64,000 bases of DNA from IMG/VR virus record IMGVR_UViG_3300032335_000777, positions 45,984-109,983 of that record; one strand, given 5' to 3'. Numbering within the stretch: the stretch's first letter is position 1; the number at the start of each line of letters is the position of its first letter. Below the pieces are notes generated by a model, which ran no database searches, had not been told where the DNA came from, and saw only the letters and a list, made by a program, of their open reading frames with translations. This document shows positions 1-64,000 of the stretch, piece by piece. Source of the stretch: a virus. Lineage: Duplodnaviria > Caudoviricetes. The position numbers were made by a program, and so were the translations under genes.

Positions 1-3000
1 CCATTCACCATTCTTAAGCTTCACTTCTCTATAAGCACCATCAATGATCACTGAGAAACCATCAGCTTCATCATATCCTCCAAACTTCTTAATAAACTTA
101 GAGAATGGGTTTACATCATTTAGTGTAGCAGTTTTAACGTATGACTTAAATGTATAACGAAACTTATCATCTGCTTCTAGAGATAGGTCTTCTGTTACAT
201 CATTGAATCTATTATTTAGAAACTTATTGAATTCTGGATGATCAATAGTTACTCTTCTAGGAGATAGCCAAGACTTGATACGCTTGGTTTCATCTAGTTT
301 ACCATTTTTAATTTTGAATTGATAAGGATCGCCAAATATAAATTTGTGCATTTCAATGTTTGCAATCATGTAGTTCATGTTTACAAACGAAAGCACCTGC
401 ATCATCTCGTCTTCAGATAATGAATTTCTATTCAATTCATTAGTTTGAGCAAACTTGCTATCTAAAGTTTCATATCTATAACCCTCTGAATTTTTTGTCA
501 CTTCACCAGAATTAATCAAATCTTTCAGTGTTGATTGATTTAGACTAGTGATTGTATTTCTAATAGAATTTTCTAGAGCTTCATCACTAACAAGAGCTAG
601 AATGTCCTTTCTAGATTTACCTTCTTTAATAGCTTTATGTATCTCTTCAACAAGTGGTGCATCAAGAATATCTTTGAAGAATCTAAGTTCTTTAGCGTTA
701 TCTTTTGCAGAAGCAAGTTTTGATCTTGTTTCCCAATCAAGGGCCAAATCAACCTCATCTTCTAAGTATCCCTTGAAGATGCTCTTGATTTTTGTAAATG
801 CTCTTTCAGCATCGTTGTTGAATAGTTCATACTCAACCATTGATCCTAGATTCAGCATTCTTTCTGTAGAAGAGTCTGCTGGTACTAAGATGTAATAGTT
901 ACCATTTATGTTTTGATTGATTTCAACAGTGAATCTGTCACCCTTTGTCAAAGATGATATGGATAGTCCTCTATCAGTAGTCTCATCTTTCAATCCATCA
1001 ATTACACCAATCTGTAAAACTTTACCTTCAATCTTATTACCATTATCATCATAGAACATTCCACCCTTCTTAATCAACAAGCTGTTCTTTGAGAATGCAT
1101 CTTTTAGCTCTGGTCTTGCTTCAAATAGTTCATCAAGAGTCATTGCCTCATTGAACTCTGCTTCGAATACAGAAGGAGCGTTACTATCTGTGAAGTTACT
1201 TATACGCTTATTCTCTATGTTAAATCTAGTTGTATCCTGGTCAGGATTAACTAGTCTAACATACATATCTGCAAGAGTTCTCACATGAGAGTCCACTCCT
1301 GAGAACTTGTCTCCAGATAATGAAGCATATCCATTTGGACCCATTTCATATATCTTGGTTACAGCATTATCAAACCTCTTATTAAGTTTCTCATCATTAT
1401 TTATCTTTTCAATAAAGCTTAATGGGAACTCAATGCCTATATTCTTCAGATAGTTTTGTACAGCCTGTGGCTTAAGAAGACCTTCTTTAGTTGGATATTC
1501 TTTTTGGTCTTTATTAATTGCGTAAAGTGTTATTCCTTTGTCACCTTTCTTTTTGAAAATAAATGATGTTTCTGATTTAGAAAGTTGTTTTATATTTTGG
1601 AACCACTCGTTTCTAGTTTTATTCAAAGCAGATGTTCTATCACCAGGAGCAGTGAATGATTCAACACCACCATCTCCCTCTCTTTGAATTGCTATTTCAA
1701 CAAATGGATTACTCTTAGACATTGATTGAATAAACTGAATATAGAATCTCCAGTCAGCTTCTTCAAACTTGCTATAATCAAGAATTCCATTCTTAGCATC
1801 GCCACCAAGTCTATTGAAGATTCTGTAATAGTTACCATCTTCTTTTACCAGATCAATAATTTTTTGATCAACTTTTGCCAAGCTTGTATTAGAAAGCTTG
1901 TTCAATAGGGTTGCGAACGTCTTATTAAAATTGTTTAGAAGACTCAATCCCTTCACTGACTTAGATCTTAGCAGCTTAGGAGCAGTACCTTCTGGATAAA
2001 CAGTTTCAGCTGCTGGGTTAGAAGCCAATACAAACTTCACAGAGAACCTCATGTTCTTTTTGAAGTCTATTTCAAAGGCTTCAGCAGCATAGAGTCTATC
2101 AGTTTGGCTAGCATCATTTGTACTAACCACACCTTCAGTGTCAATATTTATACCCATTGTTCTAATTAGATCTTTTGATCTCAAGAACAAATCTTTGAAA
2201 GCCTCTTCTCCAAGAAGTTCTATGTTGTCAGTATATTCACTTCTCAAGAAATTGTACACTTCTTTTCCAGTGACAGATCTTGGATTGAATAGTTTTTCCA
2301 ATCCATCAGTGTTGTTTCTATTGAAGATGTATTCAGACATTGTAATAGTCATGTCCTGAACAATTGCCCAAGCCTCATCTTCAGATAATACACTACCATC
2401 TGCTATACTTATCTTTCTGTATTCAGGAGCTGCTGATTTAGCTTCTTCTGAAACAACATAATCTTTGAACTTACCTGTATCAATAGACTTGAACAAATCA
2501 TCTTTGAGAGATGGCTTTGCAACAAAGCTTTTGAAGAAGTCAACAATAGCCTTGAAGAAGTTTCTTATCTTCTCAGACAATGTTCTAGCTGGCAGCTTAC
2601 CAAGTCTATAGTCAGCAAAGTCATCAGCAATACGTTCTTTAGCTTGTCTATCTGTAGCATTACTGTATGCAACAAGTTGACCACTTTCTCTATCAAGGAA
2701 ACTACCACGCTTAGATTTAAACTCATCTAGAATAGCTTGTCTCTCGCCTTCTGTCAAGAATGCTTTCCATACACCTTCAAAGACTTCGTGATATTCTGTA
2801 CCACTCAAACCACGTCTGAAGAACTTAGCAACTCCGCCTTCAAATACACCCCATGCCTTAGAACCATCATGTAGTGTGATGATGTTCTCAAGGATTTCAA
2901 ATGGTATGTTAGGAACATTCTTTGCATGCCAAGCTTTGAATGCTTCAATGTCTCTATCACTTATTCTTCCACCACGTTCACCAGTACGAACTTTTCTAGT

Positions 3001-6000
3001 TTCCTCATCTTTAACACCAGACTTAAATCCTGATAGTCCTTTCTTTTCTTTAGGTGCTTCTTTTTCAACAGGTGCAGGAGCTTCAGTAGGTGCAGATTCT
3101 TCAATAGTTGGTTCAGTAGTTTCAGAAACAGGAGCCTCTGGAGCAACAGGAGCTGGAGCTGGTGCTTCATTAATTGCAGCTTCCACTTTACTTGCTGCTT
3201 CACCAATGTAGAACACTGTTGCTGCATCAAAATCATTTAGTCCTTCTGTTGCTGTAGGATATTTCTTTCTAGCAACTTCAATCTTTTTAGGATTGTCAGC
3301 AAACTTCTGTATTGTCTCTGCATTAGTTTCTGGAGAGATTGCATCAATTTCAATTTCACCACTTGGTAGAATGTTAGCTTTGAAACTAAACTCACCACCA
3401 AACATGGTTACAGTGTTTACAGTGCCATCGTTAAGAGTGTATGGTCCCACTGTAACAGGAACGTCAGATTCAATTATATCTGATGGTCTTACTGGAGCAC
3501 CTGAGCTAGAAGGGCTTGGGGGATCTTGTTCTTTCTCACTTGGTACATATCCTTCATCACCTGTCTCAAAGTTAATCAGCGTAGCATACTTACCTGCAAA
3601 TGCGTAAGGTTGTGCTTCTGTAGGATTTGCAATTGTTACAAATGGAATCTCATCTGTAGTTCTGTCTTTACCAGAGGCAAGATAGGATTGATAGTTTGGC
3701 CATTCTCTTTCTTGTAACTTACCATCTTCAAGGAAGTATTCAAAGAATGGACTTTCTAGTCTCAATGTTTTAGCATTGGCAGAATGATACATCTCAGAAA
3801 GCTGAGCAACAATCTCTTGTTCTTTAGAAGCGATTTCTGAGAACTTATATGATTGTGATCCAAGCTTAAGAGTGAGGTTTTCTGTGTCAAACCAAAACTG
3901 ATTATCTTTTGCGTTTTCTGTAATCTTCTTATAGTTGAGAACATTCTTCAAGAACAATAATTTGTTCTTGTCAAACTGAGGAGCTTTACCTTCGCTAGCA
4001 TCCTTCTCAAGCTTTGTTATAATAGACTTAATAAGTTCGTATGCTGTAGCAGCTTTCTTCTTACCAAGCTTATTATTGTTTAGATATTGTAATAGGTCAC
4101 CATTTTGAATGTAGACAAGTCCTTTTTTAGAATTTACAATCTTACCATTGTATGAAATAGTATCAGTGGTAACAACATTTATAAGTCCTGGAATAGTAGC
4201 TATTGCAGTTTCATCAACTAAAGAACTAGTTACAGGATTCTTTTTATATACACCACCCTCTTTTTTTGTATTAGCAAAACCTGCTGAAACTCTAAATTCA
4301 AGAGTTGGAGGAACTGTAGAAGGCTTCATAAGTTCTACACGTCTGTTTCTCCAAATCTTTGCAAACTTTACAAAGTCATCCTTCTCATTCGTTCTATATC
4401 TATCATTTCCTCTACTATCTGTAATAGATGTGCTAGGCATTGTTTGGAATATAACCTTTCCAAGATCAGTAGGTTGACCCACTTCACCAATGCGCTTACC
4501 ATCCTGATCTACAAAGTATCTCTTCTTACCATCAATCTCAACAAATACCATTGCTACGAATCCATTGTCTTCATTCATGACTCTGGATTCAAAAGCAGCT
4601 TTATCAGCATCCACTTGCTCTTGTGTCATTTTGTATGACAAAGCTGTAATGCCAGATAGGCCAAGAGATTCTTCTTGGCTGTATGTAAATACAATTGCTC
4701 TAAGCTTATTTCTATTCTTAAATTTTCTGATTTTATTTAAGAAAATTCTTGATCTTGTTACATGAGGCTCTGACTTAGAAGTGTCAGCAAATTCCTCAGA
4801 CTCTGTAATACTAGAATCAAAGAAATCTATAGCACTTTTCATTCTACCAGTTTCGCCTGTATCAACTCTTTCTCCAACATCTTCTGGGAGAGTGCCTACA
4901 GGGAATGGTTCGTTGTCAGAAATATCTTCTTGTTGTTTATCAAGAGAGCTACTAGATTCTTTAATCTTATCAGCTATTTCTTTTGCCTTAGCTTGTTTTT
5001 CAAGCAGTTCTTTAGTAAGTCTTTTAAATCTATTTATAACAGCTGCACTGATCTTTTTATCACCAAGAGAGTTAATGTATTCAAGTTTGTTTACGCCTTC
5101 TCCTGGCTTCTCATATATGTCTCTGAAGGCAGGATATTGAAGTACATCATCAATAGATTGATTCAATGCATCTTCAAGTTCCTGAGAAGTGTTATCCTCT
5201 TCAGTGATGTTGTATTTATTAAATTGTTCAGGAGAGAAGAACGTAGCAGTACCATCAGGTAGTTGCACTTCAAACTCTCCACCAAGTGTACTGGATAATA
5301 CAGTGAACTTTGGTGCAAGAACGATCTTTCCTTTTTCTAAAGTGATGGGTTCAGCAAGAGAATAGGTTTTGCCCAATTCTAAAGTTTTCTGAACTTTCTT
5401 TCTACCTTCTTTTTGAGAAACTTCTACATCTTGGATTTCTTCCTCTGGACGTTCGTAGTTTAATGGATCATTCTTAATACTATCGTATTCTCCAATAAAC
5501 ATCTTTCTTCTTAGAGATAGCTCAATAACATCGTCTAGAGTGCCTTTGAGTTCATCCTTAACATCAGATGTCACACTCATTGAGTTAATTGTTTCTAGAG
5601 CTTCTTTGGTAGCTTCAGCGTTTGGTTTACCTGTCTCAATAATGTCTTGGAGAATTGCTTGTGTATTAATACCAGCAGTGGTCAACTTAACATTCAGTTC
5701 AGGAATCCTTACATCATAGTTTGCAATTTTAGTACTTGCATAAGCAAGCATGTCAATTGCAAAAGGAGAATACTTTCTTTTTTGTTCACCATCAACTTCT
5801 ATAGTCTCACCAGCATATCTAATGTTCAAAGCCTGATACATATCACTGAGAGCCTTTGCAGAGTTCTCAATGCTAGTGATTCTTTTCTGGAAGGTTTCAA
5901 CAGTATCGTTGATGTTTGCCATTCCTTGTTCCTTAAGTTCAGTGAGACCTTGTTCAGTCAATCCACCTTTCTTAAGTTCATCCAGATCTTCCATCACCAT

Positions 6001-7767
6001 ATCAAATCTTCCGTATTTGATACGTGGTGCTAGATAGTTATACATCTGGTCACTGTACAAGTCACGCTCTTCTAATCTATCACCATTGATGATTGCGTCT
6101 CTATGTTGTTGTTGTAATACAACGCCTCTGTTAGCAGCAGCAAGTCTATCTTCAAATGCTTCTTTGAACGATGGTGCATTATTCATCATGTTCAAAAAGA
6201 TCTCTGTATTCTTTGCCAGAGCTTTTCTTTCTCGATAGGTACCTCTTGCTTGCATCAAGCCACCAGTGATTCCTCCAAGAATACCACTCTCAATACCTTC
6301 TTTAGATACAAGAGCACCTACGCCTTCTCCAAATTTATCTTTACCAAACAATCCATACAAGAAGCCATCTACAAATAGATCAGCTTCTCCACCTTCTTGA
6401 GCCTTCTTAAAATAGTTTTGTGTACCTACTTGCAATCCATATTGTAAAATCTCTTGAGCTGATTCTTTTGGATCAAACACATAAACCCCACTTCTTTTTA
6501 CACCTTGATAAAGTTTACCAAATCTAGTTTTTGGTCCAGCTTTGGCTACATACTTTCCTGTCTCATCAATTACAAAATCATCAACTCTTCCTAGCAAACT
6601 GTTTGCAGCTTGTCTACTTGCTGAATAGCTTGATCCCATCAAGTATGGAAGTTGTGAATATTCTGTAATAGACAACAATGCCATGTTGCCAAAGAAAGCA
6701 GTTTTACCAACTCTCTCAGCTTCAACATTTATATTTTTTAAGTCTTCACCAATTGGAGCAAATCCATTTTTTTTAGTGTACTCTTCAATTAAATTTTCTC
6801 TAAATTCTTTAGATGTATGCAAAGCTTCGAACGATGCTTCACCAGCAGATGAATTAATTGCTACAGCAGTTCTTCTGAAATTATCACCAAACTTTGCAAA
6901 CTGTGTAGTTTGTTTAGCCAGGTTAGCCAAAGCAGAAGATCTTGCAGACAAATCTGCTATAGATGAAATCTGACTTTCTAATATAGATGCAGCCTCTACA
7001 TTTTTAGCAGCTGAGAATGCTCTTGATGTGTTTCTTAGAAGTGGTGTAAAAAGTTTAAATCCTTGTGAAGCTTCAGCAATAGTTGCAGCTCTAGCAGCTG
7101 CGCTACCTATTGTTGAACCAAGTCTTAAAAGTCCAGCATTTGCAATGTTACCAGTAACCATTGCCCCCACTGCAAATCCAGCATTCTTGATTAACTTATC
7201 AAAAAGAAAGTTGGTTGTAAACCAGTTATCTGTAGAATACCACTCAGAATTTTTCTCAGCAGCTGTATAATAGTTTGGAAGAAACTCATTATCAACTTTA
7301 GTATTCCACTTATCCAATCCACGCATTACTTCATTGTCAAATACATCAGACATTTTCTGTGTAAATAACAATGACTTACCAACACCATATAGCATACCAA
7401 ATCCACCAGCTACTGTAGTGGCTGCAAGGTTTGCTCCTTTCAATACACCATTGGCAGCTTGCTTATACCAAGCTTGCCCTTGTGCAGCAAAGTCTTCGTA
7501 GTCTCCAATTGTAGGATTGAAAGTTTTGTATCTCTTATTTGCTTCAAGTTCTGCATTGCTAACAAACAATCCCTTTTGAGAAAACTTTTGTCCAGCAGCT
7601 GCTAGTTCAGCAAATACATCTTCCTTCTGAGAAAGATCTGAAACTCCACCACCTTGTCCAGAACTAAAGTTCATTGGAGGATCCTTTGGTGCAACTAGTG
7701 GAATATTAGAAGATTTGTAACCTGTTTCTTTAATGATGGGTTGTAAGTTTCTATCAAAATCAGCCAT
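1..7767 (-). CDS. Giant virion-ejected protein with crAss-type virion RNA polymerase region (3' partial, >2589 aa)
   Basis: ATG at 7767 (MADFDRNLQP...). Spot-checked stretches are open to the window edge, and having no stop in the window explains its absence from the ORF track. Hydrophobic Gly/Ala-rich N-terminal helices, a zincin-like segment GTEYHEVFEG (~2776-2800), and near the edge EMHKFIFGDPYQFK..DETKRIKSWLSP and YDEADG, resembling crAss/phi14:2 gp66-type RNAP motifs. The catalytic DxDxD would lie outside the window. Confidence 0.8.
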   Translation of the reverse strand, partial: MADFDRNLQPIIKETGYKSSNIPLVAPKDPPMNFSSGQGGGVSDLSQKEDVFAELAAAGQKFSQKGLFVSNAELEANKRYKTFNPTIGDYEDFAAQGQAWYKQAANGVLKGANLAATTVAGGFGMLYGVGKSLLFTQKMSDVFDNEVMRGLDKWNTKVDNEFLPNYYTAAEKNSEWYSTDNWFTTNFLFDKLIKNAGFAVGAMVTGNIANAGLLRLGSTIGSAAARAATIAEASQGFKLFTPLLRNTSRAFSAAKNVEAASILESQISSIADLSARSSALANLAKQTTQFAKFGDNFRRTAVAINSSAGEASFEALHTSKEFRENLIEEYTKKNGFAPIGEDLKNINVEAERVGKTAFFGNMALLSITEYSQLPYLMGSSYSASRQAANSLLGRVDDFVIDETGKYVAKAGPKTRFGKLYQGVKRSGVYVFDPKESAQEILQYGLQVGTQNYFKKAQEGGEADLFVDGFLYGLFGKDKFGEGVGALVSKEGIESGILGGITGGLMQARGTYRERKALAKNTEIFLNMMNNAPSFKEAFEDRLAAANRGVVLQQQHRDAIINGDRLEERDLYSDQMYNYLAPRIKYGRFDMVMEDLDELKKGGLTEQGLTELKEQGMANINDTVETFQKRITSIENSAKALSDMYQALNIRYAGETIEVDGEQKRKYSPFAIDMLAYASTKIANYDVRIPELNVKLTTAGINTQAILQDIIETGKPNAEATKEALETINSMSVTSDVKDELKGTLDDVIELSLRRKMFIGEYDSIKNDPLNYERPEEEIQDVEVSQKEGRKKVQKTLELGKTYSLAEPITLEKGKIVLAPKFTVLSSTLGGEFEVQLPDGTATFFSPEQFNKYNITEEDNTSQELEDALNQSIDDVLQYPAFRDIYEKPGEGVNKLEYINSLGDKKISAAVINRFKRLTKELLEKQAKAKEIADKIKESSSSLDKQQEDISDNEPFPVGTLPEDVGERVDTGETGRMKSAIDFFDSSITESEEFADTSKSEPHVTRSRIFLNKIRKFKNRNKLRAIVFTYSQEESLGLSGITALSYKMTQEQVDADKAAFESRVMNEDNGFVAMVFVEIDGKKRYFVDQDGKRIGEVGQPTDLGKVIFQTMPSTSITDSRGNDRYRTNEKDDFVKFAKIWRNRRVELMKPSTVPPTLEFRVSAGFANTKKEGGVYKKNPVTSSLVDETAIATIPGLINVVTTDTISYNGKIVNSKKGLVYIQNGDLLQYLNNNKLGKKKAATAYELIKSIITKLEKDASEGKAPQFDKNKLLFLKNVLNYKKITENAKDNQFWFDTENLTLKLGSQSYKFSEIASKEQEIVAQLSEMYHSANAKTLRLESPFFEYFLEDGKLQEREWPNYQSYLASGKDRTTDEIPFVTIANPTEAQPYAFAGKYATLINFETGDEGYVPSEKEQDPPSPSSSGAPVRPSDIIESDVPVTVGPYTLNDGTVNTVTMFGGEFSFKANILPSGEIEIDAISPETNAETIQKFADNPKKIEVARKKYPTATEGLNDFDAATVFYIGEAASKVEAAINEAPAPAPVAPEAPVSETTEPTIEESAPTEAPAPVEKEAPKEKKGLSGFKSGVKDEETRKVRTGERGGRISDRDIEAFKAWHAKNVPNIPFEILENIITLHDGSKAWGVFEGGVAKFFRRGLSGTEYHEVFEGVWKAFLTEGERQAILDEFKSKRGSFLDRESGQLVAYSNATDRQAKERIADDFADYRLGKLPARTLSEKIRNFFKAIVDFFKSFVAKPSLKDDLFKSIDTGKFKDYVVSEEAKSAAPEYRKISIADGSVLSEDEAWAIVQDMTITMSEYIFNRNNTDGLEKLFNPRSVTGKEVYNFLRSEYTDNIELLGEEAFKDLFLRSKDLIRTMGINIDTEGVVSTNDASQTDRLYAAEAFEIDFKKNMRFSVKFVLASNPAAETVYPEGTAPKLLRSKSVKGLSLLNNFNKTFATLLNKLSNTSLAKVDQKIIDLVKEDGNYYRIFNRLGGDAKNGILDYSKFEEADWRFYIQFIQSMSKSNPFVEIAIQREGDGGVESFTAPGDRTSALNKTRNEWFQNIKQLSKSETSFIFKKKGDKGITLYAINKDQKEYPTKEGLLKPQAVQNYLKNIGIEFPLSFIEKINNDEKLNKRFDNAVTKIYEMGPNGYASLSGDKFSGVDSHVRTLADMYVRLVNPDQDTTRFNIENKRISNFTDSNAPSVFEAEFNEAMTLDELFEARPELKDAFSKNSLLIKKGGMFYDDNGNKIEGKVLQIGVIDGLKDETTDRGLSISSLTKGDRFTVEINQNINGNYYILVPADSSTERMLNLGSMVEYELFNNDAERAFTKIKSIFKGYLEDEVDLALDWETRSKLASAKDNAKELRFFKDILDAPLVEEIHKAIKEGKSRKDILALVSDEALENSIRNTITSLNQSTLKDLINSGEVTKNSEGYRYETLDSKFAQTNELNRNSLSEDEMMQVLSFVNMNYMIANIEMHKFIFGDPYQFKIKNGKLDETKRIKSWLSPRRVTIDHPEFNKFLNNRFNDVTEDLSLEADDKFRYTFKSYVKTATLNDVNPFSKFIKKFGGYDEADGFSVIIDGAYREVKLKNGEW

Positions 7768-7778
7768 TCTAGCAATGA

Positions 7779-10337
7779 TTACATGGTTCTAATAATTTTT
7801 TTAACTTCCTCTGAAATATTCGGAGATTGAAGATACAACTGTTTTACCTTTTCATCAGTAAGATTCCCTATAAAATTCATTCCCTCAGTTGCATCTACTG
7901 GCTGTTGAGGCTGTAATGGATAAACTATTCCATTAGGAAGCTTTAATCTAAAAGTCAAATATTGCTTTTCTGGAGATCCTAATGAGTGCTTCATATCAGC
8001 TCTAACATTCATATTAACTCTAGGCATATATTGACCTTGGAAATAAGCATTTTCAAAACTTCCAGTGGGATTTGTATTTCTTCCACCCATAGATTGCGCT
8101 TCTATTAGTCTTCTTAATTGAGGGCTTGGAGAATCTTTATCAATTATTGGAAGCTGTTGTGCTTCTCTTGGATCTAAAGGTATAACAACTTCTTCATCTC
8201 CTTTGAGAATAATTAGAGAAGTTTGATCACCTTGTTCAAGTTTCTTATATTGAAGATTTGATTTATCAGAAGAATCAAACCACTGCAACACTTCTCTCGC
8301 TCTGCTACTAGAAAGTCCTTCATATCCTCCTTCCATTCCAGATAAAGAAGTATCTGCTACTTTTCTCAATAATGATGTGGATATATTTTCCCAAGTACTT
8401 CTTGCAATATTACCTTCTCCCGTTCCAAATATAATTGGAACTTCTCTAGGGATGTATTGAATAGTTTTATCACTAATTTTTTTCTCTATAAGAGAATTAT
8501 ATTGACCGTTATAATCTGATGTTGCTCTTCTATAAGGTGCAAAATATCCTCTTAACATTGCTTTATTGTCATACATTATCTTCTCTCTTTCTGAAAGAGG
8601 AGATAATATTTCTGTTTCTACTTTTTGACCACCAGTAGCACCTGTTCCAGATACCTGACCGCCTGTTACAGTTTCTTTTACTTTTGTTAAATACTGCGCC
8701 ACTTCAAAAGGAGTGAAGAAATATTCTCTTCCTTTTATAGTTACATTTAAAGCACCAACTTCTTTAAGCTGATTACCATATTCATTTTTAATCTGTTGAA
8801 GTTCTGGAGAATTTGCAGCTTCTTCCTCAACAGTTTTTAAGAATTGTTCTTTTCTACTCAAATCACCTTTAGCAGTGATTACTGAATTTGCTAAGTCTTT
8901 CAAATCATTAGGTATAAGAGACTCATACGCAGAGACATCTCCTTTTCTATAAGCCTCCAATGCATTCAATACTTGGATTTTTTGCACCTTTGTTCCTCCT
9001 CCAGCATTTAATGCATCCACTAGTTGATTAACTTGATCTTCAACTACTCCACTTGCACTTTCAACATCTTTCAAAAGAGCAACTCTTTGATTGGGAACGT
9101 TTGTACTTTTTCCACCATATACTTGAAATCCACCAGGTACACCAAACATTTTTGCATTTGCCTCGTCAAGTTTTAACTGATAATCTCGATCATCTTTAAA
9201 TTGACTCCAAGAAAATTTATCTTGTTCAAGTGCAAGATTTGCTTGTGATAAATTGAACCTTTTAGCTTCCCACTCATCTTGTCTTATAGGATTTGTCAAA
9301 AGATTATTCTTTTGATTTTCCCAAGCATTTGAACTAGCAAACTGTTCTATTGCTCCATTTTTATAAATAATTCCCTTTGCTTCTTCTGGATTTGCTTTAA
9401 TGAATTCTATCTCTTCATTCATCTCTGCGGTTAATGTTTTATTCACTGCTTGCAAAGATTTTATTCCTTGTTCAGCTTTAACGTATTTATCAGGATCAGA
9501 TTCATACATCTTTAGAGCACCTTGAAGCTCTATAATAGTTTTATTATTCTGTGCTATTGCAGATGCAGTTTTTGCTGTAGCTAATGTAGCAAGTTGTTCA
9601 GGATCAGTTATATTTCTAAACTGATATCTACCATTAATATTTAATTGTTCTAACTCATCAGGAGAAAGACTAGCTCTTAATGCATTTTGAATCTTTTCAG
9701 CACTAACGCCTTCCTTACTAATTCTTTGCATTGCTTGTGCTGTTGCACCAACATTGAGCGTACCATCTTGATTGTATTCATATGGGATGTCTTCTTCCAA
9801 AAGATCTGAGTGTAGAGTCTTCATGACTTCTAGCCACTTCTTATCTACATCAATATACTTTCTATATCTACCACTAAAGTTTGCGCCTAAATTAGGATCG
9901 TTCAACCAATCACTTGACTGTCTTGAAAAGTCATATTCATTTTGAATAGCAGACTCGCCTTTTTGTCTGGATTCTTCCATGAACTTTTGTTCTTTTCTGT
10001 ATGCAGCAGTTGCTTGTACAGAAGATAATACATTAGAATCTTTGGCAACACTACCAGCCATCCCTGCTACAGAATTGACTAATTGATAATTGGAGAAGTC
10101 AGCAGCTGCAACAGTCTTTAACTTAGAGCCAAGTTCATTAAGCTTTGATTGTAAATACTGTCTATCTACATCACGAGCAATATCTAATCCTGCGACTTGA
10201 TCTATCTGAGATTGGATCTTTTGCAATCCTTGGTCGTAACGCTGTTGCTTCTCCATACCAACTCTAACCATAGCCTCAACAGGAAGCTGTTGAATATATG
10301 GGTTAAACTGTGGTATTGCATCTGTAAATGAAGCCAT
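7779..10337 (-). CDS. Putative virion cargo/ejection protein
   Basis: 852 aa, helical, N-terminal FNPYIQQLP; directly upstream of the RNAP gene as in crAss-like cargo blocks. Confidence 0.6.
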   Translation of the reverse strand: MASFTDAIPQFNPYIQQLPVEAMVRVGMEKQQRYDQGLQKIQSQIDQVAGLDIARDVDRQYLQSKLNELGSKLKTVAAADFSNYQLVNSVAGMAGSVAKDSNVLSSVQATAAYRKEQKFMEESRQKGESAIQNEYDFSRQSSDWLNDPNLGANFSGRYRKYIDVDKKWLEVMKTLHSDLLEEDIPYEYNQDGTLNVGATAQAMQRISKEGVSAEKIQNALRASLSPDELEQLNINGRYQFRNITDPEQLATLATAKTASAIAQNNKTIIELQGALKMYESDPDKYVKAEQGIKSLQAVNKTLTAEMNEEIEFIKANPEEAKGIIYKNGAIEQFASSNAWENQKNNLLTNPIRQDEWEAKRFNLSQANLALEQDKFSWSQFKDDRDYQLKLDEANAKMFGVPGGFQVYGGKSTNVPNQRVALLKDVESASGVVEDQVNQLVDALNAGGGTKVQKIQVLNALEAYRKGDVSAYESLIPNDLKDLANSVITAKGDLSRKEQFLKTVEEEAANSPELQQIKNEYGNQLKEVGALNVTIKGREYFFTPFEVAQYLTKVKETVTGGQVSGTGATGGQKVETEILSPLSEREKIMYDNKAMLRGYFAPYRRATSDYNGQYNSLIEKKISDKTIQYIPREVPIIFGTGEGNIARSTWENISTSLLRKVADTSLSGMEGGYEGLSSSRAREVLQWFDSSDKSNLQYKKLEQGDQTSLIILKGDEEVVIPLDPREAQQLPIIDKDSPSPQLRRLIEAQSMGGRNTNPTGSFENAYFQGQYMPRVNMNVRADMKHSLGSPEKQYLTFRLKLPNGIVYPLQPQQPVDATEGMNFIGNLTDEKVKQLYLQSPNISEEVKKIIRTM

Positions 10338-10353
10338 GTTATTATTGTTTTAT

Positions 10354-10361
10354 CAAATTTA
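10354..10361 (-). promoter_or_regulatory. Bacteroidota -7 promoter box (TAAATTTG)
   Basis: Matches TAnnTTTG in the intergenic gap just upstream of ATG 10337; no properly spaced -33 box seen. Confidence 0.45.
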
Positions 10362-10386
10362 GTAGTAATATATTATTCTATGCACA

Positions 10387-13041
10387 TTACATAGATTTGA
10401 TTGCTTTTACAAGAGCTCCGTTTCTTTTACCACTTGATGATTTCTTAGCCATTTCTGCTGCTGTTTTTTCTTCAAGTTCTTTTTGAAGAGCCATGAGTTT
10501 ATATTGGTCAGAAGTCATATTTCCAAACGGTGTGTCAGAAGCTCCAGATCCTTGAGGAGCAAACTGAGCAAGAGGATTCATATTCATTGCTCTGAAGCGT
10601 GGATCAAATCTGTAATTGTAAAGATTCTCGTATGTCTGAAGGGCTCTGTTCTCAGCTTGATTCTGTAGATATTTAGCAGAAATAGAATTAAGAGCAGCCT
10701 GTGCTGTAGCCTTTGTATTAGAAAGAGCTTGTTGTTGTCTTACATACTGTTCGCCAAGAATTCCAAGATTTTGAGCACCAGCTTGATTTAGAAGATTTCT
10801 ATTTTCAGCAAACACCTTATCTCTCATAGATTGATTCAATCTAAACTGCTCACCAAGCACCTGTTGATTTGCTTGATACTTCTGTGCATTCAATGCAGCT
10901 AATGCAGCTGGATTATATCCAATCATTCTTTGAGCAGCTCTGTAATCAGCTTGGTTCTTATTGATAATGTCTTGAAGAGAAATATCATAAGGTGTGCTTA
11001 ATTGTGGTTGGAAAGTTTGTGCTTGTACAGGCTCTAATTGATTTTGAGCAAGAGCAAGCATCTCTCCAGATAGCTGACGTGGATCAAGAGCTTCTGCATC
11101 AGTTGGTCTCACGTAAGGTAAGATTTGATTAGCTATTGTCATCCAATCAAATTCTTCTTTAGTAGGCTTGGATTTTTGTTTAATTCCTGCCTTCTTAACA
11201 CTTTCAGGAACTTTAATTTCTAAACTTCCTGGTCCTCTTTGCATTTCTCTTTTAGCAAGTACATCAACCCCTGGTAAATCAATGTATTCTGGATAAGTCT
11301 CTAGTTGATTTTCTAACATATATCTAACTCCAGGTTCCAATGCTAAAGCATCTCTATATATCTTATCACTAATGTCTTCACCACCTTGAGCTTTCTTAAT
11401 AGAAGCTCCTTTCTTAGCTTGCTTCACTTTACCCTGTGCTAAATCATCAGCTACAAGATTATATTCTTCAGCAGTGTCATTGATAGCAGATTGTAGATCA
11501 GCTAGTTTTATTTTCTCATCAGCAATGTTCTTGAGCTTTTGATTTGCTCCAAGCATGTTTGCTTTGTATGATTCAAACTTGAGTAGGTCGTAAGGATTAT
11601 TAACATCTAGGTTGTCAAGTTCTGTAACAGCCTTATCAATAAGTTTATTTTGTTTCTGTTCAGTTTTAGATAGGTCAGCAACATAGTTTTTAAACTTCTT
11701 ACCTGCCGCTTTAGGAGCACCAATCATCTCAGCACCAAACTTTGGAACTTTTAAGTTACCATACACTGTAAGACTGTTTTCCCCATCTGATCCATTACGA
11801 AGTTGTAAAGCTGGTTCTCCTCTTTCCACTTCTACAGGACTATCACCATAAGTGATTCCAATACCTGTATTACCTTTTCCATCAGACTCATCGTGGGACT
11901 TACCTCTAAACATTACAGTTTCTCCTCCTTCAGGAAGATAAGGATTGTATGACATAGGTTCTGCATATCCACCCCAATGAGTTTCAAGATCACCACCCAT
12001 AGCAAACTTATCTCTTCCTGTATACATTGCACGTTCACTAGGAGGAGTGTAACTTTTCAAATGTCCACCTGCACGTAATGTATCCATTGTTGGATCAGGT
12101 TGTAACAATTGACTCAATTTGTAATTACCAAACTGATTAATTACTTGTGGATTTGCAATACCACCATCTCTCATATAAGAGGCGTTTGCTTGCTGAAGAG
12201 ATTGTGCTCCTTGACCAAGAGCACTTGCCATTACATTTTGATCAGTTATACCTTCGTACCGTTTTGTTTTCCTAACATTTCCGCTACCTACAAGATTACC
12301 AAGAGTTTGACCAGCAACCTTTCCAATCATTCCTCCAACTGGACCACCAAGTAATGTACCTGCTACACTTCCAATTCCAGCACCTACTCTTCCAGCACCA
12401 GTAACGCCATATCCTTTTGGACTTCCAAGTCCAGCAGTAACTTGTGCTAAAGCATCTCCACCACCTTGTTCTGCAAATTCATATACATCAGATAGTTGAC
12501 CCTGGACAGCATTTTTTCCTGTTGCCATTTTCATGAAGTCAGGATTAGTTTTAAACTGTGGAAGGTTTAATCCACCTTGAGCTTCTTCTAAATCTGTGTA
12601 AATAGTATTAGGAGCAAATGTATTTGCTATCTCTGTTCCATTCTTTGCAAGAGTGGTTCCTACACCATAAATTGGGAAGAACTCTTGTCCTGTATTAATA
12701 TTATCTTCTGGACGTACATATTTTTTCTGAACTTGCTCAGGACGTGTCATAGAAGCTTGAAGAGAAACATCACTCACACCAGCCATTTGTTGAGCCTTTA
12801 GCATGTTTTGTTTTTCATCCTTCATTTGTTGAATACCACCAACAACATCACCAACAGACTGAACTCCAGCAGCAAAGGCATTGCTTCCAGCAAGCTTATT
12901 CATCATTGCCATTGCTCCTCCTTGTTGGAGTTTCTTTACTTGTTTTCCATACTTAGCCATGAAAGACTCCTCTGTAGGAAACTTTTTATAAAACTCCTTC
13001 TCAGACTTAACACCTGCTATCTTTAAAATTTCAGCCTTCAT
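10387..13041 (-). CDS. Virion cargo protein with Gly-rich hydrophobic segment
   Basis: 884 aa; AGIGSVAGTLLGGPVGGMIG membrane-like segment, GKSH..G..VEVERGE motif, many hydrophobic-x-x-GG motifs, Gln/Ala-rich coiled C-terminus. Confidence 0.65.
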   Translation of the reverse strand: MKAEILKIAGVKSEKEFYKKFPTEESFMAKYGKQVKKLQQGGAMAMMNKLAGSNAFAAGVQSVGDVVGGIQQMKDEKQNMLKAQQMAGVSDVSLQASMTRPEQVQKKYVRPEDNINTGQEFFPIYGVGTTLAKNGTEIANTFAPNTIYTDLEEAQGGLNLPQFKTNPDFMKMATGKNAVQGQLSDVYEFAEQGGGDALAQVTAGLGSPKGYGVTGAGRVGAGIGSVAGTLLGGPVGGMIGKVAGQTLGNLVGSGNVRKTKRYEGITDQNVMASALGQGAQSLQQANASYMRDGGIANPQVINQFGNYKLSQLLQPDPTMDTLRAGGHLKSYTPPSERAMYTGRDKFAMGGDLETHWGGYAEPMSYNPYLPEGGETVMFRGKSHDESDGKGNTGIGITYGDSPVEVERGEPALQLRNGSDGENSLTVYGNLKVPKFGAEMIGAPKAAGKKFKNYVADLSKTEQKQNKLIDKAVTELDNLDVNNPYDLLKFESYKANMLGANQKLKNIADEKIKLADLQSAINDTAEEYNLVADDLAQGKVKQAKKGASIKKAQGGEDISDKIYRDALALEPGVRYMLENQLETYPEYIDLPGVDVLAKREMQRGPGSLEIKVPESVKKAGIKQKSKPTKEEFDWMTIANQILPYVRPTDAEALDPRQLSGEMLALAQNQLEPVQAQTFQPQLSTPYDISLQDIINKNQADYRAAQRMIGYNPAALAALNAQKYQANQQVLGEQFRLNQSMRDKVFAENRNLLNQAGAQNLGILGEQYVRQQQALSNTKATAQAALNSISAKYLQNQAENRALQTYENLYNYRFDPRFRAMNMNPLAQFAPQGSGASDTPFGNMTSDQYKLMALQKELEEKTAAEMAKKSSSGKRNGALVKAIKSM

Positions 13042-13042
13042 A

Positions 13043-16000
13043 TCAATTGTATTTATCCAGCCAGTTATCCTTGTCTGGGTTATTTGTAAAGTTAAGTAAT
13101 TGATTTAATTTTTTCATTGGTTGAGCATCTAATTGATTGATTCCCAATTTAGCAACAGGAAACTCTGTCACTTTCTTACCCTTGAATTTATAATTCTTTC
13201 CTGGCTTCATTAGCTTAGTGTCACCAGTGTCAGACACACCAAGAAGGGGTTCGTACACTCCTTGCATTGTTATGTTATTAGAATCTATTTCTACAGGCTT
13301 TCCCCAGTTGTCTGGATTCCAATATCCTCGATTATCTTTGGTCACTCCACCATTTTTAAAATTAGTATCGAAATCATAATCAGAAAAATCAAAATCAATA
13401 GTTTGTGGAGGACTAGAAATAGGAGCATTAGAAGATGCATCATAGACAGATCTTTTAACACCAAGTCTGTCTGCTATTGAATTTTTATTTAAATAGTCTT
13501 GAATTGCTTTATTTGTTGAACCTTTGGATATAGCAAACTTTGGTAATATTAAGCTATTAGCATATTCACTTTTGTTTATATAGGGTTTAGGAAGAGATTG
13601 TCCAGAAATACCTTCCAGCTCCTTAACTATTTGAGAAAGTTCAGATCTTACTAATTCAGGATTATTTATTCTGTCAGCAAATCCAAGTTCATTAGATTTG
13701 TCAAATCCAATAAGTCTTAGTTTTGAATCAGGATTATTTTTTAATTCACGGGCCATCATGTTAAGTGCCAATGGATAACTATCAGCTGATAAACTACGTG
13801 CTGGAAACATTACTCCATCTGGATTTTCATCGATGAATCTTGAAGCTTGACGAAGCATACTTCCCACATTATATCTGTCAGCAAACAAAGATGGCATTAG
13901 CTCATAAGCACCAGTTGAATTTGGTATTTGTGGAATAGTTGAAGCTGATGGAAGTCTTAAATTAGCATAAGTATCTATTATCTTATCACCAATATTTTTG
14001 TAAAATGGATATGAATAAAATTCATCACCCTCATCGCCCCATCCATAAGAATCTACATATAGTTTATTATCTACTTTTTTCAATGCTGGACGTTGTGACC
14101 ATTCTATATCAGCAGTAGTAGGGTCTACTCTATTTGTAGAAATATTTGTATAGTTTGGAGAAAAATCTGATACTTTTCCTAAATTAGGATATGTTCGAAA
14201 ATTTTCAAGTGCTGATAGTACATCTCCAGTAATTAGCTCTTCCGCCATTCGATTATTACTAAAAGAAGATATTGTATTAGAATAGCGTAATGCTAAATCT
14301 GGGTTGTTCCTTAATGTTTCTAAAGCAACTTTATTAGCTCCTTGTTTTTTTAGATTACTAATAAAATCATCGAGCTTAAAATCTGATAGCGTCTTTAGTT
14401 TATCATTTATAGAATTTAATTTATTTCTGACATCTGTTATACCAAGTGATTCAATTTCTTTAGCTTTTGCGCTAAGTTTTGTATATTTTTCACGAAGTGG
14501 ACCTAATTCATTAAGATTTGGATTTCTTAATTTTGATTCTAATTCAGCAATTTCTTTACCAAAGTTTCTAACATCTTTAACCTTATCAATATCTCTCAAT
14601 GCAGGAACATCTGCCACTGCAAGTTTTTCTAATTGTCTAGTGCGATCAATCTCCTTTATTGCATCTAATGTTTCATTTGTAACATTTGATATACTTTTAA
14701 GATGTGGGGCAACTGCTTTTCCAGCTGCAATTCCAATTGGTTTTGCAATTGGTGCTGTCATTAGAGGAACTAAACTAAATGTATCTAATGTATTAAATGT
14801 TCCTTCTAGATTTTGTTGATTAAATAATTCCTCTTTCGTAATTGGATTATATCCACCAAGTGATCCATACCCAGTTGGCGAAAATGCAGCAGCTCCAGTA
14901 ATACCAAGATCCAATAAAGTTTTACCTGCACCTTTTAGATTTTTAACAGGATCACCTGCAAATCTTATGGTGCCTGGAACTCCAGTTACTTCTGATGCAA
15001 CTTCTTGAACAGTTCTATAAGGTGTTGATATATCTTTAGCAGTTTGTCCTATCTTACCAGTTGTTGCAATTGCTCTAATACCTCTTCCTATTGGACCTTC
15101 ATCATTGATATATTTTTTTTGTTCAGGAGAAAGAGTTTGATAAAATGGATATTGTTGATCGTAAGGAGTTATGGTGACCTCAGGAAGTGGTTGACCTTCA
15201 TATATTTCTTCTCCACCATTCTGCATACTCTTTGGTTTCCAATCCAATCCATTCTGATAGAATCGCATTTCTCCACCATTCTGCTTCTTTTGTAAATCCA
15301 TAGATGGCATTCCTGCATATCTTCCAAATTGACCTACACTAGCTGGAGGTGCTGTAGGAAAGAAGGGAACATCAGAATATTGTTGAATAGCTTGTGTAGC
15401 ATCTGTACCACGACCCATGTAGGGTATAGACTGTAAAATATTAGATATAAGACTTGCATTAGTTTTTAGTCTTTTGTTTGCATAGCCAGCAGTAAGTAAT
15501 GGTCCTAAAAGTTTACCTGCTGTACCTACCTTTCCTAGAGGTAATGCTCCAAATATTTCAAGTTCTGTTTGAGGAGACATTCCAGTTTCTTGATATGATT
15601 TGTAAACATCATCCCAAGAACTCATTCCACTTGGATCAATTATTTCAAATATATTTTCTAAAGTAGAATCAACATTGCTTGCTGTTTTATTCTTTTGAAC
15701 GCCTTTTCCATTCTGTGCAGAAGCCATTGTCTTCTTTGCATACTTTCCTTTACTAGGAGCAGAACCAGCTGTACGTGCGTATGTGAATCCTACAGAACCA
15801 GGAATAGACATACCACCCATTGCCATTGGTAATTCTTCTTCGTCTGCTTTAGCAATAGTGTTCATTAAGTTGACAAAGTTTTTCTTACCCACTCTGTTTT
15901 CTAATCTTTTGAAAACTCTGTCTTTCCCCAAATTTTGTTTTGCTTTTTCAAAATCTGATTCTGTAAACTTTTGCCCCTTTGTAATATCATAAATGCCTTT

Positions 16001-16759
16001 ATCATACATTGTAAAACGAAGAGCATCTAAATCAGCTTTAAGTTCTTTTGGTTTTTGTGAATGCATGAAGTCTTCAAGAGCTCTTTTACTAGCTTCTCTC
16101 TGTTGAGAACCTTGTGGACCAGATAGAACAGGTTCTTTCATAGGAAGCATTGACTTCTTGAATATCTCTTGCTCTCTAGCACTCATTACGCCTGGACGTG
16201 TAGTTCCTTCACTCTCCATTGCACCAGCAATGTGTGCAAGCTCATGAGCTTCTACCATACCTCTATTTGTATCAATGTAGTCTAGTGGATTGATATTAAC
16301 TGTAGAAGAACTTCCATAAACTCCAGGTCTTGATTCAGATGGTTGTCTTGTGCTATATGTAATTGGATCAATATTCTGTAAACTCTCTAGTCTAATTTGT
16401 CTAGAAGCTGCTGCACTTGGAACACTTAAAGATTCATCTTTAGCAGATGGGGAGTATCCTGTAAGAAGTTGTCTTCTTGCATATTCAGGACTTTGAATCC
16501 ATGATTGATAAAACTCTACAGGATCTTTTGTTTGTAAATATGGAACAGTTGGAGAAATAACAGAAGGTGCTTGTCCAGTGATTTGTTCCATTGGTGAAAC
16601 TGGAATAAGATTGCCACCTCTTTGAAACTGTCCTCCCCATGCAGGAGAATAGTTTCTTCCTTTAGTGTTATATCCTAGTCCAACAAAGCCTTCAGAAAAG
16701 CTAACGTTTGAATCATTAGCGTTTTCTGCTTTCCCAAAGTTATCTAACCATCCTTTCAT
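13043..16759 (-). CDS. Modular virion-associated protein with zincin metallopeptidase domain
   Basis: 1238 aa; HELAH plus downstream ELKADL; modules separated by xxNGG/xxMGG motifs; C-terminal ITMQGV..PLLG..MKPG.Y.F.G..V.E.P domain. Confidence 0.6.
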   Translation of the reverse strand: MKGWLDNFGKAENANDSNVSFSEGFVGLGYNTKGRNYSPAWGGQFQRGGNLIPVSPMEQITGQAPSVISPTVPYLQTKDPVEFYQSWIQSPEYARRQLLTGYSPSAKDESLSVPSAAASRQIRLESLQNIDPITYSTRQPSESRPGVYGSSSTVNINPLDYIDTNRGMVEAHELAHIAGAMESEGTTRPGVMSAREQEIFKKSMLPMKEPVLSGPQGSQQREASKRALEDFMHSQKPKELKADLDALRFTMYDKGIYDITKGQKFTESDFEKAKQNLGKDRVFKRLENRVGKKNFVNLMNTIAKADEEELPMAMGGMSIPGSVGFTYARTAGSAPSKGKYAKKTMASAQNGKGVQKNKTASNVDSTLENIFEIIDPSGMSSWDDVYKSYQETGMSPQTELEIFGALPLGKVGTAGKLLGPLLTAGYANKRLKTNASLISNILQSIPYMGRGTDATQAIQQYSDVPFFPTAPPASVGQFGRYAGMPSMDLQKKQNGGEMRFYQNGLDWKPKSMQNGGEEIYEGQPLPEVTITPYDQQYPFYQTLSPEQKKYINDEGPIGRGIRAIATTGKIGQTAKDISTPYRTVQEVASEVTGVPGTIRFAGDPVKNLKGAGKTLLDLGITGAAAFSPTGYGSLGGYNPITKEELFNQQNLEGTFNTLDTFSLVPLMTAPIAKPIGIAAGKAVAPHLKSISNVTNETLDAIKEIDRTRQLEKLAVADVPALRDIDKVKDVRNFGKEIAELESKLRNPNLNELGPLREKYTKLSAKAKEIESLGITDVRNKLNSINDKLKTLSDFKLDDFISNLKKQGANKVALETLRNNPDLALRYSNTISSFSNNRMAEELITGDVLSALENFRTYPNLGKVSDFSPNYTNISTNRVDPTTADIEWSQRPALKKVDNKLYVDSYGWGDEGDEFYSYPFYKNIGDKIIDTYANLRLPSASTIPQIPNSTGAYELMPSLFADRYNVGSMLRQASRFIDENPDGVMFPARSLSADSYPLALNMMARELKNNPDSKLRLIGFDKSNELGFADRINNPELVRSELSQIVKELEGISGQSLPKPYINKSEYANSLILPKFAISKGSTNKAIQDYLNKNSIADRLGVKRSVYDASSNAPISSPPQTIDFDFSDYDFDTNFKNGGVTKDNRGYWNPDNWGKPVEIDSNNITMQGVYEPLLGVSDTGDTKLMKPGKNYKFKGKKVTEFPVAKLGINQLDAQPMKKLNQLLNFTNNPDKDNWLDKYN

Positions 16760-16760
16760 A

Positions 16761-17627
16761 TTACTTGTAACTTATTTGTGCTGCTCCAATAATGAATTGT
16801 GAAACTAAATGAGCATCTGATTTATTATCAAGAATGTGTCTGATTTTCAATTCTTTAGCTCTGAGAGGTTCTTTCTTAAATGATCTTGATCCATAGTCCA
16901 TGTTGATTTGATTCACTTCTTTATCAAGAGAAAGTGATTGACATGTTCTGACAAAGAGTGGTATGCTCTTGTCCTTCACTACAGACCAGAATGTATTGTA
17001 CTGATAGAAGTTATCACTCTTGGTAAATGTAATAGTCTTGCTTTCAGCATTTAATATAGGATATTGTAAGTAGGATTTCAAATTGTTTATTGGTTTTGGC
17101 ACAAGCTCAAGCACACCTGTTGATTGTTGTCCATTGTAAAGAACAGCTTTATTAAACCATGCATTGTCAAGTTCTATTCTTGATACATCATTTGACACAC
17201 CATAAGGATCACTAAAGTATTTGTACACCTTGGTATAGTCTTTTACATTCTGAAGAATCTCATCTTGGTATTGATATGCAAAAGGATATTCAATAATATA
17301 TGGTTCTATGTTTCCGTAGAATATATTATATATTGTATGGTTATTAAGATGTCTCCATACACAAGCTGTCTGAATAGTTTCTAAAGGAGTATTTTGATAT
17401 TGATTTTCTGTAATGGTAGTGACAGGGAATGATTTTTGGTACGCACACTTTCCTTCAGATGTAATTGTAATCAAATCAACACTATCATCTACAATGAAAC
17501 TAATGCCTGTAGTCACTTGTGAAAGTGTTACACCAGAGGCAATAACATTCCCAAACGCATCTGTGATGGTGAAAGGCCCTGCGTTAGGGCCTGTCTTTGT
17601 TAGCTTTATAGTGATTGTCTTTGACAT
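16761..17627 (-). CDS. C-terminal part of tail stabilization/muzzle protein with a small N-terminal beta domain
   Basis: VWRH..YNIFYG..PYIIEY and FNKAVLYNGQQSTG resemble the C-terminal region of crAss-like stabilization proteins. Confidence 0.6.
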   Translation of the reverse strand: MSKTITIKLTKTGPNAGPFTITDAFGNVIASGVTLSQVTTGISFIVDDSVDLITITSEGKCAYQKSFPVTTITENQYQNTPLETIQTACVWRHLNNHTIYNIFYGNIEPYIIEYPFAYQYQDEILQNVKDYTKVYKYFSDPYGVSNDVSRIELDNAWFNKAVLYNGQQSTGVLELVPKPINNLKSYLQYPILNAESKTITFTKSDNFYQYNTFWSVVKDKSIPLFVRTCQSLSLDKEVNQINMDYGSRSFKKEPLRAKELKIRHILDNKSDAHLVSQFIIGAAQISYK

Positions 17628-17640
17628 GTTATTTATTTAA

Positions 17641-20600
17641 TTACGAAGGTCCCTCAGTTGTAGTAGTTGTAGTAGTTGGTGGAGGGGAGCAATCACATTG
17701 TGGATCAAGACAACCAACACCTTGAGATAAGAATCCACAATCATCACTTATAACTTCAGTGACACATGCAGTGAAGCATAGTCCTTGATCTTCAGAAGGT
17801 ATGTTGTAAGTTATAGTTACACCATTTTCATTCTTGTATACAAATGTGCAACCACCAAATGGAGCTGATGTTAATATGTAACATTCAGATGGTATTTGAG
17901 TAGTTGATGTAGTTACTGTTGTACTTGTAGTTGTAGTGGTAATTGGATTTTGAGTGGTAGTTGTTGTAGTCGTGGTAGGTCCCTGAGTAGTTGTAGTTGT
18001 TGTAGTCGAAGGTGGAGTTGTGGTAGTTGTTGTGGTTGTAGTTCCACAAGTTCCAGCCAACACTTGAGTTATTTCATTTGTATAGTTTGTGTGTGTATTT
18101 GATTGCAAATAATACAAAGTACTCAAATTACCATTTATATAATAGAAGCCATTTGCATAATTTGTAAATGACCAGAATGGTTGAGGATTGGTGGTATTAC
18201 AATTTACATCTACATCGTATATCAAGAATGTATATTGAAGAGTAGTAGTTGTAGTTGTAGTTGTGGTAGGAATGCCTGTAGTGGTAGTTGTACTAGTTGA
18301 GCTAGTTGTTGTAGTTGTAGTTGGTGGTATAGCTGTAGTTGTTGTAGTGGTTGTAGAACTTGTCGTACTAGTAGTTGACGTAGTGCTAGTGGTTGACGTA
18401 GATGTTGTACTAGTGGTCGTACTAGTAGTTGATGTGGACGTGGAGGTTGTAGAAGTTGTAGAAGTTGATGTCGTACTTGTTGATGTTGTAGTGGTAGTAG
18501 TTGGATTAGGAACCAATGTTCCCACTAAGAAATCAAACTCTTCACAGCAATTATTTTGTCCAGAATAGAAGAAGTTATTCTCTGCAATATAGAAGTTTGG
18601 AAGATAGCTGTGGAAGCTTATCCAACTCTTTGTATTCATGTTGAAAGACAATGTCCATGATACATTGCAGAAGTATTCTTCATCACTAAGACTAACATCT
18701 TGTCTTATGGTTAGACCATTAACAACATTATTGATGTAGAAACTTTGTTCCACTGGATCATATAGAATGTTATTTGACTTTGGTGCATAATCAAGTTTTG
18801 TAATAATCACTCTATCATACACAGCATCATACACACCATGTAGTCCTATTCCCTTGAAGTGATTGTCAATTTTCACATCTGGGAAGTTATTATCAATCAT
18901 GAATGGTAGATGCTCAACAAAGAATCTGTTCATTCCTGATCCAAACCCAGACAAGTCAGTCACTTGTGTTCCCTGAATCAAGAACACTTGTCCTCTCTTT
19001 GCATCTATTGTAATTTGACCTTGAGGAATCTTTAGAAGCATCTTGTGTTGACTTCCTACATATCCAAGATCAGTTTCAGCAAAGTCAATTGGAGGAGCAC
19101 CTCTAAATAATAATGGATTACCTACATAAGCAGCTTGAGGGTTGCTTGTGTCGATAGTCAATAGATTATTGTATAATAATGACTTATTGTCAAATCTGGC
19201 TAGAATAGCTTTGTTTTGTATACCATCTAAGCTTACAAGATTTCCATAGTTCTGTGGGAAATCAAAGTAAGAAATAGCTCTATAGATAAGCCAGTTGTTT
19301 ATTCTATTGTCAGCATCAATGTTCTGGGCATCAGAATAGATTGTTCTGAATGGATAGTTTGTAAAACAAAGTCTTGCTTCCCAATCAGGAGGCAAATGAG
19401 TGAACGTATTCTCTTTGTTTTGCTTAGAGAATGTGGTGTTATAGAAGTAGGTGTTGTCTTGTGCAATAGGCACAAAACTTTCCTGAACCCAATCATCTGG
19501 AATGTCTGTACTAACATGTGGCCAGAATTCTCCTTCTCTATTGTTGAATGCTTGTCTTAAATCAAGGTTGTAAGAACTCTCGCAATAGAAGTTTGGAATA
19601 CCATAGGCAAACAGATAGAAGTAACCATCATAATATGTAATGGTTGAGCTTGGTGTCACTGCTCCAGATCCACCTGGAGGGAATGTTGTACTACTAGTAG
19701 TGGTGGTGGATGTAGATATAATCACATCTGTTCCCACTTCATTAGGACAGTCAAAGTTATGTGCTTTGTAAGAAATGATGTTTGCCATCACTCCTTGTCC
19801 AGGAATGCTGTAGTTCTCGAGAATTGATCTTGCAGAGTGCCAGTATCTAGGATAGGCAACATTACCTATCTCATCATAGAAGATGTCACTATCATCTGGA
19901 GCATTCACTCTATTGTCAATAAAGAATGGAAGCTTTGTTTTGAATGCGAACCTGCTAATAAATGTATCACCACCAAACACTGTAGTGGTTGGATTAGGTG
20001 AGTTAATTATGTATTGATAACCTGTATCAATTGTTTCGTATGAATAGATTTGTCCCCACTGATTGATGATTATATCTTTCAGTGATGCATAATATGAAAC
20101 AACCTGTATAGGTTCTTCTTTAGCTGGTGTTGAGCAGTTTCCTATTTCTGAAATAGTGAATCTTGATCTGTCTGAAACAATACTTGTTATTCCAGAAAGC
20201 ATGTTTGGACTCTGGTTAGGATAGGGAAGAGCTGTAGTGTCTATGTTTGTTTTTACAAAAACAGAGCTTTCTCTGTTCCAGTTGTTGATTGGAAGATCAT
20301 CACCAAGAGCTTGTACACCTGGGATTAAGTATCTAGATATATCAAGTTCTCTTTGTTTGATTCCTTGATTATCAGGAACACCTACACCATAGTTATAATC
20401 AGCAATAGAATTAAATGAGTATGCGTAGTTTCTTCTAGTGATACCATTAACGTAGATGGTCAAATAAGACTGATATGCAGTGAACATGGCTGTCGCACTG
20501 AATGGTGTAGTGATACCTCCAAGTCTAGCAGAACTATCAAGAGCAGCCTTCTGTGCAGCTTCAGTGAGCAGTTTGTATTTGGCATTATCCCTCACCTCTA

Positions 20601-22989
20601 CAAAGTGAGCTTTACCTGCACCAAACATTACACTTTCTAGCTTAAGAATGTCTGCTAGGAATGGTTGACCAAATGATGTCTCTGGAGAGTTGAAGACTTG
20701 TCTATATCTGTTCTCATCAGTGAAACCATCAAGTAGTGTTGTACCACCACAACTTAATGCTGATCTCACTTGTGATATAAGGTTTATTTGAGCATCTGCA
20801 CAACTTGCTGTACATATTACTGCTGTACCAGCAACCACCTCAACAATGTCAGCTGTGTCACCAACACTTAAAATTGTTGGACCTAAGAATCTGTCATCAT
20901 AAGATGCTGTGAATGTAGCACCTAGAGGAGCATCCAATTCATAAACATCATAGTTAGCATATCCTACATCACCTCCACCAATAATTATTGTTGGTCTACC
21001 AACAGCACAAAGCTCATCATCCTGTATAGAAGTGTAATCCTTGTAAACAATTTTGTTGTTCTCACAAGAATAATATTGAATTCTAGCTAATGGAACACCA
21101 GTGACTGGATCAGTTCCTAGGCTAGTGATGAATATATTAAATGGCTCACACTGACCTTGGTAAGCATTGTTTGTTGTTGTAAGAAATGGATCGTCATTAA
21201 GATCGTTGTAAGGATAGTTGGGGAAATAGAACGATTGATCTTCTCTTTGATATTCACCAACGTTTCTAAGAATACCTTTAGCTACAATAGACTTGTTAAC
21301 ACTTCTATCACCACGTACAATTTTAAATCCTACAATGTCAGCTTTCTGATCATCTGTAAGATTTGATACCTGAATTAAATTTAGTATTTGTGAAGGATCA
21401 AGTTTTACACCAATAGGAAAAACAGCATCATTTCCCATCACCATTGTTTGTGGTGTGGAGAAGATTTTACTTTCGTAAATAGGTGAGATGTTTACATCTG
21501 GGAACTTGTGGTGTCTGATTTTTTGTCCTGCAAGACTTCCCCACACGTCTGTGTTGCATGGGTATTCTTCAGCAGATTCCCAATAGGCAAATTCCCCAAA
21601 TTGATATGGTCCCTTGTAAGAAACATTTGTTGAATATTCTGGAGAGAATCCTGTGACAGAAGCTGTGTTATAAATCTTCCAATACGGTGCATCATGCGTT
21701 AATGGGTCTGGTTGTCCTATAAAATCTGGATCTGTATCAGGAATATTTGGTAGTAATTGTTCGTACGCTGTAATAGCTTTTCCTGGAATATGGAAACCAT
21801 CTGTCTGCTTTCCATTCTTTAAAAGAAAAACTATCTCAAAAGCATACACTTCATCACGAAGATATCCTCTTAGATTCGTTGCGTTTATTTCGTTTGCGTA
21901 GTTTTCTGTTGGAGGAATTCTCCAAGTTTCCCATAGCAAATCAATATTATTAGCGATTTGTTGATAGTTGATTCTATCAATTGATGTTAACTGGTCCCAT
22001 ACAAGAACATCTTGCACAGCCGTTAGGTCTTGAGCAATCTCATAGAATGGAAACTTCTCAAAGATGTCAGCAATGTCAAGAACAATTGTTGATTGACCTG
22101 TGTATGTAATCTGTCTAATACTATTGTTAATAAAGTATGTACCAACAAGATCAACAGATGTTACACCATTGATTGTCTTGATTACAGCAAGATTAAAATA
22201 TTCAAACTGTCCAGTTGTATCAAGGTTGTCAATGGTAACAACAATAGACTTTCCTACAGGGTAGTTAAAGTTAACTGATATAATAAACTCATCAGCGATA
22301 GGTGTAGGATTGGTAACTGAGTAGTAGGATGTAAATGGGTTACCAGCTGGATCAGAGTATTGAACAGCAAACTGATATGTACCAGCAATAAGATTTCCAC
22401 CACTAACAACATCAGTGATTACTATCTCAGGAATATTAAAATTAGGCTGTAGCTTAAGTTGATTACAATCAAGATCATCTGTATAGATTGGACTACAGAG
22501 AGGGCTTCCTGATCTAAGAATCTTAGGAATGTCATCAATGTCCAAATATCTTCTAGGATTGTAACCATCTGTCCAATAAATCTCTGTATTGCAGTTTGTG
22601 ATTCTATGGACAACTTTATGTATAGGATAATTGATATTGAAGTTTAAGCAAGGAGCATTTACCAACACTCTGTAAACACAATCATTATTATCCATGTAGC
22701 CAATCTGGCTATCTCCTGTTGTGGGATTTGTAACAAAGAATATATGTTTATTCTTTTCTATAATAAAGTGTTCACCTATAACAACAGATCCTTCAGGTAC
22801 ACGAATACAGAATTCGTTACCAGATTCGTTCTGATAGTTTACAGAATTAGAATCAAAGTTTTCAACAGCAGCGTTTAGAGCATAAGTTAGCCTCCCCTTT
22901 TGAATTTGATTCAGTGACTGATCAAGATTCAATCCTGTAGTGGCATTGTTATACTCCTGTCTGACGTTACCTTCTCCTTGCTCAGCCAT
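17641..22989 (-). CDS. Tail stabilization/muzzle protein with Thr-rich C-terminal extension
   Basis: 1782 aa; GLNLD..ALNA, IYWTDGYNPRRY, YLRDEVYAF, IRHHKFP, FGGDTFISRF, SWTLSF..WISFHSYLP motifs typical of this crAss-like family. Confidence 0.75.
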   Translation of the reverse strand: MAEQGEGNVRQEYNNATTGLNLDQSLNQIQKGRLTYALNAAVENFDSNSVNYQNESGNEFCIRVPEGSVVIGEHFIIEKNKHIFFVTNPTTGDSQIGYMDNNDCVYRVLVNAPCLNFNINYPIHKVVHRITNCNTEIYWTDGYNPRRYLDIDDIPKILRSGSPLCSPIYTDDLDCNQLKLQPNFNIPEIVITDVVSGGNLIAGTYQFAVQYSDPAGNPFTSYYSVTNPTPIADEFIISVNFNYPVGKSIVVTIDNLDTTGQFEYFNLAVIKTINGVTSVDLVGTYFINNSIRQITYTGQSTIVLDIADIFEKFPFYEIAQDLTAVQDVLVWDQLTSIDRINYQQIANNIDLLWETWRIPPTENYANEINATNLRGYLRDEVYAFEIVFLLKNGKQTDGFHIPGKAITAYEQLLPNIPDTDPDFIGQPDPLTHDAPYWKIYNTASVTGFSPEYSTNVSYKGPYQFGEFAYWESAEEYPCNTDVWGSLAGQKIRHHKFPDVNISPIYESKIFSTPQTMVMGNDAVFPIGVKLDPSQILNLIQVSNLTDDQKADIVGFKIVRGDRSVNKSIVAKGILRNVGEYQREDQSFYFPNYPYNDLNDDPFLTTTNNAYQGQCEPFNIFITSLGTDPVTGVPLARIQYYSCENNKIVYKDYTSIQDDELCAVGRPTIIIGGGDVGYANYDVYELDAPLGATFTASYDDRFLGPTILSVGDTADIVEVVAGTAVICTASCADAQINLISQVRSALSCGGTTLLDGFTDENRYRQVFNSPETSFGQPFLADILKLESVMFGAGKAHFVEVRDNAKYKLLTEAAQKAALDSSARLGGITTPFSATAMFTAYQSYLTIYVNGITRRNYAYSFNSIADYNYGVGVPDNQGIKQRELDISRYLIPGVQALGDDLPINNWNRESSVFVKTNIDTTALPYPNQSPNMLSGITSIVSDRSRFTISEIGNCSTPAKEEPIQVVSYYASLKDIIINQWGQIYSYETIDTGYQYIINSPNPTTTVFGGDTFISRFAFKTKLPFFIDNRVNAPDDSDIFYDEIGNVAYPRYWHSARSILENYSIPGQGVMANIISYKAHNFDCPNEVGTDVIISTSTTTTSSTTFPPGGSGAVTPSSTITYYDGYFYLFAYGIPNFYCESSYNLDLRQAFNNREGEFWPHVSTDIPDDWVQESFVPIAQDNTYFYNTTFSKQNKENTFTHLPPDWEARLCFTNYPFRTIYSDAQNIDADNRINNWLIYRAISYFDFPQNYGNLVSLDGIQNKAILARFDNKSLLYNNLLTIDTSNPQAAYVGNPLLFRGAPPIDFAETDLGYVGSQHKMLLKIPQGQITIDAKRGQVFLIQGTQVTDLSGFGSGMNRFFVEHLPFMIDNNFPDVKIDNHFKGIGLHGVYDAVYDRVIITKLDYAPKSNNILYDPVEQSFYINNVVNGLTIRQDVSLSDEEYFCNVSWTLSFNMNTKSWISFHSYLPNFYIAENNFFYSGQNNCCEEFDFLVGTLVPNPTTTTTTSTSTTSTSTTSTTSTSTSTTSTTTSTTSTSTTSTTSTTSTTSSTTTTTTTAIPPTTTTTTSSTSTTTTTGIPTTTTTTTTTLQYTFLIYDVDVNCNTTNPQPFWSFTNYANGFYYINGNLSTLYYLQSNTHTNYTNEITQVLAGTCGTTTTTTTTTPPSTTTTTTTQGPTTTTTTTTQNPITTTTTSTTVTTSTTQIPSECYILTSAPFGGCTFVYKNENGVTITYNIPSEDQGLCFTACVTEVISDDCGFLSQGVGCLDPQCDCSPPPTTTTTTTEGPS
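17650..18505 (-). repeat. Poly-Thr/Ser low-complexity coding tracts (ACN codon runs)
   Basis: Imperfect gtN triplet runs on + encoding mucin-like Thr tracts, longest ~18240-18505. Confidence 0.9.
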
Positions 22990-22994
22990 AGGTA

Positions 22995-23972
22995 TTAATT
23001 ATATCTTCTTCTATATCCCCAACGATTTGTTCTGTTAGGAAGCTCATACATAGCAAATTTATTCAATTGTTGTCTTATTCTACGCTGCTTAGTCCAGACA
23101 TCTTGCTTCTTAATTTCAATGTCTGCCATGATGAATGCCTCGTCAGAAAGACTCTTGTAATATACAAGCTTTTGTTGAAGCTGATTAAATGTTTCATCAT
23201 TGGTTTGATTAACCAACATTTCAAACACTTTGTATTTAATAAAGTGCTCTAGATATTCTCTAATACGATAATTATCAGGAATAAGCTGGTTTCCAAGACT
23301 GTCGTAATCTTGAGCATAGAAAACAAGATGGACAACGCCATTTCTGAAATTCGTAACAAACTTGTTGTCTCTAATATCGAATGAATCATAAGTGGATGAA
23401 CCTGGTGTAAAGTTATGAATTGGAACAGATCCTTGACCATACATCTCCCAGTTATCTGTATAGTTAACATCACAATGTCCTCTTGCAGAAATGTTTCCTG
23501 GCTTTAGAAGATATTGTCTCTGGTAGGTCATTGCTGTCTCATTGTTTGTCTTGTAGACAGTTTGCATGAACTCAGGCATACAAGAGCCATCACATCCTAC
23601 ATTTCCACAACAAGGACTTTCAGTAGAACAAGCCGTAGTGATTGGACTCACCTGTATAGTGGTTTGTGTAGATGCTTGAGAATAGAATGAGTTGGCTGTT
23701 TGATATGGGAAACCATTAATCACTGTACACATCCATGCTTCACGAACAGCATAAAAGTTATCTGGAAGTCTTGCTTCGAAGTTATCAACAACAAGAGCTG
23801 TCTCAGCTATCACGTATGTAGCTCTTCCCAGCTTTCTAAGACATTTGTCTAGATAGGTGGGGAATAACAAATCATCTACAGCACCTGTATCAAAGTAGCT
23901 TTTCAATTCTTCTTTGACAGTGGAGTAGATTGGATCTGGGCTTACGAAGTTAAATTTATAGTAATATGCCAT
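22995..23972 (-). CDS. Tail ring/tubular protein
   Basis: 325 aa; ARLPDNF, FVTNFRNG.VHLVFY..D..G..LIPD; position immediately upstream of the muzzle gene. Confidence 0.65.
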   Translation of the reverse strand: MAYYYKFNFVSPDPIYSTVKEELKSYFDTGAVDDLLFPTYLDKCLRKLGRATYVIAETALVVDNFEARLPDNFYAVREAWMCTVINGFPYQTANSFYSQASTQTTIQVSPITTACSTESPCCGNVGCDGSCMPEFMQTVYKTNNETAMTYQRQYLLKPGNISARGHCDVNYTDNWEMYGQGSVPIHNFTPGSSTYDSFDIRDNKFVTNFRNGVVHLVFYAQDYDSLGNQLIPDNYRIREYLEHFIKYKVFEMLVNQTNDETFNQLQQKLVYYKSLSDEAFIMADIEIKKQDVWTKQRRIRQQLNKFAMYELPNRTNRWGYRRRYN

Positions 23973-23974
23973 TT

Positions 23975-24454
23975 TTAATTACGATTCCATGTTGCATAAA
24001 TATGTTGGTACTTCTCGTCAACTTTCAAATAGTGGTTAATCAATCTAGAGTTTTGTCTTGTTGGTTTGAATAGCCACAAATCAGAAAACTTAAATCTACA
24101 AGATCTTTTAAACCACTTCCATCCAAAGTAATAACCTTCTGTATGGTAGTTGAAGTTGTAAATGTACTTTCCCTTCTCTCTAGTTTTTTTCCAGTCGATT
24201 GGAAGATTTATATACTCTTTACCATCAACTATTGTGGTTCTCACTCTTTTCTTTTTGTTGATTGCAAAGTCTCCTATTCCACATGGGAGTTTCACCTTCT
24301 CCCCTGTTTCAAGCATGTGTTCAACAAACATCTCATTGAAACCATAAACAACTCTCTTCCAGTCATCGAAAGAGAGGTTTATTTCAGGTTTCTCACTCTT
24401 GAAATTATTGTAGTTTTCTTTTGAGGCACTTCGCCAATCTATTGGTACTCTCAT
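23975..24454 (-). CDS. IHF/HU-like DNA-binding protein
   Basis: GEKVKLPCGIGDFAINKK HU-like core plus IDWKKT..IYNFNYHT extension typical of the crAss-like tail-block IHF gene. Confidence 0.7.
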   Translation of the reverse strand: MRVPIDWRSASKENYNNFKSEKPEINLSFDDWKRVVYGFNEMFVEHMLETGEKVKLPCGIGDFAINKKKRVRTTIVDGKEYINLPIDWKKTREKGKYIYNFNYHTEGYYFGWKWFKRSCRFKFSDLWLFKPTRQNSRLINHYLKVDEKYQHIYATWNRN

Positions 24455-25179
24455 CTAAATTGTGGTGAGTTTGGTGATTGACCATCTATTCCATCATCAG
24501 TCATGTCAGTCTTCAGATTGAAATAGCTCTGTAGAAGCTTCTGTGAGGTTAGATCTAGCACTTGCTTCTCCAAGTATCCTGGAAGAGCAAACTCTTTATC
24601 TAAAGGGTTCTGACAAAGCTGGTCAGTCGTATAACTTGGAGTTCCACATCCACATTCAGGGTACATAATATCGTTAGGTACGTCTTCTTCAAATAAAGCT
24701 ACGAATCTAACAGCCTGTAATGCTGGATTGTTGACATAAAGATAACCATTTGAAATCCAGAAATACAGTTGATTTTTAATAACAGGAAGTTTTAATAGAT
24801 TAAGATAACGATTGACAGTGATCTCTTTTATCTTGGTGCCTTGTCCAGACATTGCGTTTATTGAATAAACACCTTGAATAACATATTGATAATTTCCTTC
24901 AGATATTCTAGGAAGTTGATATGTTGATCTTGCAACAGAACAAGGATCTGCATAATTACAGCATTCTGAGATGGGCACCTCACACATTTCCAAGCATGGA
25001 ATTGTCGTGAAAAGTGTATCTGTTGCCCAGAGTTTTCTAAGATTGGTTTCTCTTTTTATCAACAATAGTGCATTATTCCGCACTTCAGAGGCAATTGCTC
25101 TGTCTGTGATAAGACTATCTGTTGATATGATTTTGTGCGTGCTCCTAACGTCAGAGACTAGCTTTCTTAATGTTGACAT
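24451..25179 (-). CDS. Tail ring protein
   Basis: Start probably ATG 25179 (MSTLRKLVSDVRS); IPCLEM, LPRI, YFWISNGYLY motifs; synteny. Confidence 0.6.
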   Translation of the reverse strand: MSTLRKLVSDVRSTHKIISTDSLITDRAIASEVRNNALLLIKRETNLRKLWATDTLFTTIPCLEMCEVPISECCNYADPCSVARSTYQLPRISEGNYQYVIQGVYSINAMSGQGTKIKEITVNRYLNLLKLPVIKNQLYFWISNGYLYVNNPALQAVRFVALFEEDVPNDIMYPECGCGTPSYTTDQLCQNPLDKEFALPGYLEKQVLDLTSQKLLQSYFNLKTDMTDDGIDGQSPNSPQFR

Positions 25180-25235
25180 CTTGTGTTGCTGATTTTCAGA
25201 GTTATATGTACTCAAATTTAATCATTTTTCCAAAT

Positions 25236-25265
25236 AAAAACTCCCAGACATTAAATGCCTGGGAG
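25236..25265 (-). terminator. Intrinsic terminator
   Basis: CUCCCAGGCAU/AUGUCUGGGAG stem followed by UUUUU on the minus strand. Confidence 0.8.
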
Positions 25266-25295
25266 AAACTCTACAAAACCAATAAAGTAGAGTTT
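25266..25295 (-). ncRNA. Hairpin presenting UUUAUUGGUUUU loop (candidate 3'-UTR sRNA seed)
   Basis: Perfect 9-bp stem AAACUCUAC/GUAGAGUUU directly 5' of the terminator. Confidence 0.4.
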
Positions 25296-25343
25296 ATTTG
25301 AATTTAGTTTATAGATACACACAAACTTTTAATTTATGTGTTA

Positions 25344-25859
25344 CTAGCAAGAAGTTGCTGCACTTAACACTCCTCCACTTGATACTGTCCACTTAGTGCT
25401 CAAATTGGTTATGTAAATATATCCACTATAAGTAGTTGTCAAACCACTGTTGGTATATAAAACTACACCATTTGCTAGTACAGGAACAGATGTATACAAT
25501 ATAGGTAGTAGTATAGCTGACGTACATGGATTTGCAATATTTGCCAGTCCTCCTAAATACCAAGAATAAAATCCAGGTCTTGAAGTTGTTGTACTAGTTG
25601 TACTGGTTGTTGGACCAGCTGATGTACTGGTTGTGGTTGTTGTAGGTGGTGTTGGAGAAATCTGTGCTTCTATAATAGCAATTGCATTATCAATCTTCTG
25701 TAATGCAACTGTGAGATTATCACAGCTTTGTATTCCTGTTCCTGCTAGGTTTGGTCCTATATATTTTACATTTTCAGAAGAAACAAATTCACAATGGTCA
25801 CCGCTGCAACCACATGGACCTAAAGATCCGCATCCTGGGCAATTAGTATTAAATGGCAT
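25344..25859 (-). CDS. Short fibre/adhesin-like virion protein with Cys-rich N-terminus and Thr linker
   Basis: N-terminal Y.G.N....GI...D.L..AL..ID domain shared with 25864..27000; poly-Thr linker; small beta C-terminal domain. Confidence 0.55.
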   Translation of the reverse strand: MPFNTNCPGCGSLGPCGCSGDHCEFVSSENVKYIGPNLAGTGIQSCDNLTVALQKIDNAIAIIEAQISPTPPTTTTTSTSAGPTTSTTSTTTSRPGFYSWYLGGLANIANPCTSAILLPILYTSVPVLANGVVLYTNSGLTTTYSGYIYITNLSTKWTVSSGGVLSAATSC

Positions 25860-25863
25860 AGTT

Positions 25864-27000
25864 TTATGGAATATACATTATGTAATATGCACCTATTGTA
25901 GGCTGGATGTTATTGTGTGATAGACCACCACCTGTTACATCAACAACTACACTAGTACTGGTAGTAACAACTACTGTTGCATTGCTAGTTGGCCCTCTAT
26001 CAGCAGTTCCTACTGTTTGTTTAAGATTGTAAGAGTAGTTATCGCCTGCATCAAACAAAGTATCAAGAGTCTGTGTATCTAAATCTCCAGCTTGTGCACC
26101 ACTCTTAGCAATGAAGTGACTGTGAGGAGTAGCTGTTGATGTAGATGTACCTGTAGCTGTGTGCGTGTGCGAAGGAATTTGATTTGTTGTTAAAGTGACA
26201 TTGTTCGCACCTGCTAAACCATTCAATGAATAGCTCGGATTACCTGGTGTAGATGGATTGACAATTGAACTCATTGTTATTGTACCAGCCATAGTTCCAT
26301 CTGTAGTTCCTACAGCAACACGTCCTCTCTTGTCTGGTGTACCATTGCTACCATTACACAAATATACGTTTGCAAACAAACCAGAGCCTGCTCCTGTAAT
26401 ATCAAAGCCTGTAATAGGACCATAGTATTCATACGCAATGTATGGTACCATTTTGTTTCTGTACAAATTAGATGGAGCAATACTGTTTAAATATGCTTGA
26501 ATAAGCGCATTTAAGTCGGCCAGTTTAACATAGTTTGTATCAACATCAAGCTCTAGTGCTGTTAGATCAGCAGCTGTTGAGCACAGCTTATTAATAGCTG
26601 CTTGGAGAATGTCGTGTGTATCAGAAGATGCTGTTACACCTGTAAGACATCCAATTGTGTAATTGGCATTAAGGGTGGTGAGTGTTGACTCAATTGCTGT
26701 AACACTGGTTTTTAAAGCGCAAATTGATTTTATCAGTGCTGAGATGACATTATTAAGTGTAATGGTACCAGACCCTGGAAGAAACCCACTCACCAATGGG
26801 CAGAGATCAGCTGGATTAATGACAGGAATAACCCCATTACCAGTAGACAAATTTATAATGAATGTTGAAATTTGTAATTCAACACTAGCAAGTGTATCAC
26901 CATTGGAAATACCCAAGGCAGGAATATTAAATCCTGTATATCTTACGCACTGATCAGATATGATTTCTGTGCATCCGTTAAAGCAATTAGAGCAGCTCAT
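25864..27000 (-). CDS. Tail fibre/needle protein with phage tail collar domain
   Basis: LCNGSNGTPDKRGRVAVG, VTLTTNQIPSHTH, GGGLSHNNIQP..YYIM collar/tip motifs. Confidence 0.75.
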   Translation of the reverse strand: MSCSNCFNGCTEIISDQCVRYTGFNIPALGISNGDTLASVELQISTFIINLSTGNGVIPVINPADLCPLVSGFLPGSGTITLNNVISALIKSICALKTSVTAIESTLTTLNANYTIGCLTGVTASSDTHDILQAAINKLCSTAADLTALELDVDTNYVKLADLNALIQAYLNSIAPSNLYRNKMVPYIAYEYYGPITGFDITGAGSGLFANVYLCNGSNGTPDKRGRVAVGTTDGTMAGTITMSSIVNPSTPGNPSYSLNGLAGANNVTLTTNQIPSHTHTATGTSTSTATPHSHFIAKSGAQAGDLDTQTLDTLFDAGDNYSYNLKQTVGTADRGPTSNATVVVTTSTSVVVDVTGGGLSHNNIQPTIGAYYIMYIP

Positions 27001-27267
27001 TTATTTATATTTTAGAAGTTTCACTTTACTAGCTATTTGACATACGCTAAATTGACTAGCGTAATCTGGGTTACAATACTTATATGTCAAGATTCTTCTA
27101 TAATTTAGAAGATCTATCAATGTTGTAAATGGAACAGGCATATTCAATGCAAACACAGTGTTGTTGTAAAGATTCTTTGCAACTTCTGTAATCTTACATT
27201 CGATATCCTGCAACAATGTTGGAATTTCAACGCATTCAGGACAAGACGTTAATCTAGGTTGTAACAT
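27001..27267 (-). CDS. Small structural-block protein (tail hub-like)
   Basis: 88 aa, abutting neighbours, Cys-containing helical protein. Confidence 0.5.
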   Translation of the reverse strand: MLQPRLTSCPECVEIPTLLQDIECKITEVAKNLYNNTVFALNMPVPFTTLIDLLNYRRILTYKYCNPDYASQFSVCQIASKVKLLKYK

Positions 27268-27272
27268 ATCTT

Positions 27273-27401
27273 TTAATTTTTATCTGATGGTGGAACAACT
27301 GTGATTTCATCTTTTTTCTTCTGTGCACAAAATGCACACAATCCATTTTTCAGATTGCATCCACACCCAACACTTGCTCCACATCTTGAACACTTTGCCA
27401 T
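27273..27401 (-). CDS. 42-aa Cys-rich peptide (CxxC..CxC..CxxC)
   Basis: MAKCSRCGASVGCGCNLKNGLCAFCAQKKKDEITVVPPSDKN; fills the gap between flanking genes; below the ORF track cutoff. Confidence 0.75.
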   Translation of the reverse strand: MAKCSRCGASVGCGCNLKNGLCAFCAQKKKDEITVVPPSDKN

Positions 27402-27402
27402 A

Positions 27403-27969
27403 TTAATAATAGGTTGTTACTGTTGCATAATTATTTCCTGAACATCCACAGTTGTTTCTTAAGAAATTGTTCAGCATTTTGTCAGCTTGAAGATACAATC
27501 TATTTGCTTCAACTGTAGCACAATTATTTGCAGCTGCTATAGCTCCGTTAATAAAGAATGATATAGTTGTAAGCTCCACCTTAGATTGTGTCTTAATCGC
27601 TCTATCGCACTCCATCATATCAAGTCTCATGAATGCTCCATCAAACTTCTCTTGAAGTCTTTCTACACGCATGATTGTTCTTTCAACAAAGTTTACGTTT
27701 GCTGGAGCCACTGAATACTTTAGATAGTAGATGCCATCAGGAAGTGGGTCGTTAGTAACTGTTGAAATTCCTAAGTTAACACTTGTGAACACATTCAACG
27801 AATTAACAACAAATGGAATATTAACTATGCCAAAGTTGGGAACATTTATCTCAATAGATGGAGATGTAACATTTGGTGGTGTAGTTGGATACGTAGATGC
27901 GTCAGCAACAGCCATTGTTAGCGTGTTGTATGTTGGCACTACAAGAATATCTAAATTCAAAGTTGGCAT
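27403..27969 (-). CDS. Tail hub/fibre-docking structural protein
   Basis: 188 aa; LPDGIYYLKYSVAP Ig-like segment plus helical C-terminus; synteny after the auxiliary capsid gene. Confidence 0.6.
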   Translation of the reverse strand: MPTLNLDILVVPTYNTLTMAVADASTYPTTPPNVTSPSIEINVPNFGIVNIPFVVNSLNVFTSVNLGISTVTNDPLPDGIYYLKYSVAPANVNFVERTIMRVERLQEKFDGAFMRLDMMECDRAIKTQSKVELTTISFFINGAIAAANNCATVEANRLYLQADKMLNNFLRNNCGCSGNNYATVTTYY

Positions 27970-27981
27970 GGGAGTTATAAA

Positions 27982-28029
27982 TAAAATGCCAGAGGATTTT
28001 GAGAACTAATCCTCTCACCCTCTGGCATA
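27982..28029 (-). terminator. Intrinsic terminator
   Basis: AUGCCAGAGG/CCUCUGGCAU stem with inner hairpin then U-rich tail, after the 395-aa gene. Confidence 0.7.
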
Positions 28030-28057
28030 GGTTGTAGAAATTTTAACTTACCTACTA

Positions 28058-29245
28058 TTAAGGAATCAAAGTGCTAGTAGTGGTAGTAGTTGTTGGAGGT
28101 GTAGAAGTTGTAGTGGTGGTTGTAGTGATACAAGCATTGTTATCAAGTACAGTACCAAGAGCAGCTTCAAGAACAGCTTCAACAGCAGCAGAAATACCAG
28201 CATTACCTGGAGTGGCAGCGTTAGGAACAGCAACAATCACCATGCTATCCTCATAGATGTAATCACCCCACTGATAAGCAGAACGATCGAACTGGTTGAA
28301 CTTGATGTAATAGGTGTTATAGATAACGCCAGTGCTTACATAAGTCTCAAAGTTCTCGTTGTATCCATTCATTCTGTACAAGTGCTTCAAGTAACCAGCC
28401 TGATAGCTGTAGAAGTTCTTCTCAAGCTGAGCAATTTCTTCAGCAGTACCAGTTGGGTAAGAAGATCTCTGAACAACAACAGGGTTAGCTACGATATCAC
28501 AGTTGTCAGCAACGATGAAGTCAGCAGTGGTAGCAGGACCTTGGTAAACGAAAGTACGGAAGTACATTCTGTCATATTCCCAAGGGAATGCAGCAATATC
28601 GCAAGGCTGGCCATATTTGGTAAGAGGCTTACCAGAAATACGAAGAACAGCACTAGCATTGTTACCAATTCTTTGGAATGTGTAGAAGTCAGACAATGTG
28701 ATGTTGTCAGGGTTGTTGCCAGGAGCTGCAAGACTCAATTGGAAAATAAATTGATCAATCAATGCAGGCACGTTGACATCAGCGCAAGGATCAGCACCAC
28801 AATCACAGCAAGGAGCTTGTACAGTTACTGAACGGGTGAAACCGTTGAAGTACAAGGTGTCAAGATAACTAGAATGAGCTCTTAGAGTAAGAGTAACAAC
28901 TTCTCCACACTGTACACTCCAATTACCTACATCAGTAATTTGGACAGCAGGAGTACCGCAACCTGATACTTTGTACCATTCAGTTACGTTAGAAGAGCAA
29001 CCTGAACCAGAAGGACAACCCTTGATTTTATCAGAACGCTTAGAGCCTTGTAGGTAGGTGTTTTGTCTACCTTGAGCTACATAGAAGTATGGAGCAGCAG
29101 CAATATTGCCAGCTGTAGCCACACTGTAATCGTTTCTGAAGAAACCAACTTGACCAGCAGTTAGATCCTGAGTAGAACCAGTGCTAGGGAGCGAAGTTTG
29201 CCCTACTGGAACTACAAAAAGGGTGGTTAACGAGAAATCAGCCAT
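28058..29245 (-). CDS. Auxiliary capsid (head decoration) protein with C-terminal poly-Thr tail
   Basis: 395 aa; codon bias like the MCP (many C-ending codons), own terminator, position typical of the crAss-like auxiliary capsid gene. Confidence 0.6.
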   Translation of the reverse strand: MADFSLTTLFVVPVGQTSLPSTGSTQDLTAGQVGFFRNDYSVATAGNIAAAPYFYVAQGRQNTYLQGSKRSDKIKGCPSGSGCSSNVTEWYKVSGCGTPAVQITDVGNWSVQCGEVVTLTLRAHSSYLDTLYFNGFTRSVTVQAPCCDCGADPCADVNVPALIDQFIFQLSLAAPGNNPDNITLSDFYTFQRIGNNASAVLRISGKPLTKYGQPCDIAAFPWEYDRMYFRTFVYQGPATTADFIVADNCDIVANPVVVQRSSYPTGTAEEIAQLEKNFYSYQAGYLKHLYRMNGYNENFETYVSTGVIYNTYYIKFNQFDRSAYQWGDYIYEDSMVIVAVPNAATPGNAGISAAVEAVLEAALGTVLDNNACITTTTTTTSTPPTTTTTTSTLIP

Positions 29246-29270
29246 TTTTTTGTTTGTTTGTTAAGTTTAT

Positions 29271-30002
29271 TTATTCATTTGTTTGTATTCTGAACTGGGC
29301 ACTTTGTACCGCAGACGCATTCTCTGTATACATTGCTAGGTTCTGGACAGTTAAATCAACTAACTCGTCTTCCAGATAGGCTTCAAGTTCGCAATCAACG
29401 TCTGTTGAGGGTTGACCATCGAATCTGATGTAGCCTGTCTTATCAATGTAGATGGGGTATCTCATGTACGAAATGTATATCGCAGTTGGAGTGAACGTTC
29501 CGTCAGTGAATATACTAATTTCATCTGAAGAGATAAAATTAAATGTTTCTTGATATTCAAAGGATGGCTTGTAGTGAACATTATTCAATAAGAATTGTAA
29601 GTCACCATGTTTTGCCAAATCTTTATTTATCCAGATTTGTCGATCCTTACACACGCCTTTGTCAGCTAAAATATAACTGTCAATATAAAACATGTACTTT
29701 GGATCAAGTAAATCAATATCAGCTGCCCACTGATTTAGTGTTTGGTTTTTGAGATGAAGATTTAACACGCCAGCATTGTAATTAATTACAAGTTTTTGTA
29801 AGTCTTCATAACGCTTTTTGAAAGCGTCTAGTCCCATTCCACTAACAACACTAAATCCATCAACCTTTTGTTTGATGAGCTTAATCTGGGCCTCATTGAG
29901 AGCCAGAATTTTATCTTCGAGTTGAATCTGCTGATGCTCATTAGTTGATAGTTTATTTAGTTTTTGATCAATTTTATATAATAAACTATCTACAGGTATC
30001 AT
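29271..30002 (-). CDS. Head-tail adaptor/ring protein
   Basis: LNEAQ..KR.EDL, YMRYP..DCELE..DELVD pattern of crAss-like ring proteins downstream of the MCP. Confidence 0.65.
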   Translation of the reverse strand: MIPVDSLLYKIDQKLNKLSTNEHQQIQLEDKILALNEAQIKLIKQKVDGFSVVSGMGLDAFKKRYEDLQKLVINYNAGVLNLHLKNQTLNQWAADIDLLDPKYMFYIDSYILADKGVCKDRQIWINKDLAKHGDLQFLLNNVHYKPSFEYQETFNFISSDEISIFTDGTFTPTAIYISYMRYPIYIDKTGYIRFDGQPSTDVDCELEAYLEDELVDLTVQNLAMYTENASAVQSAQFRIQTNE

Positions 30003-30967
30003 ACAGAAGCGAGTTTCTTAGATTTCAACTTTTGTTCTAGAGTGATTAGTTCGTCTTGATTATCATCATTAGCTAAGAACTTCACCAACTCTTCTTCATC
30101 TTTTGCTAGTTCAAATTCACCTTCAAAGACACGTCCACTGGACTTAACTCTGTAAACTGAATGTGCAATAGCTTGCTTAACCAAATCTTTGATATGGAGT
30201 AAATTTTCCTTCATGTCTGCAAATCTGTTAAACACTTCGATTGTTGACAATCCTTGGTATTTACCAGACTTGAATTCAGTCTGCTTGAGAATATTATCCA
30301 CTTGATTATACACAAAATCTTCTTTGGAATCTTCTGTAACTGGAAGTCCTAAAAGTCTTGCCACCTTTCTTTTCTTCTCAGGAGTCATTGTATCAAACTT
30401 GGAGATTGCCTTGTTGATCAATTGTTTCTTCTTGAAGATTACAGCATTTTCGATATCATCATCTACAACGTAGAATTGTGTATCTGCTGGATAGTCACCT
30501 CTTTCCCATGCTTGGTAAGAACTAGCAACAGTTGGATGAACTCTCAACCAAGAGAAAGCAAGTTCTTGAAAAGGCACTGTTAAATCGAAGTAGTTATCAC
30601 CATCAAGAAGTTTTACAGTTTGCACATGAGTAGTGTCGTCTGTAGACTTTGATAAACCATAGTTCCAGAAAATAGCTCTTGGTCCAAGATCTATTCCTCC
30701 TAGAGCATCTTCAAGCTTCTTTCTTAGCTCTGTTACACGTTCAACTTCTAGCTCACGCTCTGTAGGATCAGCAATTCTTTTGATGTAAGCAGCATCAGCA
30801 TCTAAGCCTGTTCTGTATCTTCCATCAAGTTCCTTGTAAGGATATTTAAAAACTCCAGTTCCTGGAATTCTAGATAGCCCTCTTTGTGATAATCCTCCTT
30901 GCATGGTTTGCATGCCAGAACTGTTGTACTCCTTCTTAATCGTGGAGATTTTCCCTAATTTACCCAT
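29999..30967 (-). CDS. Conserved crAss-like protein downstream of the MCP
   Basis: 322 aa; YRTGLD, FW, WLRVHP.VA; conserved position after the capsid gene. Confidence 0.6.
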   Translation of the reverse strand: MGKLGKISTIKKEYNSSGMQTMQGGLSQRGLSRIPGTGVFKYPYKELDGRYRTGLDADAAYIKRIADPTERELEVERVTELRKKLEDALGGIDLGPRAIFWNYGLSKSTDDTTHVQTVKLLDGDNYFDLTVPFQELAFSWLRVHPTVASSYQAWERGDYPADTQFYVVDDDIENAVIFKKKQLINKAISKFDTMTPEKKRKVARLLGLPVTEDSKEDFVYNQVDNILKQTEFKSGKYQGLSTIEVFNRFADMKENLLHIKDLVKQAIAHSVYRVKSSGRVFEGEFELAKDEEELVKFLANDDNQDELITLEQKLKSKKLASV

Positions 30968-31000
30968 TACGTAGTTATTTGATTATTATTGGTTTGTTTG

Positions 31001-31045
31001 CAGAGTGCACCAATCAAATGGCTAGGCTCACTGACCCACACTCTG
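31001..31045 (-). ncRNA. Mini tRNA-like three-way junction lacking an anticodon arm
   Basis: CAGAGUGU/GCACUCUG closing stem, GGGU-CAGUGA-GCCU hairpin and GCCA-UUUGAU-UGGU T-arm-like hairpin. Confidence 0.4.
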
Positions 31046-31057
31046 TTTTAAAGAGGA

Positions 31058-31097
31058 ATAAAACTCCCCTCATGATTAACACGAGGGGAGATTTTAT
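31058..31097 (-). terminator. Intrinsic terminator after the MCP
   Basis: CUCCCCUC/GAGGGGAG stem followed by UUUUAUU. Confidence 0.8.
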
Positions 31098-31098
31098 A

Positions 31099-32652
31099 TT
31101 AGAACTGTGGAATTTCTTCGATGAGAACAGTTCGTGACAAGTCTTCAATGAATACATCGCAACGATCTTGCATCCAGATTTCATAGCCTGGGAATTTGTT
31201 GGCAGAAGACATACCCTGAGACTTAGCAAAGCCTAAGTGGTGTCTACGTCCATCGATATAACCCCAAGTCATAGAAGGAGCACCCTTCATACGTACTTCA
31301 CGAATGTTGTTAACCATAGAGCCATCAGACATTGGAGATACGTCAAATACCATGAACACAGGAGTGGATTTCTTGTTCTGACCAAATTCCAAGTTGGACT
31401 GAGGAAGATCAAGTTCTTTCAAGTGGATAAGTTCAACACGACCAGTCTCACGAGTTACCATTGCATCGAATGCAAAGTTGTAAGTGATGTGCTGTCCTTC
31501 TCCTTGCATATATCTGTTTCCAGAATCTGCCATGAAAGTAAGACCAGAGTTCAAAGCATCTGCTTTAAGAGCCTGCTGGAACACATCGAAGCCAGCTTCG
31601 TTAGTGTACATTTTAACTCTTCTATCCTTAACATCTACACGTCTGTAGAACAAGTCTCCAAATACGGAACGGATAAGGTTTGCGGAGAATTCTCCACGGT
31701 TGTATTGTACCAAGTTACCATTGTTACGCATTCTGTGGTAAACACCAGCAGACACACGCTTCAATTCTTGCTTAGATCCATTAGTTTTTACAGTGCCTGG
31801 CTTAGACCAGATCATTCGCTTCACCTTAAGTTCAAGCATTGCTTTTCTCAACATGAATTCTACGAATGGCTCCCACTTAACATCATTACGAGTTAAAGGA
31901 AGTTGGTTTCTACGCTGAGGAGCGTACACCAAAATATCAAGAGGTTTGCCAGAAGCATCACGCATAGTCTTATCATCAGCCCATGCAGTAACTTGGTGCT
32001 CAAAACCATATCCAGAACCAAGAGATTCGAACATAGTGATTTTCTCACCAAGTCTTGGTAAACCAAGAAGGTCCTGATCAAATTCACCAATTGCAGCATC
32101 AACTAGTTCTAGTTCGATACCAATTTGCAAGAAGGTAGAGCTTACGAAATCCAAGATTGGGTTATCAGACACCAATGTGAAAGTGTAAAGGAAACCTGCA
32201 TTCCAAGGAACTGGGTCTTTTACAGCGTACCATCTTGGACCATACTGACGAGAACCTACAGAAACGATAGCGTTCTTAGAGAATTCGTTAGTGTCCAATA
32301 CCACCTGAAACTCCTGACCATCAATACCTGGCTTGCTCAACTCAGCAGTGGAGCTAGGGATGTCGATGATTTTAGGGAATTTGTAAGGAACTTGAACATC
32401 CCACTTCCAAGAATCGCTGTTGTTGTCGATGTAGTAGGGAGTGGACTTGTTGATCATATCAAGGAAGTCATTGCTATACAATGAGCTCTGAGTGTACAAG
32501 GAGATAATCTTCTTGTCGTAGTCAGCTGGCTCAGTGGAGTGGAATGATTCCAAGTGATTTGAATCAGTTAGCTTTCCTACTGCACGCTTGTCCATTGACG
32601 CAACACGGGCATAGGTAAAGCCAGTTAAACCTGGGATTGTTTGAATTGCCAT
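31099..32652 (-). CDS. Major capsid protein
   Basis: 517 aa; LTDSNHL N-terminus, WKWDV, GAPSMTWGYIDG, MSSANKFPGY; strong codon bias, terminator, portal-scaffold-MCP synteny. Confidence 0.85.
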   Translation of the reverse strand: MAIQTIPGLTGFTYARVASMDKRAVGKLTDSNHLESFHSTEPADYDKKIISLYTQSSLYSNDFLDMINKSTPYYIDNNSDSWKWDVQVPYKFPKIIDIPSSTAELSKPGIDGQEFQVVLDTNEFSKNAIVSVGSRQYGPRWYAVKDPVPWNAGFLYTFTLVSDNPILDFVSSTFLQIGIELELVDAAIGEFDQDLLGLPRLGEKITMFESLGSGYGFEHQVTAWADDKTMRDASGKPLDILVYAPQRRNQLPLTRNDVKWEPFVEFMLRKAMLELKVKRMIWSKPGTVKTNGSKQELKRVSAGVYHRMRNNGNLVQYNRGEFSANLIRSVFGDLFYRRVDVKDRRVKMYTNEAGFDVFQQALKADALNSGLTFMADSGNRYMQGEGQHITYNFAFDAMVTRETGRVELIHLKELDLPQSNLEFGQNKKSTPVFMVFDVSPMSDGSMVNNIREVRMKGAPSMTWGYIDGRRHHLGFAKSQGMSSANKFPGYEIWMQDRCDVFIEDLSRTVLIEEIPQF

Positions 32653-32677
32653 TGTTTTTTACTTTTTTTTATTTAAT

Positions 32678-33913
32678 TTATAAGAACCATGAGTTTGCTT
32701 TTCCAGCATTGCCACCAGAACCAGGTTTTTTACTGGTTTGTCTTGCGACTTCCTCAAACAACTGGGTTGACTTCTTAGTCACTCCTGTTCTTTGGATGGT
32801 AGATAGCGTAGGATCTTTTTCTAAAATCTTAAGAAGAAGTCCCAGCTTAACTTTCATAGCGTGGTTCTCAGGTCTCTTAAGTTCCAGGATAGTCTTGTCA
32901 AAATCTGTCAGGGTTTCACCTGAAGGAGTTTTGTACTTGTCTACCAAAAGGAAGTCTTGTAGTTCTGATGCCAATTTGGGGTTTAATGGAATTCCATCAA
33001 ACTCCTTTGTTTTCAATTTGTCTTGGAGGACAGACTGAACGTTTTGAATATACTGATTTCGAACCATTGCTTTCTGCTGAAGTTGTTGTTCAGCTTGCTG
33101 CTCCATTTGTTGCAACTTTGCTGCTTCCTTCTTAACAAGCACTTTATGATGCTTGCTAGCAACTGTTTCTAAATCACCGTAGTTTCTAAGTCTTTCAATT
33201 TCTGTAGTGACATCTTCATTATCAAATCCTTGATCTGTCAAGGCTTGTTTGATAACTCTCACTTGATTGTCTTCGTTAGAAAGATCCAACTCAGCGAAGT
33301 TCACCACATTGTTGTATACACCAAAATAATCTTTAGGGTTTACACCCTTTACAAATATGGCATCAAACGCTTTCTGGTAATCTTCTCCAAATTGACCTAT
33401 GAAGTTGTCAACAATTTCAATTGCACCTTTTTTCTTTTCTGAATTGAACTTCTCCAAGAATTGTTCAGGAGTTTCAATTACAGCATCCTCTTCATCATCA
33501 TCTTGTGTAAAAACACCAAGTTTGAAAAGGTCCTTTGATAAAGAAACAAATGGTGATTCTGCAACATCATCCTCTTCTTCCTCAGCTTCTGCTTTGGCTG
33601 GTGCTGCTACAACATCTTCTTCTGTTTCTTCTTCATCATCGTCATCTCCAAGGAAGTTTTTCAAAACATCTTGTGGAGTGGATTCTTCACCATCTAGCTT
33701 CTGGACAACTTCTTTACCTTTTGATACTTCTGGTTTTTTAGGAGCTTTTGGTTCATCTGCTGTCTTTACGATTGTTTCTAACTTATCAGGATCTTCTGTA
33801 GAAGTTTCTGGAGAAAACAAATCGTCCAACAACTGTGTGTTACCTATCCCCATTTCCATAGTATCTTCAATACCAAAGTTACCAAATGACGGAGTGTCTA
33901 GGTTGTCTGCCAT
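32678..33913 (-). CDS. Acidic scaffold-like protein
   Basis: 411 aa, very D/E-rich N-half and coiled-coil C-half, between portal and MCP. Confidence 0.6.
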   Translation of the reverse strand: MADNLDTPSFGNFGIEDTMEMGIGNTQLLDDLFSPETSTEDPDKLETIVKTADEPKAPKKPEVSKGKEVVQKLDGEESTPQDVLKNFLGDDDDEEETEEDVVAAPAKAEAEEEEDDVAESPFVSLSKDLFKLGVFTQDDDEEDAVIETPEQFLEKFNSEKKKGAIEIVDNFIGQFGEDYQKAFDAIFVKGVNPKDYFGVYNNVVNFAELDLSNEDNQVRVIKQALTDQGFDNEDVTTEIERLRNYGDLETVASKHHKVLVKKEAAKLQQMEQQAEQQLQQKAMVRNQYIQNVQSVLQDKLKTKEFDGIPLNPKLASELQDFLLVDKYKTPSGETLTDFDKTILELKRPENHAMKVKLGLLLKILEKDPTLSTIQRTGVTKKSTQLFEEVARQTSKKPGSGGNAGKANSWFL

Positions 33914-34046
33914 ATATGTAGTTAATTATTTGATTGGTTTATATGATATAAATGTACTTTCGTTTGTAAAATAATCAAATATAGAATAATCAAAATTGTT
34001 GTATTTTTGACACGTATAGCATTAATGTTAATTTTTCCATATTTTA

Positions 34047-36641
34047 TTATTTCTTATTGTTTTTAGATGCTCTGTTTGTAGCATTTATCTTAGCCACTTC
34101 AACATCATTCTTCATATTCTCTCTAGCAACATTTAGTTTTTCTTTTTCAAGTTGTAGCTTTTGCATAGCTTGAGTGTTTTTAGATTGAATGTCCTGCATC
34201 TTTAATTGATAATCTTGAGCTGCTTTAGACTGTTGTAGAGATAAGTTTGATACCTCTAATATATCAGGAGTGCCTGACTCATCAACATCTTGTGTTGCTG
34301 CTTCTCCTCTTGCAGCAGCATTAATAAGAGCTATTTCTTTCTTATTAATTCTATCAAGTTCTTTCTGATAGTTTTCATTAGCAAGTGTTTCTTGTTGTTG
34401 CTGTTGCTGAGCCTGTAGCTGGGCAGCTGCAATTTGTTGCTGTTGTTCAAGCTGTTGCTGTTGCAATTGCATTTGCTGGTCTTGCATTTGCTGCTGACGA
34501 TCTTTGAGATTTTTGAATGTCTTCTTCATCTCTCTCATAGACTTAGTAGAATACAATTCTATTACATCATATAGTGTGCCACCATTCTGTATAACTGCTT
34601 GAGATAGCTGACGAAGCTCGTTAAACATTTGTGTATCTTCTGGTCTGTTTGTAATAAACACTTTAAGATCACGAAGCTTCAAATCATTACCATTCACTTG
34701 TATAAATGCAGATTCTCCTTCAGATGTAATATATGATAGGGTGGACATAGGCTTAGCACTTTCTACATATTGTGCAGCATCTACAATAGCTTGATATAGC
34801 TGACCTAATACATACTCATGTGCAATGAATAAAGGCTCTGTCTGAGCGTATGACTGACTGACAGCTGTGTTGACACCTGTGGCAGATTCGCTTGCTTGTA
34901 CGCTTCCTAAACGCTGTCTAGAAATGCCTATAAGTTCCCAACATTCATTCTTTAATTGAAGAGCAAGGTTATATCTAGACTGAATTTCGTTAGTTCTTGT
35001 CAGGTCTATGTTTCTTGCAATGGTGGTGTTAGAGACAGCAGCCTTTGTGTTCTCTGGGCTGTCATCATCGAATATAATACCACGCTCTCTTGCTTCCATT
35101 TCCCATACATCTAGAGCATCTTGATCATCTCCATCTTTTAGTCTAGGAACACGTCTAATGTTTACAGAAGCCACATTACCAATTTCCTTTTCTAGCAATT
35201 TGTAGAGCTGATTCATACAAATGTTGTATAACACCTGGAATGGCTTCATCAAATCCACTAATGATTTAGCTTCTGTGTTCTTCACCTCAAACGTAGTGCC
35301 TATAATAGGGCAATAGTTTACGATTTTAAGAGGTTTGATGTGATAGATGTCTGGACCAATCTTTGTTCCTTGATACCACTGGTTAATCCATCCCCATTCA
35401 AGAGAGATTTGTGTAGGAATAGTGTTTGATTTGTAGTTTTCATCCACAAGAACAGTTTGCTCATTACCCATTTCATCTAGATAGGAAAGCTTACCAATCT
35501 TTCTCTTGCTAATCCAATATGATCTAACAACAACATACTTGTATCCAAATGTAGACACGTTTGTTGTTAAGCCTAAGAAGTCTTTTAGTCCATCATTGTT
35601 CTCTTTCATCTCACTTTCAATCATCATTCTTGTCTGAAGTACAAGAGGATCGAATGTGTCGTATTGAATAGAATCGATACCATCAGCAGCATTAGGATTG
35701 CCAAGGTTGGATTCACGAACGTTGATGAGTCCGTAGTCTTGCAAGGAGCTTCTTAGGTGATCAATCTCTTCTTTAGTGAGATCAGGAATAGATTCAATGA
35801 TTTCAGAAAGCTCCATAACTTGCACAGTACCAGCAGCATACGCTCCTTGGTTTCTTCCTGTTGGATCAGAAATCCACTTTCTATCTGGTGTTGTGAGGAA
35901 CCATGTATTCTTTGGGTTGGCCACTTCTATGTTGAATCCAAGCTTAGAGTTGTCTTCGTAGATGTGATAGAACTCTCTAGCGGAAATAAGAAGATCTCTG
36001 AATGCATCTTCTGATTTTTCTTTCAGGTTAAATTCAGCTTTCTGGCATGTAAGAATGTGGTTAGCCCATTTCTCAGCTACAGAGGTGTAAGAATCTAGCT
36101 GATCCTTCACTTGCTCCATTGTCATTTGGTTAAGCTGCTCTTCGTCAACTTCTTCACCCTGCATAGCAAGCTTCTGCAATATGTTCTGTCTAGCCTGAGA
36201 AATAATAAACTCCTGAAGAACATCTGTTTTGAATTGTAGTTCTTCAGCTTGGCTATCATCATCAAATGCCTTTACACGAAATGTATCTGGACGCTTAGAT
36301 ATTTCACCTACGAGGTTATTGATGGGGGTGGTTACAATAGAATAGTGCTTAACGTATGATGGTAAGCCTAAATCTCCTTGTAAGATTTCTGTAAAAGATT
36401 TCACATCTGGCTCTTGATAAAAGTCTTCCATACGAAGGATTCCTTTTACAAGGTCATAGTTTTTAACAAACGTGTCACGACTCTTCATATATTCTGCATA
36501 CGACTTGTTTGCAAAATAATCCATCGTGTTTTTCACCCAGCTCTCATCCTGCTTCTCTTTCTCTGTCTTGAATTGATCAGGGAAAATGTTAAGATAGGCA
36601 TATCGTATGGTTGCGTCCTTTGTATATCTAATGATTGCCAT
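34047..36641 (-). CDS. Portal protein
   Basis: 864 aa; NYDLVKG, LVGEISKR, SLVDLMKPFQVLYNI, GISRQRLG motifs, Gln-rich C-terminal barrel; follows terminase. Confidence 0.9.
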   Translation of the reverse strand: MAIIRYTKDATIRYAYLNIFPDQFKTEKEKQDESWVKNTMDYFANKSYAEYMKSRDTFVKNYDLVKGILRMEDFYQEPDVKSFTEILQGDLGLPSYVKHYSIVTTPINNLVGEISKRPDTFRVKAFDDDSQAEELQFKTDVLQEFIISQARQNILQKLAMQGEEVDEEQLNQMTMEQVKDQLDSYTSVAEKWANHILTCQKAEFNLKEKSEDAFRDLLISAREFYHIYEDNSKLGFNIEVANPKNTWFLTTPDRKWISDPTGRNQGAYAAGTVQVMELSEIIESIPDLTKEEIDHLRSSLQDYGLINVRESNLGNPNAADGIDSIQYDTFDPLVLQTRMMIESEMKENNDGLKDFLGLTTNVSTFGYKYVVVRSYWISKRKIGKLSYLDEMGNEQTVLVDENYKSNTIPTQISLEWGWINQWYQGTKIGPDIYHIKPLKIVNYCPIIGTTFEVKNTEAKSLVDLMKPFQVLYNICMNQLYKLLEKEIGNVASVNIRRVPRLKDGDDQDALDVWEMEARERGIIFDDDSPENTKAAVSNTTIARNIDLTRTNEIQSRYNLALQLKNECWELIGISRQRLGSVQASESATGVNTAVSQSYAQTEPLFIAHEYVLGQLYQAIVDAAQYVESAKPMSTLSYITSEGESAFIQVNGNDLKLRDLKVFITNRPEDTQMFNELRQLSQAVIQNGGTLYDVIELYSTKSMREMKKTFKNLKDRQQQMQDQQMQLQQQQLEQQQQIAAAQLQAQQQQQQETLANENYQKELDRINKKEIALINAAARGEAATQDVDESGTPDILEVSNLSLQQSKAAQDYQLKMQDIQSKNTQAMQKLQLEKEKLNVARENMKNDVEVAKINATNRASKNNKK

Positions 36642-38665
36642 TATGAAAATAATTTATTTTTCCTCGTATTGAACATATTTTTAGAGCTGCTGAACAGCTT
36701 ATTGTTATTTCCTTTTTTTGAATATAACGATTTAACTCGTTCATCGCTAGTTCCTCCAATCTTTCCTAATATGGGGTCCATCTTAAGTGCCTGAGCTATA
36801 GCAAGTTCTGCTGCTACAATCCTATCGAAGTTTCCCTCATCGTTGTATTGGATGATTTCCTCAAGAAGCATTGGGTCAAATATCTTACTCACCCCTGTCA
36901 CTTCTTTGGTAACTCTACCATCATCATCTTTCTCAGAATAAATAACATCTTCCATATATCTTTTCAACGATGTATGTAGATAGTCAATTATTTTCTGAGC
37001 TGATCTGTGAATTCCATACTCTCGTTTCACGGTAGTGTTAGGAATCACTTCTAACAACCATTGTGGTTGTTTCTCTAGATAGTGTGCATCACCTTTACTC
37101 TTCATGTATTCAATGAACGAAATATCGTCATTTTCACAAAGAGCTCTAGCGTTGTAATATTTAATTAGTAATCTAGCCTGTTCTTCCCACGTTTCCTTCT
37201 TATCAGGTCTTGCACAGTACGAAGCTACGAACATATCCTGATATTTTTCACCAGTGAGATCGTGCATTCTCTTGTAAATATACACAGAACCTAGTGAAGT
37301 TGAATACTTTGCCTGTCCTTGTCTGTAGGGGTCAACTCCTGCAACGTATAATCCATAGGGAGGATTCTCTATAGGAAACTCATATATCACTATAGGAGCA
37401 TCCTTTCTATCTGTACTCTTAAGAGGAAAGTTTGTAATAGGCATGTTGTCTGTAAACTCATGTCCAATCTTTCCTTCGTCACTAAATAGTATAACAGGTG
37501 TTCCTGTTCTTTCGTTCTGCAATAGTCTGATTTTCTGTCTCTTAGCAGCTTCTATATCGAAGATGTTGGTGTCTTCGTTTAGGAATATGTCATCCACCTT
37601 CTGCGGATAGTACATCTTCTCTTTCAGGAATGCCACTCTATCACCAGCCTTCTTTAATCTTTCTAAGTTATCAGTGGTGATTTTGTCAGCCTTCTCTTCA
37701 TTAGACACTAGCATTTTCACGTTATGAAGTTCGCTAGTTTTTGCAGCATTCACATAAGCTCCTAACGTAGAATCTTCTTTGGCTTCCATTCTATATTTGT
37801 TAGAAATGAATAGCCCATGTACACGCTTTGTATCCTCTTCATTATTGTATGTTAGAAAGTTGTAATTGTCAACATCAAACATCAATGACTTAGCGTCCAT
37901 AAATCGCTTCATATCACCCCCTGTACCTGTAAGAATGGGAGAACATCCCCATCCAAATGGTGTTGTAAAACCAGGAACAGCAGCCTGTAAACCTCTCAGG
38001 AAAGAGCCCTTACCAATCTCATCAATAATGAGCTTACGTGGCTTTGTACCAGCAATAGCTTCTTCATTATTACCCTCATCTAAGTTACGAATAAGAATTT
38101 GAGAGAATGGTATTCTCTCTCCTCCCTTTGTCTTTATCCCTAACGTCACCTGATTCTTCCAATTATCCTCTACACGTTGCCATCTGAAGTATTCAGGAAG
38201 GAAGTTAAGGCCCTTGTCAAGCTTGTCTGTAATTAGTTTAATATCTGGAGCATTCAATCCAGCAATTACGTTCTGTGAGTTCTCATCAAATGTAGCACCC
38301 CAAGCAATATAACTTGCTTCTAAGACAGACTTAGCAAAACGTCTAATCCCCAAAATGACCAACCCACGCTTCTCAGCATGGGCTCTGTCTATTTCATTTG
38401 TAACTAACCATTCATTGTCTCTGAGAGACGGGTTTGCATATTTCTGATAGATGCGTCCTCTATCATCCATAACATCCACTTCTGTATGCCACAGATTCAA
38501 ATGCCAATACAGAAAAGGGTTGATGAACACACCATCCATCATAAATCCATCAAGACACAGCTTCTTATGAAAATCAAAGAAGGGTTTGTATTCCTGTGAT
38601 GTTTTATCAGGAAGGCGTGGCTGGTTAATCAACCACTCACTGTATTTAACATTTTCTAAATTCAT
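36641..38665 (-). CDS. terL: Terminase large subunit
   Basis: Walker A-like RRFAKS, Walker B LIIDEIGK, motif III TGTGG, RNase H-type AGVDPY..ENDD..NFDR. Confidence 0.92.
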   Translation of the reverse strand: MNLENVKYSEWLINQPRLPDKTSQEYKPFFDFHKKLCLDGFMMDGVFINPFLYWHLNLWHTEVDVMDDRGRIYQKYANPSLRDNEWLVTNEIDRAHAEKRGLVILGIRRFAKSVLEASYIAWGATFDENSQNVIAGLNAPDIKLITDKLDKGLNFLPEYFRWQRVEDNWKNQVTLGIKTKGGERIPFSQILIRNLDEGNNEEAIAGTKPRKLIIDEIGKGSFLRGLQAAVPGFTTPFGWGCSPILTGTGGDMKRFMDAKSLMFDVDNYNFLTYNNEEDTKRVHGLFISNKYRMEAKEDSTLGAYVNAAKTSELHNVKMLVSNEEKADKITTDNLERLKKAGDRVAFLKEKMYYPQKVDDIFLNEDTNIFDIEAAKRQKIRLLQNERTGTPVILFSDEGKIGHEFTDNMPITNFPLKSTDRKDAPIVIYEFPIENPPYGLYVAGVDPYRQGQAKYSTSLGSVYIYKRMHDLTGEKYQDMFVASYCARPDKKETWEEQARLLIKYYNARALCENDDISFIEYMKSKGDAHYLEKQPQWLLEVIPNTTVKREYGIHRSAQKIIDYLHTSLKRYMEDVIYSEKDDDGRVTKEVTGVSKIFDPMLLEEIIQYNDEGNFDRIVAAELAIAQALKMDPILGKIGGTSDERVKSLYSKKGNNNKLFSSSKNMFNTRKNKLFS

Positions 38666-38994
38666 CGTCTACCTTTAAGGAAATCTTCAGCCATTGAGCC
38701 AAGCTCACCATTACCACGTATTTCCACTTTAGATTCTTCTTTCTCTCTAAGCTTATCCACCACCTCAAGAAGAGCCAAATAGTTCTTCATGGTCTCTTGA
38801 ATAAACTTACCCTGAGATTCAATGCTAGCAATCACCATAGGCAACATTCCACCCTTAGATGTAGGCTTCCATTCAATCCTATCCTTAAGCTCATGCATGG
38901 GATTGGCATCAACATATTGCTTCCAGCTAGAAAGCTGCTGCTCTGCCCAATCGAGCTCTGTATTAATGTATGTTGTCTTCTTTGGAGCAGCCAT
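38662..38994 (-). CDS. Hypothetical protein, candidate terminase small subunit
   Basis: 110 aa, overlaps the terL start; helical with C-terminal IRG motif. Confidence 0.45.
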   Translation of the reverse strand: MAAPKKTTYINTELDWAEQQLSSWKQYVDANPMHELKDRIEWKPTSKGGMLPMVIASIESQGKFIQETMKNYLALLEVVDKLREKEESKVEIRGNGELGSMAEDFLKGRR

Positions 38995-39188
38995 TACGAT
39001 AGGGTTACAATACCAGCAGCAGCTGTCTTCAGCTCTGTGACAGAGGTTTGTATTGGACCACTGAGCAGCTCCTGAATTTGCTTGTTAGCAATCTCCTTTG
39101 TCTTCTCATCAATCCCAGGTGTGGCGCACAATGCTGCCAATCTTTCAATAACGGACATTGATTCTTGTCCAACCATAGCTTTATTCAT
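38994..39188 (-). CDS. Hypothetical protein
   Basis: 64 aa, translationally coupled to neighbours. Confidence 0.6.
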   Translation of the reverse strand: MNKAMVGQESMSVIERLAALCATPGIDEKTKEIANKQIQELLSGPIQTSVTELKTAAAGIVTLS

Positions 39189-39436
39189 ATTAAATTATTT
39201 ATATCCTCATCAGAAAGTGGTTTGTCTTCTTCCTCATCGTCCTCATCATCGTACACATCATTGTCTTCCTCTGACATATATTCTTCTTGCACAACAATAT
39301 TAATGACATCTTGATCTTCACCCTGAATACCAATGATGTCAACGTAATCAGCTCCAGCATCCCATATATGTGTCAATGTATCAAGGAGCAGCTCTAAGCT
39401 GATTTTTCTAAAACGTATTTCTTTATTCTGCCTCAT
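39185..39436 (-). CDS. Acidic hypothetical protein
   Basis: 83 aa, D/E-rich C-terminus, coupled overlaps. Confidence 0.65.
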   Translation of the reverse strand: MRQNKEIRFRKISLELLLDTLTHIWDAGADYVDIIGIQGEDQDVINIVVQEEYMSEEDNDVYDDEDDEEEDKPLSDEDINNLI

Positions 39437-39704
39437 CGATTTCCTCCTCCTGTTCTCTTGTCATCACTGGTTTCCATTTCTCTGTAGGACACGCACAAGA
39501 CAGACATTTTGTTTTAGCTGACAGCGTACATCCACAATGTGTACAATGTTCGTCAAAACGTATTGTCTTGTGATGTTTAGAATGAAACTTGCATTCATTA
39601 CAAATGCTCATTCTCTCTGCTGACACTTGATCAATCTGTTCCTTTAGTCTTTCTTCTGGAAGTAGATTGTTTTTCCAACCTTCGTAAATCTGTGTTAAGC
39701 TCAT
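39423..39704 (-). CDS. Cys-rich Zn-binding protein
   Basis: R..ICNEC...CTHCGC.L.AK..C..C.CP..KW pattern. Confidence 0.7.
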   Translation of the reverse strand: MSLTQIYEGWKNNLLPEERLKEQIDQVSAERMSICNECKFHSKHHKTIRFDEHCTHCGCTLSAKTKCLSCACPTEKWKPVMTREQEEEIDEAE

Positions 39705-40044
39705 TTATCTTATTCATTAGTATTTTACGCTTCAACAACATCTGATCAATATCATCATTCCACTTCTCCGTTTTCACATCACTATCAGAGCTGGAAATCC
39801 TATCCCTAAAACTCCTAATCTTCTCATCTAGAACATCAAGCTTTTTCTGGGCAGCTCTATCATTCCATTTTAATGTGCCCCATCCAGAAATCTCCACTGT
39901 CTTATTCTTCTGTAGAGCTGCCAGCACACTATCAAACTGATGTCGTATTATTTGATCAACAATCCTCACATCCATTTCTAGGGACTCAGCAAGCCTTCTA
40001 ACAAACCAATCCCTATGGGACATTGAATTAGGCTTTTCCTTCAT
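39631..40044 (-). CDS. HU/IHF-like protein with coiled-coil tail
   Basis: LAESL...VDQII..F......KTVEISGWGTL matches the HU fold pattern. Confidence 0.65.
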   Translation of the reverse strand: MKEKPNSMSHRDWFVRRLAESLEMDVRIVDQIIRHQFDSVLAALQKNKTVEISGWGTLKWNDRAAQKKLDVLDEKIRSFRDRISSSDSDVKTEKWNDDIDQMLLKRKILMNKINELNTDLRRLEKQSTSRRKTKGTD

Positions 40045-40375
40045 GCAAAATCTTTATCTCTAATGTAATGTCACTGGAGAACTCTAATGATATTAACGGA
40101 TTGACAACAATCTTTCCATCCTTCTTAAGAAGCAAATTACGCTTCTTTAGCTTGCTCACCATGTTGTTCACTGTAGCCCCTGTTGTCTTGTATGTTGAAC
40201 AGAATTTATCCCTATTACTAGGAACAGAAATACTTCCAGAAACAGCAATGAAAGACATCAACTGAATCTCTCTGTCTGTAAGCTCCAAATCGTTCAATGC
40301 AGAAAGAACAGAATAATACCTATACGACACTTCTGTGTCATTCTGTAATTCCTTCTTTAATCGTTGTACAATCAT
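40028..40375 (-). CDS. Winged-HTH DNA-binding protein
   Basis: LTDREIQLM...TVNNMVSKLKKRNLL..VNP; start probably ATG 40375 because the promoter overlaps the longer ORF start. Confidence 0.65.
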   Translation of the reverse strand: MIVQRLKKELQNDTEVSYRYYSVLSALNDLELTDREIQLMSFIAVSGSISVPSNRDKFCSTYKTTGATVNNMVSKLKKRNLLLKKDGKIVVNPLISLEFSSDITLEIKILHEGKA

Positions 40376-40393
40376 TTCCTTATTGGTTTCTAA

Positions 40394-40426
40394 CAAATAT
40401 AAAACATCCTCAACGAAAATAACAAA
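40394..40426 (-). promoter_or_regulatory. Bacteroidota housekeeping-sigma promoter at the head of the structural block
   Basis: -33 TTTG (40423-40426), 21-nt spacer, -7 TATATTTG (40394-40401). Confidence 0.75.
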
Positions 40427-40439
40427 TTTTATTATTTCT

Positions 40440-40610
40440 GTTTTTCAATCGAGGCCCCACCCATGTGAGTAATTGAAAAGAAGCCCCCCACCAAAATTTT
40501 CAAAATTTGGAAAAATGTTGTGTCAATAGGAGGGTAGGTTACATCATATCAAAACCCCCTGCGGGGCGTGGCATGTTGGGGTGGTCCCCATGCTTCGAAC
40601 TATTATAAAA
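40440..40610. other. GC-rich strand-switch region with short inverted repeats
   Basis: Non-coding divergence point; C/G runs, CCCC-TGC-GGGG and GGGG-TGGT-CCCC hairpins, CCAAAATTTT/AAAATTTGG near-palindrome. Confidence 0.6.
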
Positions 40611-40627
40611 CAAAAACACAAACTAAG

Positions 40628-41026
40628 ATGGCAAAAGCAATCGAAATCACAGGCCCTCAAATCTTTCGTCTCAGAGTCCTAGAATCTGCTAGACCTTACT
40701 CAAAAGATTCTGCACTTGCAGGACAATTCTACTCTAGAATAACCTACAACGGAACAGTCCTTACCATTAATGATAAAGACCCATTCCTTGCAGACCTCAA
40801 GGCTGGCAGAGTTCACACTGCATTCCTACTTGAGACTGAAGAATCCATCACTGATGATGAAGGTAACACTAGCGTTGTTACACGATTAGCATTCGATGGC
40901 TACGCAAGCAATGCTCAAATGATTGGCTTGACCAAAACTGATGCTGTACTACAGAGCATCATGAAGGGTTCATTCAAAGCAGAAGCAGAACTTAGCGAGG
41001 AAGACATCTTGGCATTGGAGCAATAA
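40628..41026 (+). CDS. First early gene, hypothetical beta-rich protein (possible ssDNA-binding)
   Basis: ATG 40628 after an A-rich leader; 132 aa, C-ending codon bias, acidic C-terminus. Confidence 0.6.
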   Translation: MAKAIEITGPQIFRLRVLESARPYSKDSALAGQFYSRITYNGTVLTINDKDPFLADLKAGRVHTAFLLETEESITDDEGNTSVVTRLAFDGYASNAQMIGLTKTDAVLQSIMKGSFKAEAELSEEDILALEQ

Positions 41027-41161
41027 CGCTCCTTTGCCAATACACAGCGTAGCGAGAAATCGCTGCGCTCATCCTCGTGTATAGAAGAACACTCTAATGC
41101 ATCATCTAGCAAATAGATGACACATGTATATGTGGTGTGAAGATGTGTTCTTTATATACAC
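41009..41161 (+). ncRNA. Structured non-coding element
   Basis: AGCGUAGCGA-GAAA-UCGCUGCGCU hairpin, then GUGUAUAGAAGAACAC/GUGUUCUUUAUAUACAC stem enclosing two hairpins. Confidence 0.55.
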
Positions 41162-41387
41162 TAAGTAAAATGCAATGGTTTTATGGTAATGTACAATTTA
41201 ATAAAGTTTTACGCGGGAAAACTAAAACTTCATGTTGTACTTTATCAAGAATTAGTTGTGAGTAAGGGAGTAGGAGTGACACCACACACGTAATAAACAC
41301 ATGTTTTCGTAAGTGTTGATTTCTGTATTCACTATTTTATATAGCATTAACCACATAAAATGGCTGTACACAGCTAAACTAATAGTC

Positions 41388-41525
41388 ATGAGAAAGTATT
41401 CAATGATAGAAGTGTATTCAGATCTATATAAATGTTCTGATTTCATTCTTGAGCAAGTTATTGCATGCAATGAAGATGTGTTTAGCCTAGCAGCTAAGAG
41501 AGTTTTGTTAATTAGAAGCCTATAA
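41388..41525 (+). CDS. Hypothetical protein (45 aa)
   Basis: ATG 41388 preferred over the ORF-track start; abuts the next gene. Confidence 0.5.
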   Translation: MRKYSMIEVYSDLYKCSDFILEQVIACNEDVFSLAAKRVLLIRSL

Positions 41526-41526
41526 T

Positions 41527-41709
41527 ATGGAAAAGTCATTAGATGAATTGGTATATGCACTCTCTTTTGAGTGTAAAGAAGCTGTCTATTCTAACATAGA
41601 ACATAAAGAGTTTATTAGACAGATGGCAAAGAAGCTTGAGGAATTAGCTAGACAAATTAGTATTGAACATTATATTGCTATGCAAGAATCTTCTTACAAT
41701 GGACAATAA
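41527..41709 (+). CDS. Hypothetical protein
   Basis: 60 aa, followed by a terminator. Confidence 0.6.
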   Translation: MEKSLDELVYALSFECKEAVYSNIEHKEFIRQMAKKLEELARQISIEHYIAMQESSYNGQ

Positions 41710-41735
41710 GAGCCTGTAATAGGGCTCTTTTGTTT
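41708..41735 (+). terminator. Intrinsic terminator
   Basis: AAGAGCCU/GGGCUCUU stem plus UUGUUU. Confidence 0.75.
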
Positions 41736-41889
41736 AAATGCGTCATAACCTGTTTCCCAAGGACAGGCAGTTGTAGTTGGTTATGTCCTTACTAGTTAGG
41801 ATATAATCTGTAGACCTACTGTCACATAGATGACAGCATGTATAACATCGCCAAAGATGTGGGGCTACAACTGAACGCAGAGGGATATA
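41731..41889 (+). ncRNA. Twister-like self-cleaving ribozyme with large P5 insertion
   Basis: AA-UGCG(P2)-UC ... CCUGU-UUCCCAAGG-ACAGG (P4/L4) ... P5 ... CGCA-GAGGG; CCC/GGG pseudoknot; P1 weak. Confidence 0.6.
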
Positions 41890-41918
41890 TCATTGAAATA
41901 TTAAACACACAAATAAAC

Positions 41919-42155
41919 ATGGACAATATTCATTACGATAATCAAAGGATATATTGTGAGAACAATAAGGTTCCTTTCTTCGCTTCTTCATCTTGTGACC
42001 ATATGTATGGTTGGGTTAATGATGAAAGATATGGCAACACCCAGACATTAACAGAAATGTTAATTGAAAGATATGGGGATGAACAAGCATTTATTATAGC
42101 ATCTTCTTCACATATTACATCTTGTCCTGGATGTTGCAGAAGTTGGTGTGATTAA
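41919..42155 (+). CDS. Hypothetical Cys/His protein
   Basis: Start ATG 41919 (upstream extension overlaps the RNA element); SCDH and CPGCCRSWCD. Confidence 0.6.
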   Translation: MDNIHYDNQRIYCENNKVPFFASSSCDHMYGWVNDERYGNTQTLTEMLIERYGDEQAFIIASSSHITSCPGCCRSWCD

Positions 42156-42160
42156 GATTT

Positions 42161-42275
42161 ATTGTATGTGGCCACGTAGTGCCTTAATCCATCCGTGATG
42201 CATGTGTAAACATGTAGGATGGACATACAATTTCATTTGGAGGGTCAGATGCTCCCAAGCAGGTGCAAGGCCTGC
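42161..42275 (+). ncRNA. Structured intergenic element (3-way junction plus T-loop-like hairpin)
   Basis: AUUGUAUGU/ACAUACAAU closing stem, two inner arms; then GGAG/CUCC and GCAGG-UGCAAGG-CCUGC. Confidence 0.45.
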
Positions 42276-42309
42276 ATTTATTTATTCATTCATTTAAACG
42301 CACAACATT

Positions 42310-42432
42310 ATGATTACAGTATGTGTAATGCCCAATTTCAAGGGCACAAGAACAGAGACATTGCAAGCATTTGTTGTATGTGTCCTAATTGACAGTATGT
42401 ATTGTTTTCCATTTATCTATCACTATTTATGA
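42310..42432 (+). CDS. Small hydrophobic protein (40 aa)
   Basis: MITVCVMPNFKGTR...; ATGA overlap with the next gene. Confidence 0.5.
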   Translation: MITVCVMPNFKGTRTETLQAFVVCVLIDSMYCFPFIYHYL

Positions 42433-42716
42433 GAACGTTTAAAGATTTATTATTCAATACAGTGGACGATCGTAGTAATTGGATTCGTGCATTTATGAAG
42501 TTTGACAATGGATATGGTGTATCTGTTGTTCAGGGTCCTTTCAGTTATGGAGGTAAAGTAGGATTGTATGAACTTGCTGTCTTAGATGCTGATGGTGATG
42601 TATGTTATGACACACCCATCACTGATAATGTAATAGGCTTTCTTAAGCCTGAAGATGTCACTAAGCACATGATTGATATTCAAGAATTACCAAATTTAAA
42701 CACACAAACCAAATGA
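42429..42716 (+). CDS. Conserved phage hypothetical protein
   Basis: FDNGYGVSV..SYGG..GLYELAVL..YDTPITDNVIGFL pattern common in phage early regions. Confidence 0.7.
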   Translation: MRTFKDLLFNTVDDRSNWIRAFMKFDNGYGVSVVQGPFSYGGKVGLYELAVLDADGDVCYDTPITDNVIGFLKPEDVTKHMIDIQELPNLNTQTK

Positions 42717-43009
42717 ACACATTAAAATTAGTTAGAGGAATAGCGTTCAGCACTGCTATCCTCGCAGCAGTAGGAATGATTTTTATAATGATTTATGGAC
42801 TCCAGGTGGGTCTTAATGATTATAATCTTCTTGGTTCTCTTGCAATCTTCTGCATATCATCATTGTATGCTATTGCAGTTGATGCAGAGATTAGAAGAAG
42901 AAACGCTGAATCAGAAGCGATGAAGAAAGTTCATCAAACAACCATCAAACAGTGTATCTGGATGATGGTATTTCTGTTAGGTATGTCAACTCTTTGTCTG
43001 TTTCTATGA
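42713..43009 (+). CDS. Membrane protein (about 3 TM helices)
   Basis: Three hydrophobic stretches; coupled overlaps. Confidence 0.65.
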   Translation: MNTLKLVRGIAFSTAILAAVGMIFIMIYGLQVGLNDYNLLGSLAIFCISSLYAIAVDAEIRRRNAESEAMKKVHQTTIKQCIWMMVFLLGMSTLCLFL

Positions 43010-43221
43010 AATGGGCAAGGAGTTGTTCTATTACAGGTGAGGGGATGAATCAAGGATGGGTTGGAGATGATGGATGTGTGTATTTCAAATATGAAAAAGA
43101 TGCACGCAAATGGTGTGTAAGCAGGGGATATAGAGATATAGACGATGCTTATGCTGATGATGTAATTTATTACACAGAATGGGAAGAGTTTGAACAAGAC
43201 GCTGAAGATTATGATAATTGA
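43006..43221 (+). CDS. Hypothetical protein
   Basis: MKWARSCSITGEGMNQGW...YYTEWE; ATGA-coupled start at 43006. Confidence 0.65.
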   Translation: MKWARSCSITGEGMNQGWVGDDGCVYFKYEKDARKWCVSRGYRDIDDAYADDVIYYTEWEEFEQDAEDYDN

Positions 43222-43420
43222 AAAACGGAGTATTATATCTGGTAAGATTTATCAGATGGAATTGGATATCACTCAACAACAGTTGAATGATTTTGTTGAT
43301 GGTATATCAGGACTTGCTCAAGATGCATTTCCTCATTTATCTTGTGATGAACGTGAGTTCATTATATCTGGTATTCATCCAGTAGAATGGAGAGAGTTAT
43401 TTGGTGAATTAGAAGAATAA
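43211..43420 (+). CDS. Conserved phage hypothetical protein
   Basis: S.ISG....ELDIT...QDAFPHLS.DEREFIISGI...EW family pattern. Confidence 0.7.
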   Translation: MIIEKRSIISGKIYQMELDITQQQLNDFVDGISGLAQDAFPHLSCDEREFIISGIHPVEWRELFGELEE

Positions 43421-43428
43421 AAACGCAC

Positions 43429-43557
43429 ATGAAAAAAATTGACAAAAAAGAGCTTAGTAGAGCCATCGTGTTCTACAGCTTGTTAGCAGCTTTATCCATC
43501 ACACTCATTATGTGGTGGATTAATTTTATTAAGTATTTTCCAGAAATTATATTTTAA
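43429..43557 (+). CDS. Small single-TM protein (42 aa)
   Basis: MKKIDKKELSRAIVFYSLLAALSITLIMWW...; fills the gap. Confidence 0.55.
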   Translation: MKKIDKKELSRAIVFYSLLAALSITLIMWWINFIKYFPEIIF

Positions 43558-43559
43558 AA

Positions 43560-43940
43560 ATGAAAACGCACAAATTTTACAAAGAAGATGGTATATGGTA
43601 TATAGATCTTCCAGAGTTTCTTGAGTTGGGCCTTGGTACAAAGGCTAACTTGATGATGGTTGGAGGATCTGATACATATTTAGACAGATTATCAAATTAC
43701 ACTACAGAGGTGACTGTGTCATTCTCAAATGTGGATTTTAATGGGTCAACAGATACATTAAAAAGAACGAAGTTAGGATATGATGATATATATCTAAACT
43801 CAGTGGGTCACGCACAGGTTGATGGTGGTGCATATTACCAATCAACTGTTGATGACCATGATTTATGGCTTTGTCCTGTTACAAAATATGTATTTCAAGC
43901 AAACTATCCTGAATACATCTTCATAAAGAAAGAACAATAA
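43560..43940 (+). CDS. DUF6717-like protein
   Basis: WYIDLP..MVGG.D..LD ... WLCPVT.YVF..YP..I. Confidence 0.6.
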   Translation: MKTHKFYKEDGIWYIDLPEFLELGLGTKANLMMVGGSDTYLDRLSNYTTEVTVSFSNVDFNGSTDTLKRTKLGYDDIYLNSVGHAQVDGGAYYQSTVDDHDLWLCPVTKYVFQANYPEYIFIKKEQ

Positions 43941-44044
43941 TATTGATTATTGTGCGCCTGCTGAGCATCAGAATAAACTGCTCAATTATATAGCATTAAG
44001 TAAAAATCAAAGCAAATAAACAAACAATTAAAGCAAAAACGCAC

Positions 44045-44320
44045 ATGAAAGCACACACAACAATTGCAGATGTGTTGATGGACATCAATACGCCTGAAGC
44101 AGTAAAGAAGTTCGTTGTGATTACAGATCACGAGAACACATTTTACTTTTCCTATCCTGGAGAAGATGAATTCAATCCTCTAAAAGGGAATGTTTTTCTT
44201 ACACGCACATTTATTCCTTTCGCAATCAGTGTGCATCAAGAAGTGGGATCTCATTTTGTTTACAAATGGGATACAATGAATGAAGTTGTTAATCATTTTG
44301 ATTTACTCTTTAACTCTTGA
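44045..44320 (+). CDS. Hypothetical protein
   Basis: 91 aa, A-rich leader. Confidence 0.6.
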   Translation: MKAHTTIADVLMDINTPEAVKKFVVITDHENTFYFSYPGEDEFNPLKGNVFLTRTFIPFAISVHQEVGSHFVYKWDTMNEVVNHFDLLFNS

Positions 44321-44589
44321 TGGCCATGAAAGTAAAGAATAAAGAACAGCTCGATAACTTAATCATTACAATGGTTAAGCTTTATCCCACAAATTTACAA
44401 TACGCATTCAAGCGTGTGAGTGATGTCACTGGGATTAAACCATTAGTTGTAACAAACAGATGGTATAGTAATATTAGACATCGTAGTGAGGTGATTTACA
44501 AGGTAGTCACTGATGAAGTGGAGATTAGAAACACTAAGACTACTAGATCAGATTTAATTGAAATGCTCATCAATAAATTTAGGATATGA
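44317..44589 (+). CDS. Possible HTH protein
   Basis: YPTNLQYAFKRVSDVTG....VTNRWY helix pattern. Confidence 0.5.
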   Translation: MMAMKVKNKEQLDNLIITMVKLYPTNLQYAFKRVSDVTGIKPLVVTNRWYSNIRHRSEVIYKVVTDEVEIRNTKTTRSDLIEMLINKFRI

Positions 44590-44840
44590 AACCTCAACTG
44601 AAAGAACATATGAAAAATATGACAAGTTTTATTGCAATGATCCTAGCGTTTTACATATTTGTGTATTACATGATTACGCTAGTATTGATAATAACGTGTA
44701 GAACATTGGAATTACACCCATCTTTGGGATTTCTAGCTCATGTAATAGCTTCGTTGACGATTCTATTAACAATATACATGTATGAGCCACGTAAAAACAA
44801 AGACGATAAAACTCACAGAGGAGGAGATCGAGAACTTTAG
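44586..44840 (+). CDS. Membrane protein (2 TM)
   Basis: Two hydrophobic stretches. Confidence 0.55.
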   Translation: MKPQLKEHMKNMTSFIAMILAFYIFVYYMITLVLIITCRTLELHPSLGFLAHVIASLTILLTIYMYEPRKNKDDKTHRGGDREL

Positions 44841-44949
44841 AGCAATTGCTGACAAGTTCAATGTCAAATTTCATGTTAAACAAATTAAAGACAATTATCA
44901 TGTTACAGCCCCAGAGGATAAACTAATCCAATGGGGCTATTACGAATAG
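44782..44949 (+). CDS. Hypothetical protein (55 aa)
   Basis: MSHVKTKTIKLTEEEIENFRAIADKF...; below the ORF track cutoff. Confidence 0.55.
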   Translation: MSHVKTKTIKLTEEEIENFRAIADKFNVKFHVKQIKDNYHVTAPEDKLIQWGYYE

Positions 44950-44953
44950 AATT

Positions 44954-45097
44954 ATGAGCGCATTCACAGAGGAAGAAGTAGACACTCTCATAGAATTGTG
45001 GCGAGATAGGCTTACAATTAAAGAGATGGCTTGGAAAATGAAGAAAAAGCCTACACAAGTGTATTATCAGCTCAAGAAGCGTTCATTAGTAGGATAG
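44954..45097 (+). CDS. Small HTH protein (47 aa)
   Basis: FTEEEVDTLIELW....TIKEMA.KM.K....VYYQL Myb/GcrA-like HTH pattern. Confidence 0.65.
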   Translation: MSAFTEEEVDTLIELWRDRLTIKEMAWKMKKKPTQVYYQLKKRSLVG

Positions 45098-45147
45098 TAA
45101 ATGGGTTTGATGTTAAACTGAGTCGCCAGTGCTTTCCAGTGGCAAAT

Positions 45148-45251
45148 AGTCAGGTGGTGGAATGAAGACACACATTGGAACTGCTTGTAAAAGTAATGGC
45201 ACATTGAGATAACCTTAGATGTGCGTACAGGTTCGAATCCTGTCCTGACTA
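45148..45251 (+). tRNA. tRNA-Leu-like RNA with aberrant anticodon arm (pseudo-tRNA or mimic)
   Basis: Acceptor AGUCAGG/CCUGACU-A, U8G9, D-arm GUG/CAC, T-arm ACAGG-UUCGAAU-CCUGU, 26-nt variable arm; no 7-nt anticodon loop; no encoded CCA. Confidence 0.75.
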
Positions 45252-45270
45252 CACACTAAAAACAAAACAC

Positions 45271-45432
45271 ATGGAACTACTAATTAGCATATTGATTATC
45301 ACCAGCATTTCTACATTCATTGCTGTATTTTGGATGAAAGGCATAAATTACATGCATGAGAATCATCCTGATTACAAAGGAGAAGATTTGTTTGATGAAG
45401 ATTTGAATAAAAATAAACAAACGTACACATGA
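45271..45432 (+). CDS. Small membrane protein (53 aa)
   Basis: N-terminal TM then GINYMHENHPDYKGEDLF; ATGA overlap with the next gene. Confidence 0.65.
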   Translation: MELLISILIITSISTFIAVFWMKGINYMHENHPDYKGEDLFDEDLNKNKQTYT

Positions 45433-45638
45433 AACAGACAGCAGTAGATTATTTATTTGAAAAGCTATGGGGAATCCATAAGGATAAATTCACATGGCAA
45501 ATGATTTTGAAAGAAGCCAAAAAAAAACATAAAAAAGAAATCATCGATACTTTCAAGGCGGGTGCTTTTTATCCTGGTCATGAACTAGAAGCAGAACAAT
45601 ATTATTTTGAAAAATACGAAAACGAAATAATCAAATGA
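45429..45638 (+). CDS. MKQTAV-family small protein, copy 1
   Basis: MKQTAV..L....EAK....EII......AEQYY. Confidence 0.7.
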   Translation: MKQTAVDYLFEKLWGIHKDKFTWQMILKEAKKKHKKEIIDTFKAGAFYPGHELEAEQYYFEKYENEIIK

Positions 45639-45844
45639 AACAGACAGCAGTAGAATTGCTATTCAATGAAATTGATATGCAATATCCTGAAATTAATTTA
45701 AGGTCAAAAGAATGGCTTTTTGAAAAAGCCAAAGAGATGGAGAAGCAGCAGATAATTAAAGCATGGCTGGCAACAGATTATCCATTACAAAGAATATGGG
45801 CAGCTGAACAATACTACAAAGAAACCTACGGAGAAGATGCCTGA
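45635..45844 (+). CDS. MKQTAV-family small protein, copy 2
   Basis: MKQTAV..L....KAKEMEKQQII.....AEQYYKETY. Confidence 0.7.
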   Translation: MKQTAVELLFNEIDMQYPEINLRSKEWLFEKAKEMEKQQIIKAWLATDYPLQRIWAAEQYYKETYGEDA

Positions 45845-46037
45845 CATTACAATGTGCAAAGGGACAAACTGTCCCCAGAAAGAAAATTGTTATCGCCACA
45901 CCGCTAAGCCTAGCGAGTTTTGGCAATCTTGGTTTATGGAACCGCCTATTGAGGATGGTAAATGTGATTACTATTGGGGAGAGAATGCAAAGAATATCTG
46001 GAATCAACTCAAGGATATTGTAAAAGGAAAAGAATAA
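45837..46037 (+). CDS. Cys-rich small phage protein
   Basis: DITMC.G..CP.KE.CYR..A......QSWF..PP....CDYYW. Confidence 0.7.
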   Translation: MPDITMCKGTNCPQKENCYRHTAKPSEFWQSWFMEPPIEDGKCDYYWGENAKNIWNQLKDIVKGKE

Positions 46038-46038
46038 T

Positions 46039-46071
46039 TGTCCAGTTTTAATCACTGGACATTTTTATTTT
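46039..46071 (+). terminator. Intrinsic terminator
   Basis: UGUCCAGU/ACUGGACA stem followed by a U run. Confidence 0.75.
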
Positions 46072-46077
46072 AGCACT

Positions 46078-46302
46078 ATGGAAGTCTATTTAGGAAAACA
46101 AGCGAAGAGCCTATTCTATGGCAGAGACATTCCCATTGATTCAATAGGAGTGTTTCAGTCACATGTAGGAGAATGGTTGTATTGGTTCAACGATGGTTGG
46201 ACGTATGATACAGGGTTTGCTGACACAGAAGTGGAGGCAATGGAAACAGCGAAAAGAAATTTTAAAGCACGTAAAAAATCAAATGATGAAGAAATTATTT
46301 AA
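46078..46302 (+). CDS. Hypothetical protein
   Basis: 74 aa ORF in the operon direction. Confidence 0.6.
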   Translation: MEVYLGKQAKSLFYGRDIPIDSIGVFQSHVGEWLYWFNDGWTYDTGFADTEVEAMETAKRNFKARKKSNDEEII

Positions 46303-46444
46303 AACACGAGAAATTCAAAAACCAGGAGATTTAGCACCAAGAGGTGTTAAAAGCACAATTAAAGGAACCTATGAGTTCAATGAAGTATTTGATCACATAT
46401 TCACTGAATCAAGAAAACCAGATCCATCATGGAAAAACAACTAA
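46283..46444 (+). CDS. Hypothetical protein (53 aa)
   Basis: Probable start ATG 46283 (MMKKLFK...PGDLAPRGVKST). Confidence 0.5.
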   Translation: MMKKLFKTREIQKPGDLAPRGVKSTIKGTYEFNEVFDHIFTESRKPDPSWKNN

Positions 46445-46671
46445 ACACCTACAAGCATTGGGCAAATGTACATCTAGACAAAGACAATGCAGAAAAATTC
46501 TTTGCTAATATGGCAAATCAAGAAGTATTAATAGATCCTTCAATGGTGGAGGTATTGGAAAATGAATTTCTTTATTCTGCATTTGTTTGGGAAAAATCAA
46601 ACGAAGGTCATGTACATTGGATGGATATTCAAGATAAACTAGACAAAGATAATGGGTGGGTCGTTATTTGA
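46429..46671 (+). CDS. Hypothetical protein
   Basis: AFVWEKSNEGHVHW motif, 80 aa. Confidence 0.6.
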   Translation: MEKQLNTYKHWANVHLDKDNAEKFFANMANQEVLIDPSMVEVLENEFLYSAFVWEKSNEGHVHWMDIQDKLDKDNGWVVI

Positions 46672-47170
46672 TATGAGACATCTCATGTGGCTAGAGGTTA
46701 ACTTAAAGGTTAACTTCTACCAACCTGAGAAACTTGAGAAGGGTATGATCTTTATGAATAGTTTATATCCAGGAACAGACAAAGAGTTTGTTGAGCTATG
46801 GTTGCTTGAAGAAGACATCATTGAAGAAGAATATGACAACTTTGTCAACAAGAATGGTTTTCCTGTTGAGATGATGCTCACACTAGAAATGGATAATCCT
46901 GATGAAGCTGATTTAATTGTGGCATATCCGCCAGAAATAGGATGGATTCATCAAGATGATGACTCAATTAGAGAGTTTGATGTTGATGATGCTAATTGGA
47001 TTATTCAGAAAAACTATGGAAAGGTGAGTCTTCTCATTGATGAGCAAGCCTATGATCAAGATGGTACAATTTATACAATTACAGAAGATCAAGAAGTGAT
47101 CATGAAATATCAATTCATAGATGATTTGTATGATGATGATCATGATTGGGATGAATACTTGCAAGACTAA
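46652..47170 (+). CDS. Acidic hypothetical protein
   Basis: About 170 aa, D/E-rich; start may be ATG 46673. Confidence 0.6.
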   Translation: MGGSLFDMRHLMWLEVNLKVNFYQPEKLEKGMIFMNSLYPGTDKEFVELWLLEEDIIEEEYDNFVNKNGFPVEMMLTLEMDNPDEADLIVAYPPEIGWIHQDDDSIREFDVDDANWIIQKNYGKVSLLIDEQAYDQDGTIYTITEDQEVIMKYQFIDDLYDDDHDWDEYLQD

Positions 47171-47203
47171 CTAAAATTGTGTATTTTACTAACGACAAAG
47201 GTT

Positions 47204-47512
47204 ATGCCAATAAGTAGTGGAAATAGACAAACTATGACTATCAAACGTGTACCAAAAGAAGTTTATTGGATAACGTTTGTTCTTCTAGATGAAAGGCAAT
47301 TAAGCTTTATGGTATCTAAGACAAGAAAGATTGAAGGAAAAAAGAAAACAAAAGTTTACTTTATCCCTAGATCAATTGTATTAGATTATGAAAAAAGGGA
47401 ACAGAGTAAAAATTTTCCTGATGGTTCAGGTGAAAAATGGTACTCAATTCCAAAAATTGATTTAAAATTACCAAAATGGTATTGTGAAAAAGAGTTAGGA
47501 TTTTATAAATAA
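47204..47512 (+). CDS. Hypothetical basic protein
   Basis: FIPRS...LPKWY pattern; ATG 47204 preferred. Confidence 0.55.
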   Translation: MPISSGNRQTMTIKRVPKEVYWITFVLLDERQLSFMVSKTRKIEGKKKTKVYFIPRSIVLDYEKREQSKNFPDGSGEKWYSIPKIDLKLPKWYCEKELGFYK

Positions 47513-47518
47513 ATAATA

Positions 47519-47728
47519 ATGGAATTAAAAAGTTTGAATTCTGTACTAATTGAATATGCATACTATTTAAAGGATGACATAATTGATAATGATAAGTCTA
47601 TCAGTGATTTAAAACCTGAAGATAGTGTCAAGATGTTTTTGAATAACTGGAAGAAAAGAATGGAAGAAAAAATACAGAAAGAACTTGAAGCTGATAAAAA
47701 AATAAAAGAAAAAATAACTAAATCGTAA
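47519..47728 (+). CDS. Hypothetical protein
   Basis: 69 aa. Confidence 0.55.
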   Translation: MELKSLNSVLIEYAYYLKDDIIDNDKSISDLKPEDSVKMFLNNWKKRMEEKIQKELEADKKIKEKITKS

Positions 47729-47758
47729 AACCAATAGTAATGGTGTATAATCAAACAT

Positions 47759-49726
47759 ATGAATGTTCTAATTTATGACATTGAAACTCTGAAAGAAATG
47801 TTTCTCGTGGGGATTTATATTCCTCACGAGAATACATATCATGAGTTTGAGGTGAGCAAAAGCAAATACGATTTAGATAGATTTGTAGAGTTCTCAGAGA
47901 AGTATAAAGACTTCTATTGGGTGGGCTACAATAATCTAAGATTTGACTGTCAGGTTGTTGAATGGATCTTGAGAAAGTGCCATGACTGGGGAGAGAAATC
48001 TAATCTAGATGTAGCAGGTATGATTGCTCAAAAAGCGCAGGATGTTATTCATGATGCTAATTATGATGTGTTTGCTGAATACAGAGAAGAAGATCTTACA
48101 CTCAAGCAGATTGATTTGTTCAAGATACATCACTTTGACAATAAGAATAGACGTGTTAGTCTAAAGAGACTAGAGTTTGAAATGGATCTTGAGAATATTG
48201 AAGAGATGCCCATTCATCACACAAAGGTGGGAATGACTCTAGATGATAGAAAACTCACACGTCAGTATTGTAAGAATGATGTTATGGCCACTTATGAGTT
48301 TTACAAGGTGACTATAGGTGAAACAGATCATCCGTTGTACAAGGGTAATGATCAGATACAGCTGAGACTAGATATAGAAAAAGAGTTTGACATTCCATGT
48401 ATAAACTATTCAGACAGTAAGATTGGTGATGAGATCATTAAGAAATACTATTCTGAAGAGAAGCAGATAGATATCAAAACACTTCCTAGAAAAGGTAAAT
48501 TTAGATCTCATGTATATCTGAATAAATGTATAGCTCCTTACGTGCAGTTTAAAACTGTTCAGCTAGATCAGTTTCTTAAAAAACTGAGAGGTATGAAAAT
48601 GGGAATGACAGATGATTTCAAAGAACAAATACATTTCTATGACAATGTGTACTCGTTTATGAAAGGTGGATTGCACACAGAAAACAAACCAGAAGTGTTT
48701 GAAGAGGATGAAGATCATCTCATCATTGACTGGGACGTTTCTAGCTACTATCCTGCCATTATTATCAACAACAAGCAGTATCCATATCATTTAGGGAAAG
48801 AGTTTCTTACAGGCTATAAAAAGATGTATGAGAAGCGTCTTGAATTAAAGCCTTTTGCAAAGAATGATAAGAAGATTAAGGGTATTGTTGGTGCTTTGAA
48901 GCTTGCTGTAAACTCTGTGTATGGTAAATCTAGTGACATGAATAGTTGGATATATGATAGACAACTCACTATGTTTACAACCATCACAGGAGAATTGTCC
49001 TTGATGATGCTCATTGAAGAGTATGAAACCAAAGACATACGTGTCATATCAGCAAACACTGATGGTGTTACAATCTACATCCACAAAAGCAAACTAGCTG
49101 AGATGGATAAGATTAATGACTGGTGGTGTAAGATTACAGGATATGAGCTTGAAAGAGCTGACTACAAGAAGATTATATTTTCAACAGTTAATGATTATTT
49201 AGCAATTAAAACAGATGGAGAAATTAAAAAGAAAGGAGACTTTCTCACGGATTTTGAACTTCATAAAAACAAGTCCGCCAGAATTGTTCCTCTTGCTCTT
49301 GAGCGTTACTTTGTTGATGGTGTTCCTATTTCTAAAAGTATTATTCTTCATAGAAGTCCTTATGATTTTTGCATAAGACAAAAATCAAACAGTGATTTTC
49401 ATTATGAAGGATATAGAAAAGGCATGGAACCATCTATCTACAATAAGCTCATTCGTTACTATGTAACAAGTGGTAATGATGGTGAGAAGTTATTGAAAAT
49501 TAAAAACCAAGACTCACAGTCAACTGCACCAAGCAGTTCACAAGTGGAGGCTGGTGATTGGTTGTGTAAGGTGGTAAACTATCTTCCTGCAAACACAGAT
49601 GTTAAATCAATGAATATTAATTATCAGTATTACATTGATAAGGCTGAAAGTATTGTATTGAAGATTGTTACAAAAGGTAAAAAACGAAAAGTGGAAAGAA
49701 TAGCTAATCAAATTTCTTTATTTTAA
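47759..49726 (+). CDS. polB: DNA polymerase family B
   Basis: ExoI YDIE, ExoII YNNLRFD, ExoIII YCKND, motif A DWDVSSYYP, motif B KLAVNSVYGK, motif C ANTDG. Confidence 0.95.
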   Translation: MNVLIYDIETLKEMFLVGIYIPHENTYHEFEVSKSKYDLDRFVEFSEKYKDFYWVGYNNLRFDCQVVEWILRKCHDWGEKSNLDVAGMIAQKAQDVIHDANYDVFAEYREEDLTLKQIDLFKIHHFDNKNRRVSLKRLEFEMDLENIEEMPIHHTKVGMTLDDRKLTRQYCKNDVMATYEFYKVTIGETDHPLYKGNDQIQLRLDIEKEFDIPCINYSDSKIGDEIIKKYYSEEKQIDIKTLPRKGKFRSHVYLNKCIAPYVQFKTVQLDQFLKKLRGMKMGMTDDFKEQIHFYDNVYSFMKGGLHTENKPEVFEEDEDHLIIDWDVSSYYPAIIINNKQYPYHLGKEFLTGYKKMYEKRLELKPFAKNDKKIKGIVGALKLAVNSVYGKSSDMNSWIYDRQLTMFTTITGELSLMMLIEEYETKDIRVISANTDGVTIYIHKSKLAEMDKINDWWCKITGYELERADYKKIIFSTVNDYLAIKTDGEIKKKGDFLTDFELHKNKSARIVPLALERYFVDGVPISKSIILHRSPYDFCIRQKSNSDFHYEGYRKGMEPSIYNKLIRYYVTSGNDGEKLLKIKNQDSQSTAPSSSQVEAGDWLCKVVNYLPANTDVKSMNINYQYYIDKAESIVLKIVTKGKKRKVERIANQISLF

Positions 49727-49728
49727 TT

Positions 49729-50238
49729 ATGGAAGAAGAAAAATCTTATACACAAATAGAAACACTACCTCCTGTTAACTTTATTCCTGTATATCGAAGA
49801 TCAATGAAGATTCCAATAGTAAGAGGCAGTAGATACTTTGATCTGTATGGTGTAGTGCATGTAGTGATATACTCTAAGCCAGACACAATTAAGTTGATGC
49901 CAATTAAAAAAAATGCTATGATTGATGTTTGGGAAGTAGATGAGTTTAAAAACCAAGTGAGGCTTTTAAAGTTCACACATGTCCCACATCCTCCAATAAA
50001 TAGAGAAAATGTTTCAGAACATCTTCTGGAATACCAGTTCAACATTATTGGTAGGACAATGGCAAACACTATTACAGAAACAGAATGGAAGAAAGAATGG
50101 AAACTGACTAAGAAGCAAAAGGAAATATTCAAGAGTTATGCCCTTGGAATATTAAAAAAAGTTTTTAGATTCAACGGATCAAAGGCTCGTGAAACATACG
50201 AGTTCTTTGATAAAAACTTTGGACTTCTAACGCTTTGA
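49729..50238 (+). CDS. Hypothetical protein
   Basis: 169 aa, directly after polB. Confidence 0.6.
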   Translation: MEEEKSYTQIETLPPVNFIPVYRRSMKIPIVRGSRYFDLYGVVHVVIYSKPDTIKLMPIKKNAMIDVWEVDEFKNQVRLLKFTHVPHPPINRENVSEHLLEYQFNIIGRTMANTITETEWKKEWKLTKKQKEIFKSYALGILKKVFRFNGSKARETYEFFDKNFGLLTL

Positions 50239-50241
50239 ATC

Positions 50242-50334
50242 ATGTCTTATTTTATTCTGTTCTATTTTTTGTTTAGCACTGCATTATTTATTGCACTAGT
50301 AGAATTTATAATTAAACACGATAGAAAACGATGA
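50242..50334 (+). CDS. 30-aa TM peptide
   Basis: MSYFILFYFLFSTALFIALVEFIIKHDRKR; ATGA overlap with the next ORF. Confidence 0.45.
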   Translation: MSYFILFYFLFSTALFIALVEFIIKHDRKR

Positions 50335-50510
50335 ACACAAACGAAGATTACGAACACGAACACGTTAGAGAAGCTGCCATCATACGCTTGCAGATGAGAG
50401 AAGAAGTAGAACAAGCAAACCACGAGTATGAGAAAATAAAACCTGCAAAAATCATCGTAACCACAGAGAAGAAGAACAATGAAGTTCAATGTGACACCCT
50501 CCCATTTTGA
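50331..50510 (+). CDS. 59-aa protein ending DTLPF
   Basis: Fills the gap before 50479; just below the ORF track cutoff. Confidence 0.55.
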   Translation: MNTNEDYEHEHVREAAIIRLQMREEVEQANHEYEKIKPAKIIVTTEKKNNEVQCDTLPF

Positions 50511-51102
50511 ACAACTTCTCAAACAATCCTATAGTCTAGATCACATTTTCTTATTGAAGCTTGTAGAGGCCAATGTTGACATACAACCATTAACAGATGG
50601 AAGTATGAAGATAGCTGGCCTCTATCAATCTTTGATCAGGAAAGGTCTTATCTCTGATGTAACACAAGAAGTTACACAACTAGGAAGAGAGTTGTTGACA
50701 TTTGCTGATTCAGAAGTGAAACAGCCTATGAAAAAACTGAAGCAAAAATCATCAGACTTTGAAAACTGGTGGAATGCATTTCCATCTACAGACAACTTTG
50801 AGCACAAGGGAAAGAAGTTTCCTGGATCAAGGGCGTTAAAGAGAGCTAGAGAGGATTGTAGAATCAAATTCAACAAGATTCTTGCTGAAGGAGAATATGT
50901 TGCACAAGACATCATTGATGCTACTAATCTAGATGTATATCTAAAGAAGGAAGCTTCTTTACGAAGTGGTGATAATAAGCTTAGCTTCTTGCAGAATAGT
51001 CTCACTTATCTTGCACAGAGAAGTTTTGAGCCATTTATAGAGATGATTAAAACAGGAGTGGAAGTACCTAACGCACAAACAAAAAGATCAGTGGATATAT
51101 GA
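50479..51102 (+). CDS. Putative replication initiator/helicase loader
   Basis: N-terminal wHTH-like (LIRKGLI..VTQLG), FENWWNAFP and C-terminal TYL; overlaps the dnaB start. Confidence 0.55.
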   Translation: MKFNVTPSHFEQLLKQSYSLDHIFLLKLVEANVDIQPLTDGSMKIAGLYQSLIRKGLISDVTQEVTQLGRELLTFADSEVKQPMKKLKQKSSDFENWWNAFPSTDNFEHKGKKFPGSRALKRAREDCRIKFNKILAEGEYVAQDIIDATNLDVYLKKEASLRSGDNKLSFLQNSLTYLAQRSFEPFIEMIKTGVEVPNAQTKRSVDI

Positions 51103-52181
51103 GTTTTGACGCACTAAAGAGAGAGGTAGACAATGGTCTAAATGGTAGAAACAATGGTATTCCTATGGGGTTTCATCGTCTTAATAGATACATAGGCATT
51201 CGTAAAAGAATGTACTTTGTAACAGGCGGTTTGACAGGCTCAGGTAAGACTAGCTTTGTTGATGATGCGTTTGTTTTGAATCCTTATGACTGGTATATCA
51301 GTCAGAAAGACCCAAAATTCAAACTTCGTATTATATATCGGTCAATGGAGCGTAGTAGAACGTACAAACTTGCTAAGTGGGTGTGCAGAAAAATCTTTCT
51401 AGATCATGGCTACATCATCCCTGTAAGTAAGTTGTTAGGTTGGACTGAGAAGATGACAAAAGATGAGCATGACATATTTCTATTGTACAAAGACTACATG
51501 GAACAAATGGATGATGTCATCACCATCATTGATGGTCCAGAGAACCCTGTTGGTATTGCTAAAGACTTAAGAAGTCATGCATTAAAGCATGGTGTCATTG
51601 AGCAGCTTGATGAGTACAACAAGATTTATATTCCTAATGATGAGAATGAAGTGACCATTGTTGTTGTAGATCACCTAGGGTTACTCAAAACTACCAAAGA
51701 GCTCACTACAAAAAAGCAAACTATTGACAAGATGAGTGATGAACTCAGATATGCAAGAGACTTCTATGGTTATACCATTGTGGCTGTGCAGCAGTTTAAT
51801 CGTGATATTTCAAATCCTATTAGAATCAAAAATGGTGATGTAGAACCGCAGCTAGAAGACTTCAAAGAATCATCAGTTCCTCAAGAAGATGCTGACGTTG
51901 TGCTAGCACTATTTGATCCTATGCGATACAAGGTGAGTGATCCTAGTGGTTATAATCTTGACAAGCTGATTGATGAATATGGTGGTAAGTATTTCAGATC
52001 ATTAAGACTCATCAAGAACAGCTATGGTGAAGATGATGTAAGAATTGGTCTTGGCTTCTTGGGCCAGATAGGTATGTTCAAGGAACTTCCCAAGAGGAAG
52101 GATATTACAGATGTAGAATATGAAAATGTTGTAAACAAAAGCTTCTTCTTAAATGATCAACATAGCTCAACATTGCGATAA
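51099..52181 (+). CDS. dnaB: Replicative DnaB-like (SF4) helicase
   Basis: GLTGSGKTS, SME, VVDHLGLL, QQFNR, DFKESS..EDADVV, KNSYG. Confidence 0.9.
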   Translation: MSFDALKREVDNGLNGRNNGIPMGFHRLNRYIGIRKRMYFVTGGLTGSGKTSFVDDAFVLNPYDWYISQKDPKFKLRIIYRSMERSRTYKLAKWVCRKIFLDHGYIIPVSKLLGWTEKMTKDEHDIFLLYKDYMEQMDDVITIIDGPENPVGIAKDLRSHALKHGVIEQLDEYNKIYIPNDENEVTIVVVDHLGLLKTTKELTTKKQTIDKMSDELRYARDFYGYTIVAVQQFNRDISNPIRIKNGDVEPQLEDFKESSVPQEDADVVLALFDPMRYKVSDPSGYNLDKLIDEYGGKYFRSLRLIKNSYGEDDVRIGLGFLGQIGMFKELPKRKDITDVEYENVVNKSFFLNDQHSSTLR

Positions 52182-52311
52182 GTGTAAGAACGTTACGAGT
52201 CACACCCTGAATAATGGTGTGATTTTGTGTTTAAAGTGTAAAAAGCAAACAAAACTGAATAATAATGAAAAGAGAACAGTTAGTAAAATTTCTGAAAGAA
52301 CTACAGAGTGA
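52153..52311 (+). CDS. Zn-ribbon peptide (52 aa)
   Basis: CDKC....H.......CLKC. Confidence 0.5.
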   Translation: MINIAQHCDKCKNVTSHTLNNGVILCLKCKKQTKLNNNEKRTVSKISERTTE

Positions 52312-52432
52312 TGAATATGATCCTGAAGAAGTTGCAAGTATGAATAAATCACAGATAGTACAAGCTATTATTGATTGTGCATTATTCTACAAATACTATG
52401 ATAATGACACTGAGGGACCAACGACAGGCTGA
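52265..52432 (+). CDS. Hypothetical protein (55 aa)
   Basis: MKREQLVKFLKELQSDEYDPEE... Confidence 0.5.
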   Translation: MKREQLVKFLKELQSDEYDPEEVASMNKSQIVQAIIDCALFYKYYDNDTEGPTTG

Positions 52433-53498
52433 GTTTGCAAAAGCTTGGAAAGACAAAGGAGAATATGGTATTCTCTATTTGTGCCCACGATTTGGGAAGA
52501 TTAGAACTAGCATCAATGTACTGAAGGAGTTTCCTAAAGATGCAAGTGTACTTATTGCCTATCCAGACAATAAGATAAAGCAATCCTGGTTAGATGATTT
52601 CGAAGCTCTTGGATATGATAATGAGAACATCACGTTCACAACACATCTTTCATTGAAGAAATATGCAGGAGAGAAGTTTGACTTAGTGATTGTAGATGAA
52701 ATACATCTTCTTAGTGAAGCACAGATTGAGGTGTGTCAAGACTTCTTTGACATTAATCAGAAAGTGTTAGGGCTAACAGGAACTCTTGCTAAAGAAACAA
52801 AGAATGTATTGGCGGAATATTTAGCACTGAACATCGTTGCTGAATATCCTCTTGAGAGAGCAATAGAGGAGGGAATCATTGTAGACTATGAAATAACTGT
52901 TGTGACAACACCTTTAGACATTATCACTAAACAAAATTATGGTGGTAAAGAAAAGACAGAAAAGCAACAGTTTGATAGCTATAGTTGGGTGATTAACAAG
53001 ATGCAATCAGAACGTAGAGATACTATGTTTCTTAGACTAGCAAGGATGAGACTCATACAATCTTCTTTAGCAAAGAAAAATCTTACAAAAAAGTTGATTA
53101 GCAAGCACCAGGATGAGAGAATGCTCATATTCTGTGGTGTAACAAAGGTGGCTGATGATTTAGGAATTCCTTCCTATCACAGCAAGTCCAGCGAAAAGAA
53201 AATGTTCAATGATTTCGCTGAAGGAAAAGGTAATCACATGGCTGTTGTGAAGATTGGCAACACAGGTGTGACATACAAACCCTTGAATCGTGTAGTGATT
53301 AATTACTTTGACAGCAATAGTGAAAACCTTGCTCAGAAGATTCAGAGATGCACAGCTATGGAGTACAACAACCCTGATAAAAAAGCTCAGATATACATTA
53401 TATCAAGCAATGAACAGGTGGAGTTGAAGTGGTTGCAAAAGTCTTTAGAGTTCTTTGACAGGAGTAAAATTAAGTTTGTTGAAAGTAGGAATTTATAA
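52404..53498 (+). CDS. Superfamily 2 helicase
   Basis: Q-motif LRDQRQ, PRFGK, VDEIH, GLTGT, C-terminal RecA-like domain. Confidence 0.85.
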   Translation: MTLRDQRQAEFAKAWKDKGEYGILYLCPRFGKIRTSINVLKEFPKDASVLIAYPDNKIKQSWLDDFEALGYDNENITFTTHLSLKKYAGEKFDLVIVDEIHLLSEAQIEVCQDFFDINQKVLGLTGTLAKETKNVLAEYLALNIVAEYPLERAIEEGIIVDYEITVVTTPLDIITKQNYGGKEKTEKQQFDSYSWVINKMQSERRDTMFLRLARMRLIQSSLAKKNLTKKLISKHQDERMLIFCGVTKVADDLGIPSYHSKSSEKKMFNDFAEGKGNHMAVVKIGNTGVTYKPLNRVVINYFDSNSENLAQKIQRCTAMEYNNPDKKAQIYIISSNEQVELKWLQKSLEFFDRSKIKFVESRNL

Positions 53499-53530
53499 TC
53501 AAAAAAGTGTATATTTATAATCAAAAAAGT
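53491..53530 (+). repeat. 18-bp direct repeat (ATTTATAATCAAAAAAGT x2)
   Basis: Copies at 53491-53508 and 53513-53530 upstream of the ATPase gene. Confidence 0.85.
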
Positions 53531-53552
53531 TAAAACCTAAAAATCAAAGCAA

Positions 53553-54224
53553 ATGGCAAGTAAACTGATTGGGATTGTTGGAGAAACATCCACAGGAAAA
53601 TCAACATCAATCAAACACCTAAATCCAGATGAGACTTACATCATCAATGTAGCTAAGAAGGAGCTTCCCTTCAAAGGCTCTGAGAAGATGTACAGCGCAG
53701 AAAAAAAGAATTACAAGGAGGTAGATGATGCTAATGAAATTTCAAGGCTTCTGAAAACTATTTCTGAGAAAGCACCACACATCAAGAACATCGTGATCGA
53801 GGACTCGAATTACATCATGGGTTTCACTATGGTTTCTAAAGCTACAGAAACAGGCTATCAAAAGTTTTCTATTATGGCTAAGGACATGGTGGATTTGTTT
53901 AGAACAGCAAGAATGCTCAGAGATGACATTGTTGTGTTCTATTTCACTCACCCAGAAGTGATTGAAGATTCTGGTGAAATCATTGGTTACAAGATTAAAA
54001 CAGCAGGTAAATTGATTGACAACCAAGTGTTGTTAGAAGGCTTGATGACTGTATGTCTTTACACTCTTGTAGAAGAGCAGAAAGATGGTACAGCTACATA
54101 CAGCTTCATAACTAACAGGTTTAGAAAAATGCCAGCTAAATCACCAGATGGTATGTTTTCTGAATTGAAAATTCCAAACAATCTTCAAATTGTTGTGGAT
54201 AATGTAAATGAGTATTATAAATAA
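53553..54224 (+). CDS. AAA_24/Sak4-like P-loop ATPase
   Basis: GETSTGKST, IVIED, FTH.E, KT.GK, AKSP.GMF; adjacent to SSB. Confidence 0.8.
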   Translation: MASKLIGIVGETSTGKSTSIKHLNPDETYIINVAKKELPFKGSEKMYSAEKKNYKEVDDANEISRLLKTISEKAPHIKNIVIEDSNYIMGFTMVSKATETGYQKFSIMAKDMVDLFRTARMLRDDIVVFYFTHPEVIEDSGEIIGYKIKTAGKLIDNQVLLEGLMTVCLYTLVEEQKDGTATYSFITNRFRKMPAKSPDGMFSELKIPNNLQIVVDNVNEYYK

Positions 54225-54247
54225 AAAACAATTAAACAATTAAAGCT

Positions 54248-55141
54248 ATGTCAGGAATTGGCGGATCAAAAAGAGAAAGAAAAGAAGGTGGAAGCGAGTT
54301 TCCAAAAAAAGTTGGCTTATTTGAAGCTAGTGTAATTGCAGTCAATCCAACGATTGAGCAGTACAAAGACATTCTTGGAATCGAACTAAAAGAAGATAGC
54401 AAAGCAACTGAATATCTTGGTGAGAGTAGAGATGGTAATACTAACATTAGAATTAGCGTCTGGTTGAAAGATGTTAAGTCTGGTCAGAATTTCAACATCA
54501 ACTACTTTCTAGAAGATAAAGAGCGTGAGAACAAAGATGGAACCAAAAAGCAATATATTAACCAACTAGGACTTTGCGCTTGGGCAGCTGATGAAGATGG
54601 TCTTGCACAGTGGTTCAAAGGAACTACTGACAATCCAAAAGATTTCAGAGTGGCTTATGTTGGTGAAGAGGAATTCTATGAGTTCTTGCGTAACTGGTTG
54701 TGTGAACTAGACTATAGCAGAAATGATACTACACTTTCTCTAGATTGGAAGAAACTAATCAGAGGCAATGTGAAAGAAATCACTTCTCAAATCAATGGTG
54801 AGTATTGTGGAAACTTTGTAGCAATGGCTACAATCACCACCAGAGAGAAAGATGGTGAGTTGAAGGAGTATCAGAGTGTGTATAACAAAGCATTTCTTCC
54901 AGCATATTCTTTGAAGCAGTTCAGACTAAAAGAGAATGATTATAATGATTCATCTCGTGTTAGTGCACTACTTACTAAGAAGTCAAAAGATCTTCGTCCA
55001 CACGAAAGATTTGTTGTTAAGATTGCTGGTGAGTATGGATGCAAAGACTACTATACGTTCAAGGACTTGCATGATTATGATCCAGAGATGAATATCGCAG
55101 CATCTGATAAAGTAATTGCTGACGATGATGCTGATTATTGA
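54248..55141 (+). CDS. ssb: Single-stranded DNA-binding protein (crAss-type)
   Basis: VIAVNPT, KKQYINQLG..AW, R.AY.GEE, acidic aromatic tail DDDADY; position after the Sak4-like gene. Confidence 0.6.
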   Translation: MSGIGGSKRERKEGGSEFPKKVGLFEASVIAVNPTIEQYKDILGIELKEDSKATEYLGESRDGNTNIRISVWLKDVKSGQNFNINYFLEDKERENKDGTKKQYINQLGLCAWAADEDGLAQWFKGTTDNPKDFRVAYVGEEEFYEFLRNWLCELDYSRNDTTLSLDWKKLIRGNVKEITSQINGEYCGNFVAMATITTREKDGELKEYQSVYNKAFLPAYSLKQFRLKENDYNDSSRVSALLTKKSKDLRPHERFVVKIAGEYGCKDYYTFKDLHDYDPEMNIAASDKVIADDDADY

Positions 55142-55160
55142 TAAATAATCTTTTAAATTC

Positions 55161-55192
55161 AAGGCTCTCAGCAATGGGAGCCTTTTTTATTT
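55161..55192 (+). terminator. Intrinsic terminator
   Basis: AAGGCUCUCA-GCAA-UGGGAGCCUU then U run. Confidence 0.85.
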
Positions 55193-55199
55193 ACACACT

Positions 55200-55592
55200 A
55201 TGGCAAAAGTAATTTGGATACCTGGAAGCATTGGGGAGCTACTTGATAAAGTGAGCATCCTCAATATTAAACGTGTCATGATCACTGACACAGAGAAGCT
55301 AGCAATGGTAAAGGATGAGCTACAAGAGTTAATGGATGTAGCTACACCCTTTTTAGAAAACAAAGAAGTGGAAGAGCTGTACGATCTTCTCCTGATGGTG
55401 AACAAGAATCTCTGGGACGTAGAAGATGTCCTTAGAAAAATGGAAGCTAACAAACAATTTGATGAAGAATTTATTGCGAAAGCCAGAAGTGTCTATTTCC
55501 TTAATGACAGACGATTTGAACTGAAAAGTAAAATCAATGCTGCAATGGGATCTAGAATAAACGAGGTGAAACAATATGTGAATTATCAATGA
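55200..55592 (+). CDS. DUF6165-like protein
   Basis: SIGELLDKVSIL.IK...VN..LWDVED..R...ARSVY..ND.R..LK..IN.....EVK.Y. Confidence 0.7.
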   Translation: MAKVIWIPGSIGELLDKVSILNIKRVMITDTEKLAMVKDELQELMDVATPFLENKEVEELYDLLLMVNKNLWDVEDVLRKMEANKQFDEEFIAKARSVYFLNDRRFELKSKINAAMGSRINEVKQYVNYQ

Positions 55593-56602
55593 TTACTGGG
55601 GAGAAAAAAGTATTCGAACAACTAAATTTTGAAACCATACTTTCTAAAATATCTGAGTATGATATATTCAGATGGTATATGCCTAATAAGAAATGGGAAG
55701 TTAATAGAGTTACTTATTCTCCATTCAGAAATGAATCTAGGCCCTCTTTTACAATCTATTCTAAAGATGGTAGATTATTCTATCTTGACTTTTCAGACCC
55801 CCACTACAGAGGAGGATGCTTTAATTTTGTAAAGCAGCTATTTAATGTAGGACATAATGAATGTTTGGAAATGATTGATAGAGATTTCAATCTTGGAATT
55901 AGAATAAAGAAGAGAGACGATCTTCCAAGTCATACAGAGATTGTTTCTAAGTATGAACAGCCTGAGAAGTTGGAAAAGAAGTATTCACACATTCAAGTGA
56001 TCACTAGAAAATTCACTAACGAAGAGCTAGAATACTGGAATCAATATCATCAAGACATAGAAGATCTAAAAGAGAATAATGTGTATTCTATTAAGAAACT
56101 TTATTTGAATAGAAGCATCGTCCATCTCAAGGAAACTGAACTTAGGTTTGGCTATTTCTATGATGGACATTGGAAGATCTATAGACCTTTCAGTAAAGAT
56201 TCTAAATGGTTTCCCAACAATACACCAATCACTACTATGGATGGTAAGGATAATCTTGACAAAACCAAGATGGCTTTCATAAACAAGAGTAAGAAAGACT
56301 ATATGGTGATGAAGAAGATTTATCCTCATTCATGCGCTGTCCAAAATGAAGGAGTGGCTTGCTTCTCTGAAGAGAACGTTGATTTCTTGAAACACAACTC
56401 AAGCAGTCAAATCCTTTCTTTTGACAGTGATGTTCCTGGTGTAAAGAATTCTAAAATGGTAACAGAGATGTTCAACTTTGACTATTGTAATGTACCAAAA
56501 TACTATCTACAAGAAGGAATCAAAGACTGGGCAGATCTGGCAAAGAAGTATGGAATGCAAATTATTGAACACTATTTAAAACAAAAATTTATAATACCAT
56601 GA
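55589..56602 (+). CDS. dnaG: DNA primase (crAss-type, TOPRIM)
   Basis: SPFR.E..PSF N-domain, KIYRP, KSKKD, QNE, FDSD..G, KDWAD. Confidence 0.75.
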   Translation: MITGEKKVFEQLNFETILSKISEYDIFRWYMPNKKWEVNRVTYSPFRNESRPSFTIYSKDGRLFYLDFSDPHYRGGCFNFVKQLFNVGHNECLEMIDRDFNLGIRIKKRDDLPSHTEIVSKYEQPEKLEKKYSHIQVITRKFTNEELEYWNQYHQDIEDLKENNVYSIKKLYLNRSIVHLKETELRFGYFYDGHWKIYRPFSKDSKWFPNNTPITTMDGKDNLDKTKMAFINKSKKDYMVMKKIYPHSCAVQNEGVACFSEENVDFLKHNSSSQILSFDSDVPGVKNSKMVTEMFNFDYCNVPKYYLQEGIKDWADLAKKYGMQIIEHYLKQKFIIP

Positions 56603-56790
56603 GCGGAGAAGTAAAAGAGTTAGTGGCATGGTGCGCAGAGCGTGCTAAAAATTGCCCGTCATTAAAAGAAGAGATACAAGATCTGCTAGACCTAGCAATC
56701 AATGAGATTGAAGAAGGAGGATCAATGTATCATGAAATAAGCCTATGTATGGCAGATGTAGAACAACTAATCAAAGAAAACTGTAATTAA
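56599..56790 (+). CDS. Hypothetical protein
   Basis: 63 aa, coupled overlap. Confidence 0.6.
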   Translation: MSGEVKELVAWCAERAKNCPSLKEEIQDLLDLAINEIEEGGSMYHEISLCMADVEQLIKENCN

Positions 56791-56792
56791 TT

Positions 56793-57596
56793 ATGTCAAC
56801 TTATTCAACAACTAAATATTTTCTCACAGGTACGGAACTTCCTAAAGAAACAAGAACATATAAGCCTGTTTCACATGGTCAACTAATTGACCTCACCCTG
56901 GAGAGCATTCATCAAGCAGGATTTAAGCTTGAATCAGAAAAGTATTCTGCTGCAAGAGATGGTAATGTCGCTAATGGTAGATTTACAATCAGCAACGTAG
57001 CTGATAAAGAGATGCAGCTACAGATTGGCTGGCAGAACAGCTATGACAAGAGTCTTAGCTTAAAGTTTGCTATTGGTACACAAATCATCGTTTGTGAAAA
57101 CGGAATGGTTAGTGGTGATTATGGTGCATTCAAAAGAAAGCATCAGGGAGATGTGCAAGAGTTTACACCAAGTGCTATTATAGAATACATTAAAGCTGCT
57201 GGTGATGGATTTAGAAAGATGCAGAATGAGCGTGAGCTTATGAAACATGTTCAGATTGATGCTCGTGTAACAGCTGAACTTGTAGGAAGAATGATTCTTG
57301 AGAAAGAATTTATTGAGTCTACACAAGTGAACATCATCAAGCGTGAATTGAAGAAACCAACGTTTGACTATGGTGCTCCAGAAAGCTTATGGGAGTTGTA
57401 TCAATACACTACGTATGCTATGAAAGATGTGCATCCTACATTATGGATGGGTAATCACGTTGATGCTCACGAGTTCTTTGTGAATGCATCTGGTGAGATA
57501 AAGGGTAAATCAGTTAACATATCATTTGAAGAGTCGACAGTTAGGAGACAGTTGACAATCTTTGATCAATTAGAAGAAGCATATGTTGTGGGATAA
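56793..57596 (+). CDS. DUF932/DUF945-family protein
   Basis: TYKPVSH, NSYDKS, VCENG, RKH, SLWELYQ..T. Confidence 0.75.
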   Translation: MSTYSTTKYFLTGTELPKETRTYKPVSHGQLIDLTLESIHQAGFKLESEKYSAARDGNVANGRFTISNVADKEMQLQIGWQNSYDKSLSLKFAIGTQIIVCENGMVSGDYGAFKRKHQGDVQEFTPSAIIEYIKAAGDGFRKMQNERELMKHVQIDARVTAELVGRMILEKEFIESTQVNIIKRELKKPTFDYGAPESLWELYQYTTYAMKDVHPTLWMGNHVDAHEFFVNASGEIKGKSVNISFEESTVRRQLTIFDQLEEAYVVG

Positions 57597-58299
57597 ATTC
57601 AAAGACCACTTTCATGAAAGTTGGCATGATGTAATGCGTCCATTTATTGAAAGCGAGGATTGTGATGTTATCTATGAACATTTGAAAACAGAATCTAGGA
57701 GGGGTAAGAAAATTGCCCCTCTTTCTTCTGTTACCTATCGATGTTTTAAAGTAACACCTTTGAATGAAATGAAGGTGGTGCTCTTAGGTATGTGTCCTTA
57801 TCACACGCAGTTAAATGGCCTGCCAGTAGCAGATGGCTTATTAATGGGATGTTCTGTTACAGATAAGCTTCAACCCTCTCTAGAGCAGTTTTACAATGCT
57901 GTAGAGAGAGATTGTTACAAAGGATTAAATCTGAAATACAAGAAAAACACTAATGTAGAATATCTAGCTGAGCAAGGCGTATTAATGCTTAACGCAGCTC
58001 TCACTACAGAAATCAATAAAGCTGGTTCTCATTTGAAAATATGGGAACCGTTTATCAAGTATGTATTTGAGAATGCTATTGCTTCAAGCAGAGTGCCTGT
58101 TGTATTTCTAGGTAAAGAAGCTAGCAAGTTTAAGCGTTACATGCCTCCATTAACATGGTCCTTTGAATTGAGTCACCCAGCTAGTGCTTCTTATAAGAAC
58201 ACTGATTGGGATTCAGAAGGTGTATTCACAAAAGTGAATAGAGTGCTATTAGATGAAAAGAAAACACAAATTCATTGGTTAGATGACCTTCCATTTTAA
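57583..58299 (+). CDS. ung: Uracil-DNA glycosylase family 1 homologue with altered active site
   Basis: KVVLLGMCPYH, ADGL, PSL, QGVLMLNAALT, GSH..W, FLGKEA, HPAS. Confidence 0.85.
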   Translation: MLWDKFKDHFHESWHDVMRPFIESEDCDVIYEHLKTESRRGKKIAPLSSVTYRCFKVTPLNEMKVVLLGMCPYHTQLNGLPVADGLLMGCSVTDKLQPSLEQFYNAVERDCYKGLNLKYKKNTNVEYLAEQGVLMLNAALTTEINKAGSHLKIWEPFIKYVFENAIASSRVPVVFLGKEASKFKRYMPPLTWSFELSHPASASYKNTDWDSEGVFTKVNRVLLDEKKTQIHWLDDLPF

Positions 58300-58311
58300 A
58301 CAAAACACATT

Positions 58312-58611
58312 ATGATAACAGAACTAATTAATCCAGAAGACTTAGAACCAGGAGATGTAATCATCTATCCTTGTCTAAGTGAAGTTAGAACAGCGAAGAT
58401 TGTAAAAAAGCCTACTAAGGTTATAAGTAGTGGTGGACAATATCACTATTACAAAACAACTAGATGTCTGGTGAATGTAAAGTATAAACCTGTTACTGGA
58501 TACAATCCAAATAATCGTTCTTATACAGAGCAACAGTTCAGTATTGACGAGTTTAATGTAACCAAGTATATAAGATTTTCTAATCCTGTACTTAAAGTGA
58601 TTGATAAATAA
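58312..58611 (+). CDS. Hypothetical SH3/KOW-like protein
   Basis: EDLEPGDVII, beta-rich. Confidence 0.5.
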   Translation: MITELINPEDLEPGDVIIYPCLSEVRTAKIVKKPTKVISSGGQYHYYKTTRCLVNVKYKPVTGYNPNNRSYTEQQFSIDEFNVTKYIRFSNPVLKVIDK

Positions 58612-58623
58612 ATATAAAAGCAA

Positions 58624-60939
58624 ATGATACTAGAAAAACAAAAAGAAGCAATGGTTTTCGCTGATGGCGAAATAAACGAATCAATTGGAATGTCCCTAGA
58701 CTTAGATTCTGCTCAGATTTTGATGCAGATGTTAAGTAAGAATCTCTATTCAGATTCAATAGGCTCAACTATCAGAGAGTGTGCAAGTAATGCACTAGAT
58801 AGTCACAGAAGAGCTGGTGTGGAAGATCCAATTGTTGTAAGTTTTAAACTAGATGACAATAACAACTACTACTTCTCTGTAGAAGATTTTGGTGTTGGTC
58901 TAAATGATGATGATGTGAGGAACATCATTAGTAAGTATGGTAAGTCTACCAAACGTAACTCTAATACAGAATTGGGCATGATGGGGCTTGGCTTTAAAGC
59001 GCCTCTTGCTTATTCATCTAGTTTCTATTTCATCTGTCGTAAAGACAACATAGAACGTAAGTATATGATGTACGAAGGTGAGGACACAAACACTATCGAT
59101 CGTCTGTATGAAAGACCTACAGCTGAAGGAAATGGTGTTAAGGTGATTATTCCAGTTAAATGGAGTGATAGAAACAGCTTCTATAGTAAGATTCAAGAGC
59201 AGCTAGCTTATTTTGATAGCGTGTATCTTGATGTTACAGCAGCTGGACATAGTTTGAATAACAAATTCACCATCTATCGTAGTGAGCACTTTCAGTATTC
59301 TGAAATGTCAAAGGATGATTACCTCCACATTTGTTTGGACAACGTATATTATCCACTAGACTTTAACAAGCTTGGTATTTCTAATTTAGAGTTTCCTGTA
59401 GCATTGAGATTTAGTTTGACTGATGGGATATTTCCTACACCAAACAGAGAAGCTATCAGATATACACAAGAAGCTAAGGACATTATTCTAGAAAGACTAG
59501 GACAAATGTCTGACTTCTTCGTAGAGAAATACAATCGTGAGATGGGAAACTGCACTACATTCAATCAGGTGATAGAGTATTACACCAGCAAGAAGAGAAG
59601 TGTAGAGATTATTCCTGGTAAGTCTTTGAACGTTGGTTACCTATCTGTATTCAGCAATGTTGTAATTAACGAGCCTAAGATGGAAGGTGTAAAACATCTT
59701 GATCTAAGAAAGCTTGTTGATAAGAGCGATTACATTCTAAATGAGTATGCTGTAACATACACTCTCAACAGAGGAAAGTTCAAAGAAGTAAAAAGTGGAA
59801 GCTATGAATCAAACATTATTAGAAACAATGTCATGGGTAATAACACATACATGTATTCTTCTAGGATCTCAGAGCTGAAGAAGTCGTATCTAAGAACTTA
59901 TTTGCAGAATGGTACATATAGCAATTATTACTTTGTGAAGAGAACAGGAACGTTCTCTTTGTTTAATAAAAGCGATGGTTCTAGTTATATCAAAAGTTTG
60001 AAACGTAATGATAACTACTATCAACTGCTAGATCTTTCTAAGATTAACAGAGAACACTGGAGAGAAGCAATCATAGAGTTTCAGGGTATTGTGAAATCTA
60101 TGATTTCTGGATTTAAGAATCTTGATGATGTTGTTATTCCAGATAGCTTCATTCAGTCTAGAAAACAGGTTAACTTAAAAAAGAATGGTGGTACTAGACG
60201 TGAGAAGTTGGCTGGTGATATCATTGTCAAGAAGGCAGCTCCACTAGAAAGATATGTTGATGGTAAGCATTGTAAGTTTGTTGCTGACACGTGGTCTTTG
60301 AAAGAGATAGCAAAGAAGAAAACTCTAATAGTGTACAGTCATCATGATGATAGCCTGAAGCTTGATAAGCTATATGGTATCACTTATGGTAAAATGAACA
60401 TCACTATAATCTCTCTGTCAACCAAAGAGATGAAGGTGCTTGAAGAACTAGAGTTGAACAATGTAATGTCTTATTCAAAATTTATGGAAGGTACAAACAA
60501 ACCATTCAAGAAGCTTGTCACTGCTTATGTGATTAATAAGCTAATGGCCGATCAAGCGTATGTTTTCAGAAAATCTAATTATCTGAAAAATATATCAAGT
60601 GAGCTAATGAATAAGCTATCATTGCTTGAAGACTACAGAAACAAGAACTATAGAGATGGGTCCATTGAGATTTATACAGCTATGCTTGAATTAGCACAAG
60701 AGAAGAACCTTTTCGATTACAGTATATACCATGAGTATATACGTATGAAAGAAACTCTCGAGAGGTTGTATTTTCTAAATGCTCTTCTAGGATCACTTAA
60801 TTTCTACACTTATAATACTAGTATGTCTCCAGGTGTTGAGAGAGCTATGGTGGACTTGATGAAGTATCACAAATTCAAAGTGAATCTTGATCATTACACT
60901 CGTCTTGAAGAGGATAAATTAGAAGAACAATTTTGTTAA
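58624..60939 (+). CDS. rIIA: rIIA-like protein (N-terminal GHKL ATPase)
   Basis: LYSD...IRE..SNALDSH, VEDFGVGL, YGKSTKR.SN..G.MGLGFKAPLAY, PNREAI. Confidence 0.9.
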   Translation: MILEKQKEAMVFADGEINESIGMSLDLDSAQILMQMLSKNLYSDSIGSTIRECASNALDSHRRAGVEDPIVVSFKLDDNNNYYFSVEDFGVGLNDDDVRNIISKYGKSTKRNSNTELGMMGLGFKAPLAYSSSFYFICRKDNIERKYMMYEGEDTNTIDRLYERPTAEGNGVKVIIPVKWSDRNSFYSKIQEQLAYFDSVYLDVTAAGHSLNNKFTIYRSEHFQYSEMSKDDYLHICLDNVYYPLDFNKLGISNLEFPVALRFSLTDGIFPTPNREAIRYTQEAKDIILERLGQMSDFFVEKYNREMGNCTTFNQVIEYYTSKKRSVEIIPGKSLNVGYLSVFSNVVINEPKMEGVKHLDLRKLVDKSDYILNEYAVTYTLNRGKFKEVKSGSYESNIIRNNVMGNNTYMYSSRISELKKSYLRTYLQNGTYSNYYFVKRTGTFSLFNKSDGSSYIKSLKRNDNYYQLLDLSKINREHWREAIIEFQGIVKSMISGFKNLDDVVIPDSFIQSRKQVNLKKNGGTRREKLAGDIIVKKAAPLERYVDGKHCKFVADTWSLKEIAKKKTLIVYSHHDDSLKLDKLYGITYGKMNITIISLSTKEMKVLEELELNNVMSYSKFMEGTNKPFKKLVTAYVINKLMADQAYVFRKSNYLKNISSELMNKLSLLEDYRNKNYRDGSIEIYTAMLELAQEKNLFDYSIYHEYIRMKETLERLYFLNALLGSLNFYTYNTSMSPGVERAMVDLMKYHKFKVNLDHYTRLEEDKLEEQFC

Positions 60940-60960
60940 TTAATTAAAAATCAATAACTT

Positions 60961-60990
60961 AAGGGAGGCTTAGTCCTCCCTTTTTCATTT
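60961..60990 (+). terminator. Intrinsic terminator
   Basis: AAGGGAGG/CCUCCCUU stem then U run. Confidence 0.75.
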
Positions 60991-61007
60991 AAAACCAAAA
61001 CAAAACT

Positions 61008-62489
61008 ATGTCAATTTTCACACTAGATTGGTTCAAATCCAACGCAAAAAGAATGCTTGATAATCTAAAGATAGAAGAACAAGCATTGAAGAATAGTTTA
61101 CTAAGAAGAGAACTAGAAACTTCTTTCAAGCCATACGAGAAACTTAAACTCGTTAACGATGTACTCACAGTTGTTTTGAAAGATGGGGAAGTGTTATCTA
61201 AGCCATCATGTACAGTTGATGACTTTAACGATGTAAAGAATGCTAACAATGAAATTGAAATCATTGCATTGTTTAACAAGAAGCTTTCCACTGATGAGAT
61301 GGTTAAAGAAGTGAAGCAGCAAAAGGTTCTTGCAGACATTTCTTCAAAACTAGAAATGCTATCCAGAATGCAAGACTTTGATGTTGTAGATGGATCTGTA
61401 AAACTGAAGGGTATTAACAGAACAATGCCACAGCTTCTTGTAGAGAAGTTTATTGAGGTGATTTCTCTTTATCAAACTGAAGGTGGTGATCCACATGAAG
61501 ATGTTTACAAAGACGAAGAATATCTTTCATTGAAGAGATTCTTCATGTGGTGCTGCTTGAATCCTCGTGCTGAGGTAGCTGATGAGTTGTACAGATTCCT
61601 TGTAGAAAACAGCTTCAGGATAACTAAACAAGGCTTCTTTGTAGCTCTAAGAAACGTTGTTACACTACATGGCTCAAACGAACTTGTTAAGTTTGTTAGT
61701 GAGGTGTACACAAAGATTAAAGCTGTATGGAAGAAAAGTCCTAATCACTATCATGTTATTCTTTCTCCTGATGGAGAGTACAAGTTCATGCATTACACTG
61801 AAATGACAAAGGAATACACTGATACCTGTGACACTTGTGGTGGTACAGGAGACTGGTATGATGATGAGGAGGAAGAATATGTAACATGTTATGAGTGTGA
61901 TGGAGAAGGAGAAGTTACTTACACTGATAGAAACTATGAGGGTACAGACCTAGGAGTTCTTACAGATTTGTATTTAGATCTTCCAAACAGAGCAGAGAAT
62001 AGATTTACAGATGACTGGACAAAAACATTTGACATTCGCATTGGTCAAATTGTGAAGATGCCTATGGAAGACTGTAACTGGTCTACACAGGATTGTGCTG
62101 CTGCTGGTCTTCACTTCACTGCTGATCAAATTCACTATGTAGGATGTGGTGATCAATCTGTATTGATGCTCATTAACCCTATGAAGGTTGTTGGTATTGG
62201 TACAGCAAAGGGTAGATGCTATGAGTATCTTCCAATCTCCACTGTATCTAGAGAAGAAGCAACACAAATTCTTCATGACTTAGACTTTAATACAATTGAT
62301 TTAGATGAGTATTATGTAGAAAGCGAACTTGATTTTCTATCTGAAAAAGCACAAGCAGCATTTGCTGAAGAGGCTAAGAAGTATGAATTCAATTTGCCTT
62401 CTATTTCTTCTTCTGAAATAGGCAAGATTGTCAACTCTCTAAAGAAGATGAAAGACGAGCTTGGTGGTAGAGTTAAAGAAGTTGTATAA
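61008..62489 (+). CDS. rIIB: rIIB-like protein with inserted Zn finger
   Basis: LNP....ELYRFL....ITKQG.FVA.R.V, IG..VKM, CAAAGLH, INP..VV; follows rIIA. Confidence 0.8.
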   Translation: MSIFTLDWFKSNAKRMLDNLKIEEQALKNSLLRRELETSFKPYEKLKLVNDVLTVVLKDGEVLSKPSCTVDDFNDVKNANNEIEIIALFNKKLSTDEMVKEVKQQKVLADISSKLEMLSRMQDFDVVDGSVKLKGINRTMPQLLVEKFIEVISLYQTEGGDPHEDVYKDEEYLSLKRFFMWCCLNPRAEVADELYRFLVENSFRITKQGFFVALRNVVTLHGSNELVKFVSEVYTKIKAVWKKSPNHYHVILSPDGEYKFMHYTEMTKEYTDTCDTCGGTGDWYDDEEEEYVTCYECDGEGEVTYTDRNYEGTDLGVLTDLYLDLPNRAENRFTDDWTKTFDIRIGQIVKMPMEDCNWSTQDCAAAGLHFTADQIHYVGCGDQSVLMLINPMKVVGIGTAKGRCYEYLPISTVSREEATQILHDLDFNTIDLDEYYVESELDFLSEKAQAAFAEEAKKYEFNLPSISSSEIGKIVNSLKKMKDELGGRVKEVV

Positions 62490-62571
62490 TTTCATCTTAA
62501 TGTAATAGTTGAAAAATACTATTATATTAGCCAACAAACTCATGTGGGTTTGTTGGAAAAGGATTAAAAAG

Positions 62572-62973
62572 ATGAAAAAGAAAGTAGTAAAAAGAAAAAC
62601 TAGTTTAAAGATTAAACCAAGAAATGCTGGAACAATGACAGAGAGTGCATTCTGGTCATTCATACGAAGTGCTTTGAGACAAAAGTCTAGATGGTGGAAG
62701 CCTATCACGCTCTGCAAAGAGAATGCTAAGCGTAGCTATCATGGACCAAACAAAAGACAGAAGTATGAATATCAATGTAACTGCTGTAAAGGATGGTTTC
62801 CTGCAACATCTATAAATGTTGATCACATTGTTCCAGCTGGAAGTCTTCAGAGAGCTAAAGATCTTCCAGAATTTGTTGAAAAATTGTTTTGTGAAGTGGA
62901 CAATTTGCAAGTTCTTTGCAAGGATTGTCACGATATCAAGACAGTTGATGACATAAAAGGATTAAGTAAATAG
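62572..62973 (+). CDS. HNH endonuclease
   Basis: YQCNCC...VDHI...NLQVLCKDCHDIKT; start probably ATG 62572. Confidence 0.85.
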   Translation: MKKKVVKRKTSLKIKPRNAGTMTESAFWSFIRSALRQKSRWWKPITLCKENAKRSYHGPNKRQKYEYQCNCCKGWFPATSINVDHIVPAGSLQRAKDLPEFVEKLFCEVDNLQVLCKDCHDIKTVDDIKGLSK

Positions 62974-63001
62974 TACATAGATTGGTTGATTTCTAACAAA
63001 A

Positions 63002-63030
63002 GCCTTCCCTCATTGGGGGAAGGTTTTTTT
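63002..63030 (+). terminator. Intrinsic terminator
   Basis: GCCUUCCCU-CAUU-GGGGGAAGGU then U run. Confidence 0.85.
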
Positions 63031-63061
63031 ATTTGTAATTTCTAACTAAAATGATTATTTT

Positions 63062-63301
63062 ATGATATCAATTAACAAGCAGCCATCATTCACAGAAGTG
63101 TGGCATGAAGGACATGTGGAACATGATGGAGAAATACATAGATTCTGGCTTATATATCCACAGGGAGTTGATCTGAATGGACACGAGTATGAGATGGAGG
63201 TGAGGTGGTTTTTCCAGAGAGTGCCCAGAGAAGTGAGGGCAATGTATCCACTAATTATTAATGCATTTAAACAAAAACTACATGATACAGGGACAAAGTA
63301 A
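63062..63301 (+). CDS. Hypothetical protein
   Basis: 79 aa, overlaps the next gene. Confidence 0.6.
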   Translation: MISINKQPSFTEVWHEGHVEHDGEIHRFWLIYPQGVDLNGHEYEMEVRWFFQRVPREVRAMYPLIINAFKQKLHDTGTK

Positions 63302-64000
63302 AACAGAATCTAACTACAGAGCTATTCAGACTGATAGCTCTAGTTCATTGAAAGAGTTTTCAATTGACAGAAAGAAATATCACAAGAAGTATGTTCTTGG
63401 AGAACGTGTGGAAGAAAAGGACAACCAGGCTGCAACAATTGGCAGACTTGTTGAAACGCTTCTTCTAGAGCCTGAATTGTTCGACCAAAGATTCTACATG
63501 TCTTCTTGTACAAGCACACCAACAGGACTAATGCTAGACTTTGTAGAAGCTTTGTACAAGTTCACTAAAGAAGCAACAGATGATTTTGGTGTTGTTACAA
63601 GAACATTTGATGAACTAACAAAAGATGCTTATCTAGAATCAGGATTCAAGATTAAGATTGAGCAGGTGATTAGTAAGTTTGTAGGTACTGACGCTGAGGT
63701 GTATTACAATGAGATCAGAAAGGTGAGATCACAAAACTTGACAGTGATTAACAGTAACGATGTCACAAATGCTGAAAGAATTGTGACAGAATTGAGAAAC
63801 AACATTGTCACAAAAGATGTCATCAATCTAACCAGTGACGTTAGATATACTGTTCTGAATCAGTATCAAGTGGATTCGTATACAGTAGATGGTCACGTAT
63901 TCAAGAGTATGTTTGACAAGCTTGTTGTTGATCACGACAAACAAACTGTGCAGGCGTATGATTTAAAATGTACATGGAGTGTAGAAAACTTCTATGATGA
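63282..64000 (+). CDS. PD-(D/E)XK exonuclease (RecE/Cas4-like), 3' partial
   Basis: ATG 63282, open to the window end; DSSSSLKEF, IGRLVETLL, FKSMFDKLVVD...YDLKCT. Confidence 0.75.
   Translation, partial: MIQGQSKTESNYRAIQTDSSSSLKEFSIDRKKYHKKYVLGERVEEKDNQAATIGRLVETLLLEPELFDQRFYMSSCTSTPTGLMLDFVEALYKFTKEATDDFGVVTRTFDELTKDAYLESGFKIKIEQVISKFVGTDAEVYYNEIRKVRSQNLTVINSNDVTNAERIVTELRNNIVTKDVINLTSDVRYTVLNQYQVDSYTVDGHVFKSMFDKLVVDHDKQTVQAYDLKCTWSVENFYD

Follow-up and report, generated by a model that had tools for sequence, protein, structure and literature searches.

The hairpin and terminator at the end of the fibre-like module

The stretch analysed here, referred to as the window, comprises the last 64 kb of an IMG/VR phage record of 109,983 bp (genome G000). 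On its minus strand, the 171-aa gene at 25344..25859 (from the ORF list) is the last gene of a variable fibre-like module; its neighbour at 25864-27000 (minus strand) matches tail-fibre PHROGs. Downstream lies the gene for a 242-aa virion structural protein (24451..25179, minus strand; phrog_9863). The 131-nt intergenic minus-strand RNA is predicted to form three hairpins, with a fold z of -5.9. The first of these, an 11-bp hairpin with an AAA loop just past the stop codon of the upstream gene (25317..25341, minus strand, from the fold), was found only in loci sharing the 171-aa upstream gene, which are the nearest relatives. The second, hairpin 1 (25266..25295, minus strand, from sequence and fold), has a perfect 9-bp stem made of the 5′ arm AAACUCUAC (25295-25287) and the 3′ arm GUAGAGUUU (25274-25266), and presents the 12-nt loop UUUAUUGGUUUU (25286-25275). 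The third is an intrinsic terminator that follows hairpin 1 without a gap (25232..25265, minus strand, from the terminator scan and fold). Its 11-bp stem CUCCCAGGCAU/AUGUCUGGGAG contains 6 G-C pairs, closes on a UUA loop (25265-25241), covaries in relatives and is followed by the U-tract UUUUUAUUU. The perfect 9-bp late-strand hairpin directly before a terminator, as reported in a first-pass annotation of this DNA, is thus borne out by sequence, fold and terminator scan.

The element lies in the 3′UTR of the 171-aa gene and ends at that mRNA's own terminator, as 3′UTR-derived sRNAs do. Hairpin 1 begins 48 nt past the stop codon here and ~5-15 nt past it in most relatives, which leaves no room there for a promoter of its own and agrees with the 3′UTR origin that had been claimed. 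The spacing between hairpin and terminator was 0-3 nt in all loci examined. The leader of the downstream 242-aa gene carries a -7-like box, TAAATTTG (25220-25213), and is conserved in relatives.

The phage is crAss-like. A giant 4825-aa ORF, the candidate for the giant virion RNA polymerase gene of the crAss-like layout, runs across the window start; the MCP and PolB genes were identified; and over the whole genome the late virion genes and the replication module lie on opposite strands. The virion genes form a long leftward block on the minus strand, with the MCP among them (31099-32652, PHROG matches), and a rightward replication block on the plus strand holds a family-B DNA polymerase (phrog_1252). 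Among 50,697 cultured or deposited phage records the MCP matches a single one, a Leptolyngbya cyanophage at 26% identity, and the 322-aa protein encoded after the MCP has >3,300 metagenomic homologues, so this phage group is abundant but uncultured.

For leader analyses we used our own simple gene calls over the whole genome (longest-ORF rule, ATG starts only), which yielded 111 genes. SD-like words are rare, occurring in 7 of the 111 leaders here and in 1 of 156 in the relative G004. The word TAnnTTTG is the -7 type box of Bacteroidota. Boxes of this type were seen before several late genes (25213-25220, directly after the terminator studied here, 40394-40401 and ~33961-33968); they are merely ~2-fold enriched upstream of genes. 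A Bacteroidota host, presumed in the first-pass annotation, is possible in view of the SD-poor leaders and these boxes; the closest cultured-phage MCP is that of the cyanophage mentioned above. Sequences resembling a tRNA T-arm were also seen, GGTTCGAATCC at window ~45180-45270 (plus strand) and GGGAGTTCAAATCTCTCC at ~9880-9960 of the metagenome contig L391, between the MCP and post-MCP genes; a scan of the window by ARAGORN gave no tRNA.

Conservation of the loop and covariation of the stem

The element is widespread among relatives of this phage. It is kept upstream of the 242-aa gene in 74 of the 80 loci retrieved with the 242-aa protein, and it was found in 34 loci retrieved with the 322-aa protein, a sample unbiased by the loop sequence. 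A pattern scan of IMG/VR gave at least 119 contigs with the element, and among the 80 matches listed ~73 are genuine. A covariance model finds one strong copy (53-88 bits) in each of 11 element-holding genomes or large contigs and nothing else above 25 bits in them. This single copy per genome rules out a repeat or mobile element. No Rfam family matches, the best scores being 9-21 bits against gathering scores of 55-376.

Across these loci the loop takes the form UUU(A/G)UUGGUUUU, its 12 nt invariant apart from A or G at position 4, with two exceptions: a 13-nt form with one more U and one lineage with UUGUUGGUUU. The stems, by comparison, are highly diverse, for example AAACUCUAC/GUAGAGUUU, AAACCUUGU/ACAAGGUUU, AAGCCCUG/CAGGGCUU and GUCUCG/CGAGAC. 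In an alignment of the hairpin (A1), 7 of 9 pairs changed on both sides and 90.7% of cells were paired, compared with 27-54% in slid controls. None of 500 shuffles reached the observed number of paired cells, the number of double-change cells or the covariation score; for the two pair and type counts, the observed values were reached by 35 and 103 of 500 shuffles. An alignment of both helices (A2) had 14 of 18 pairs changed on both sides and 95.8% of cells paired (slid controls 38-56%), and no shuffle of 500 reached the observed values. The first-pass annotation had asked for loop conservation with stem covariation in relatives, and the loci provide it: a single-stranded, invariant loop sits between variable flanks that preserve the structure, as expected of a seed. 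Both helices contain many G-U pairs, which would be A-C mismatches on the opposite strand, and the U-tract is on the minus strand, so the structure is that of the sense RNA of the late genes.

Otherwise near-identical phages carry extra or different fibre-like genes ahead of the element (25296-27000, comparing L002-L071), and the block of hairpin, terminator and downstream leader is kept while the fibre module swaps. Similarity breaks off immediately before the hairpin, so the element lies at the border of an exchangeable fibre module. A recombination linker conserved merely as DNA is ruled out, since the stems vary with compensation and the loop does not. We conclude from the alignments that a conserved structured RNA is encoded at the 3′ end of the predicted late fibre-module transcript.

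A complement of the loop in gene leaders

The loop core has exact complements upstream of a number of phage genes. In the whole genome, AAACCAA occurs in 11 of 111 leaders (-40 to -1) and its extension AAACCAAT in 7. The motif positions claimed in the first-pass annotation were all confirmed in the sequence; they lie 0-24 nt upstream of an ATG, and the four AAACCAAT sites among them (30988-95, 33933-40 and 40382-89 on the minus strand, 47728-35 on the plus strand) all precede ATGs. The gene labels given with them fared unevenly: polB (phrog_1252) and the rIIB-like gene stood, and the names "scaffold" (the 411-aa gene) and "wHTH" (the 115-aa gene) found no family support.

On the late strand, AAACCAAU lies 21 nt before the ATG of the 322-aa post-MCP gene (30988..30995, minus strand), where 10 contiguous nt (AAACCAAUAA) are complementary to the loop and the site is single-stranded in the predicted fold. 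The same word is found 20 nt before the ATG of the 411-aa pre-MCP gene, 8 nt past a TAnnTTTA box (33933..33940, minus strand), and 6 nt before the ATG of a 115-aa gene, 4 nt past TATATTTG (40382..40389, minus strand). The 115-aa leader is likewise complementary to the loop over 10 nt and gives the best predicted duplex, at -11.5 kcal/mol. On the plus strand, the family-B DNA polymerase gene has AAAACCAAUA 22 nt ahead of its ATG (47727..47736), AAAACCAA occurs 9 nt before the ATG of the rIIB-like gene, just past a terminator (60991..60998, with AAACCAA at 60992-98), and AAACCAA adjoins the ATG of a 98-aa gene (42706..42712).

Other arrangements of these words were seen in the window. After the MCP gene come a strong terminator (31090-31064), a second long hairpin and then the single-stranded AAACCAAU leader (30996-31090, minus strand). 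In the mRNA of the 115-aa and 137-aa genes, AUUGGUUUGUU, the same word as the loop core, stands just past a small hairpin (40003-40021, minus strand), ~370 nt downstream of the AAACCAAUAA leader box of the same mRNA, so it could be a partner of that box in cis. A perfect 12-nt complement of the loop, AAAACCAAUAAA, lies at 17086-17097 (minus strand) within the coding region of a 288-aa gene, and the next start comes 338 nt later. G003 shares this complement, which is reduced to 9 nt in G001 and G002.

Enrichment of the motif beyond leader composition

The leaders of this genome are rich in A and C, and enrichment over that composition had been posed in advance as a check on the motif. Within the window there are 10 instances of AAACCAAT (4.3 expected) and 30 of AAACCAA (15.5 expected). 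Over the 110-kb genome, leaders (-40 to -1) contain AAACCAAT at 1.58/kb, compared with 0.068/kb on the sense strand of coding sequence. With conservative expectations from Markov models (order 0-3) fitted to the leaders themselves, AAACCAAU is found in 7 leaders versus 0.33-1.06 expected (p between 1e-4 and 6e-8), far above what composition would give. Genomes with A at the variable loop position (A-loop genomes) have AAACCAAU in 7-8 leaders each, versus 0.3-1.1 expected from leader composition. Ranked by leader enrichment among all 65,536 8-mers, it is second in this genome and first in the close relative G003. The words AAACCAAUA/AAACCAATA occur 7 times on both strands of the whole genome, in 5 leaders, 1 CDS and the loop itself, and the 6 non-loop AAACCAAUA words are all in sense RNA.

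Plain counts of complementarity were dropped as evidence, as real and shuffled U-rich loops match the A-rich leaders over an unrestricted 7-8 nt with equal frequency. The informative matches are those containing the CC core, and no others. Counted in this way, the real loop word matches 12 leaders, and the 659 rearrangements of its letters average 2.7. With matches of 8 nt the figures are 9 leaders and a mean of 1.3, with 0.5% of arrangements as good, and the only arrangements that equal the loop word are those keeping the ...AUUGGUUU... core. This control is weak in genomes with G at the variable loop position (G-loop genomes), where 5-20% of arrangements do as well. A predicted duplex energy of <= -7 kcal/mol was reached by 13.5% of initiation regions versus 6.2% of coding windows, a modest difference of ~2-fold. 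Taken together, the complementarity between the candidate seed and conserved initiation-region sites of several mRNAs exceeds what composition explains.

Conservation of the motif and its variation with the loop

The same orthologues carry the motif in both clades, namely the 322-aa post-MCP, 411-aa pre-MCP, 338-aa, 99-aa and 83-aa genes, and the motif stands as a conserved island in leaders whose surrounding sequence, and sometimes spacing, differs between the clades. The 322-aa orthologue has an exact AAACCAA in ~57 of 60 distinct leaders with diverged flanks, the other three having AAAACCAC, and the 411-aa orthologue has it in 27 of 27 distinct leaders, 6-10 nt past the box. The sites before the polB, rIIB-like, 115-aa, 159-aa and 209-aa genes vary between genomes; that of polB, for example, is present in G000 and G003 and absent from G001 and G002. 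In the contig L391, whose 322-aa homologue is 62% identical, the motif precedes both the 322-aa and the 411-aa genes, and the contig ends before the expected position of the element. Other distant homologues of the 322-aa protein exist, but scans of IMG/VR and metagenomes with distant queries yielded no usable sequence downstream of that gene apart from L391. G006 has AAACCAAT leaders without the element on a contig that covers 27% of a genome. We also observed that in many relatives (L047, L060-L068, L119, G002 at 68779 and G003 at 70357) the fibre gene's stop codon is followed by UAAAACCAAU, ~10-30 nt ahead of the hairpin, so that their 3′UTR contains both the motif and its complement. This upstream UAAAACCAAU is absent in the window and in most of the distant relatives.

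The sole variable loop position, position 4 (A/G), faces the eighth base of AAACCAAN, which allows loop and leaders to be compared across clades. In A-loop genomes the eighth base is U in 30 sites, C in 1, A in 12 and G in 1, and in G-loop genomes it is U in 9, C in 10, A in 20 and G in 4, counts that are not phylogenetically independent and that come from one variable position in few independent lineages. The word AAACCAAC is enriched in G-loop genomes only (3 observed vs 0.2-0.5 expected), and AAACCAAU in A-loop genomes only. In the leaders of the 338-aa and 99-aa genes, U changes to C together with the change of the loop from A to G. Perfect 12-nt complements located 1 nt before an ATG carry their clade's own base, U in G001 and G003 (AAAACCAAUAAA) and C in G004 (AAAACCAACAAA). 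G-loop genomes more often add a fourth A (AAAACCAA), which keeps an 8-bp duplex, and their commonest eighth base, A, is a mismatch. A further exception is the distant type G010/L120, which has an A-loop but AAACCAAA and AAACCAAC sites. The pattern is suggestive of loop and leader motif changing together, in a partial way, with exceptions and in few independent lineages.

A candidate antisense RNA and the alternatives to it

In our best explanation, the hairpin, placed where the fibre mRNA ends, would act as an antisense RNA that pairs with leaders of the phage's own genes, and we see an even chance that this is correct. Late in infection, transcripts with this 3′ end would accumulate, or else a stable fragment of ~65-80 nt that is cleaved from their 3′ end and contains both hairpins. 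The loop core UUGGUUU(U), which includes a YUNR-type UUGG, would pair with AAACCAA(U/C) located 0-30 nt upstream of the start codons of about ten phage genes, roughly a tenth of all genes. The targets would be both early (polB, the rIIB-like gene and small ORFs) and late (the genes flanking the MCP). The target mRNAs have short A-rich leaders without SD sequences. A duplex of 8-12 bp there would occlude the ribosome landing site or the mRNA 5′ end, and the outcome would be tuned translation or stability across a phage-wide gene set. We infer the accumulation of the RNA, its pairing and the direction of its effect, whether repression or activation, from sequence comparison. As a regulatory RNA encoded by the phage, the element is a good candidate, though an unproven one. 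The distance of 20-24 nt between several sites and the ATG, which puts them at the margin of a ribosome footprint, counts against this mechanism, as do the perfect 12-nt complement inside a coding region and the modest enrichment by duplex energy. The widest form of the proposal, in which the single loop of the fibre transcript is a master riboregulator of about ten early and late genes throughout a large uncultured crAss-like clade, with loop and leaders co-drifting, is possible but somewhat doubtful.

A serious alternative, though rather unlikely in our estimate, is that the hairpin is instead a protein-binding or 3′-end structure, that the AAACCAA leader motif has an unrelated job of its own, and that their complementarity is coincidental. 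Under such an arrangement a phage or host RNA-binding protein would stabilise the 3′ end, modulate the adjacent terminator or control the neighbouring structural operon, and the leader motif would be an A/C-rich translation enhancer or a signal of the 5′ end or initial transcribed region of host-RNAP promoters. Hairpins recognised by proteins are also marked by an invariant loop on a covarying stem, and the constant fusion of this hairpin to a terminator, with 0-3 nt between, would suit such a role. The leader motif of the 411-aa and 115-aa genes comes 4-10 nt past a TAnnTTT(G/A) box, at the predicted transcript start, and would therefore lie at the extreme 5′ end of these mRNAs; with the motif right after a -7-like box in these two leaders, it might be a promoter-proximal or 5′-end signal. 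Most motif sites, however, have no -7 box at a fixed distance. The general A/C-richness of the leaders, in which AAACAAAA is also a top 8-mer, and the mostly mismatched eighth base in G-loop genomes likewise favour two unrelated signals. Against them, the conserved 7-nt leader core exactly complements the invariant core of the loop, leader enrichment places AAACCAAU first or second among 65,536 8-mers, no rearrangement of the loop letters matches the leaders as well unless it retains this core, and the U/C preference at the eighth base tracks the A or G of the loop. Given these ranks, and allowing for the look-elsewhere effect of the many hairpins scanned, exact complementarity as a coincidence is unlikely but not negligible.

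Pairing could also take place in cis, with the 3′-terminal loop contacting AAACCAA leaders within the same long late transcript and so joining the mRNA ends, which would couple translation or protect the mRNA rather than produce a diffusible small RNA. We consider this quite improbable. Three minus-strand sites of the window (40382, 33933 and 30988) are upstream of the element on the same strand, and the UAAAACCAAU found in many relatives lies ~25 nt upstream of the hairpin in the same 3′UTR; but the window and most distant relatives have no such nearby complement, a strong terminator behind the MCP gene stands between the upstream sites and the element, and about half of the motif-bearing leaders, including those of the early polB, rIIB-like and 99-aa genes, are on the opposite strand or far off. 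Very improbable, in our view, is a signal at the DNA level, in which a DNA-binding protein would recognise AAACCAAT(AA), or the word would belong to a hairpin-type promoter of the virion RNA polymerase, the copy in the hairpin being such a site in inverted orientation. A change in the specificity of one protein would move all sites, including the loop, and would thereby explain the clade-wise U/C versus A/G. The virion RNA polymerase gp66 of the crAss-like phage phi14:2 works in vitro only on a single-stranded or denatured DNA template, and no common upstream motif was detected for its early transcripts (10.1101/2020.03.07.982082). However, the plus-strand copy would fire into the antisense of the fibre gene, and all other sites have one orientation relative to genes, before early and late genes alike. 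This strand bias, and the G-U pairs in both helices, which together with the U-tract point to selection on the late-strand RNA, lead us to disfavour a DNA-level signal. A promoter reading of the motif was not adopted either, as TAnnTTTG lies upstream in few leaders and otherwise at no fixed distance. In phi14:2, host RNA polymerase transcribes middle and late genes, and the promoters it uses are described as -35/-10-like, without an AAACCAA-type word (10.1101/2020.03.07.982082).

Comparison with known regulatory RNAs

The proposed antisense RNA shares features with several known systems. With 3′UTR-derived sRNAs such as CpxQ, DapZ, SroC and MicL it has in common the 3′UTR position, the use of the mRNA's own intrinsic terminator and a short, conserved single-stranded seed complementary to several initiation regions. 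It differs from them in being encoded by a phage, with that phage's own genes as proposed targets, and in having the seed in a hairpin loop rather than at a free 5′ end. To our knowledge, the host lineage, if it belongs to Bacteroidota, probably has no Hfq. The c4 (immI) RNA of P1 and P7 is cut from a longer phage transcript, and its loops pair over the ribosome-binding region of a phage mRNA. It thus resembles the present element as a phage RNA that presents, in a loop, a complement to initiation regions, which for our element is proposed from sequence. However, c4 uses two loops on one operon (icd-ant), whereas a single loop would here serve about ten dispersed leaders, the two RNAs have no homology in sequence or structure, and the element has no Rfam match.

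A stable stem presenting a U-rich loop with UUGG (YUNR) is also typical of RNAs of the CopA, Sok and RNA I type, and the YUNR motif is known to speed initial pairing. Those RNAs are cis-encoded and fully complementary to one target, whereas the RNA proposed here would be trans-encoded with a seed of 7-12 nt. The way in which one phage factor would adjust the translation of many phage mRNAs during the phage programme, by recognising a short motif in their initiation regions, recalls T4 RegA, which unlike the proposed RNA is a protein. The boxB hairpin of lambda nut and the put hairpins of HK022 are similarly phage RNA hairpins with sequence-specific loops that act next to terminators. They differ in lying downstream of promoters and in acting on RNA polymerase to suppress distant terminators, and the boxB loop is a 5-nt GNRA-like loop, whereas the 12-nt U-rich loop here adjoins the terminator that it precedes.

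The element defines a compact, covariation-supported RNA family with one copy per genome in >100 environmental contigs and with a partner motif, testable by mutation, in the leaders of replication and capsid-region genes. Few regulatory RNAs of lytic phages are known, and in the literature searched we found none described for crAss-like phages. If the proposal is true, this would be the first riboregulator described for crAss-like phages. A phage RNA whose regulon spans the genome and consists of that phage's own genes would also be a rarity, here with a host lineage in which translation starts without Shine-Dalgarno pairing. Real pairing would show how early and late translation can be coordinated where there is no SD signal to hide, and annotators would gain a marker of the boundary at which the exchangeable fibre module meets the conserved virion operon. 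Without such pairing there would still be two separately conserved signals, the loop and the AAACCAA leader box.

Other words enriched in the leaders

The leaders contain further recurrent words. A second word, AACTAC(A/G)T, is placed directly before the ATG of several late genes (322-aa, 411-aa and 338-aa), as at 30968-30976 and 33914-33923, and is kept across clades, occurring also in leaders of G004 and G005. It is among the most enriched leader 8-mers in G004 and may be a start-site context signal in these SD-less leaders. The most enriched leader 7/8-mer in G000 is ATAAATA(A), with 13 observed versus 2.6 expected, a word that recalls the T4 late-promoter word TATAAATA. In the distant clade (L142-L153, genomes G004 and G005) the top leader 8-mers are TCCTTAAT and CTCCTTAA, with 7 observed versus 0.26 expected, and these resemble the anti-SD strand rather than the SD.

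Follow-up and report, generated by a model that had tools for sequence, protein, structure and literature searches.

Conserved RNA modules, two of them candidate processing signals, among the first early genes of an uncultured crAss-like phage

Results and Discussion

Studying the start of the early arm of an uncultured crAss-like phage reveals folded RNA modules among the small genes of its first 4.6 kb. We lean slightly towards reading this region as small genes interspersed with conserved non-coding RNA modules, two of which, a probable twister-class ribozyme and a tRNA-Leu-shaped RNA, would be processing signals. The window analysed is a stretch of 64,000 nucleotides, and all features lie on its + strand unless stated otherwise. 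The larger + strand gaps, listed after the start of the open reading frame at 41838 had been moved to 41919, are 41027-41387, 41710-41918, 42156-42309, 43941-44044 and 45098-45270. A preliminary description had assigned folded elements to such gaps. The elements at 41009, 41731, 42161 and 45148 are indeed folded and conserved; the one at 43958 is not (fold z -0.5, and above 0 in a second test), its fold being no better than that of shuffled sequence. Only two of these five elements are modules of a processing type.

Promoters and polymerase

A perfect Bacteroidota-type promoter of the form TTTG-N-TAnnTTTG (TTTG ... TATATTTG) was found by a pattern scan on the - strand at 40394-40426, oriented leftward at 40426, in a region that is invariant in five relatives (alignment A3). 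It is predicted to drive the leftward arm and to mark the divergence point of the two arms. On the + strand the scan found no TAnnTTTG box between 37792 and 47878, compared with 31 on the + strand of the whole 64 kb, and sigma-70-like matches are rarer than expected by chance (22 observed versus 34 in shuffles). The earlier remark that no clear host promoter is seen is therefore correct for the Bacteroidota type. The virion RNA polymerase that it presumed is also encoded: a crAss-type gene with the DFDID motif is present and matches crAss-like polymerase genes (E 4e-23).

Promoters of N4-type virion RNA polymerases are short hairpins whose loop has 3 nt and whose flanks are conserved; they are found upstream of early genes in few copies per genome. 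In this phage two short all-G/C hairpins are located at 40555-40589, 40-70 nt upstream of gene 1; a hairpin scan of the 110-kb genome finds three hairpins of this kind, including these two. In the relatives the hairpin potential is kept and the loops are changed (alignment A3). We tentatively regard the pair as a candidate early promoter or 5' leader. Neither these hairpins nor the 11-mer described below are similar to the N4 promoter sites.

The twister-class ribozyme candidate

The element at 41731 (fold z -3.9) is probably a twister-class self-cleaving ribozyme of type P1, as judged from a family alignment and its covariation. The candidate covers about 41730-41890 and comprises L1 (AAA, 41736-41738), P2 (41739-41743 with 41875-41879), P4 (41749-41753 with 41763-41767), L4 (UUCCCAAGG, 41754-41762), the base of P5 (41768-41776 with 41866-41873), which encloses a folded insert of about 90 nt, and GAGGG (41880-41884). 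The cut is predicted at about 41736|41737.

The phage subfamily to which it belongs has at least 83 distinct members, found almost exclusively in phage contigs. Common to these 83 are UAA, P2, P4, the L4 loop UUCCCAAGG, P5, P2' and GAGGG, with UAA, UCCCAAG and GAGGG as conserved core. UAA is found in 81 of the 83 members, and 81 of 83 likewise have UUCCCAAGG as L4; GAGGG occurs in all members because the search pattern required it. All five positions of P4 form standard pairs in every one of the 83 members, with two to four types of pair per position. In P2 the pairing holds in at least 82 of the 83, and two of its pairs covary. P1 is paired in 64-80% of the family and is weak in this phage (4 of 6). 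The paired fraction exceeds that in all 1000 partner shuffles both for P4 (1.00 versus 0.73) and for P1 (0.70 versus 0.53). The inserts in the P5 stem vary from -3 to 479 nt (median 71).

Compared with the type-P1 twister (RF03160), a class reviewed in PMC5408937 and assayed for activity on a large scale in PMC11662667, the parts come in identical order, i.e. P1, UAA, P2, P4, L4, P2', GAGGG, P1'. Both have UCCCAAG within L4, an A after the cut site and an optional P5 stem, and in both L4 CCC is complementary to GGG. The putative T1 contact, between CCC(A) of L4 and GGG of GAGGG, is invariant on both sides and hence without covariation signal. The nucleotides conserved in twister L1 (UAA ... 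GAGGG) and L4 (UCCCAAGC) are found, with G, not C, as the last L4 base, and L4 matches the P4/L4 sequence of the rice twister in PMC11662667. In this phage AAA replaces UAA, so that position -1 is A instead of U, which is reported to be tolerated in twister (PMC11662667). The T2 pseudoknot is plausible only: the GG of L4 could pair with CC or UC of L2, but covariation of the first L2 base with the base preceding P2' (CG 69, UA 12, UG 2) makes it look like part of a fifth P2 pair. Unlike the type-P1 twister, the phage family has an L4 of 9 nt ending in GG and not in GC, CC or UC instead of GC in L2, no P3, a short and AU-rich P1, and a conserved P5 base of 8-9 bp with inserts of up to 479 nt. 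It also falls far below the Rfam threshold and occurs almost only in phage contigs. The family member that scores best is the minimal one, L188, to which the whole of the RF03160 model aligns, with 18.8 bits compared to a gathering score of 67.2; on 41700-41900 or on L218 the Rfam twister models give no match at E up to 10.

Directly 5' of the cut site, at 41708-41729, a terminator scan identified a G+C-rich hairpin followed by a U run, as in intrinsic terminators. It is 100% identical in the relative L003, and the same hairpin precedes the twisters of L218 and L219; in 79 of 102 members of the ribozyme family a hairpin ends no more than 7 nt from the cut site. This hairpin may act as an intrinsic terminator, as a cap left by cleavage on the 3' end of the upstream message, or as both. 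The next gene (41919-42155) likely starts at ATG 41919, judged from the sequence; ATG 41838 falls within the P5 insert. In L007 positions 41737-41887 are kept at 99% identity, without the remainder of this downstream gene.

The tRNA-Leu-shaped RNA

The RNA at 45148-45251 has a tRNA-Leu frame with intact acceptor and T arms, a D arm without GG and discriminator A; CCA is not encoded, and two hairpins take the place of the anticodon arm. The Rfam tRNA model RF00005 scores 37.1 bits (gathering score 29), matching the acceptor, D and T arms and skipping 43 nt at the anticodon arm. A canonical tRNA, with a cloverleaf that includes a 5-bp anticodon stem and a 7-nt loop, was therefore rejected, and ARAGORN finds none. 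Ordinary tRNA genes were not found in this phage, nor was a terminator-like site around the RNA in the terminator scan. A 7-bp hairpin (45125-45143) that is conserved in L016 and L017 lies 4 nt 5' of it.

The RNA belongs to a tRNA-Leu "chassis" family (AGTCAGG/CCTGACTA), in which acceptor and T arm are invariant, the insert varies and the discriminator is A; it comprises 115 distinct forms among 146 copies. The 25 nt at its 3' end are identical in more than 120 phage contigs. In the relatives L008, L009 and L016 the cargo of the frame is swapped, and two copies occur among close relatives; L017 shows a compensatory A-U to G-C change in an insert hairpin. The two module families co-occur, as the exact 22-mer of the chassis is found in 8 of 122 twister loci.

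Like the chassis RNAs of uncultivated phages, the RNA has the identical acceptor stem and T arm, the discriminator A, a Leu-type D arm, no anticodon arm and a variable insert. Stable tRNA-like RNAs are also known from phages T4 (RNA C and D) and T5 (RNA1-3). Unlike all of these, the RNA described here is present as a single copy among early protein genes and not in a tRNA cluster, in a phage without ordinary tRNA genes, and its D loop has no GG.

Other conserved elements

Gene 1 (40628-41026; 132 aa, no family match) ends in two strong hairpins (41009-41080). The first (41009-41040) has the stop codon within its loop and the second (41046-41069) consists of a 10-bp stem with a GAAA loop; fold z-scores are -7.1 for the 100-nt window 40980-41079 and -3.8 for 41020-41135. 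Folds as strong as those of the gaps are also seen in the coding windows 42940-43039 (z -7.1) and 43580-43679 (z -5.5). A strong hairpin is located at the 41009 position in every relative, even in those with a different gene 1. The hairpins are likely a terminator or a 3' stabiliser of the gene 1 message.

Next to them lies a conserved non-coding block (41103-41350; alignments A1 and A2), which contains a small hairpin at 41103-41119, whose loop is GCAAA, and a central one of about 60 nt (about 41187-41245), and which terminates at the 11-mer TATAGCATTAA. The GCAAA hairpin shows three compensatory pairs between lineages. For the block as a whole RNAalifold finds one G-C to C-G swap, the other changes being mostly one-sided and of the G-U type. 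It could represent a conserved structured leader or a non-coding RNA, in a position comparable to that of the stable early non-coding RNAs of phage phi14:2.

A further conserved folded RNA of about 70 nt, M4 (42161-42231), folds into an outer stem of 8 bp, with a small hairpin to the side and a long arm that ends in a GNRA loop (fold z -2.6 to -3.3). M4 is 97-99% identical in the relatives, compared to about 85-90% in its flanks; between relatives, U-A is replaced by C-G in the pair that closes the loop, and GUAA by GAAA in the loop itself. In L162, L178, L195 and L305 it adjoins a twister cut site, and this twister is precisely absent from the phage studied here. As a folded RNA, M4 may in those relatives be released or capped by the adjacent twister. 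It is followed at 42236-42285 by a hairpin (42236-42258) and a second, G+C-rich one with a T-rich tail (42259-42275), which resembles an intrinsic terminator with its U run; most relatives keep this stretch at 93-94% identity, compared with 86% in L003.

In the 43941-44044 gap only a 6-bp hairpin (43962-43984) and a second copy of the 11-mer (43989-43999) were found, and the remainder is unstructured and A-rich. This gap, together with coding windows that reach z below -5, would fit the assumption that the folds are chance hairpins of AT-rich spacers without function. Such an assumption is extremely improbable for the arm, since the elements are members of covarying families, the score of the tRNA model exceeds its gathering threshold, and non-coding pieces are 97-99% conserved amid flanks of 85-90% identity. 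For four of the five elements it is refuted by the family and conservation data.

Transcription units

The 11-mer TATAGCATTAA occurs at 41340-41350, 43989-43999 and 34015. Four genomes carry exactly three copies each, with strand and spacing unchanged, and the reversed 11-mer gives no match in the three relatives. The copy at 43989 is possibly a promoter or a protein-binding site rather than a folded element. We consider it possible, but rather doubtful, that the arm has an ordinary architecture, in which terminators and an 11-mer promoter split it into short units with the ribozyme and the tRNA-like RNA as passengers. The terminator scan found ten sites where 3.2 are expected, those on the + strand including 41708, 42259 and 46039, and in three relative lineages (L007, L009 and L017) the hairpin at the 41009 position is intrinsic-terminator-like, with a U-rich tail. 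In addition, the sequence 3' of the 11-mer differs between relatives, as it would after a shared promoter. However, no -35 partner consistently accompanies the 11-mer, which also fails to match the Bacteroidota consensus, its copy at 34015 is directed against the late genes, and no U run follows the gene 1 hairpins of this phage itself. The terminator-like hairpins at 41708 and 42259 and the 11-mer at 41340 and 43989 suggest several transcription units, and argue against the single long transcript of the preliminary description.

Proposed processing of early messages

The elements, their families, covariation and positions are observed, whereas cleavage activity, co-transcription with flanking genes and the polymerase responsible are inferred. 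The twister would cut itself at its predicted site. This would leave the upstream message (genes 41388-41709) with the 41708-41729 hairpin and a 2',3'-cyclic phosphate at its 3' end, and the downstream message would begin with a 5'-OH and carry the ribozyme as leader, 34 nt before ATG 41919. Host RNase P and 3' tRNA-processing enzymes would be expected to excise 45148-45251, which would separate a message ending in the 45125-45143 hairpin from one starting 19 nt before ATG 45271. The ribozyme and the tRNA-like RNA each lie 3' of a hairpin, with the next start codon following after 19-34 nt; once cut, the upstream message would therefore be capped by a hairpin and the downstream message would have a short leader. 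The modules proposed earlier for such processing had been ribozymes, tRNA-like RNAs and pseudoknots; the first two kinds are represented by the elements described here, and beyond the pseudoknot of the ribozyme, itself putative, no pseudoknot module was confirmed.

Both module types have variable inserts, and they are swapped or lost between close relatives. Insert variability and swapping fit independent RNA genes as well as punctuation. The framed elements could accordingly be stand-alone small RNA genes, whose frames give a cargo defined ends and stability, with message cutting as a side effect. This we hold to be a tentative and somewhat improbable explanation. Both families combine a near-invariant frame with a varying insert, the tRNA cargo is swapped or doubled in close relatives, one twister is precisely missing here, the two families share loci, and insert hairpins show compensatory changes. 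On the other hand, the inserts have no known target or partner, the ribozyme remains on the downstream message unless a second cut occurs, and the placement just after hairpins and just before start codons is regular.

Comparison with known systems

Punctuation by ribozymes is itself known for phage transcripts, in print since 2011 (PMC3088659), and to call the arrangement an undescribed system, as was suggested before, is too strong. In that study hammerhead ribozymes were found to flank genes in prophages, with HHphage in the haloviruses HF1 and HF2, and were proposed to cut long phage transcripts into gene-length messages; one of them is placed 13 nt ahead of the gene that opens an early polycistronic transcript, whose mapped 5' end is at the cut site. 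The present candidate would likewise be a self-cleaving RNA between phage genes. It differs in belonging to another ribozyme class, in being single and not part of an array, and in being accompanied by a tRNA-shaped module, in a phage that is crAss-like and has a virion RNA polymerase. An operon that combines punctuation by a ribozyme with punctuation by a tRNA-shaped RNA seems not to have been reported previously.

In phi14:2 the virion RNA polymerase transcribes the early genes, and no common early promoter motif was found; long gene-free stretches after the first early genes are transcribed early and highly and stay abundant (bioRxiv 10.1101/2020.03.07.982082). The phage studied here has the same kind of polymerase and also long gene-free stretches just 3' of its first early genes. 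The two show no sequence similarity in this comparison, the 11-mer is absent from phi14:2, and one phi14:2 stretch matches the tmRNA model, unlike our phage, which has no tmRNA within the 64-kb window.

The early transcript of T7 contains RNase III processing sites, and mitochondrial transcripts are punctuated by tRNAs. As in these systems, in the proposed scheme a polycistronic transcript would be cut at folded intergenic signals, a 3' hairpin left behind would stabilise the upstream message, and tRNA shapes would mark cuts. They differ from it in host enzymes and signals.

Implications

It seems quite unlikely to us, though conceivable, that these lake phages use two self-processing frames, the open-P5 twister and the anticodon-less tRNA-Leu shell, to make early folded cargo RNAs which are swapped quickly because they act on host factors or defences. 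If so, the early arm of crAss-like phages would in part be a locus for RNA effectors, to which kind the long early non-coding RNAs of phi14:2 would also belong.

The large, almost phage-only twister subfamily is missed by current Rfam models, and the number of ribozymes counted in phage genomes is therefore probably too low. Early gene expression in crAss-like phages is poorly understood, and the mapping of RNA ends could be anchored at testable sites: a ribozyme cut predicted at about 41736|41737, an RNase P site predicted at 45148 and the 11-mer found thrice per genome.

The phage and its putative polymerase

Of the 110-kb IMG/VR phage record, the window covers the final 64 kb. Matches to crAss-related families were obtained for the terminase, portal and capsid genes. 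Among cultured phages, Leptolyngbya phage Lbo-JY46 (40% identity) and the 145-kb Cellulophaga phages (32%) are closest. Two divergent gene arms start at about 40400 (leftward) and at 40628 (rightward); the rightward arm is called early by analogy. For ten early proteins Pfam gave just two domains, both of unknown function and one under Pfam's cutoff, and blastn of the early region gave no match in cultured phages.

The motif DFDID is found inside a 4825-aa ORF whose N-terminal part occupies window positions 1-7767. Its surroundings match 131 crAss-like phage records, some of them annotated as RNA polymerase (tblastn, best E 4e-23). It is this tblastn result, instead of the search against solved structures, which provides the link to the polymerase, as the latter search gave no sequence match between the giant proteins and the phi14:2 polymerase. 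The phi14:2 counterpart of the DFDID protein is a virion polymerase which transcribes the early genes (bioRxiv 10.1101/2020.03.07.982082); that the phage studied here carries one as well is a premise based on homology. The same ORF (window 1-7767 plus 12874-19584, - strand, of phage contig L147) also includes, close to the C-terminus, a region resembling Dda helicase (PHROG 325, E 2.7e-65). Also on L147, a 2378-aa protein (109-7245, - strand) is probably a fibre: about 260 of its residues form a Gly-X-Y stretch resembling collagen chains (E 1e-91), and it has a region similar to UspA1.

Promoters, terminators and leaders

A perfect Bacteroidota-type promoter, invariant in relatives, is located at 40426 and points leftward. 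No TAnnTTTG box was found on the + strand between 37792 and 47878, sigma-70-like matches are fewer than expected from shuffled sequences, and a k-mer search of all intergenic regions did not detect an abundant shared promoter motif. The candidate AACGCACA was rejected as a promoter motif, being found 34 times with 33 expected, which is no enrichment; it is a piece of the A/C-rich leader upstream of start codons. Leaders of this AAACRCACA type, lacking a Shine-Dalgarno sequence, precede the starts at 40628, 41919, 42713, 43429, 44045, 45271 and 45429, which fits a Bacteroidota host.

Terminator-like sites are enriched (10 versus 3.2 expected), those of the + strand including 41708-41729, 42259-42275 and 46039-46061. 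Two of the only three all-G/C hairpins in the genome, at 40555 and 40578, lie directly upstream of gene 1 (40628-41026, +). Elsewhere in the arm, an 18-bp hairpin at 42987-43025 (z -7.1) spans the stop/start overlap of the genes 42713-43009 and 43006-43221 and may affect translational coupling. An ORF of 55 aa in another frame (44782-44949), which overlaps the 3' end of gene 44586-44840 and occupies a "gap" kept in all relatives, could be a genuine small gene or result from a frameshift.

A twister-class ribozyme candidate at 41731

The hairpin 41749-41767 was found again in 15 phage contigs and the 18-mer 41867-41884 in at least 119. At least 83 distinct members could be parsed, all following a single plan: UAA, a 5-bp P2, a short linker, a 5-bp P4, P5, P2' and GAGGG. 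P4 is closed by UUCCCAAGG, and a conserved P5 stem surrounds an insert with a median of 71 nt. P4 is paired in all parsed members, using 12 different stems, and P2 covaries; the pairing of P1 is weaker than that of P4 and P2, yet beyond all shuffles. The family fits both the P4/L4 sequence of the rice twister (PMC11662667) and the class definition (PMC5408937). The Rfam type-P1 twister model aligns end to end with a minimal family member, reaching only 18.8 bits, and makes no call on the window's own copy. In this copy position -1 is an A, a base reported to be tolerated there (PMC11662667).

The 18-mer of the 3' half has 36 matches in bacterial genomes, where by our own estimate about 70 are expected by chance. 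Because only three of the 36 also possess the 5' half and are real members, the subfamily occurs essentially in phages only. The downstream gene probably starts at 41919, since the ATG at 41838 falls within the P5 insert and contig L007 retains 41737-41887 without the remainder of the gene. The twister-like family also has a second form, left out of the parsed set, in L062, L071, L211, L214, L221 and L222; this form has a longer 5' half with GAUGUGAAACCACCUGAUUAAC ... GUUAAUCAG upstream of the L4 loop.

The 42161 element is a 70-nt fold with 97-99% identity in relatives, and a pattern search for it matched clade relatives only. In four contigs (L162, L178, L195 and L305) it lies directly upstream of a twister cut site. 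The window has no twister after this element, the junction being located precisely at the ribozyme borders, and L007 has two twisters. The following stretch 42236-42285, a hairpin plus a terminator-like site, is conserved in all relatives. The hairpin 42236-42258 was also considered as a second, permuted twister, a reading rejected because P1, UAA and P2 could not be accommodated there.

The tRNA-frame RNA at 45148

The acceptor, D and T arms of the RNA at 45148-45251 (+) match the tRNA model, and two hairpins take the place of the anticodon arm. More than 120 contigs carry its 3' 25-mer unchanged, often in multiple copies each, and 146 copies of the family represent 115 different forms. In relatives of the phage the insert is swapped, a D-loop insert is added, or two copies are present. 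The close relative L016 has tandem tRNA-frame RNAs (1646-1779 and 1889-1996), one with a 30-nt D-loop hairpin insert, the other with the variant acceptor AGTCAGA/TCTGACT and a different insert.

ARAGORN detected neither tRNA nor tmRNA in the window or the whole genome, which is without an ordinary tRNA gene, and a scan of the whole window with Rfam at gathering thresholds returned nothing. Both halves of the tRNA frame together occur in no cultured phage, the matches being ordinary tRNA-Leu or tRNA-Gln. The exact frame sequence is present at 8 of 122 twister loci. A clear tmRNA (88.9 bits, E 2e-33) was seen in the 110-kb phage contig L195 (303-732, -), ~1 kb downstream of a twister of the subfamily. 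For phi14:2 the gene-free stretch between g005 and g006 is reported to yield large amounts of an early non-coding RNA with unknown function (bioRxiv 10.1101/2020.03.07.982082); at this stretch (L187, NC_021806, 4031-4502, +) we observed a full-model Rfam tmRNA match of 46 bits (gathering score 47, E 2.6e-16).

Hairpins at 41009, the block 41103-41350 and the 11-mer

The 41009 element consists of two hairpins flanking the stop codon of gene 1 (z -7.1). A strong hairpin is found at this site also in relatives with a different gene 1, with a U-rich tail in L007, L009 and L017, and we read these hairpins as a terminator or 3' stabiliser, not a ribozyme.

The block 41103-41350 is kept in every relative and has mosaic flanks. 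It includes a small GCAAA-loop hairpin with three compensatory pairs between lineages and a central hairpin of ~60 nt, where a single G-C pair is swapped to C-G and most one-sided changes, read on the + strand, are of G-U type. The only true matches to a pattern of 41124-41351 are clade relatives; 11 of the 26 contigs matched by TAGGAGTG...TATAGCATTAA look like chance, as does L185, matched by the AATGTACAA... pattern.

Conservation of the block ends precisely at the 11-mer TATAGCATTAA, and the sequence 3' of the 11-mer varies among relatives. In the genome of this phage it occurs three times, always intergenic and on the + strand (34015-34025, 41340-41350 and 43989-43999); the first copy separates the portal gene from the late gene that follows and is oriented against the late genes. 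Each of three related genomes also has exactly three copies, with strand and spacing preserved, and none of the reversed control. The 11-mer may be a promoter or binding site. The 43958 gap, listed as a folded element in the preliminary description, is not folded; it holds a 6-bp hairpin and the 11-mer.

Proposed transcript cutting at two sites

The twister and the tRNA-frame RNA are each located 3' of a hairpin and 19-34 nt upstream of a start codon. For 79 of the 102 twister-family cases, the distance from the end of a hairpin to the cut site is at most 7 nt. From this placement, cutting at the two modules would be expected to give hairpin-capped upstream messages and downstream messages with a short leader. 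The concept has already been published for hammerheads of prophages and haloviruses (PMC3088659). The proposal that an early transcript of the virion polymerase is cut and protected by folded gap elements would apply only to the twister and tRNA-frame sites, with a hairpin before and a start after. We infer that the early arm may use cutting and protection at these two sites, in an arm that also has terminator-like hairpins and what may be a promoter motif.

Follow-up and report, generated by a model that had tools for sequence, protein, structure and literature searches.

Organization of the locus

The window analysed here, a stretch of 64,000 nt from a virus of the Caudoviricetes (IMG/VR record IMGVR_UViG_3300032335_000777, positions 45,984 to 109,983), carries an element of about 150 bases between two small phage genes. 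The element extends from 41736 to 41884 on the plus strand and is built in the order N-AA, P2, P4 with the loop UUCCCAAGG, P5 with an insert of three hairpins, P2′ and GAGGG. The features of the locus are listed below in window coordinates.

41527..41709 (+): upstream small ORF of 60 aa, stop codon at 41707-41709; no PHROG match
41708-41729 (+): terminator-like hairpin directly 5′ of the putative ribozyme (consensus scan)
41730-41735 (+): U tract after the terminator-like hairpin
41736..41738 (+): N(-1), here A41736, then A41737-A41738; AA invariant in 35/35 and 43/43 aligned copies
41739..41743 (+): P2 5′ strand UGCGU, pairs with 41875-41879; 100% paired in the family
41744..41748 (+): J2/4 CAUAA; leading C-A invariant (C20 and A21 of the alignment)
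41749..41753 (+): P4 5′ strand CCUGU; all 5 pairs covary, 99% of cells paired
41754..41762 (+): L4 loop UUCCCAAGG, 9 nt; C41756-C41758 form T1 with G41882-G41884
41763..41767 (+): P4 3′ strand ACAGG; covariation with 41749-41753
41768..41778 (+): P5 5′ strand, forming 11 bp with 41863-41873 that end in two U-G pairs (minimum-energy fold)
41779..41862 (+): P5 insert, a four-way junction with three hairpins (minimum-energy fold)
41779-89/41798-808, 41819-24/41831-36 and 41845-49/41856-60 (+): insert hairpins a, b and c (minimum-energy fold)
41863..41873 (+): P5 3′ strand (fold and family covariation)
41874 (+): J5/2, A41874; A in 111/112 copies
41875-41879 (+): P2 3′ strand ACGCA (family covariation)
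41880..41884 (+): GAGGG, invariant save for compensated variants; G41882-84 are the 3′ strand of T1
41919..42155 (+): downstream small ORF of 78 aa, ATG at 41919; no PHROG match

P2 of the window comprises UGCG (41739-42) and CGCA (41876-79) together with a fifth pair, U41743-A41875, known from relatives. The minimum-energy fold of the element recovered P2, P4, P5 and the three hairpins inside P5, and had a z-score of -3.28, with none of 200 shuffled sequences being as stable. The AA, P2, P4 with its loop, P5 and GAGGG had already been assigned by a sequence-only reading of this DNA, and all of these pieces were found where it had placed them. The same holds for the terminator that it had seen directly in front of the element, which the consensus scan recognized as the hairpin at 41708-29 with its U tract, and for the three further hairpins in P5, two of which (b and c) show compensatory changes in the relative L013. 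The two other departures from twister that had been pointed out, a weak or absent P1 and an L4 one base longer, are present as well: P1 is nearly missing in the window copy, with no more than a single pair in the twister register, and L4 has an extra 5′ U compared with the twister consensus. The base at -1 is the rarer A in the window copy and U in 106 of 112 relatives. By homology with twister, the scissile bond is predicted to be 41736/41737, in agreement with the site named in the sequence-only reading; A41737 stands at the position of the twister general-acid adenine and G41880 at that of the general-base guanine. The terminator-like hairpin may also serve as the 3′-end hairpin of the upstream cleavage product.

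With respect to the phage itself, the region 41300-42200 had no blastn match among GenBank phages, and ARAGORN reported no tRNA or tmRNA. The structural arm contains giant ORFs at window 1-7767(-), with more than 2589 aa, and at 17641-22989(-), with 1782 aa; for the former, no PHROG match was obtained over the 1500 residues searched. Since no useful names came from PHROG searches with the small ORFs on either side and with the giant structural ORFs, the phage is not called crAss-like here.

Related elements in phage metagenomes

Two pattern scans of IMG/VR, one with a looser 5′ pattern and one with an independent 3′ pattern, returned at least 120 loci each. More than 150 distinct copies of the family were read from the IMG/VR matches listed, and the 5′ pattern scan contributed at least 112 unique full copies. 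The 19-base P4 hairpin was present in 15 IMG/VR contigs, always inside the same conserved 5′ and 3′ cores and with P5 inserts that differ among the contigs. A covariance model (R1), built from an alignment of 35 short copies (A1) from which the window copy was left out, matched the window once with 75-80 bits and an E-value of about 1e-20. The recurrence in 15 contigs and the covariance-model match exclude a chance origin of the window element. A second copy was absent from the window, as searched by R1 with filters off, and from the whole 110-kb record, as searched by R1. In many phages the element occurs two to four times at intervals of a few hundred bases, in some cases back to back.

The elements are co-oriented with the flanking ORFs in 71 of 84 cases, and a terminator-like hairpin with a U tract lies directly upstream of 16.5% of the members, compared with 3.2% of control positions. 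In many unrelated copies (L053, L107, L125, L126 and L185, for example) a short A/U-rich motif, UAUUAACUUA, was noted a few bases 3′ of GAGGG, which could be a common 5′-leader or start-region signal. A pattern scan of bacterial genomes gave mostly chance matches and about eight to ten apparently real copies; the three that were checked are located on MAG contigs, two of them from Chitinophagaceae (one Sediminibacterium), which provides a weak hint at the host.

In Rfam searches, no twister match was found on the whole window at the gathering level or on 41650-41960 at E-values up to 10, and the window sequence gave spurious matches alone (a miRNA family and SraG). The sequence-only reading had proposed a search with the twister-P1 model, and the outcome was divided: the window copy was not matched, whereas L003, a copy with a P5 loop of only 6 nt, gave a partial match of 18.8 bits (E 0.12 in 221 nt; cut-off 67.2) that is in register over P1, UAA, P2, P2′ and GAGGG and skips the interior. 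A canonical type-P1 twister with P3, L2 GC, GC at the loop end and a compensated T1 (CCA/UGG) was found at L197:3715-3779(+) with 57 bits and an E-value of 2e-11, just below the cut-off; it shares its phage locus with two members of the variant family. The lineage is abundant in phage metagenomes and absent from the Rfam catalogue, and literature searches found no paper that describes it.

Covariation of the helices

Pairing in P2, P4 and P5 was evaluated in 43 copies, a sample gathered mostly with patterns that fix the loop and part of P2. Paired bases were found in 90.5% of the cells, compared with 74.1% for shuffled partners (the observed value was reached in 0 of 500 shuffles) and with 31-52% in slid registers. 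Besides the five covarying pairs of P4, where more than ten different stems occur, covariation was observed for 7/8 pairs at the base of P5 and for 3/5 pairs of P2. The fifth pair of P2 is C-G in 84 copies and U-A in 27, without exception.

P1 was part of no search pattern and was assessed by counting how many uninterrupted pairs the sequence immediately ahead of N(-1) can form with that immediately after GAGGG. The mean was 2.44 contiguous pairs, compared with 1.20 +/- 0.10 after shuffling of the partners (highest value in 1000 shuffles, 1.59) and 0.5-1.0 for registers slid by 1-3 bases, and 33% of the copies have a P1 of at least 4 bp (4-8 bp). Since the pairing is confined to the exact twister register, P1 is regarded as real in the family.

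Pseudoknots and invariant bases

The T1 pseudoknot was examined by a scan in which any triplet was permitted in the loop and after G-A. Among the 93 elements obtained, 87 have CCC/GGG, three separate elements have CAC/GUG and one has CCA/UGG, the remainder being one uncompensated copy and one regex artefact. Compensatory C-G to A-U changes therefore occur at two of the three T1 pairs, and T1 is 100% paired in alignment A5. In the window copy, C41756-58 can pair with G41882-84. The exact 9-nt loop was present in 67 of 68 plain copies, a sample that was chosen by the 3′ end alone. The helices vary freely, but three parts are invariant: the AA that stays unpaired, the first two bases of GAGGG (G-A) and, in the loop, UCCCAAG. 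Taken together with the covariation of P2, P4 and P5, the register of P1 and the in-register twister-P1 match on L003, the compensated T1 bears out the earlier description of the element as type-P1 twister-like, and the conserved pairing of P2, P4 and the pseudoknot that this description had predicted for relatives is present (43 copies; 93 elements for T1).

The second pseudoknot of twister, T2, in which the GC of L2 pairs with the GC at the 3′ end of L4, has no counterpart of this sequence: in the window and in essentially all copies, L2 has YC-A and the 3′ end of L4 is GG, and the bases of possible T2 substitutes never vary. C41744 is a candidate partner of a loop G in a reduced T2. Two rewired arrangements would fit the data. 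The first, Y-G plus C-G, would keep two T2 pairs; the second combines an extra P2 pair with a single C-G ('5+1' for '4+2'), in which P2 and T2 together would still stack six layers high. The second is favoured by the perfect Y-R covariation of the fifth P2 pair. A C-to-U plus G-to-A change in L179 was considered as T2 covariation and rejected, as this copy is decayed and has lost GAGGG. In published tests of twister ribozymes, defects of the short GC/GC pseudoknot lower cleavage, wobbles excepted, and this is the main reason for caution with regard to catalysis.

Insertions and derived relatives

The shortest P5 insert of the family has 6 nt and the longest exceed 300 nt, with no sequence or architecture common to them, and the insert of the window copy matches no Rfam family. 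A conserved sensing domain is unlikely in view of this range of lengths without common sequence. The sequence-only reading had suggested an allosteric or protein-binding domain in P5, a suggestion that found no support in the family, and cleavage gated by an insert that senses a ligand or protein, as in an allosteric ribozyme or riboswitch, is considered very improbable. This reading could draw on the well-folded insert with its three hairpins and compensated stems, and on a separate subfamily in which an insertion in L4 is conserved in sequence; however, L003 manages with its 6-nt P5 loop, and in the published tests all P5-bearing twisters cleaved at more than 0.80 and P5 length had no effect.

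In the subfamily just mentioned, a conserved two-hairpin domain of about 100 nt lies at the 5′ end of L4, just 5′ of UCCCAAGG. Its members are L151:7009-7175(+), L150:11188-11440(-), L056, L191, L157, L149, L146, L196, L177, L138, L145 and L198; the insertion contains conserved sequence blocks, and the domain has no Rfam match.

A further group of relatives, variant B, retains P2, P5 and the 3′ core and has lost the L4 loop. Instead, an upstream CCC pairs with GGG as an ordinary helix (in one copy CUC with GAG), so that the T1 strand has formally been relocated to the 5′ end, and the AA and GA positions are not conserved. Members were found at L152:633-822(+), L145:6532-6652(+), L144:905-1028(-), L197:533-636(+), L167:11054-11213(+) and L137:11804-11941 and 12494-12651(+). 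These are presumably non-cleaving derivatives, and they indicate that the scaffold is able to persist without the twister active site. Decayed copies were observed in L179, L164 and L158.

The window element, or its lineage, might likewise have lost catalysis and be a twister-shaped, non-cleaving structured RNA, whose role would be to stabilise the mRNA downstream or to bind a protein of the phage or its host. This is judged unlikely, even though several observations would agree with it: the canonical T2 GC/GC is missing and P2 is one pair longer, the window copy is without P1 and has A at -1, the decayed copies exist, and variant B keeps P2, P5 and the GGG pairing without the loop. The bases needed for catalysis and docking (AA, G-A and UCCCAAG) are, however, invariant in more than 100 copies with varying helices; AA and GA vary in variant B, as expected if they are constrained solely where cleavage is retained; and T1 is preserved through compensatory changes. 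The loss of P1, the A at -1 and the presence of P5 are all tolerated by tested twisters.

Exchange of units between intergenic sites

The unit at window 41737-41884 is identical at 147 of 148 positions (99.3%) to units of other phages, at L006:879-1049(-), L009 and L016, and even the hypervariable P5 insert is identical in all three, whereas their flanks are unrelated to those of the window on both sides. In total, 26 pairs of near-identical units were recorded, 9 of them without flank similarity; in these 9 pairs the similarity ends close to the unit, 0-3 nt before its first A and 0-5 nt after GAGGG. Units that are 90-99% identical in unrelated flanks were found in L124/L170, L185/L269, L072/L171 and L028/L093/L060/L126.

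Filled and empty sites were observed as well. Window position 42234/42235 is an exact empty site into which a complete twister unit is inserted in L123, where the flanks of the unit are 96% identical to window 42162-42295 over 121 nt. Four further homologous intergenic regions exist in a filled and an empty form (L053/L182, L069/L048 and L133, L107/L018, L126/L024). Based on the identical units in unrelated flanks and on the filled and empty sites, units are gained, lost and exchanged as discrete pieces, and this unit-level cassette exchange is a new finding.

The surroundings of the empty site (42161-42300) have a fold z-score of -2.9 and comprise a Y-shaped domain at 42161-42231 and two hairpins, at 42237-42258 and at 42259-42275, the latter terminator-like; no Rfam family matches this region. 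A possible second or permuted twister at 42240-42262, in a hairpin that contains UCCCAAGC, was rejected, as it has no support from Rfam or R1 and offers too little room for P1, P2 and P4.

The discrete behaviour of the units at the DNA level, and the fact that the conserved cores could be used as recombination sites, would agree with a DNA-level element such as a recombination site, an origin or a promoter, whose RNA structure would be incidental. This is extremely unlikely, as the pairing is strand-specific (many G-U pairs would be A-C on the other strand), compensatory changes maintain the pseudoknot, the elements are mostly co-oriented with genes, and the fold is that of a known ribozyme.

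The 5′ boundary of each cassette coincides with the predicted cut site. Unit boundaries at the cleavage site would suggest that the ends are set at the RNA level, for example by the release of unit-length RNAs from tandem copies. A rather unlikely extension of this observation is that the unit, reaching from the first A 3′ of the cut to GAGGG, is a self-contained mobile element of phage genomes whose DNA boundaries are its own RNA cleavage site and which spreads between unrelated intergenic sites and phages. No RtcB and no reverse transcriptase were found in the phage record, so that the searches revealed no phage gene for an RNA-mediated route. If the idea is correct, the mobile unit spreads by a route without a described precedent among prokaryotic viruses, and if the gain, loss and transfer of cassettes reflect a true mobility mechanism, they offer a handle on the build-up of ribozymes around phage genes.

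Proposed function of the element

The element at window 41736-41884 (+) is quite probably a self-cleaving ribozyme of the twister class, from a phage lineage that is abundant and uncatalogued, with cleavage being assigned by homology. In the proposed structure, P2 (5 bp), P4 and P5 would join at a three-way junction, and the P4 loop would dock back by pairing of its CCC with the GGG of the 3′ GAGGG (T1). This docking would set A41737 as general acid and G41880 as general base around the bond A41736/A41737. Cleavage there would leave an upstream product with a 2′,3′-cyclic phosphate end just past the terminator-like hairpin and U tract, and a downstream product with a 5′-OH at A41737 that consists of the folded ribozyme followed by the small early gene of 78 aa. 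Read-through transcripts would in this way be cut into separately stable messages, and the upstream RNA would receive the same hairpin-protected 3′ end as by termination. Such a role in the processing of read-through RNA fits the enrichment of terminators in front of the elements and their co-orientation with genes.

Twister is among the best-studied small ribozymes, yet there is still no explanation of its biology in bacteria and phages. Since the lineage is invisible to Rfam, annotation pipelines miss what is probably a common RNA-processing signal of phage early operons. The lineage also represents a natural experiment on the twister fold, in which the second pseudoknot has apparently been rewired (extra P2 pair, altered loop end, no conserved GC) and large domains are tolerated in P5 and even within L4.

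Comparison with twister and other known systems

The closest known system is twister-P1 (RF03160, clan CL00120; for example O. sativa Osa-1-4 and env22), which has been reviewed previously (PMC5408937, PMC6154101). The lineage shares with it the order P1, N-AA, P2, P4 with the UCCCAAG loop, optional P5, P2′, GAGGG and P1′, the T1 pairing of the loop CCC with GGG, the positions of the catalytic A and G, and a P1 that is variable and dispensable. Compared with the Rfam twister-P1 consensus, 14 of the 16 strongly conserved bases are retained; L2 has YC for GC, and the last base of L4 is G for C. P2 has 5 bp instead of 4 bp, and P4 has 5 bp and a 9-nt loop with the extra 5′ U. P3, which is present in 78% of twisters, does not occur in the lineage, whereas P5, found in about 1% of twisters, is always present and usually large. 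The helix order around the N-A-A / G-A-G-G-G loop, T1 and the conserved bases save the last one of L4 are thus those of twister; T2 GC/GC, a four-bp P2 and a score at the Rfam gathering cut-off are lacking. The lineage therefore appears to resemble twister in its working, and strict membership fails on T2, P2 length and Rfam score. It corresponds to neither the type-P5 nor the canonical type-P1 form known to Rfam.

Published tests of twister ribozymes bear on several of these features. P1 was dispensable in tested twisters, and the 4-bp P2 was suggested to be length-critical (PMC5408937). All four bases at -1 were functional, with a mean of 0.72 for A, and changes at the A after the cut abolished cleavage (PMC11662667). 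The natural G-to-A change at the equivalent of G41880 lowered mean cleavage only from 0.76 to 0.54 (PMC11662667); given this mild effect, G41880A, which had been put forward as a control for a cleavage assay, is a weak one.

Twister-sister (PMC5660989) is similar in having a multi-way junction and a P4-type loop of similar sequence, but it has no T1-type pseudoknot and cuts the opposite strand of the internal loop (PMC5408937). The lineage described here has a T1 that covaries and a twister-type NAA/GAGGG loop, and the Rfam twister-sister model gave no match on window 41650-41960 or on L003.

Twister ribozymes near phage genes, clustered with other ribozymes, have already been described (PMC10085705, PMC6765202). 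Like the present elements, the phage and prophage twister and hammerhead ribozymes are intergenic and in sense orientation, often several per early operon and sometimes back to back, and are presumed cutters of polycistronic RNA; in contrast to them, the window copy is single and located behind a terminator-like hairpin. With respect to the exchange of units, the eukaryotic hammerhead retrozymes (PMC7761336) and the Schistosoma non-LTR twister variants (PMC8501958) are comparable in that a ribozyme spreads within a repeated mobile unit whose ends relate to the cleavage site. Those elements are eukaryotic and need reverse transcriptases, whereas here the unit consists of the ribozyme alone and resides in DNA phages.
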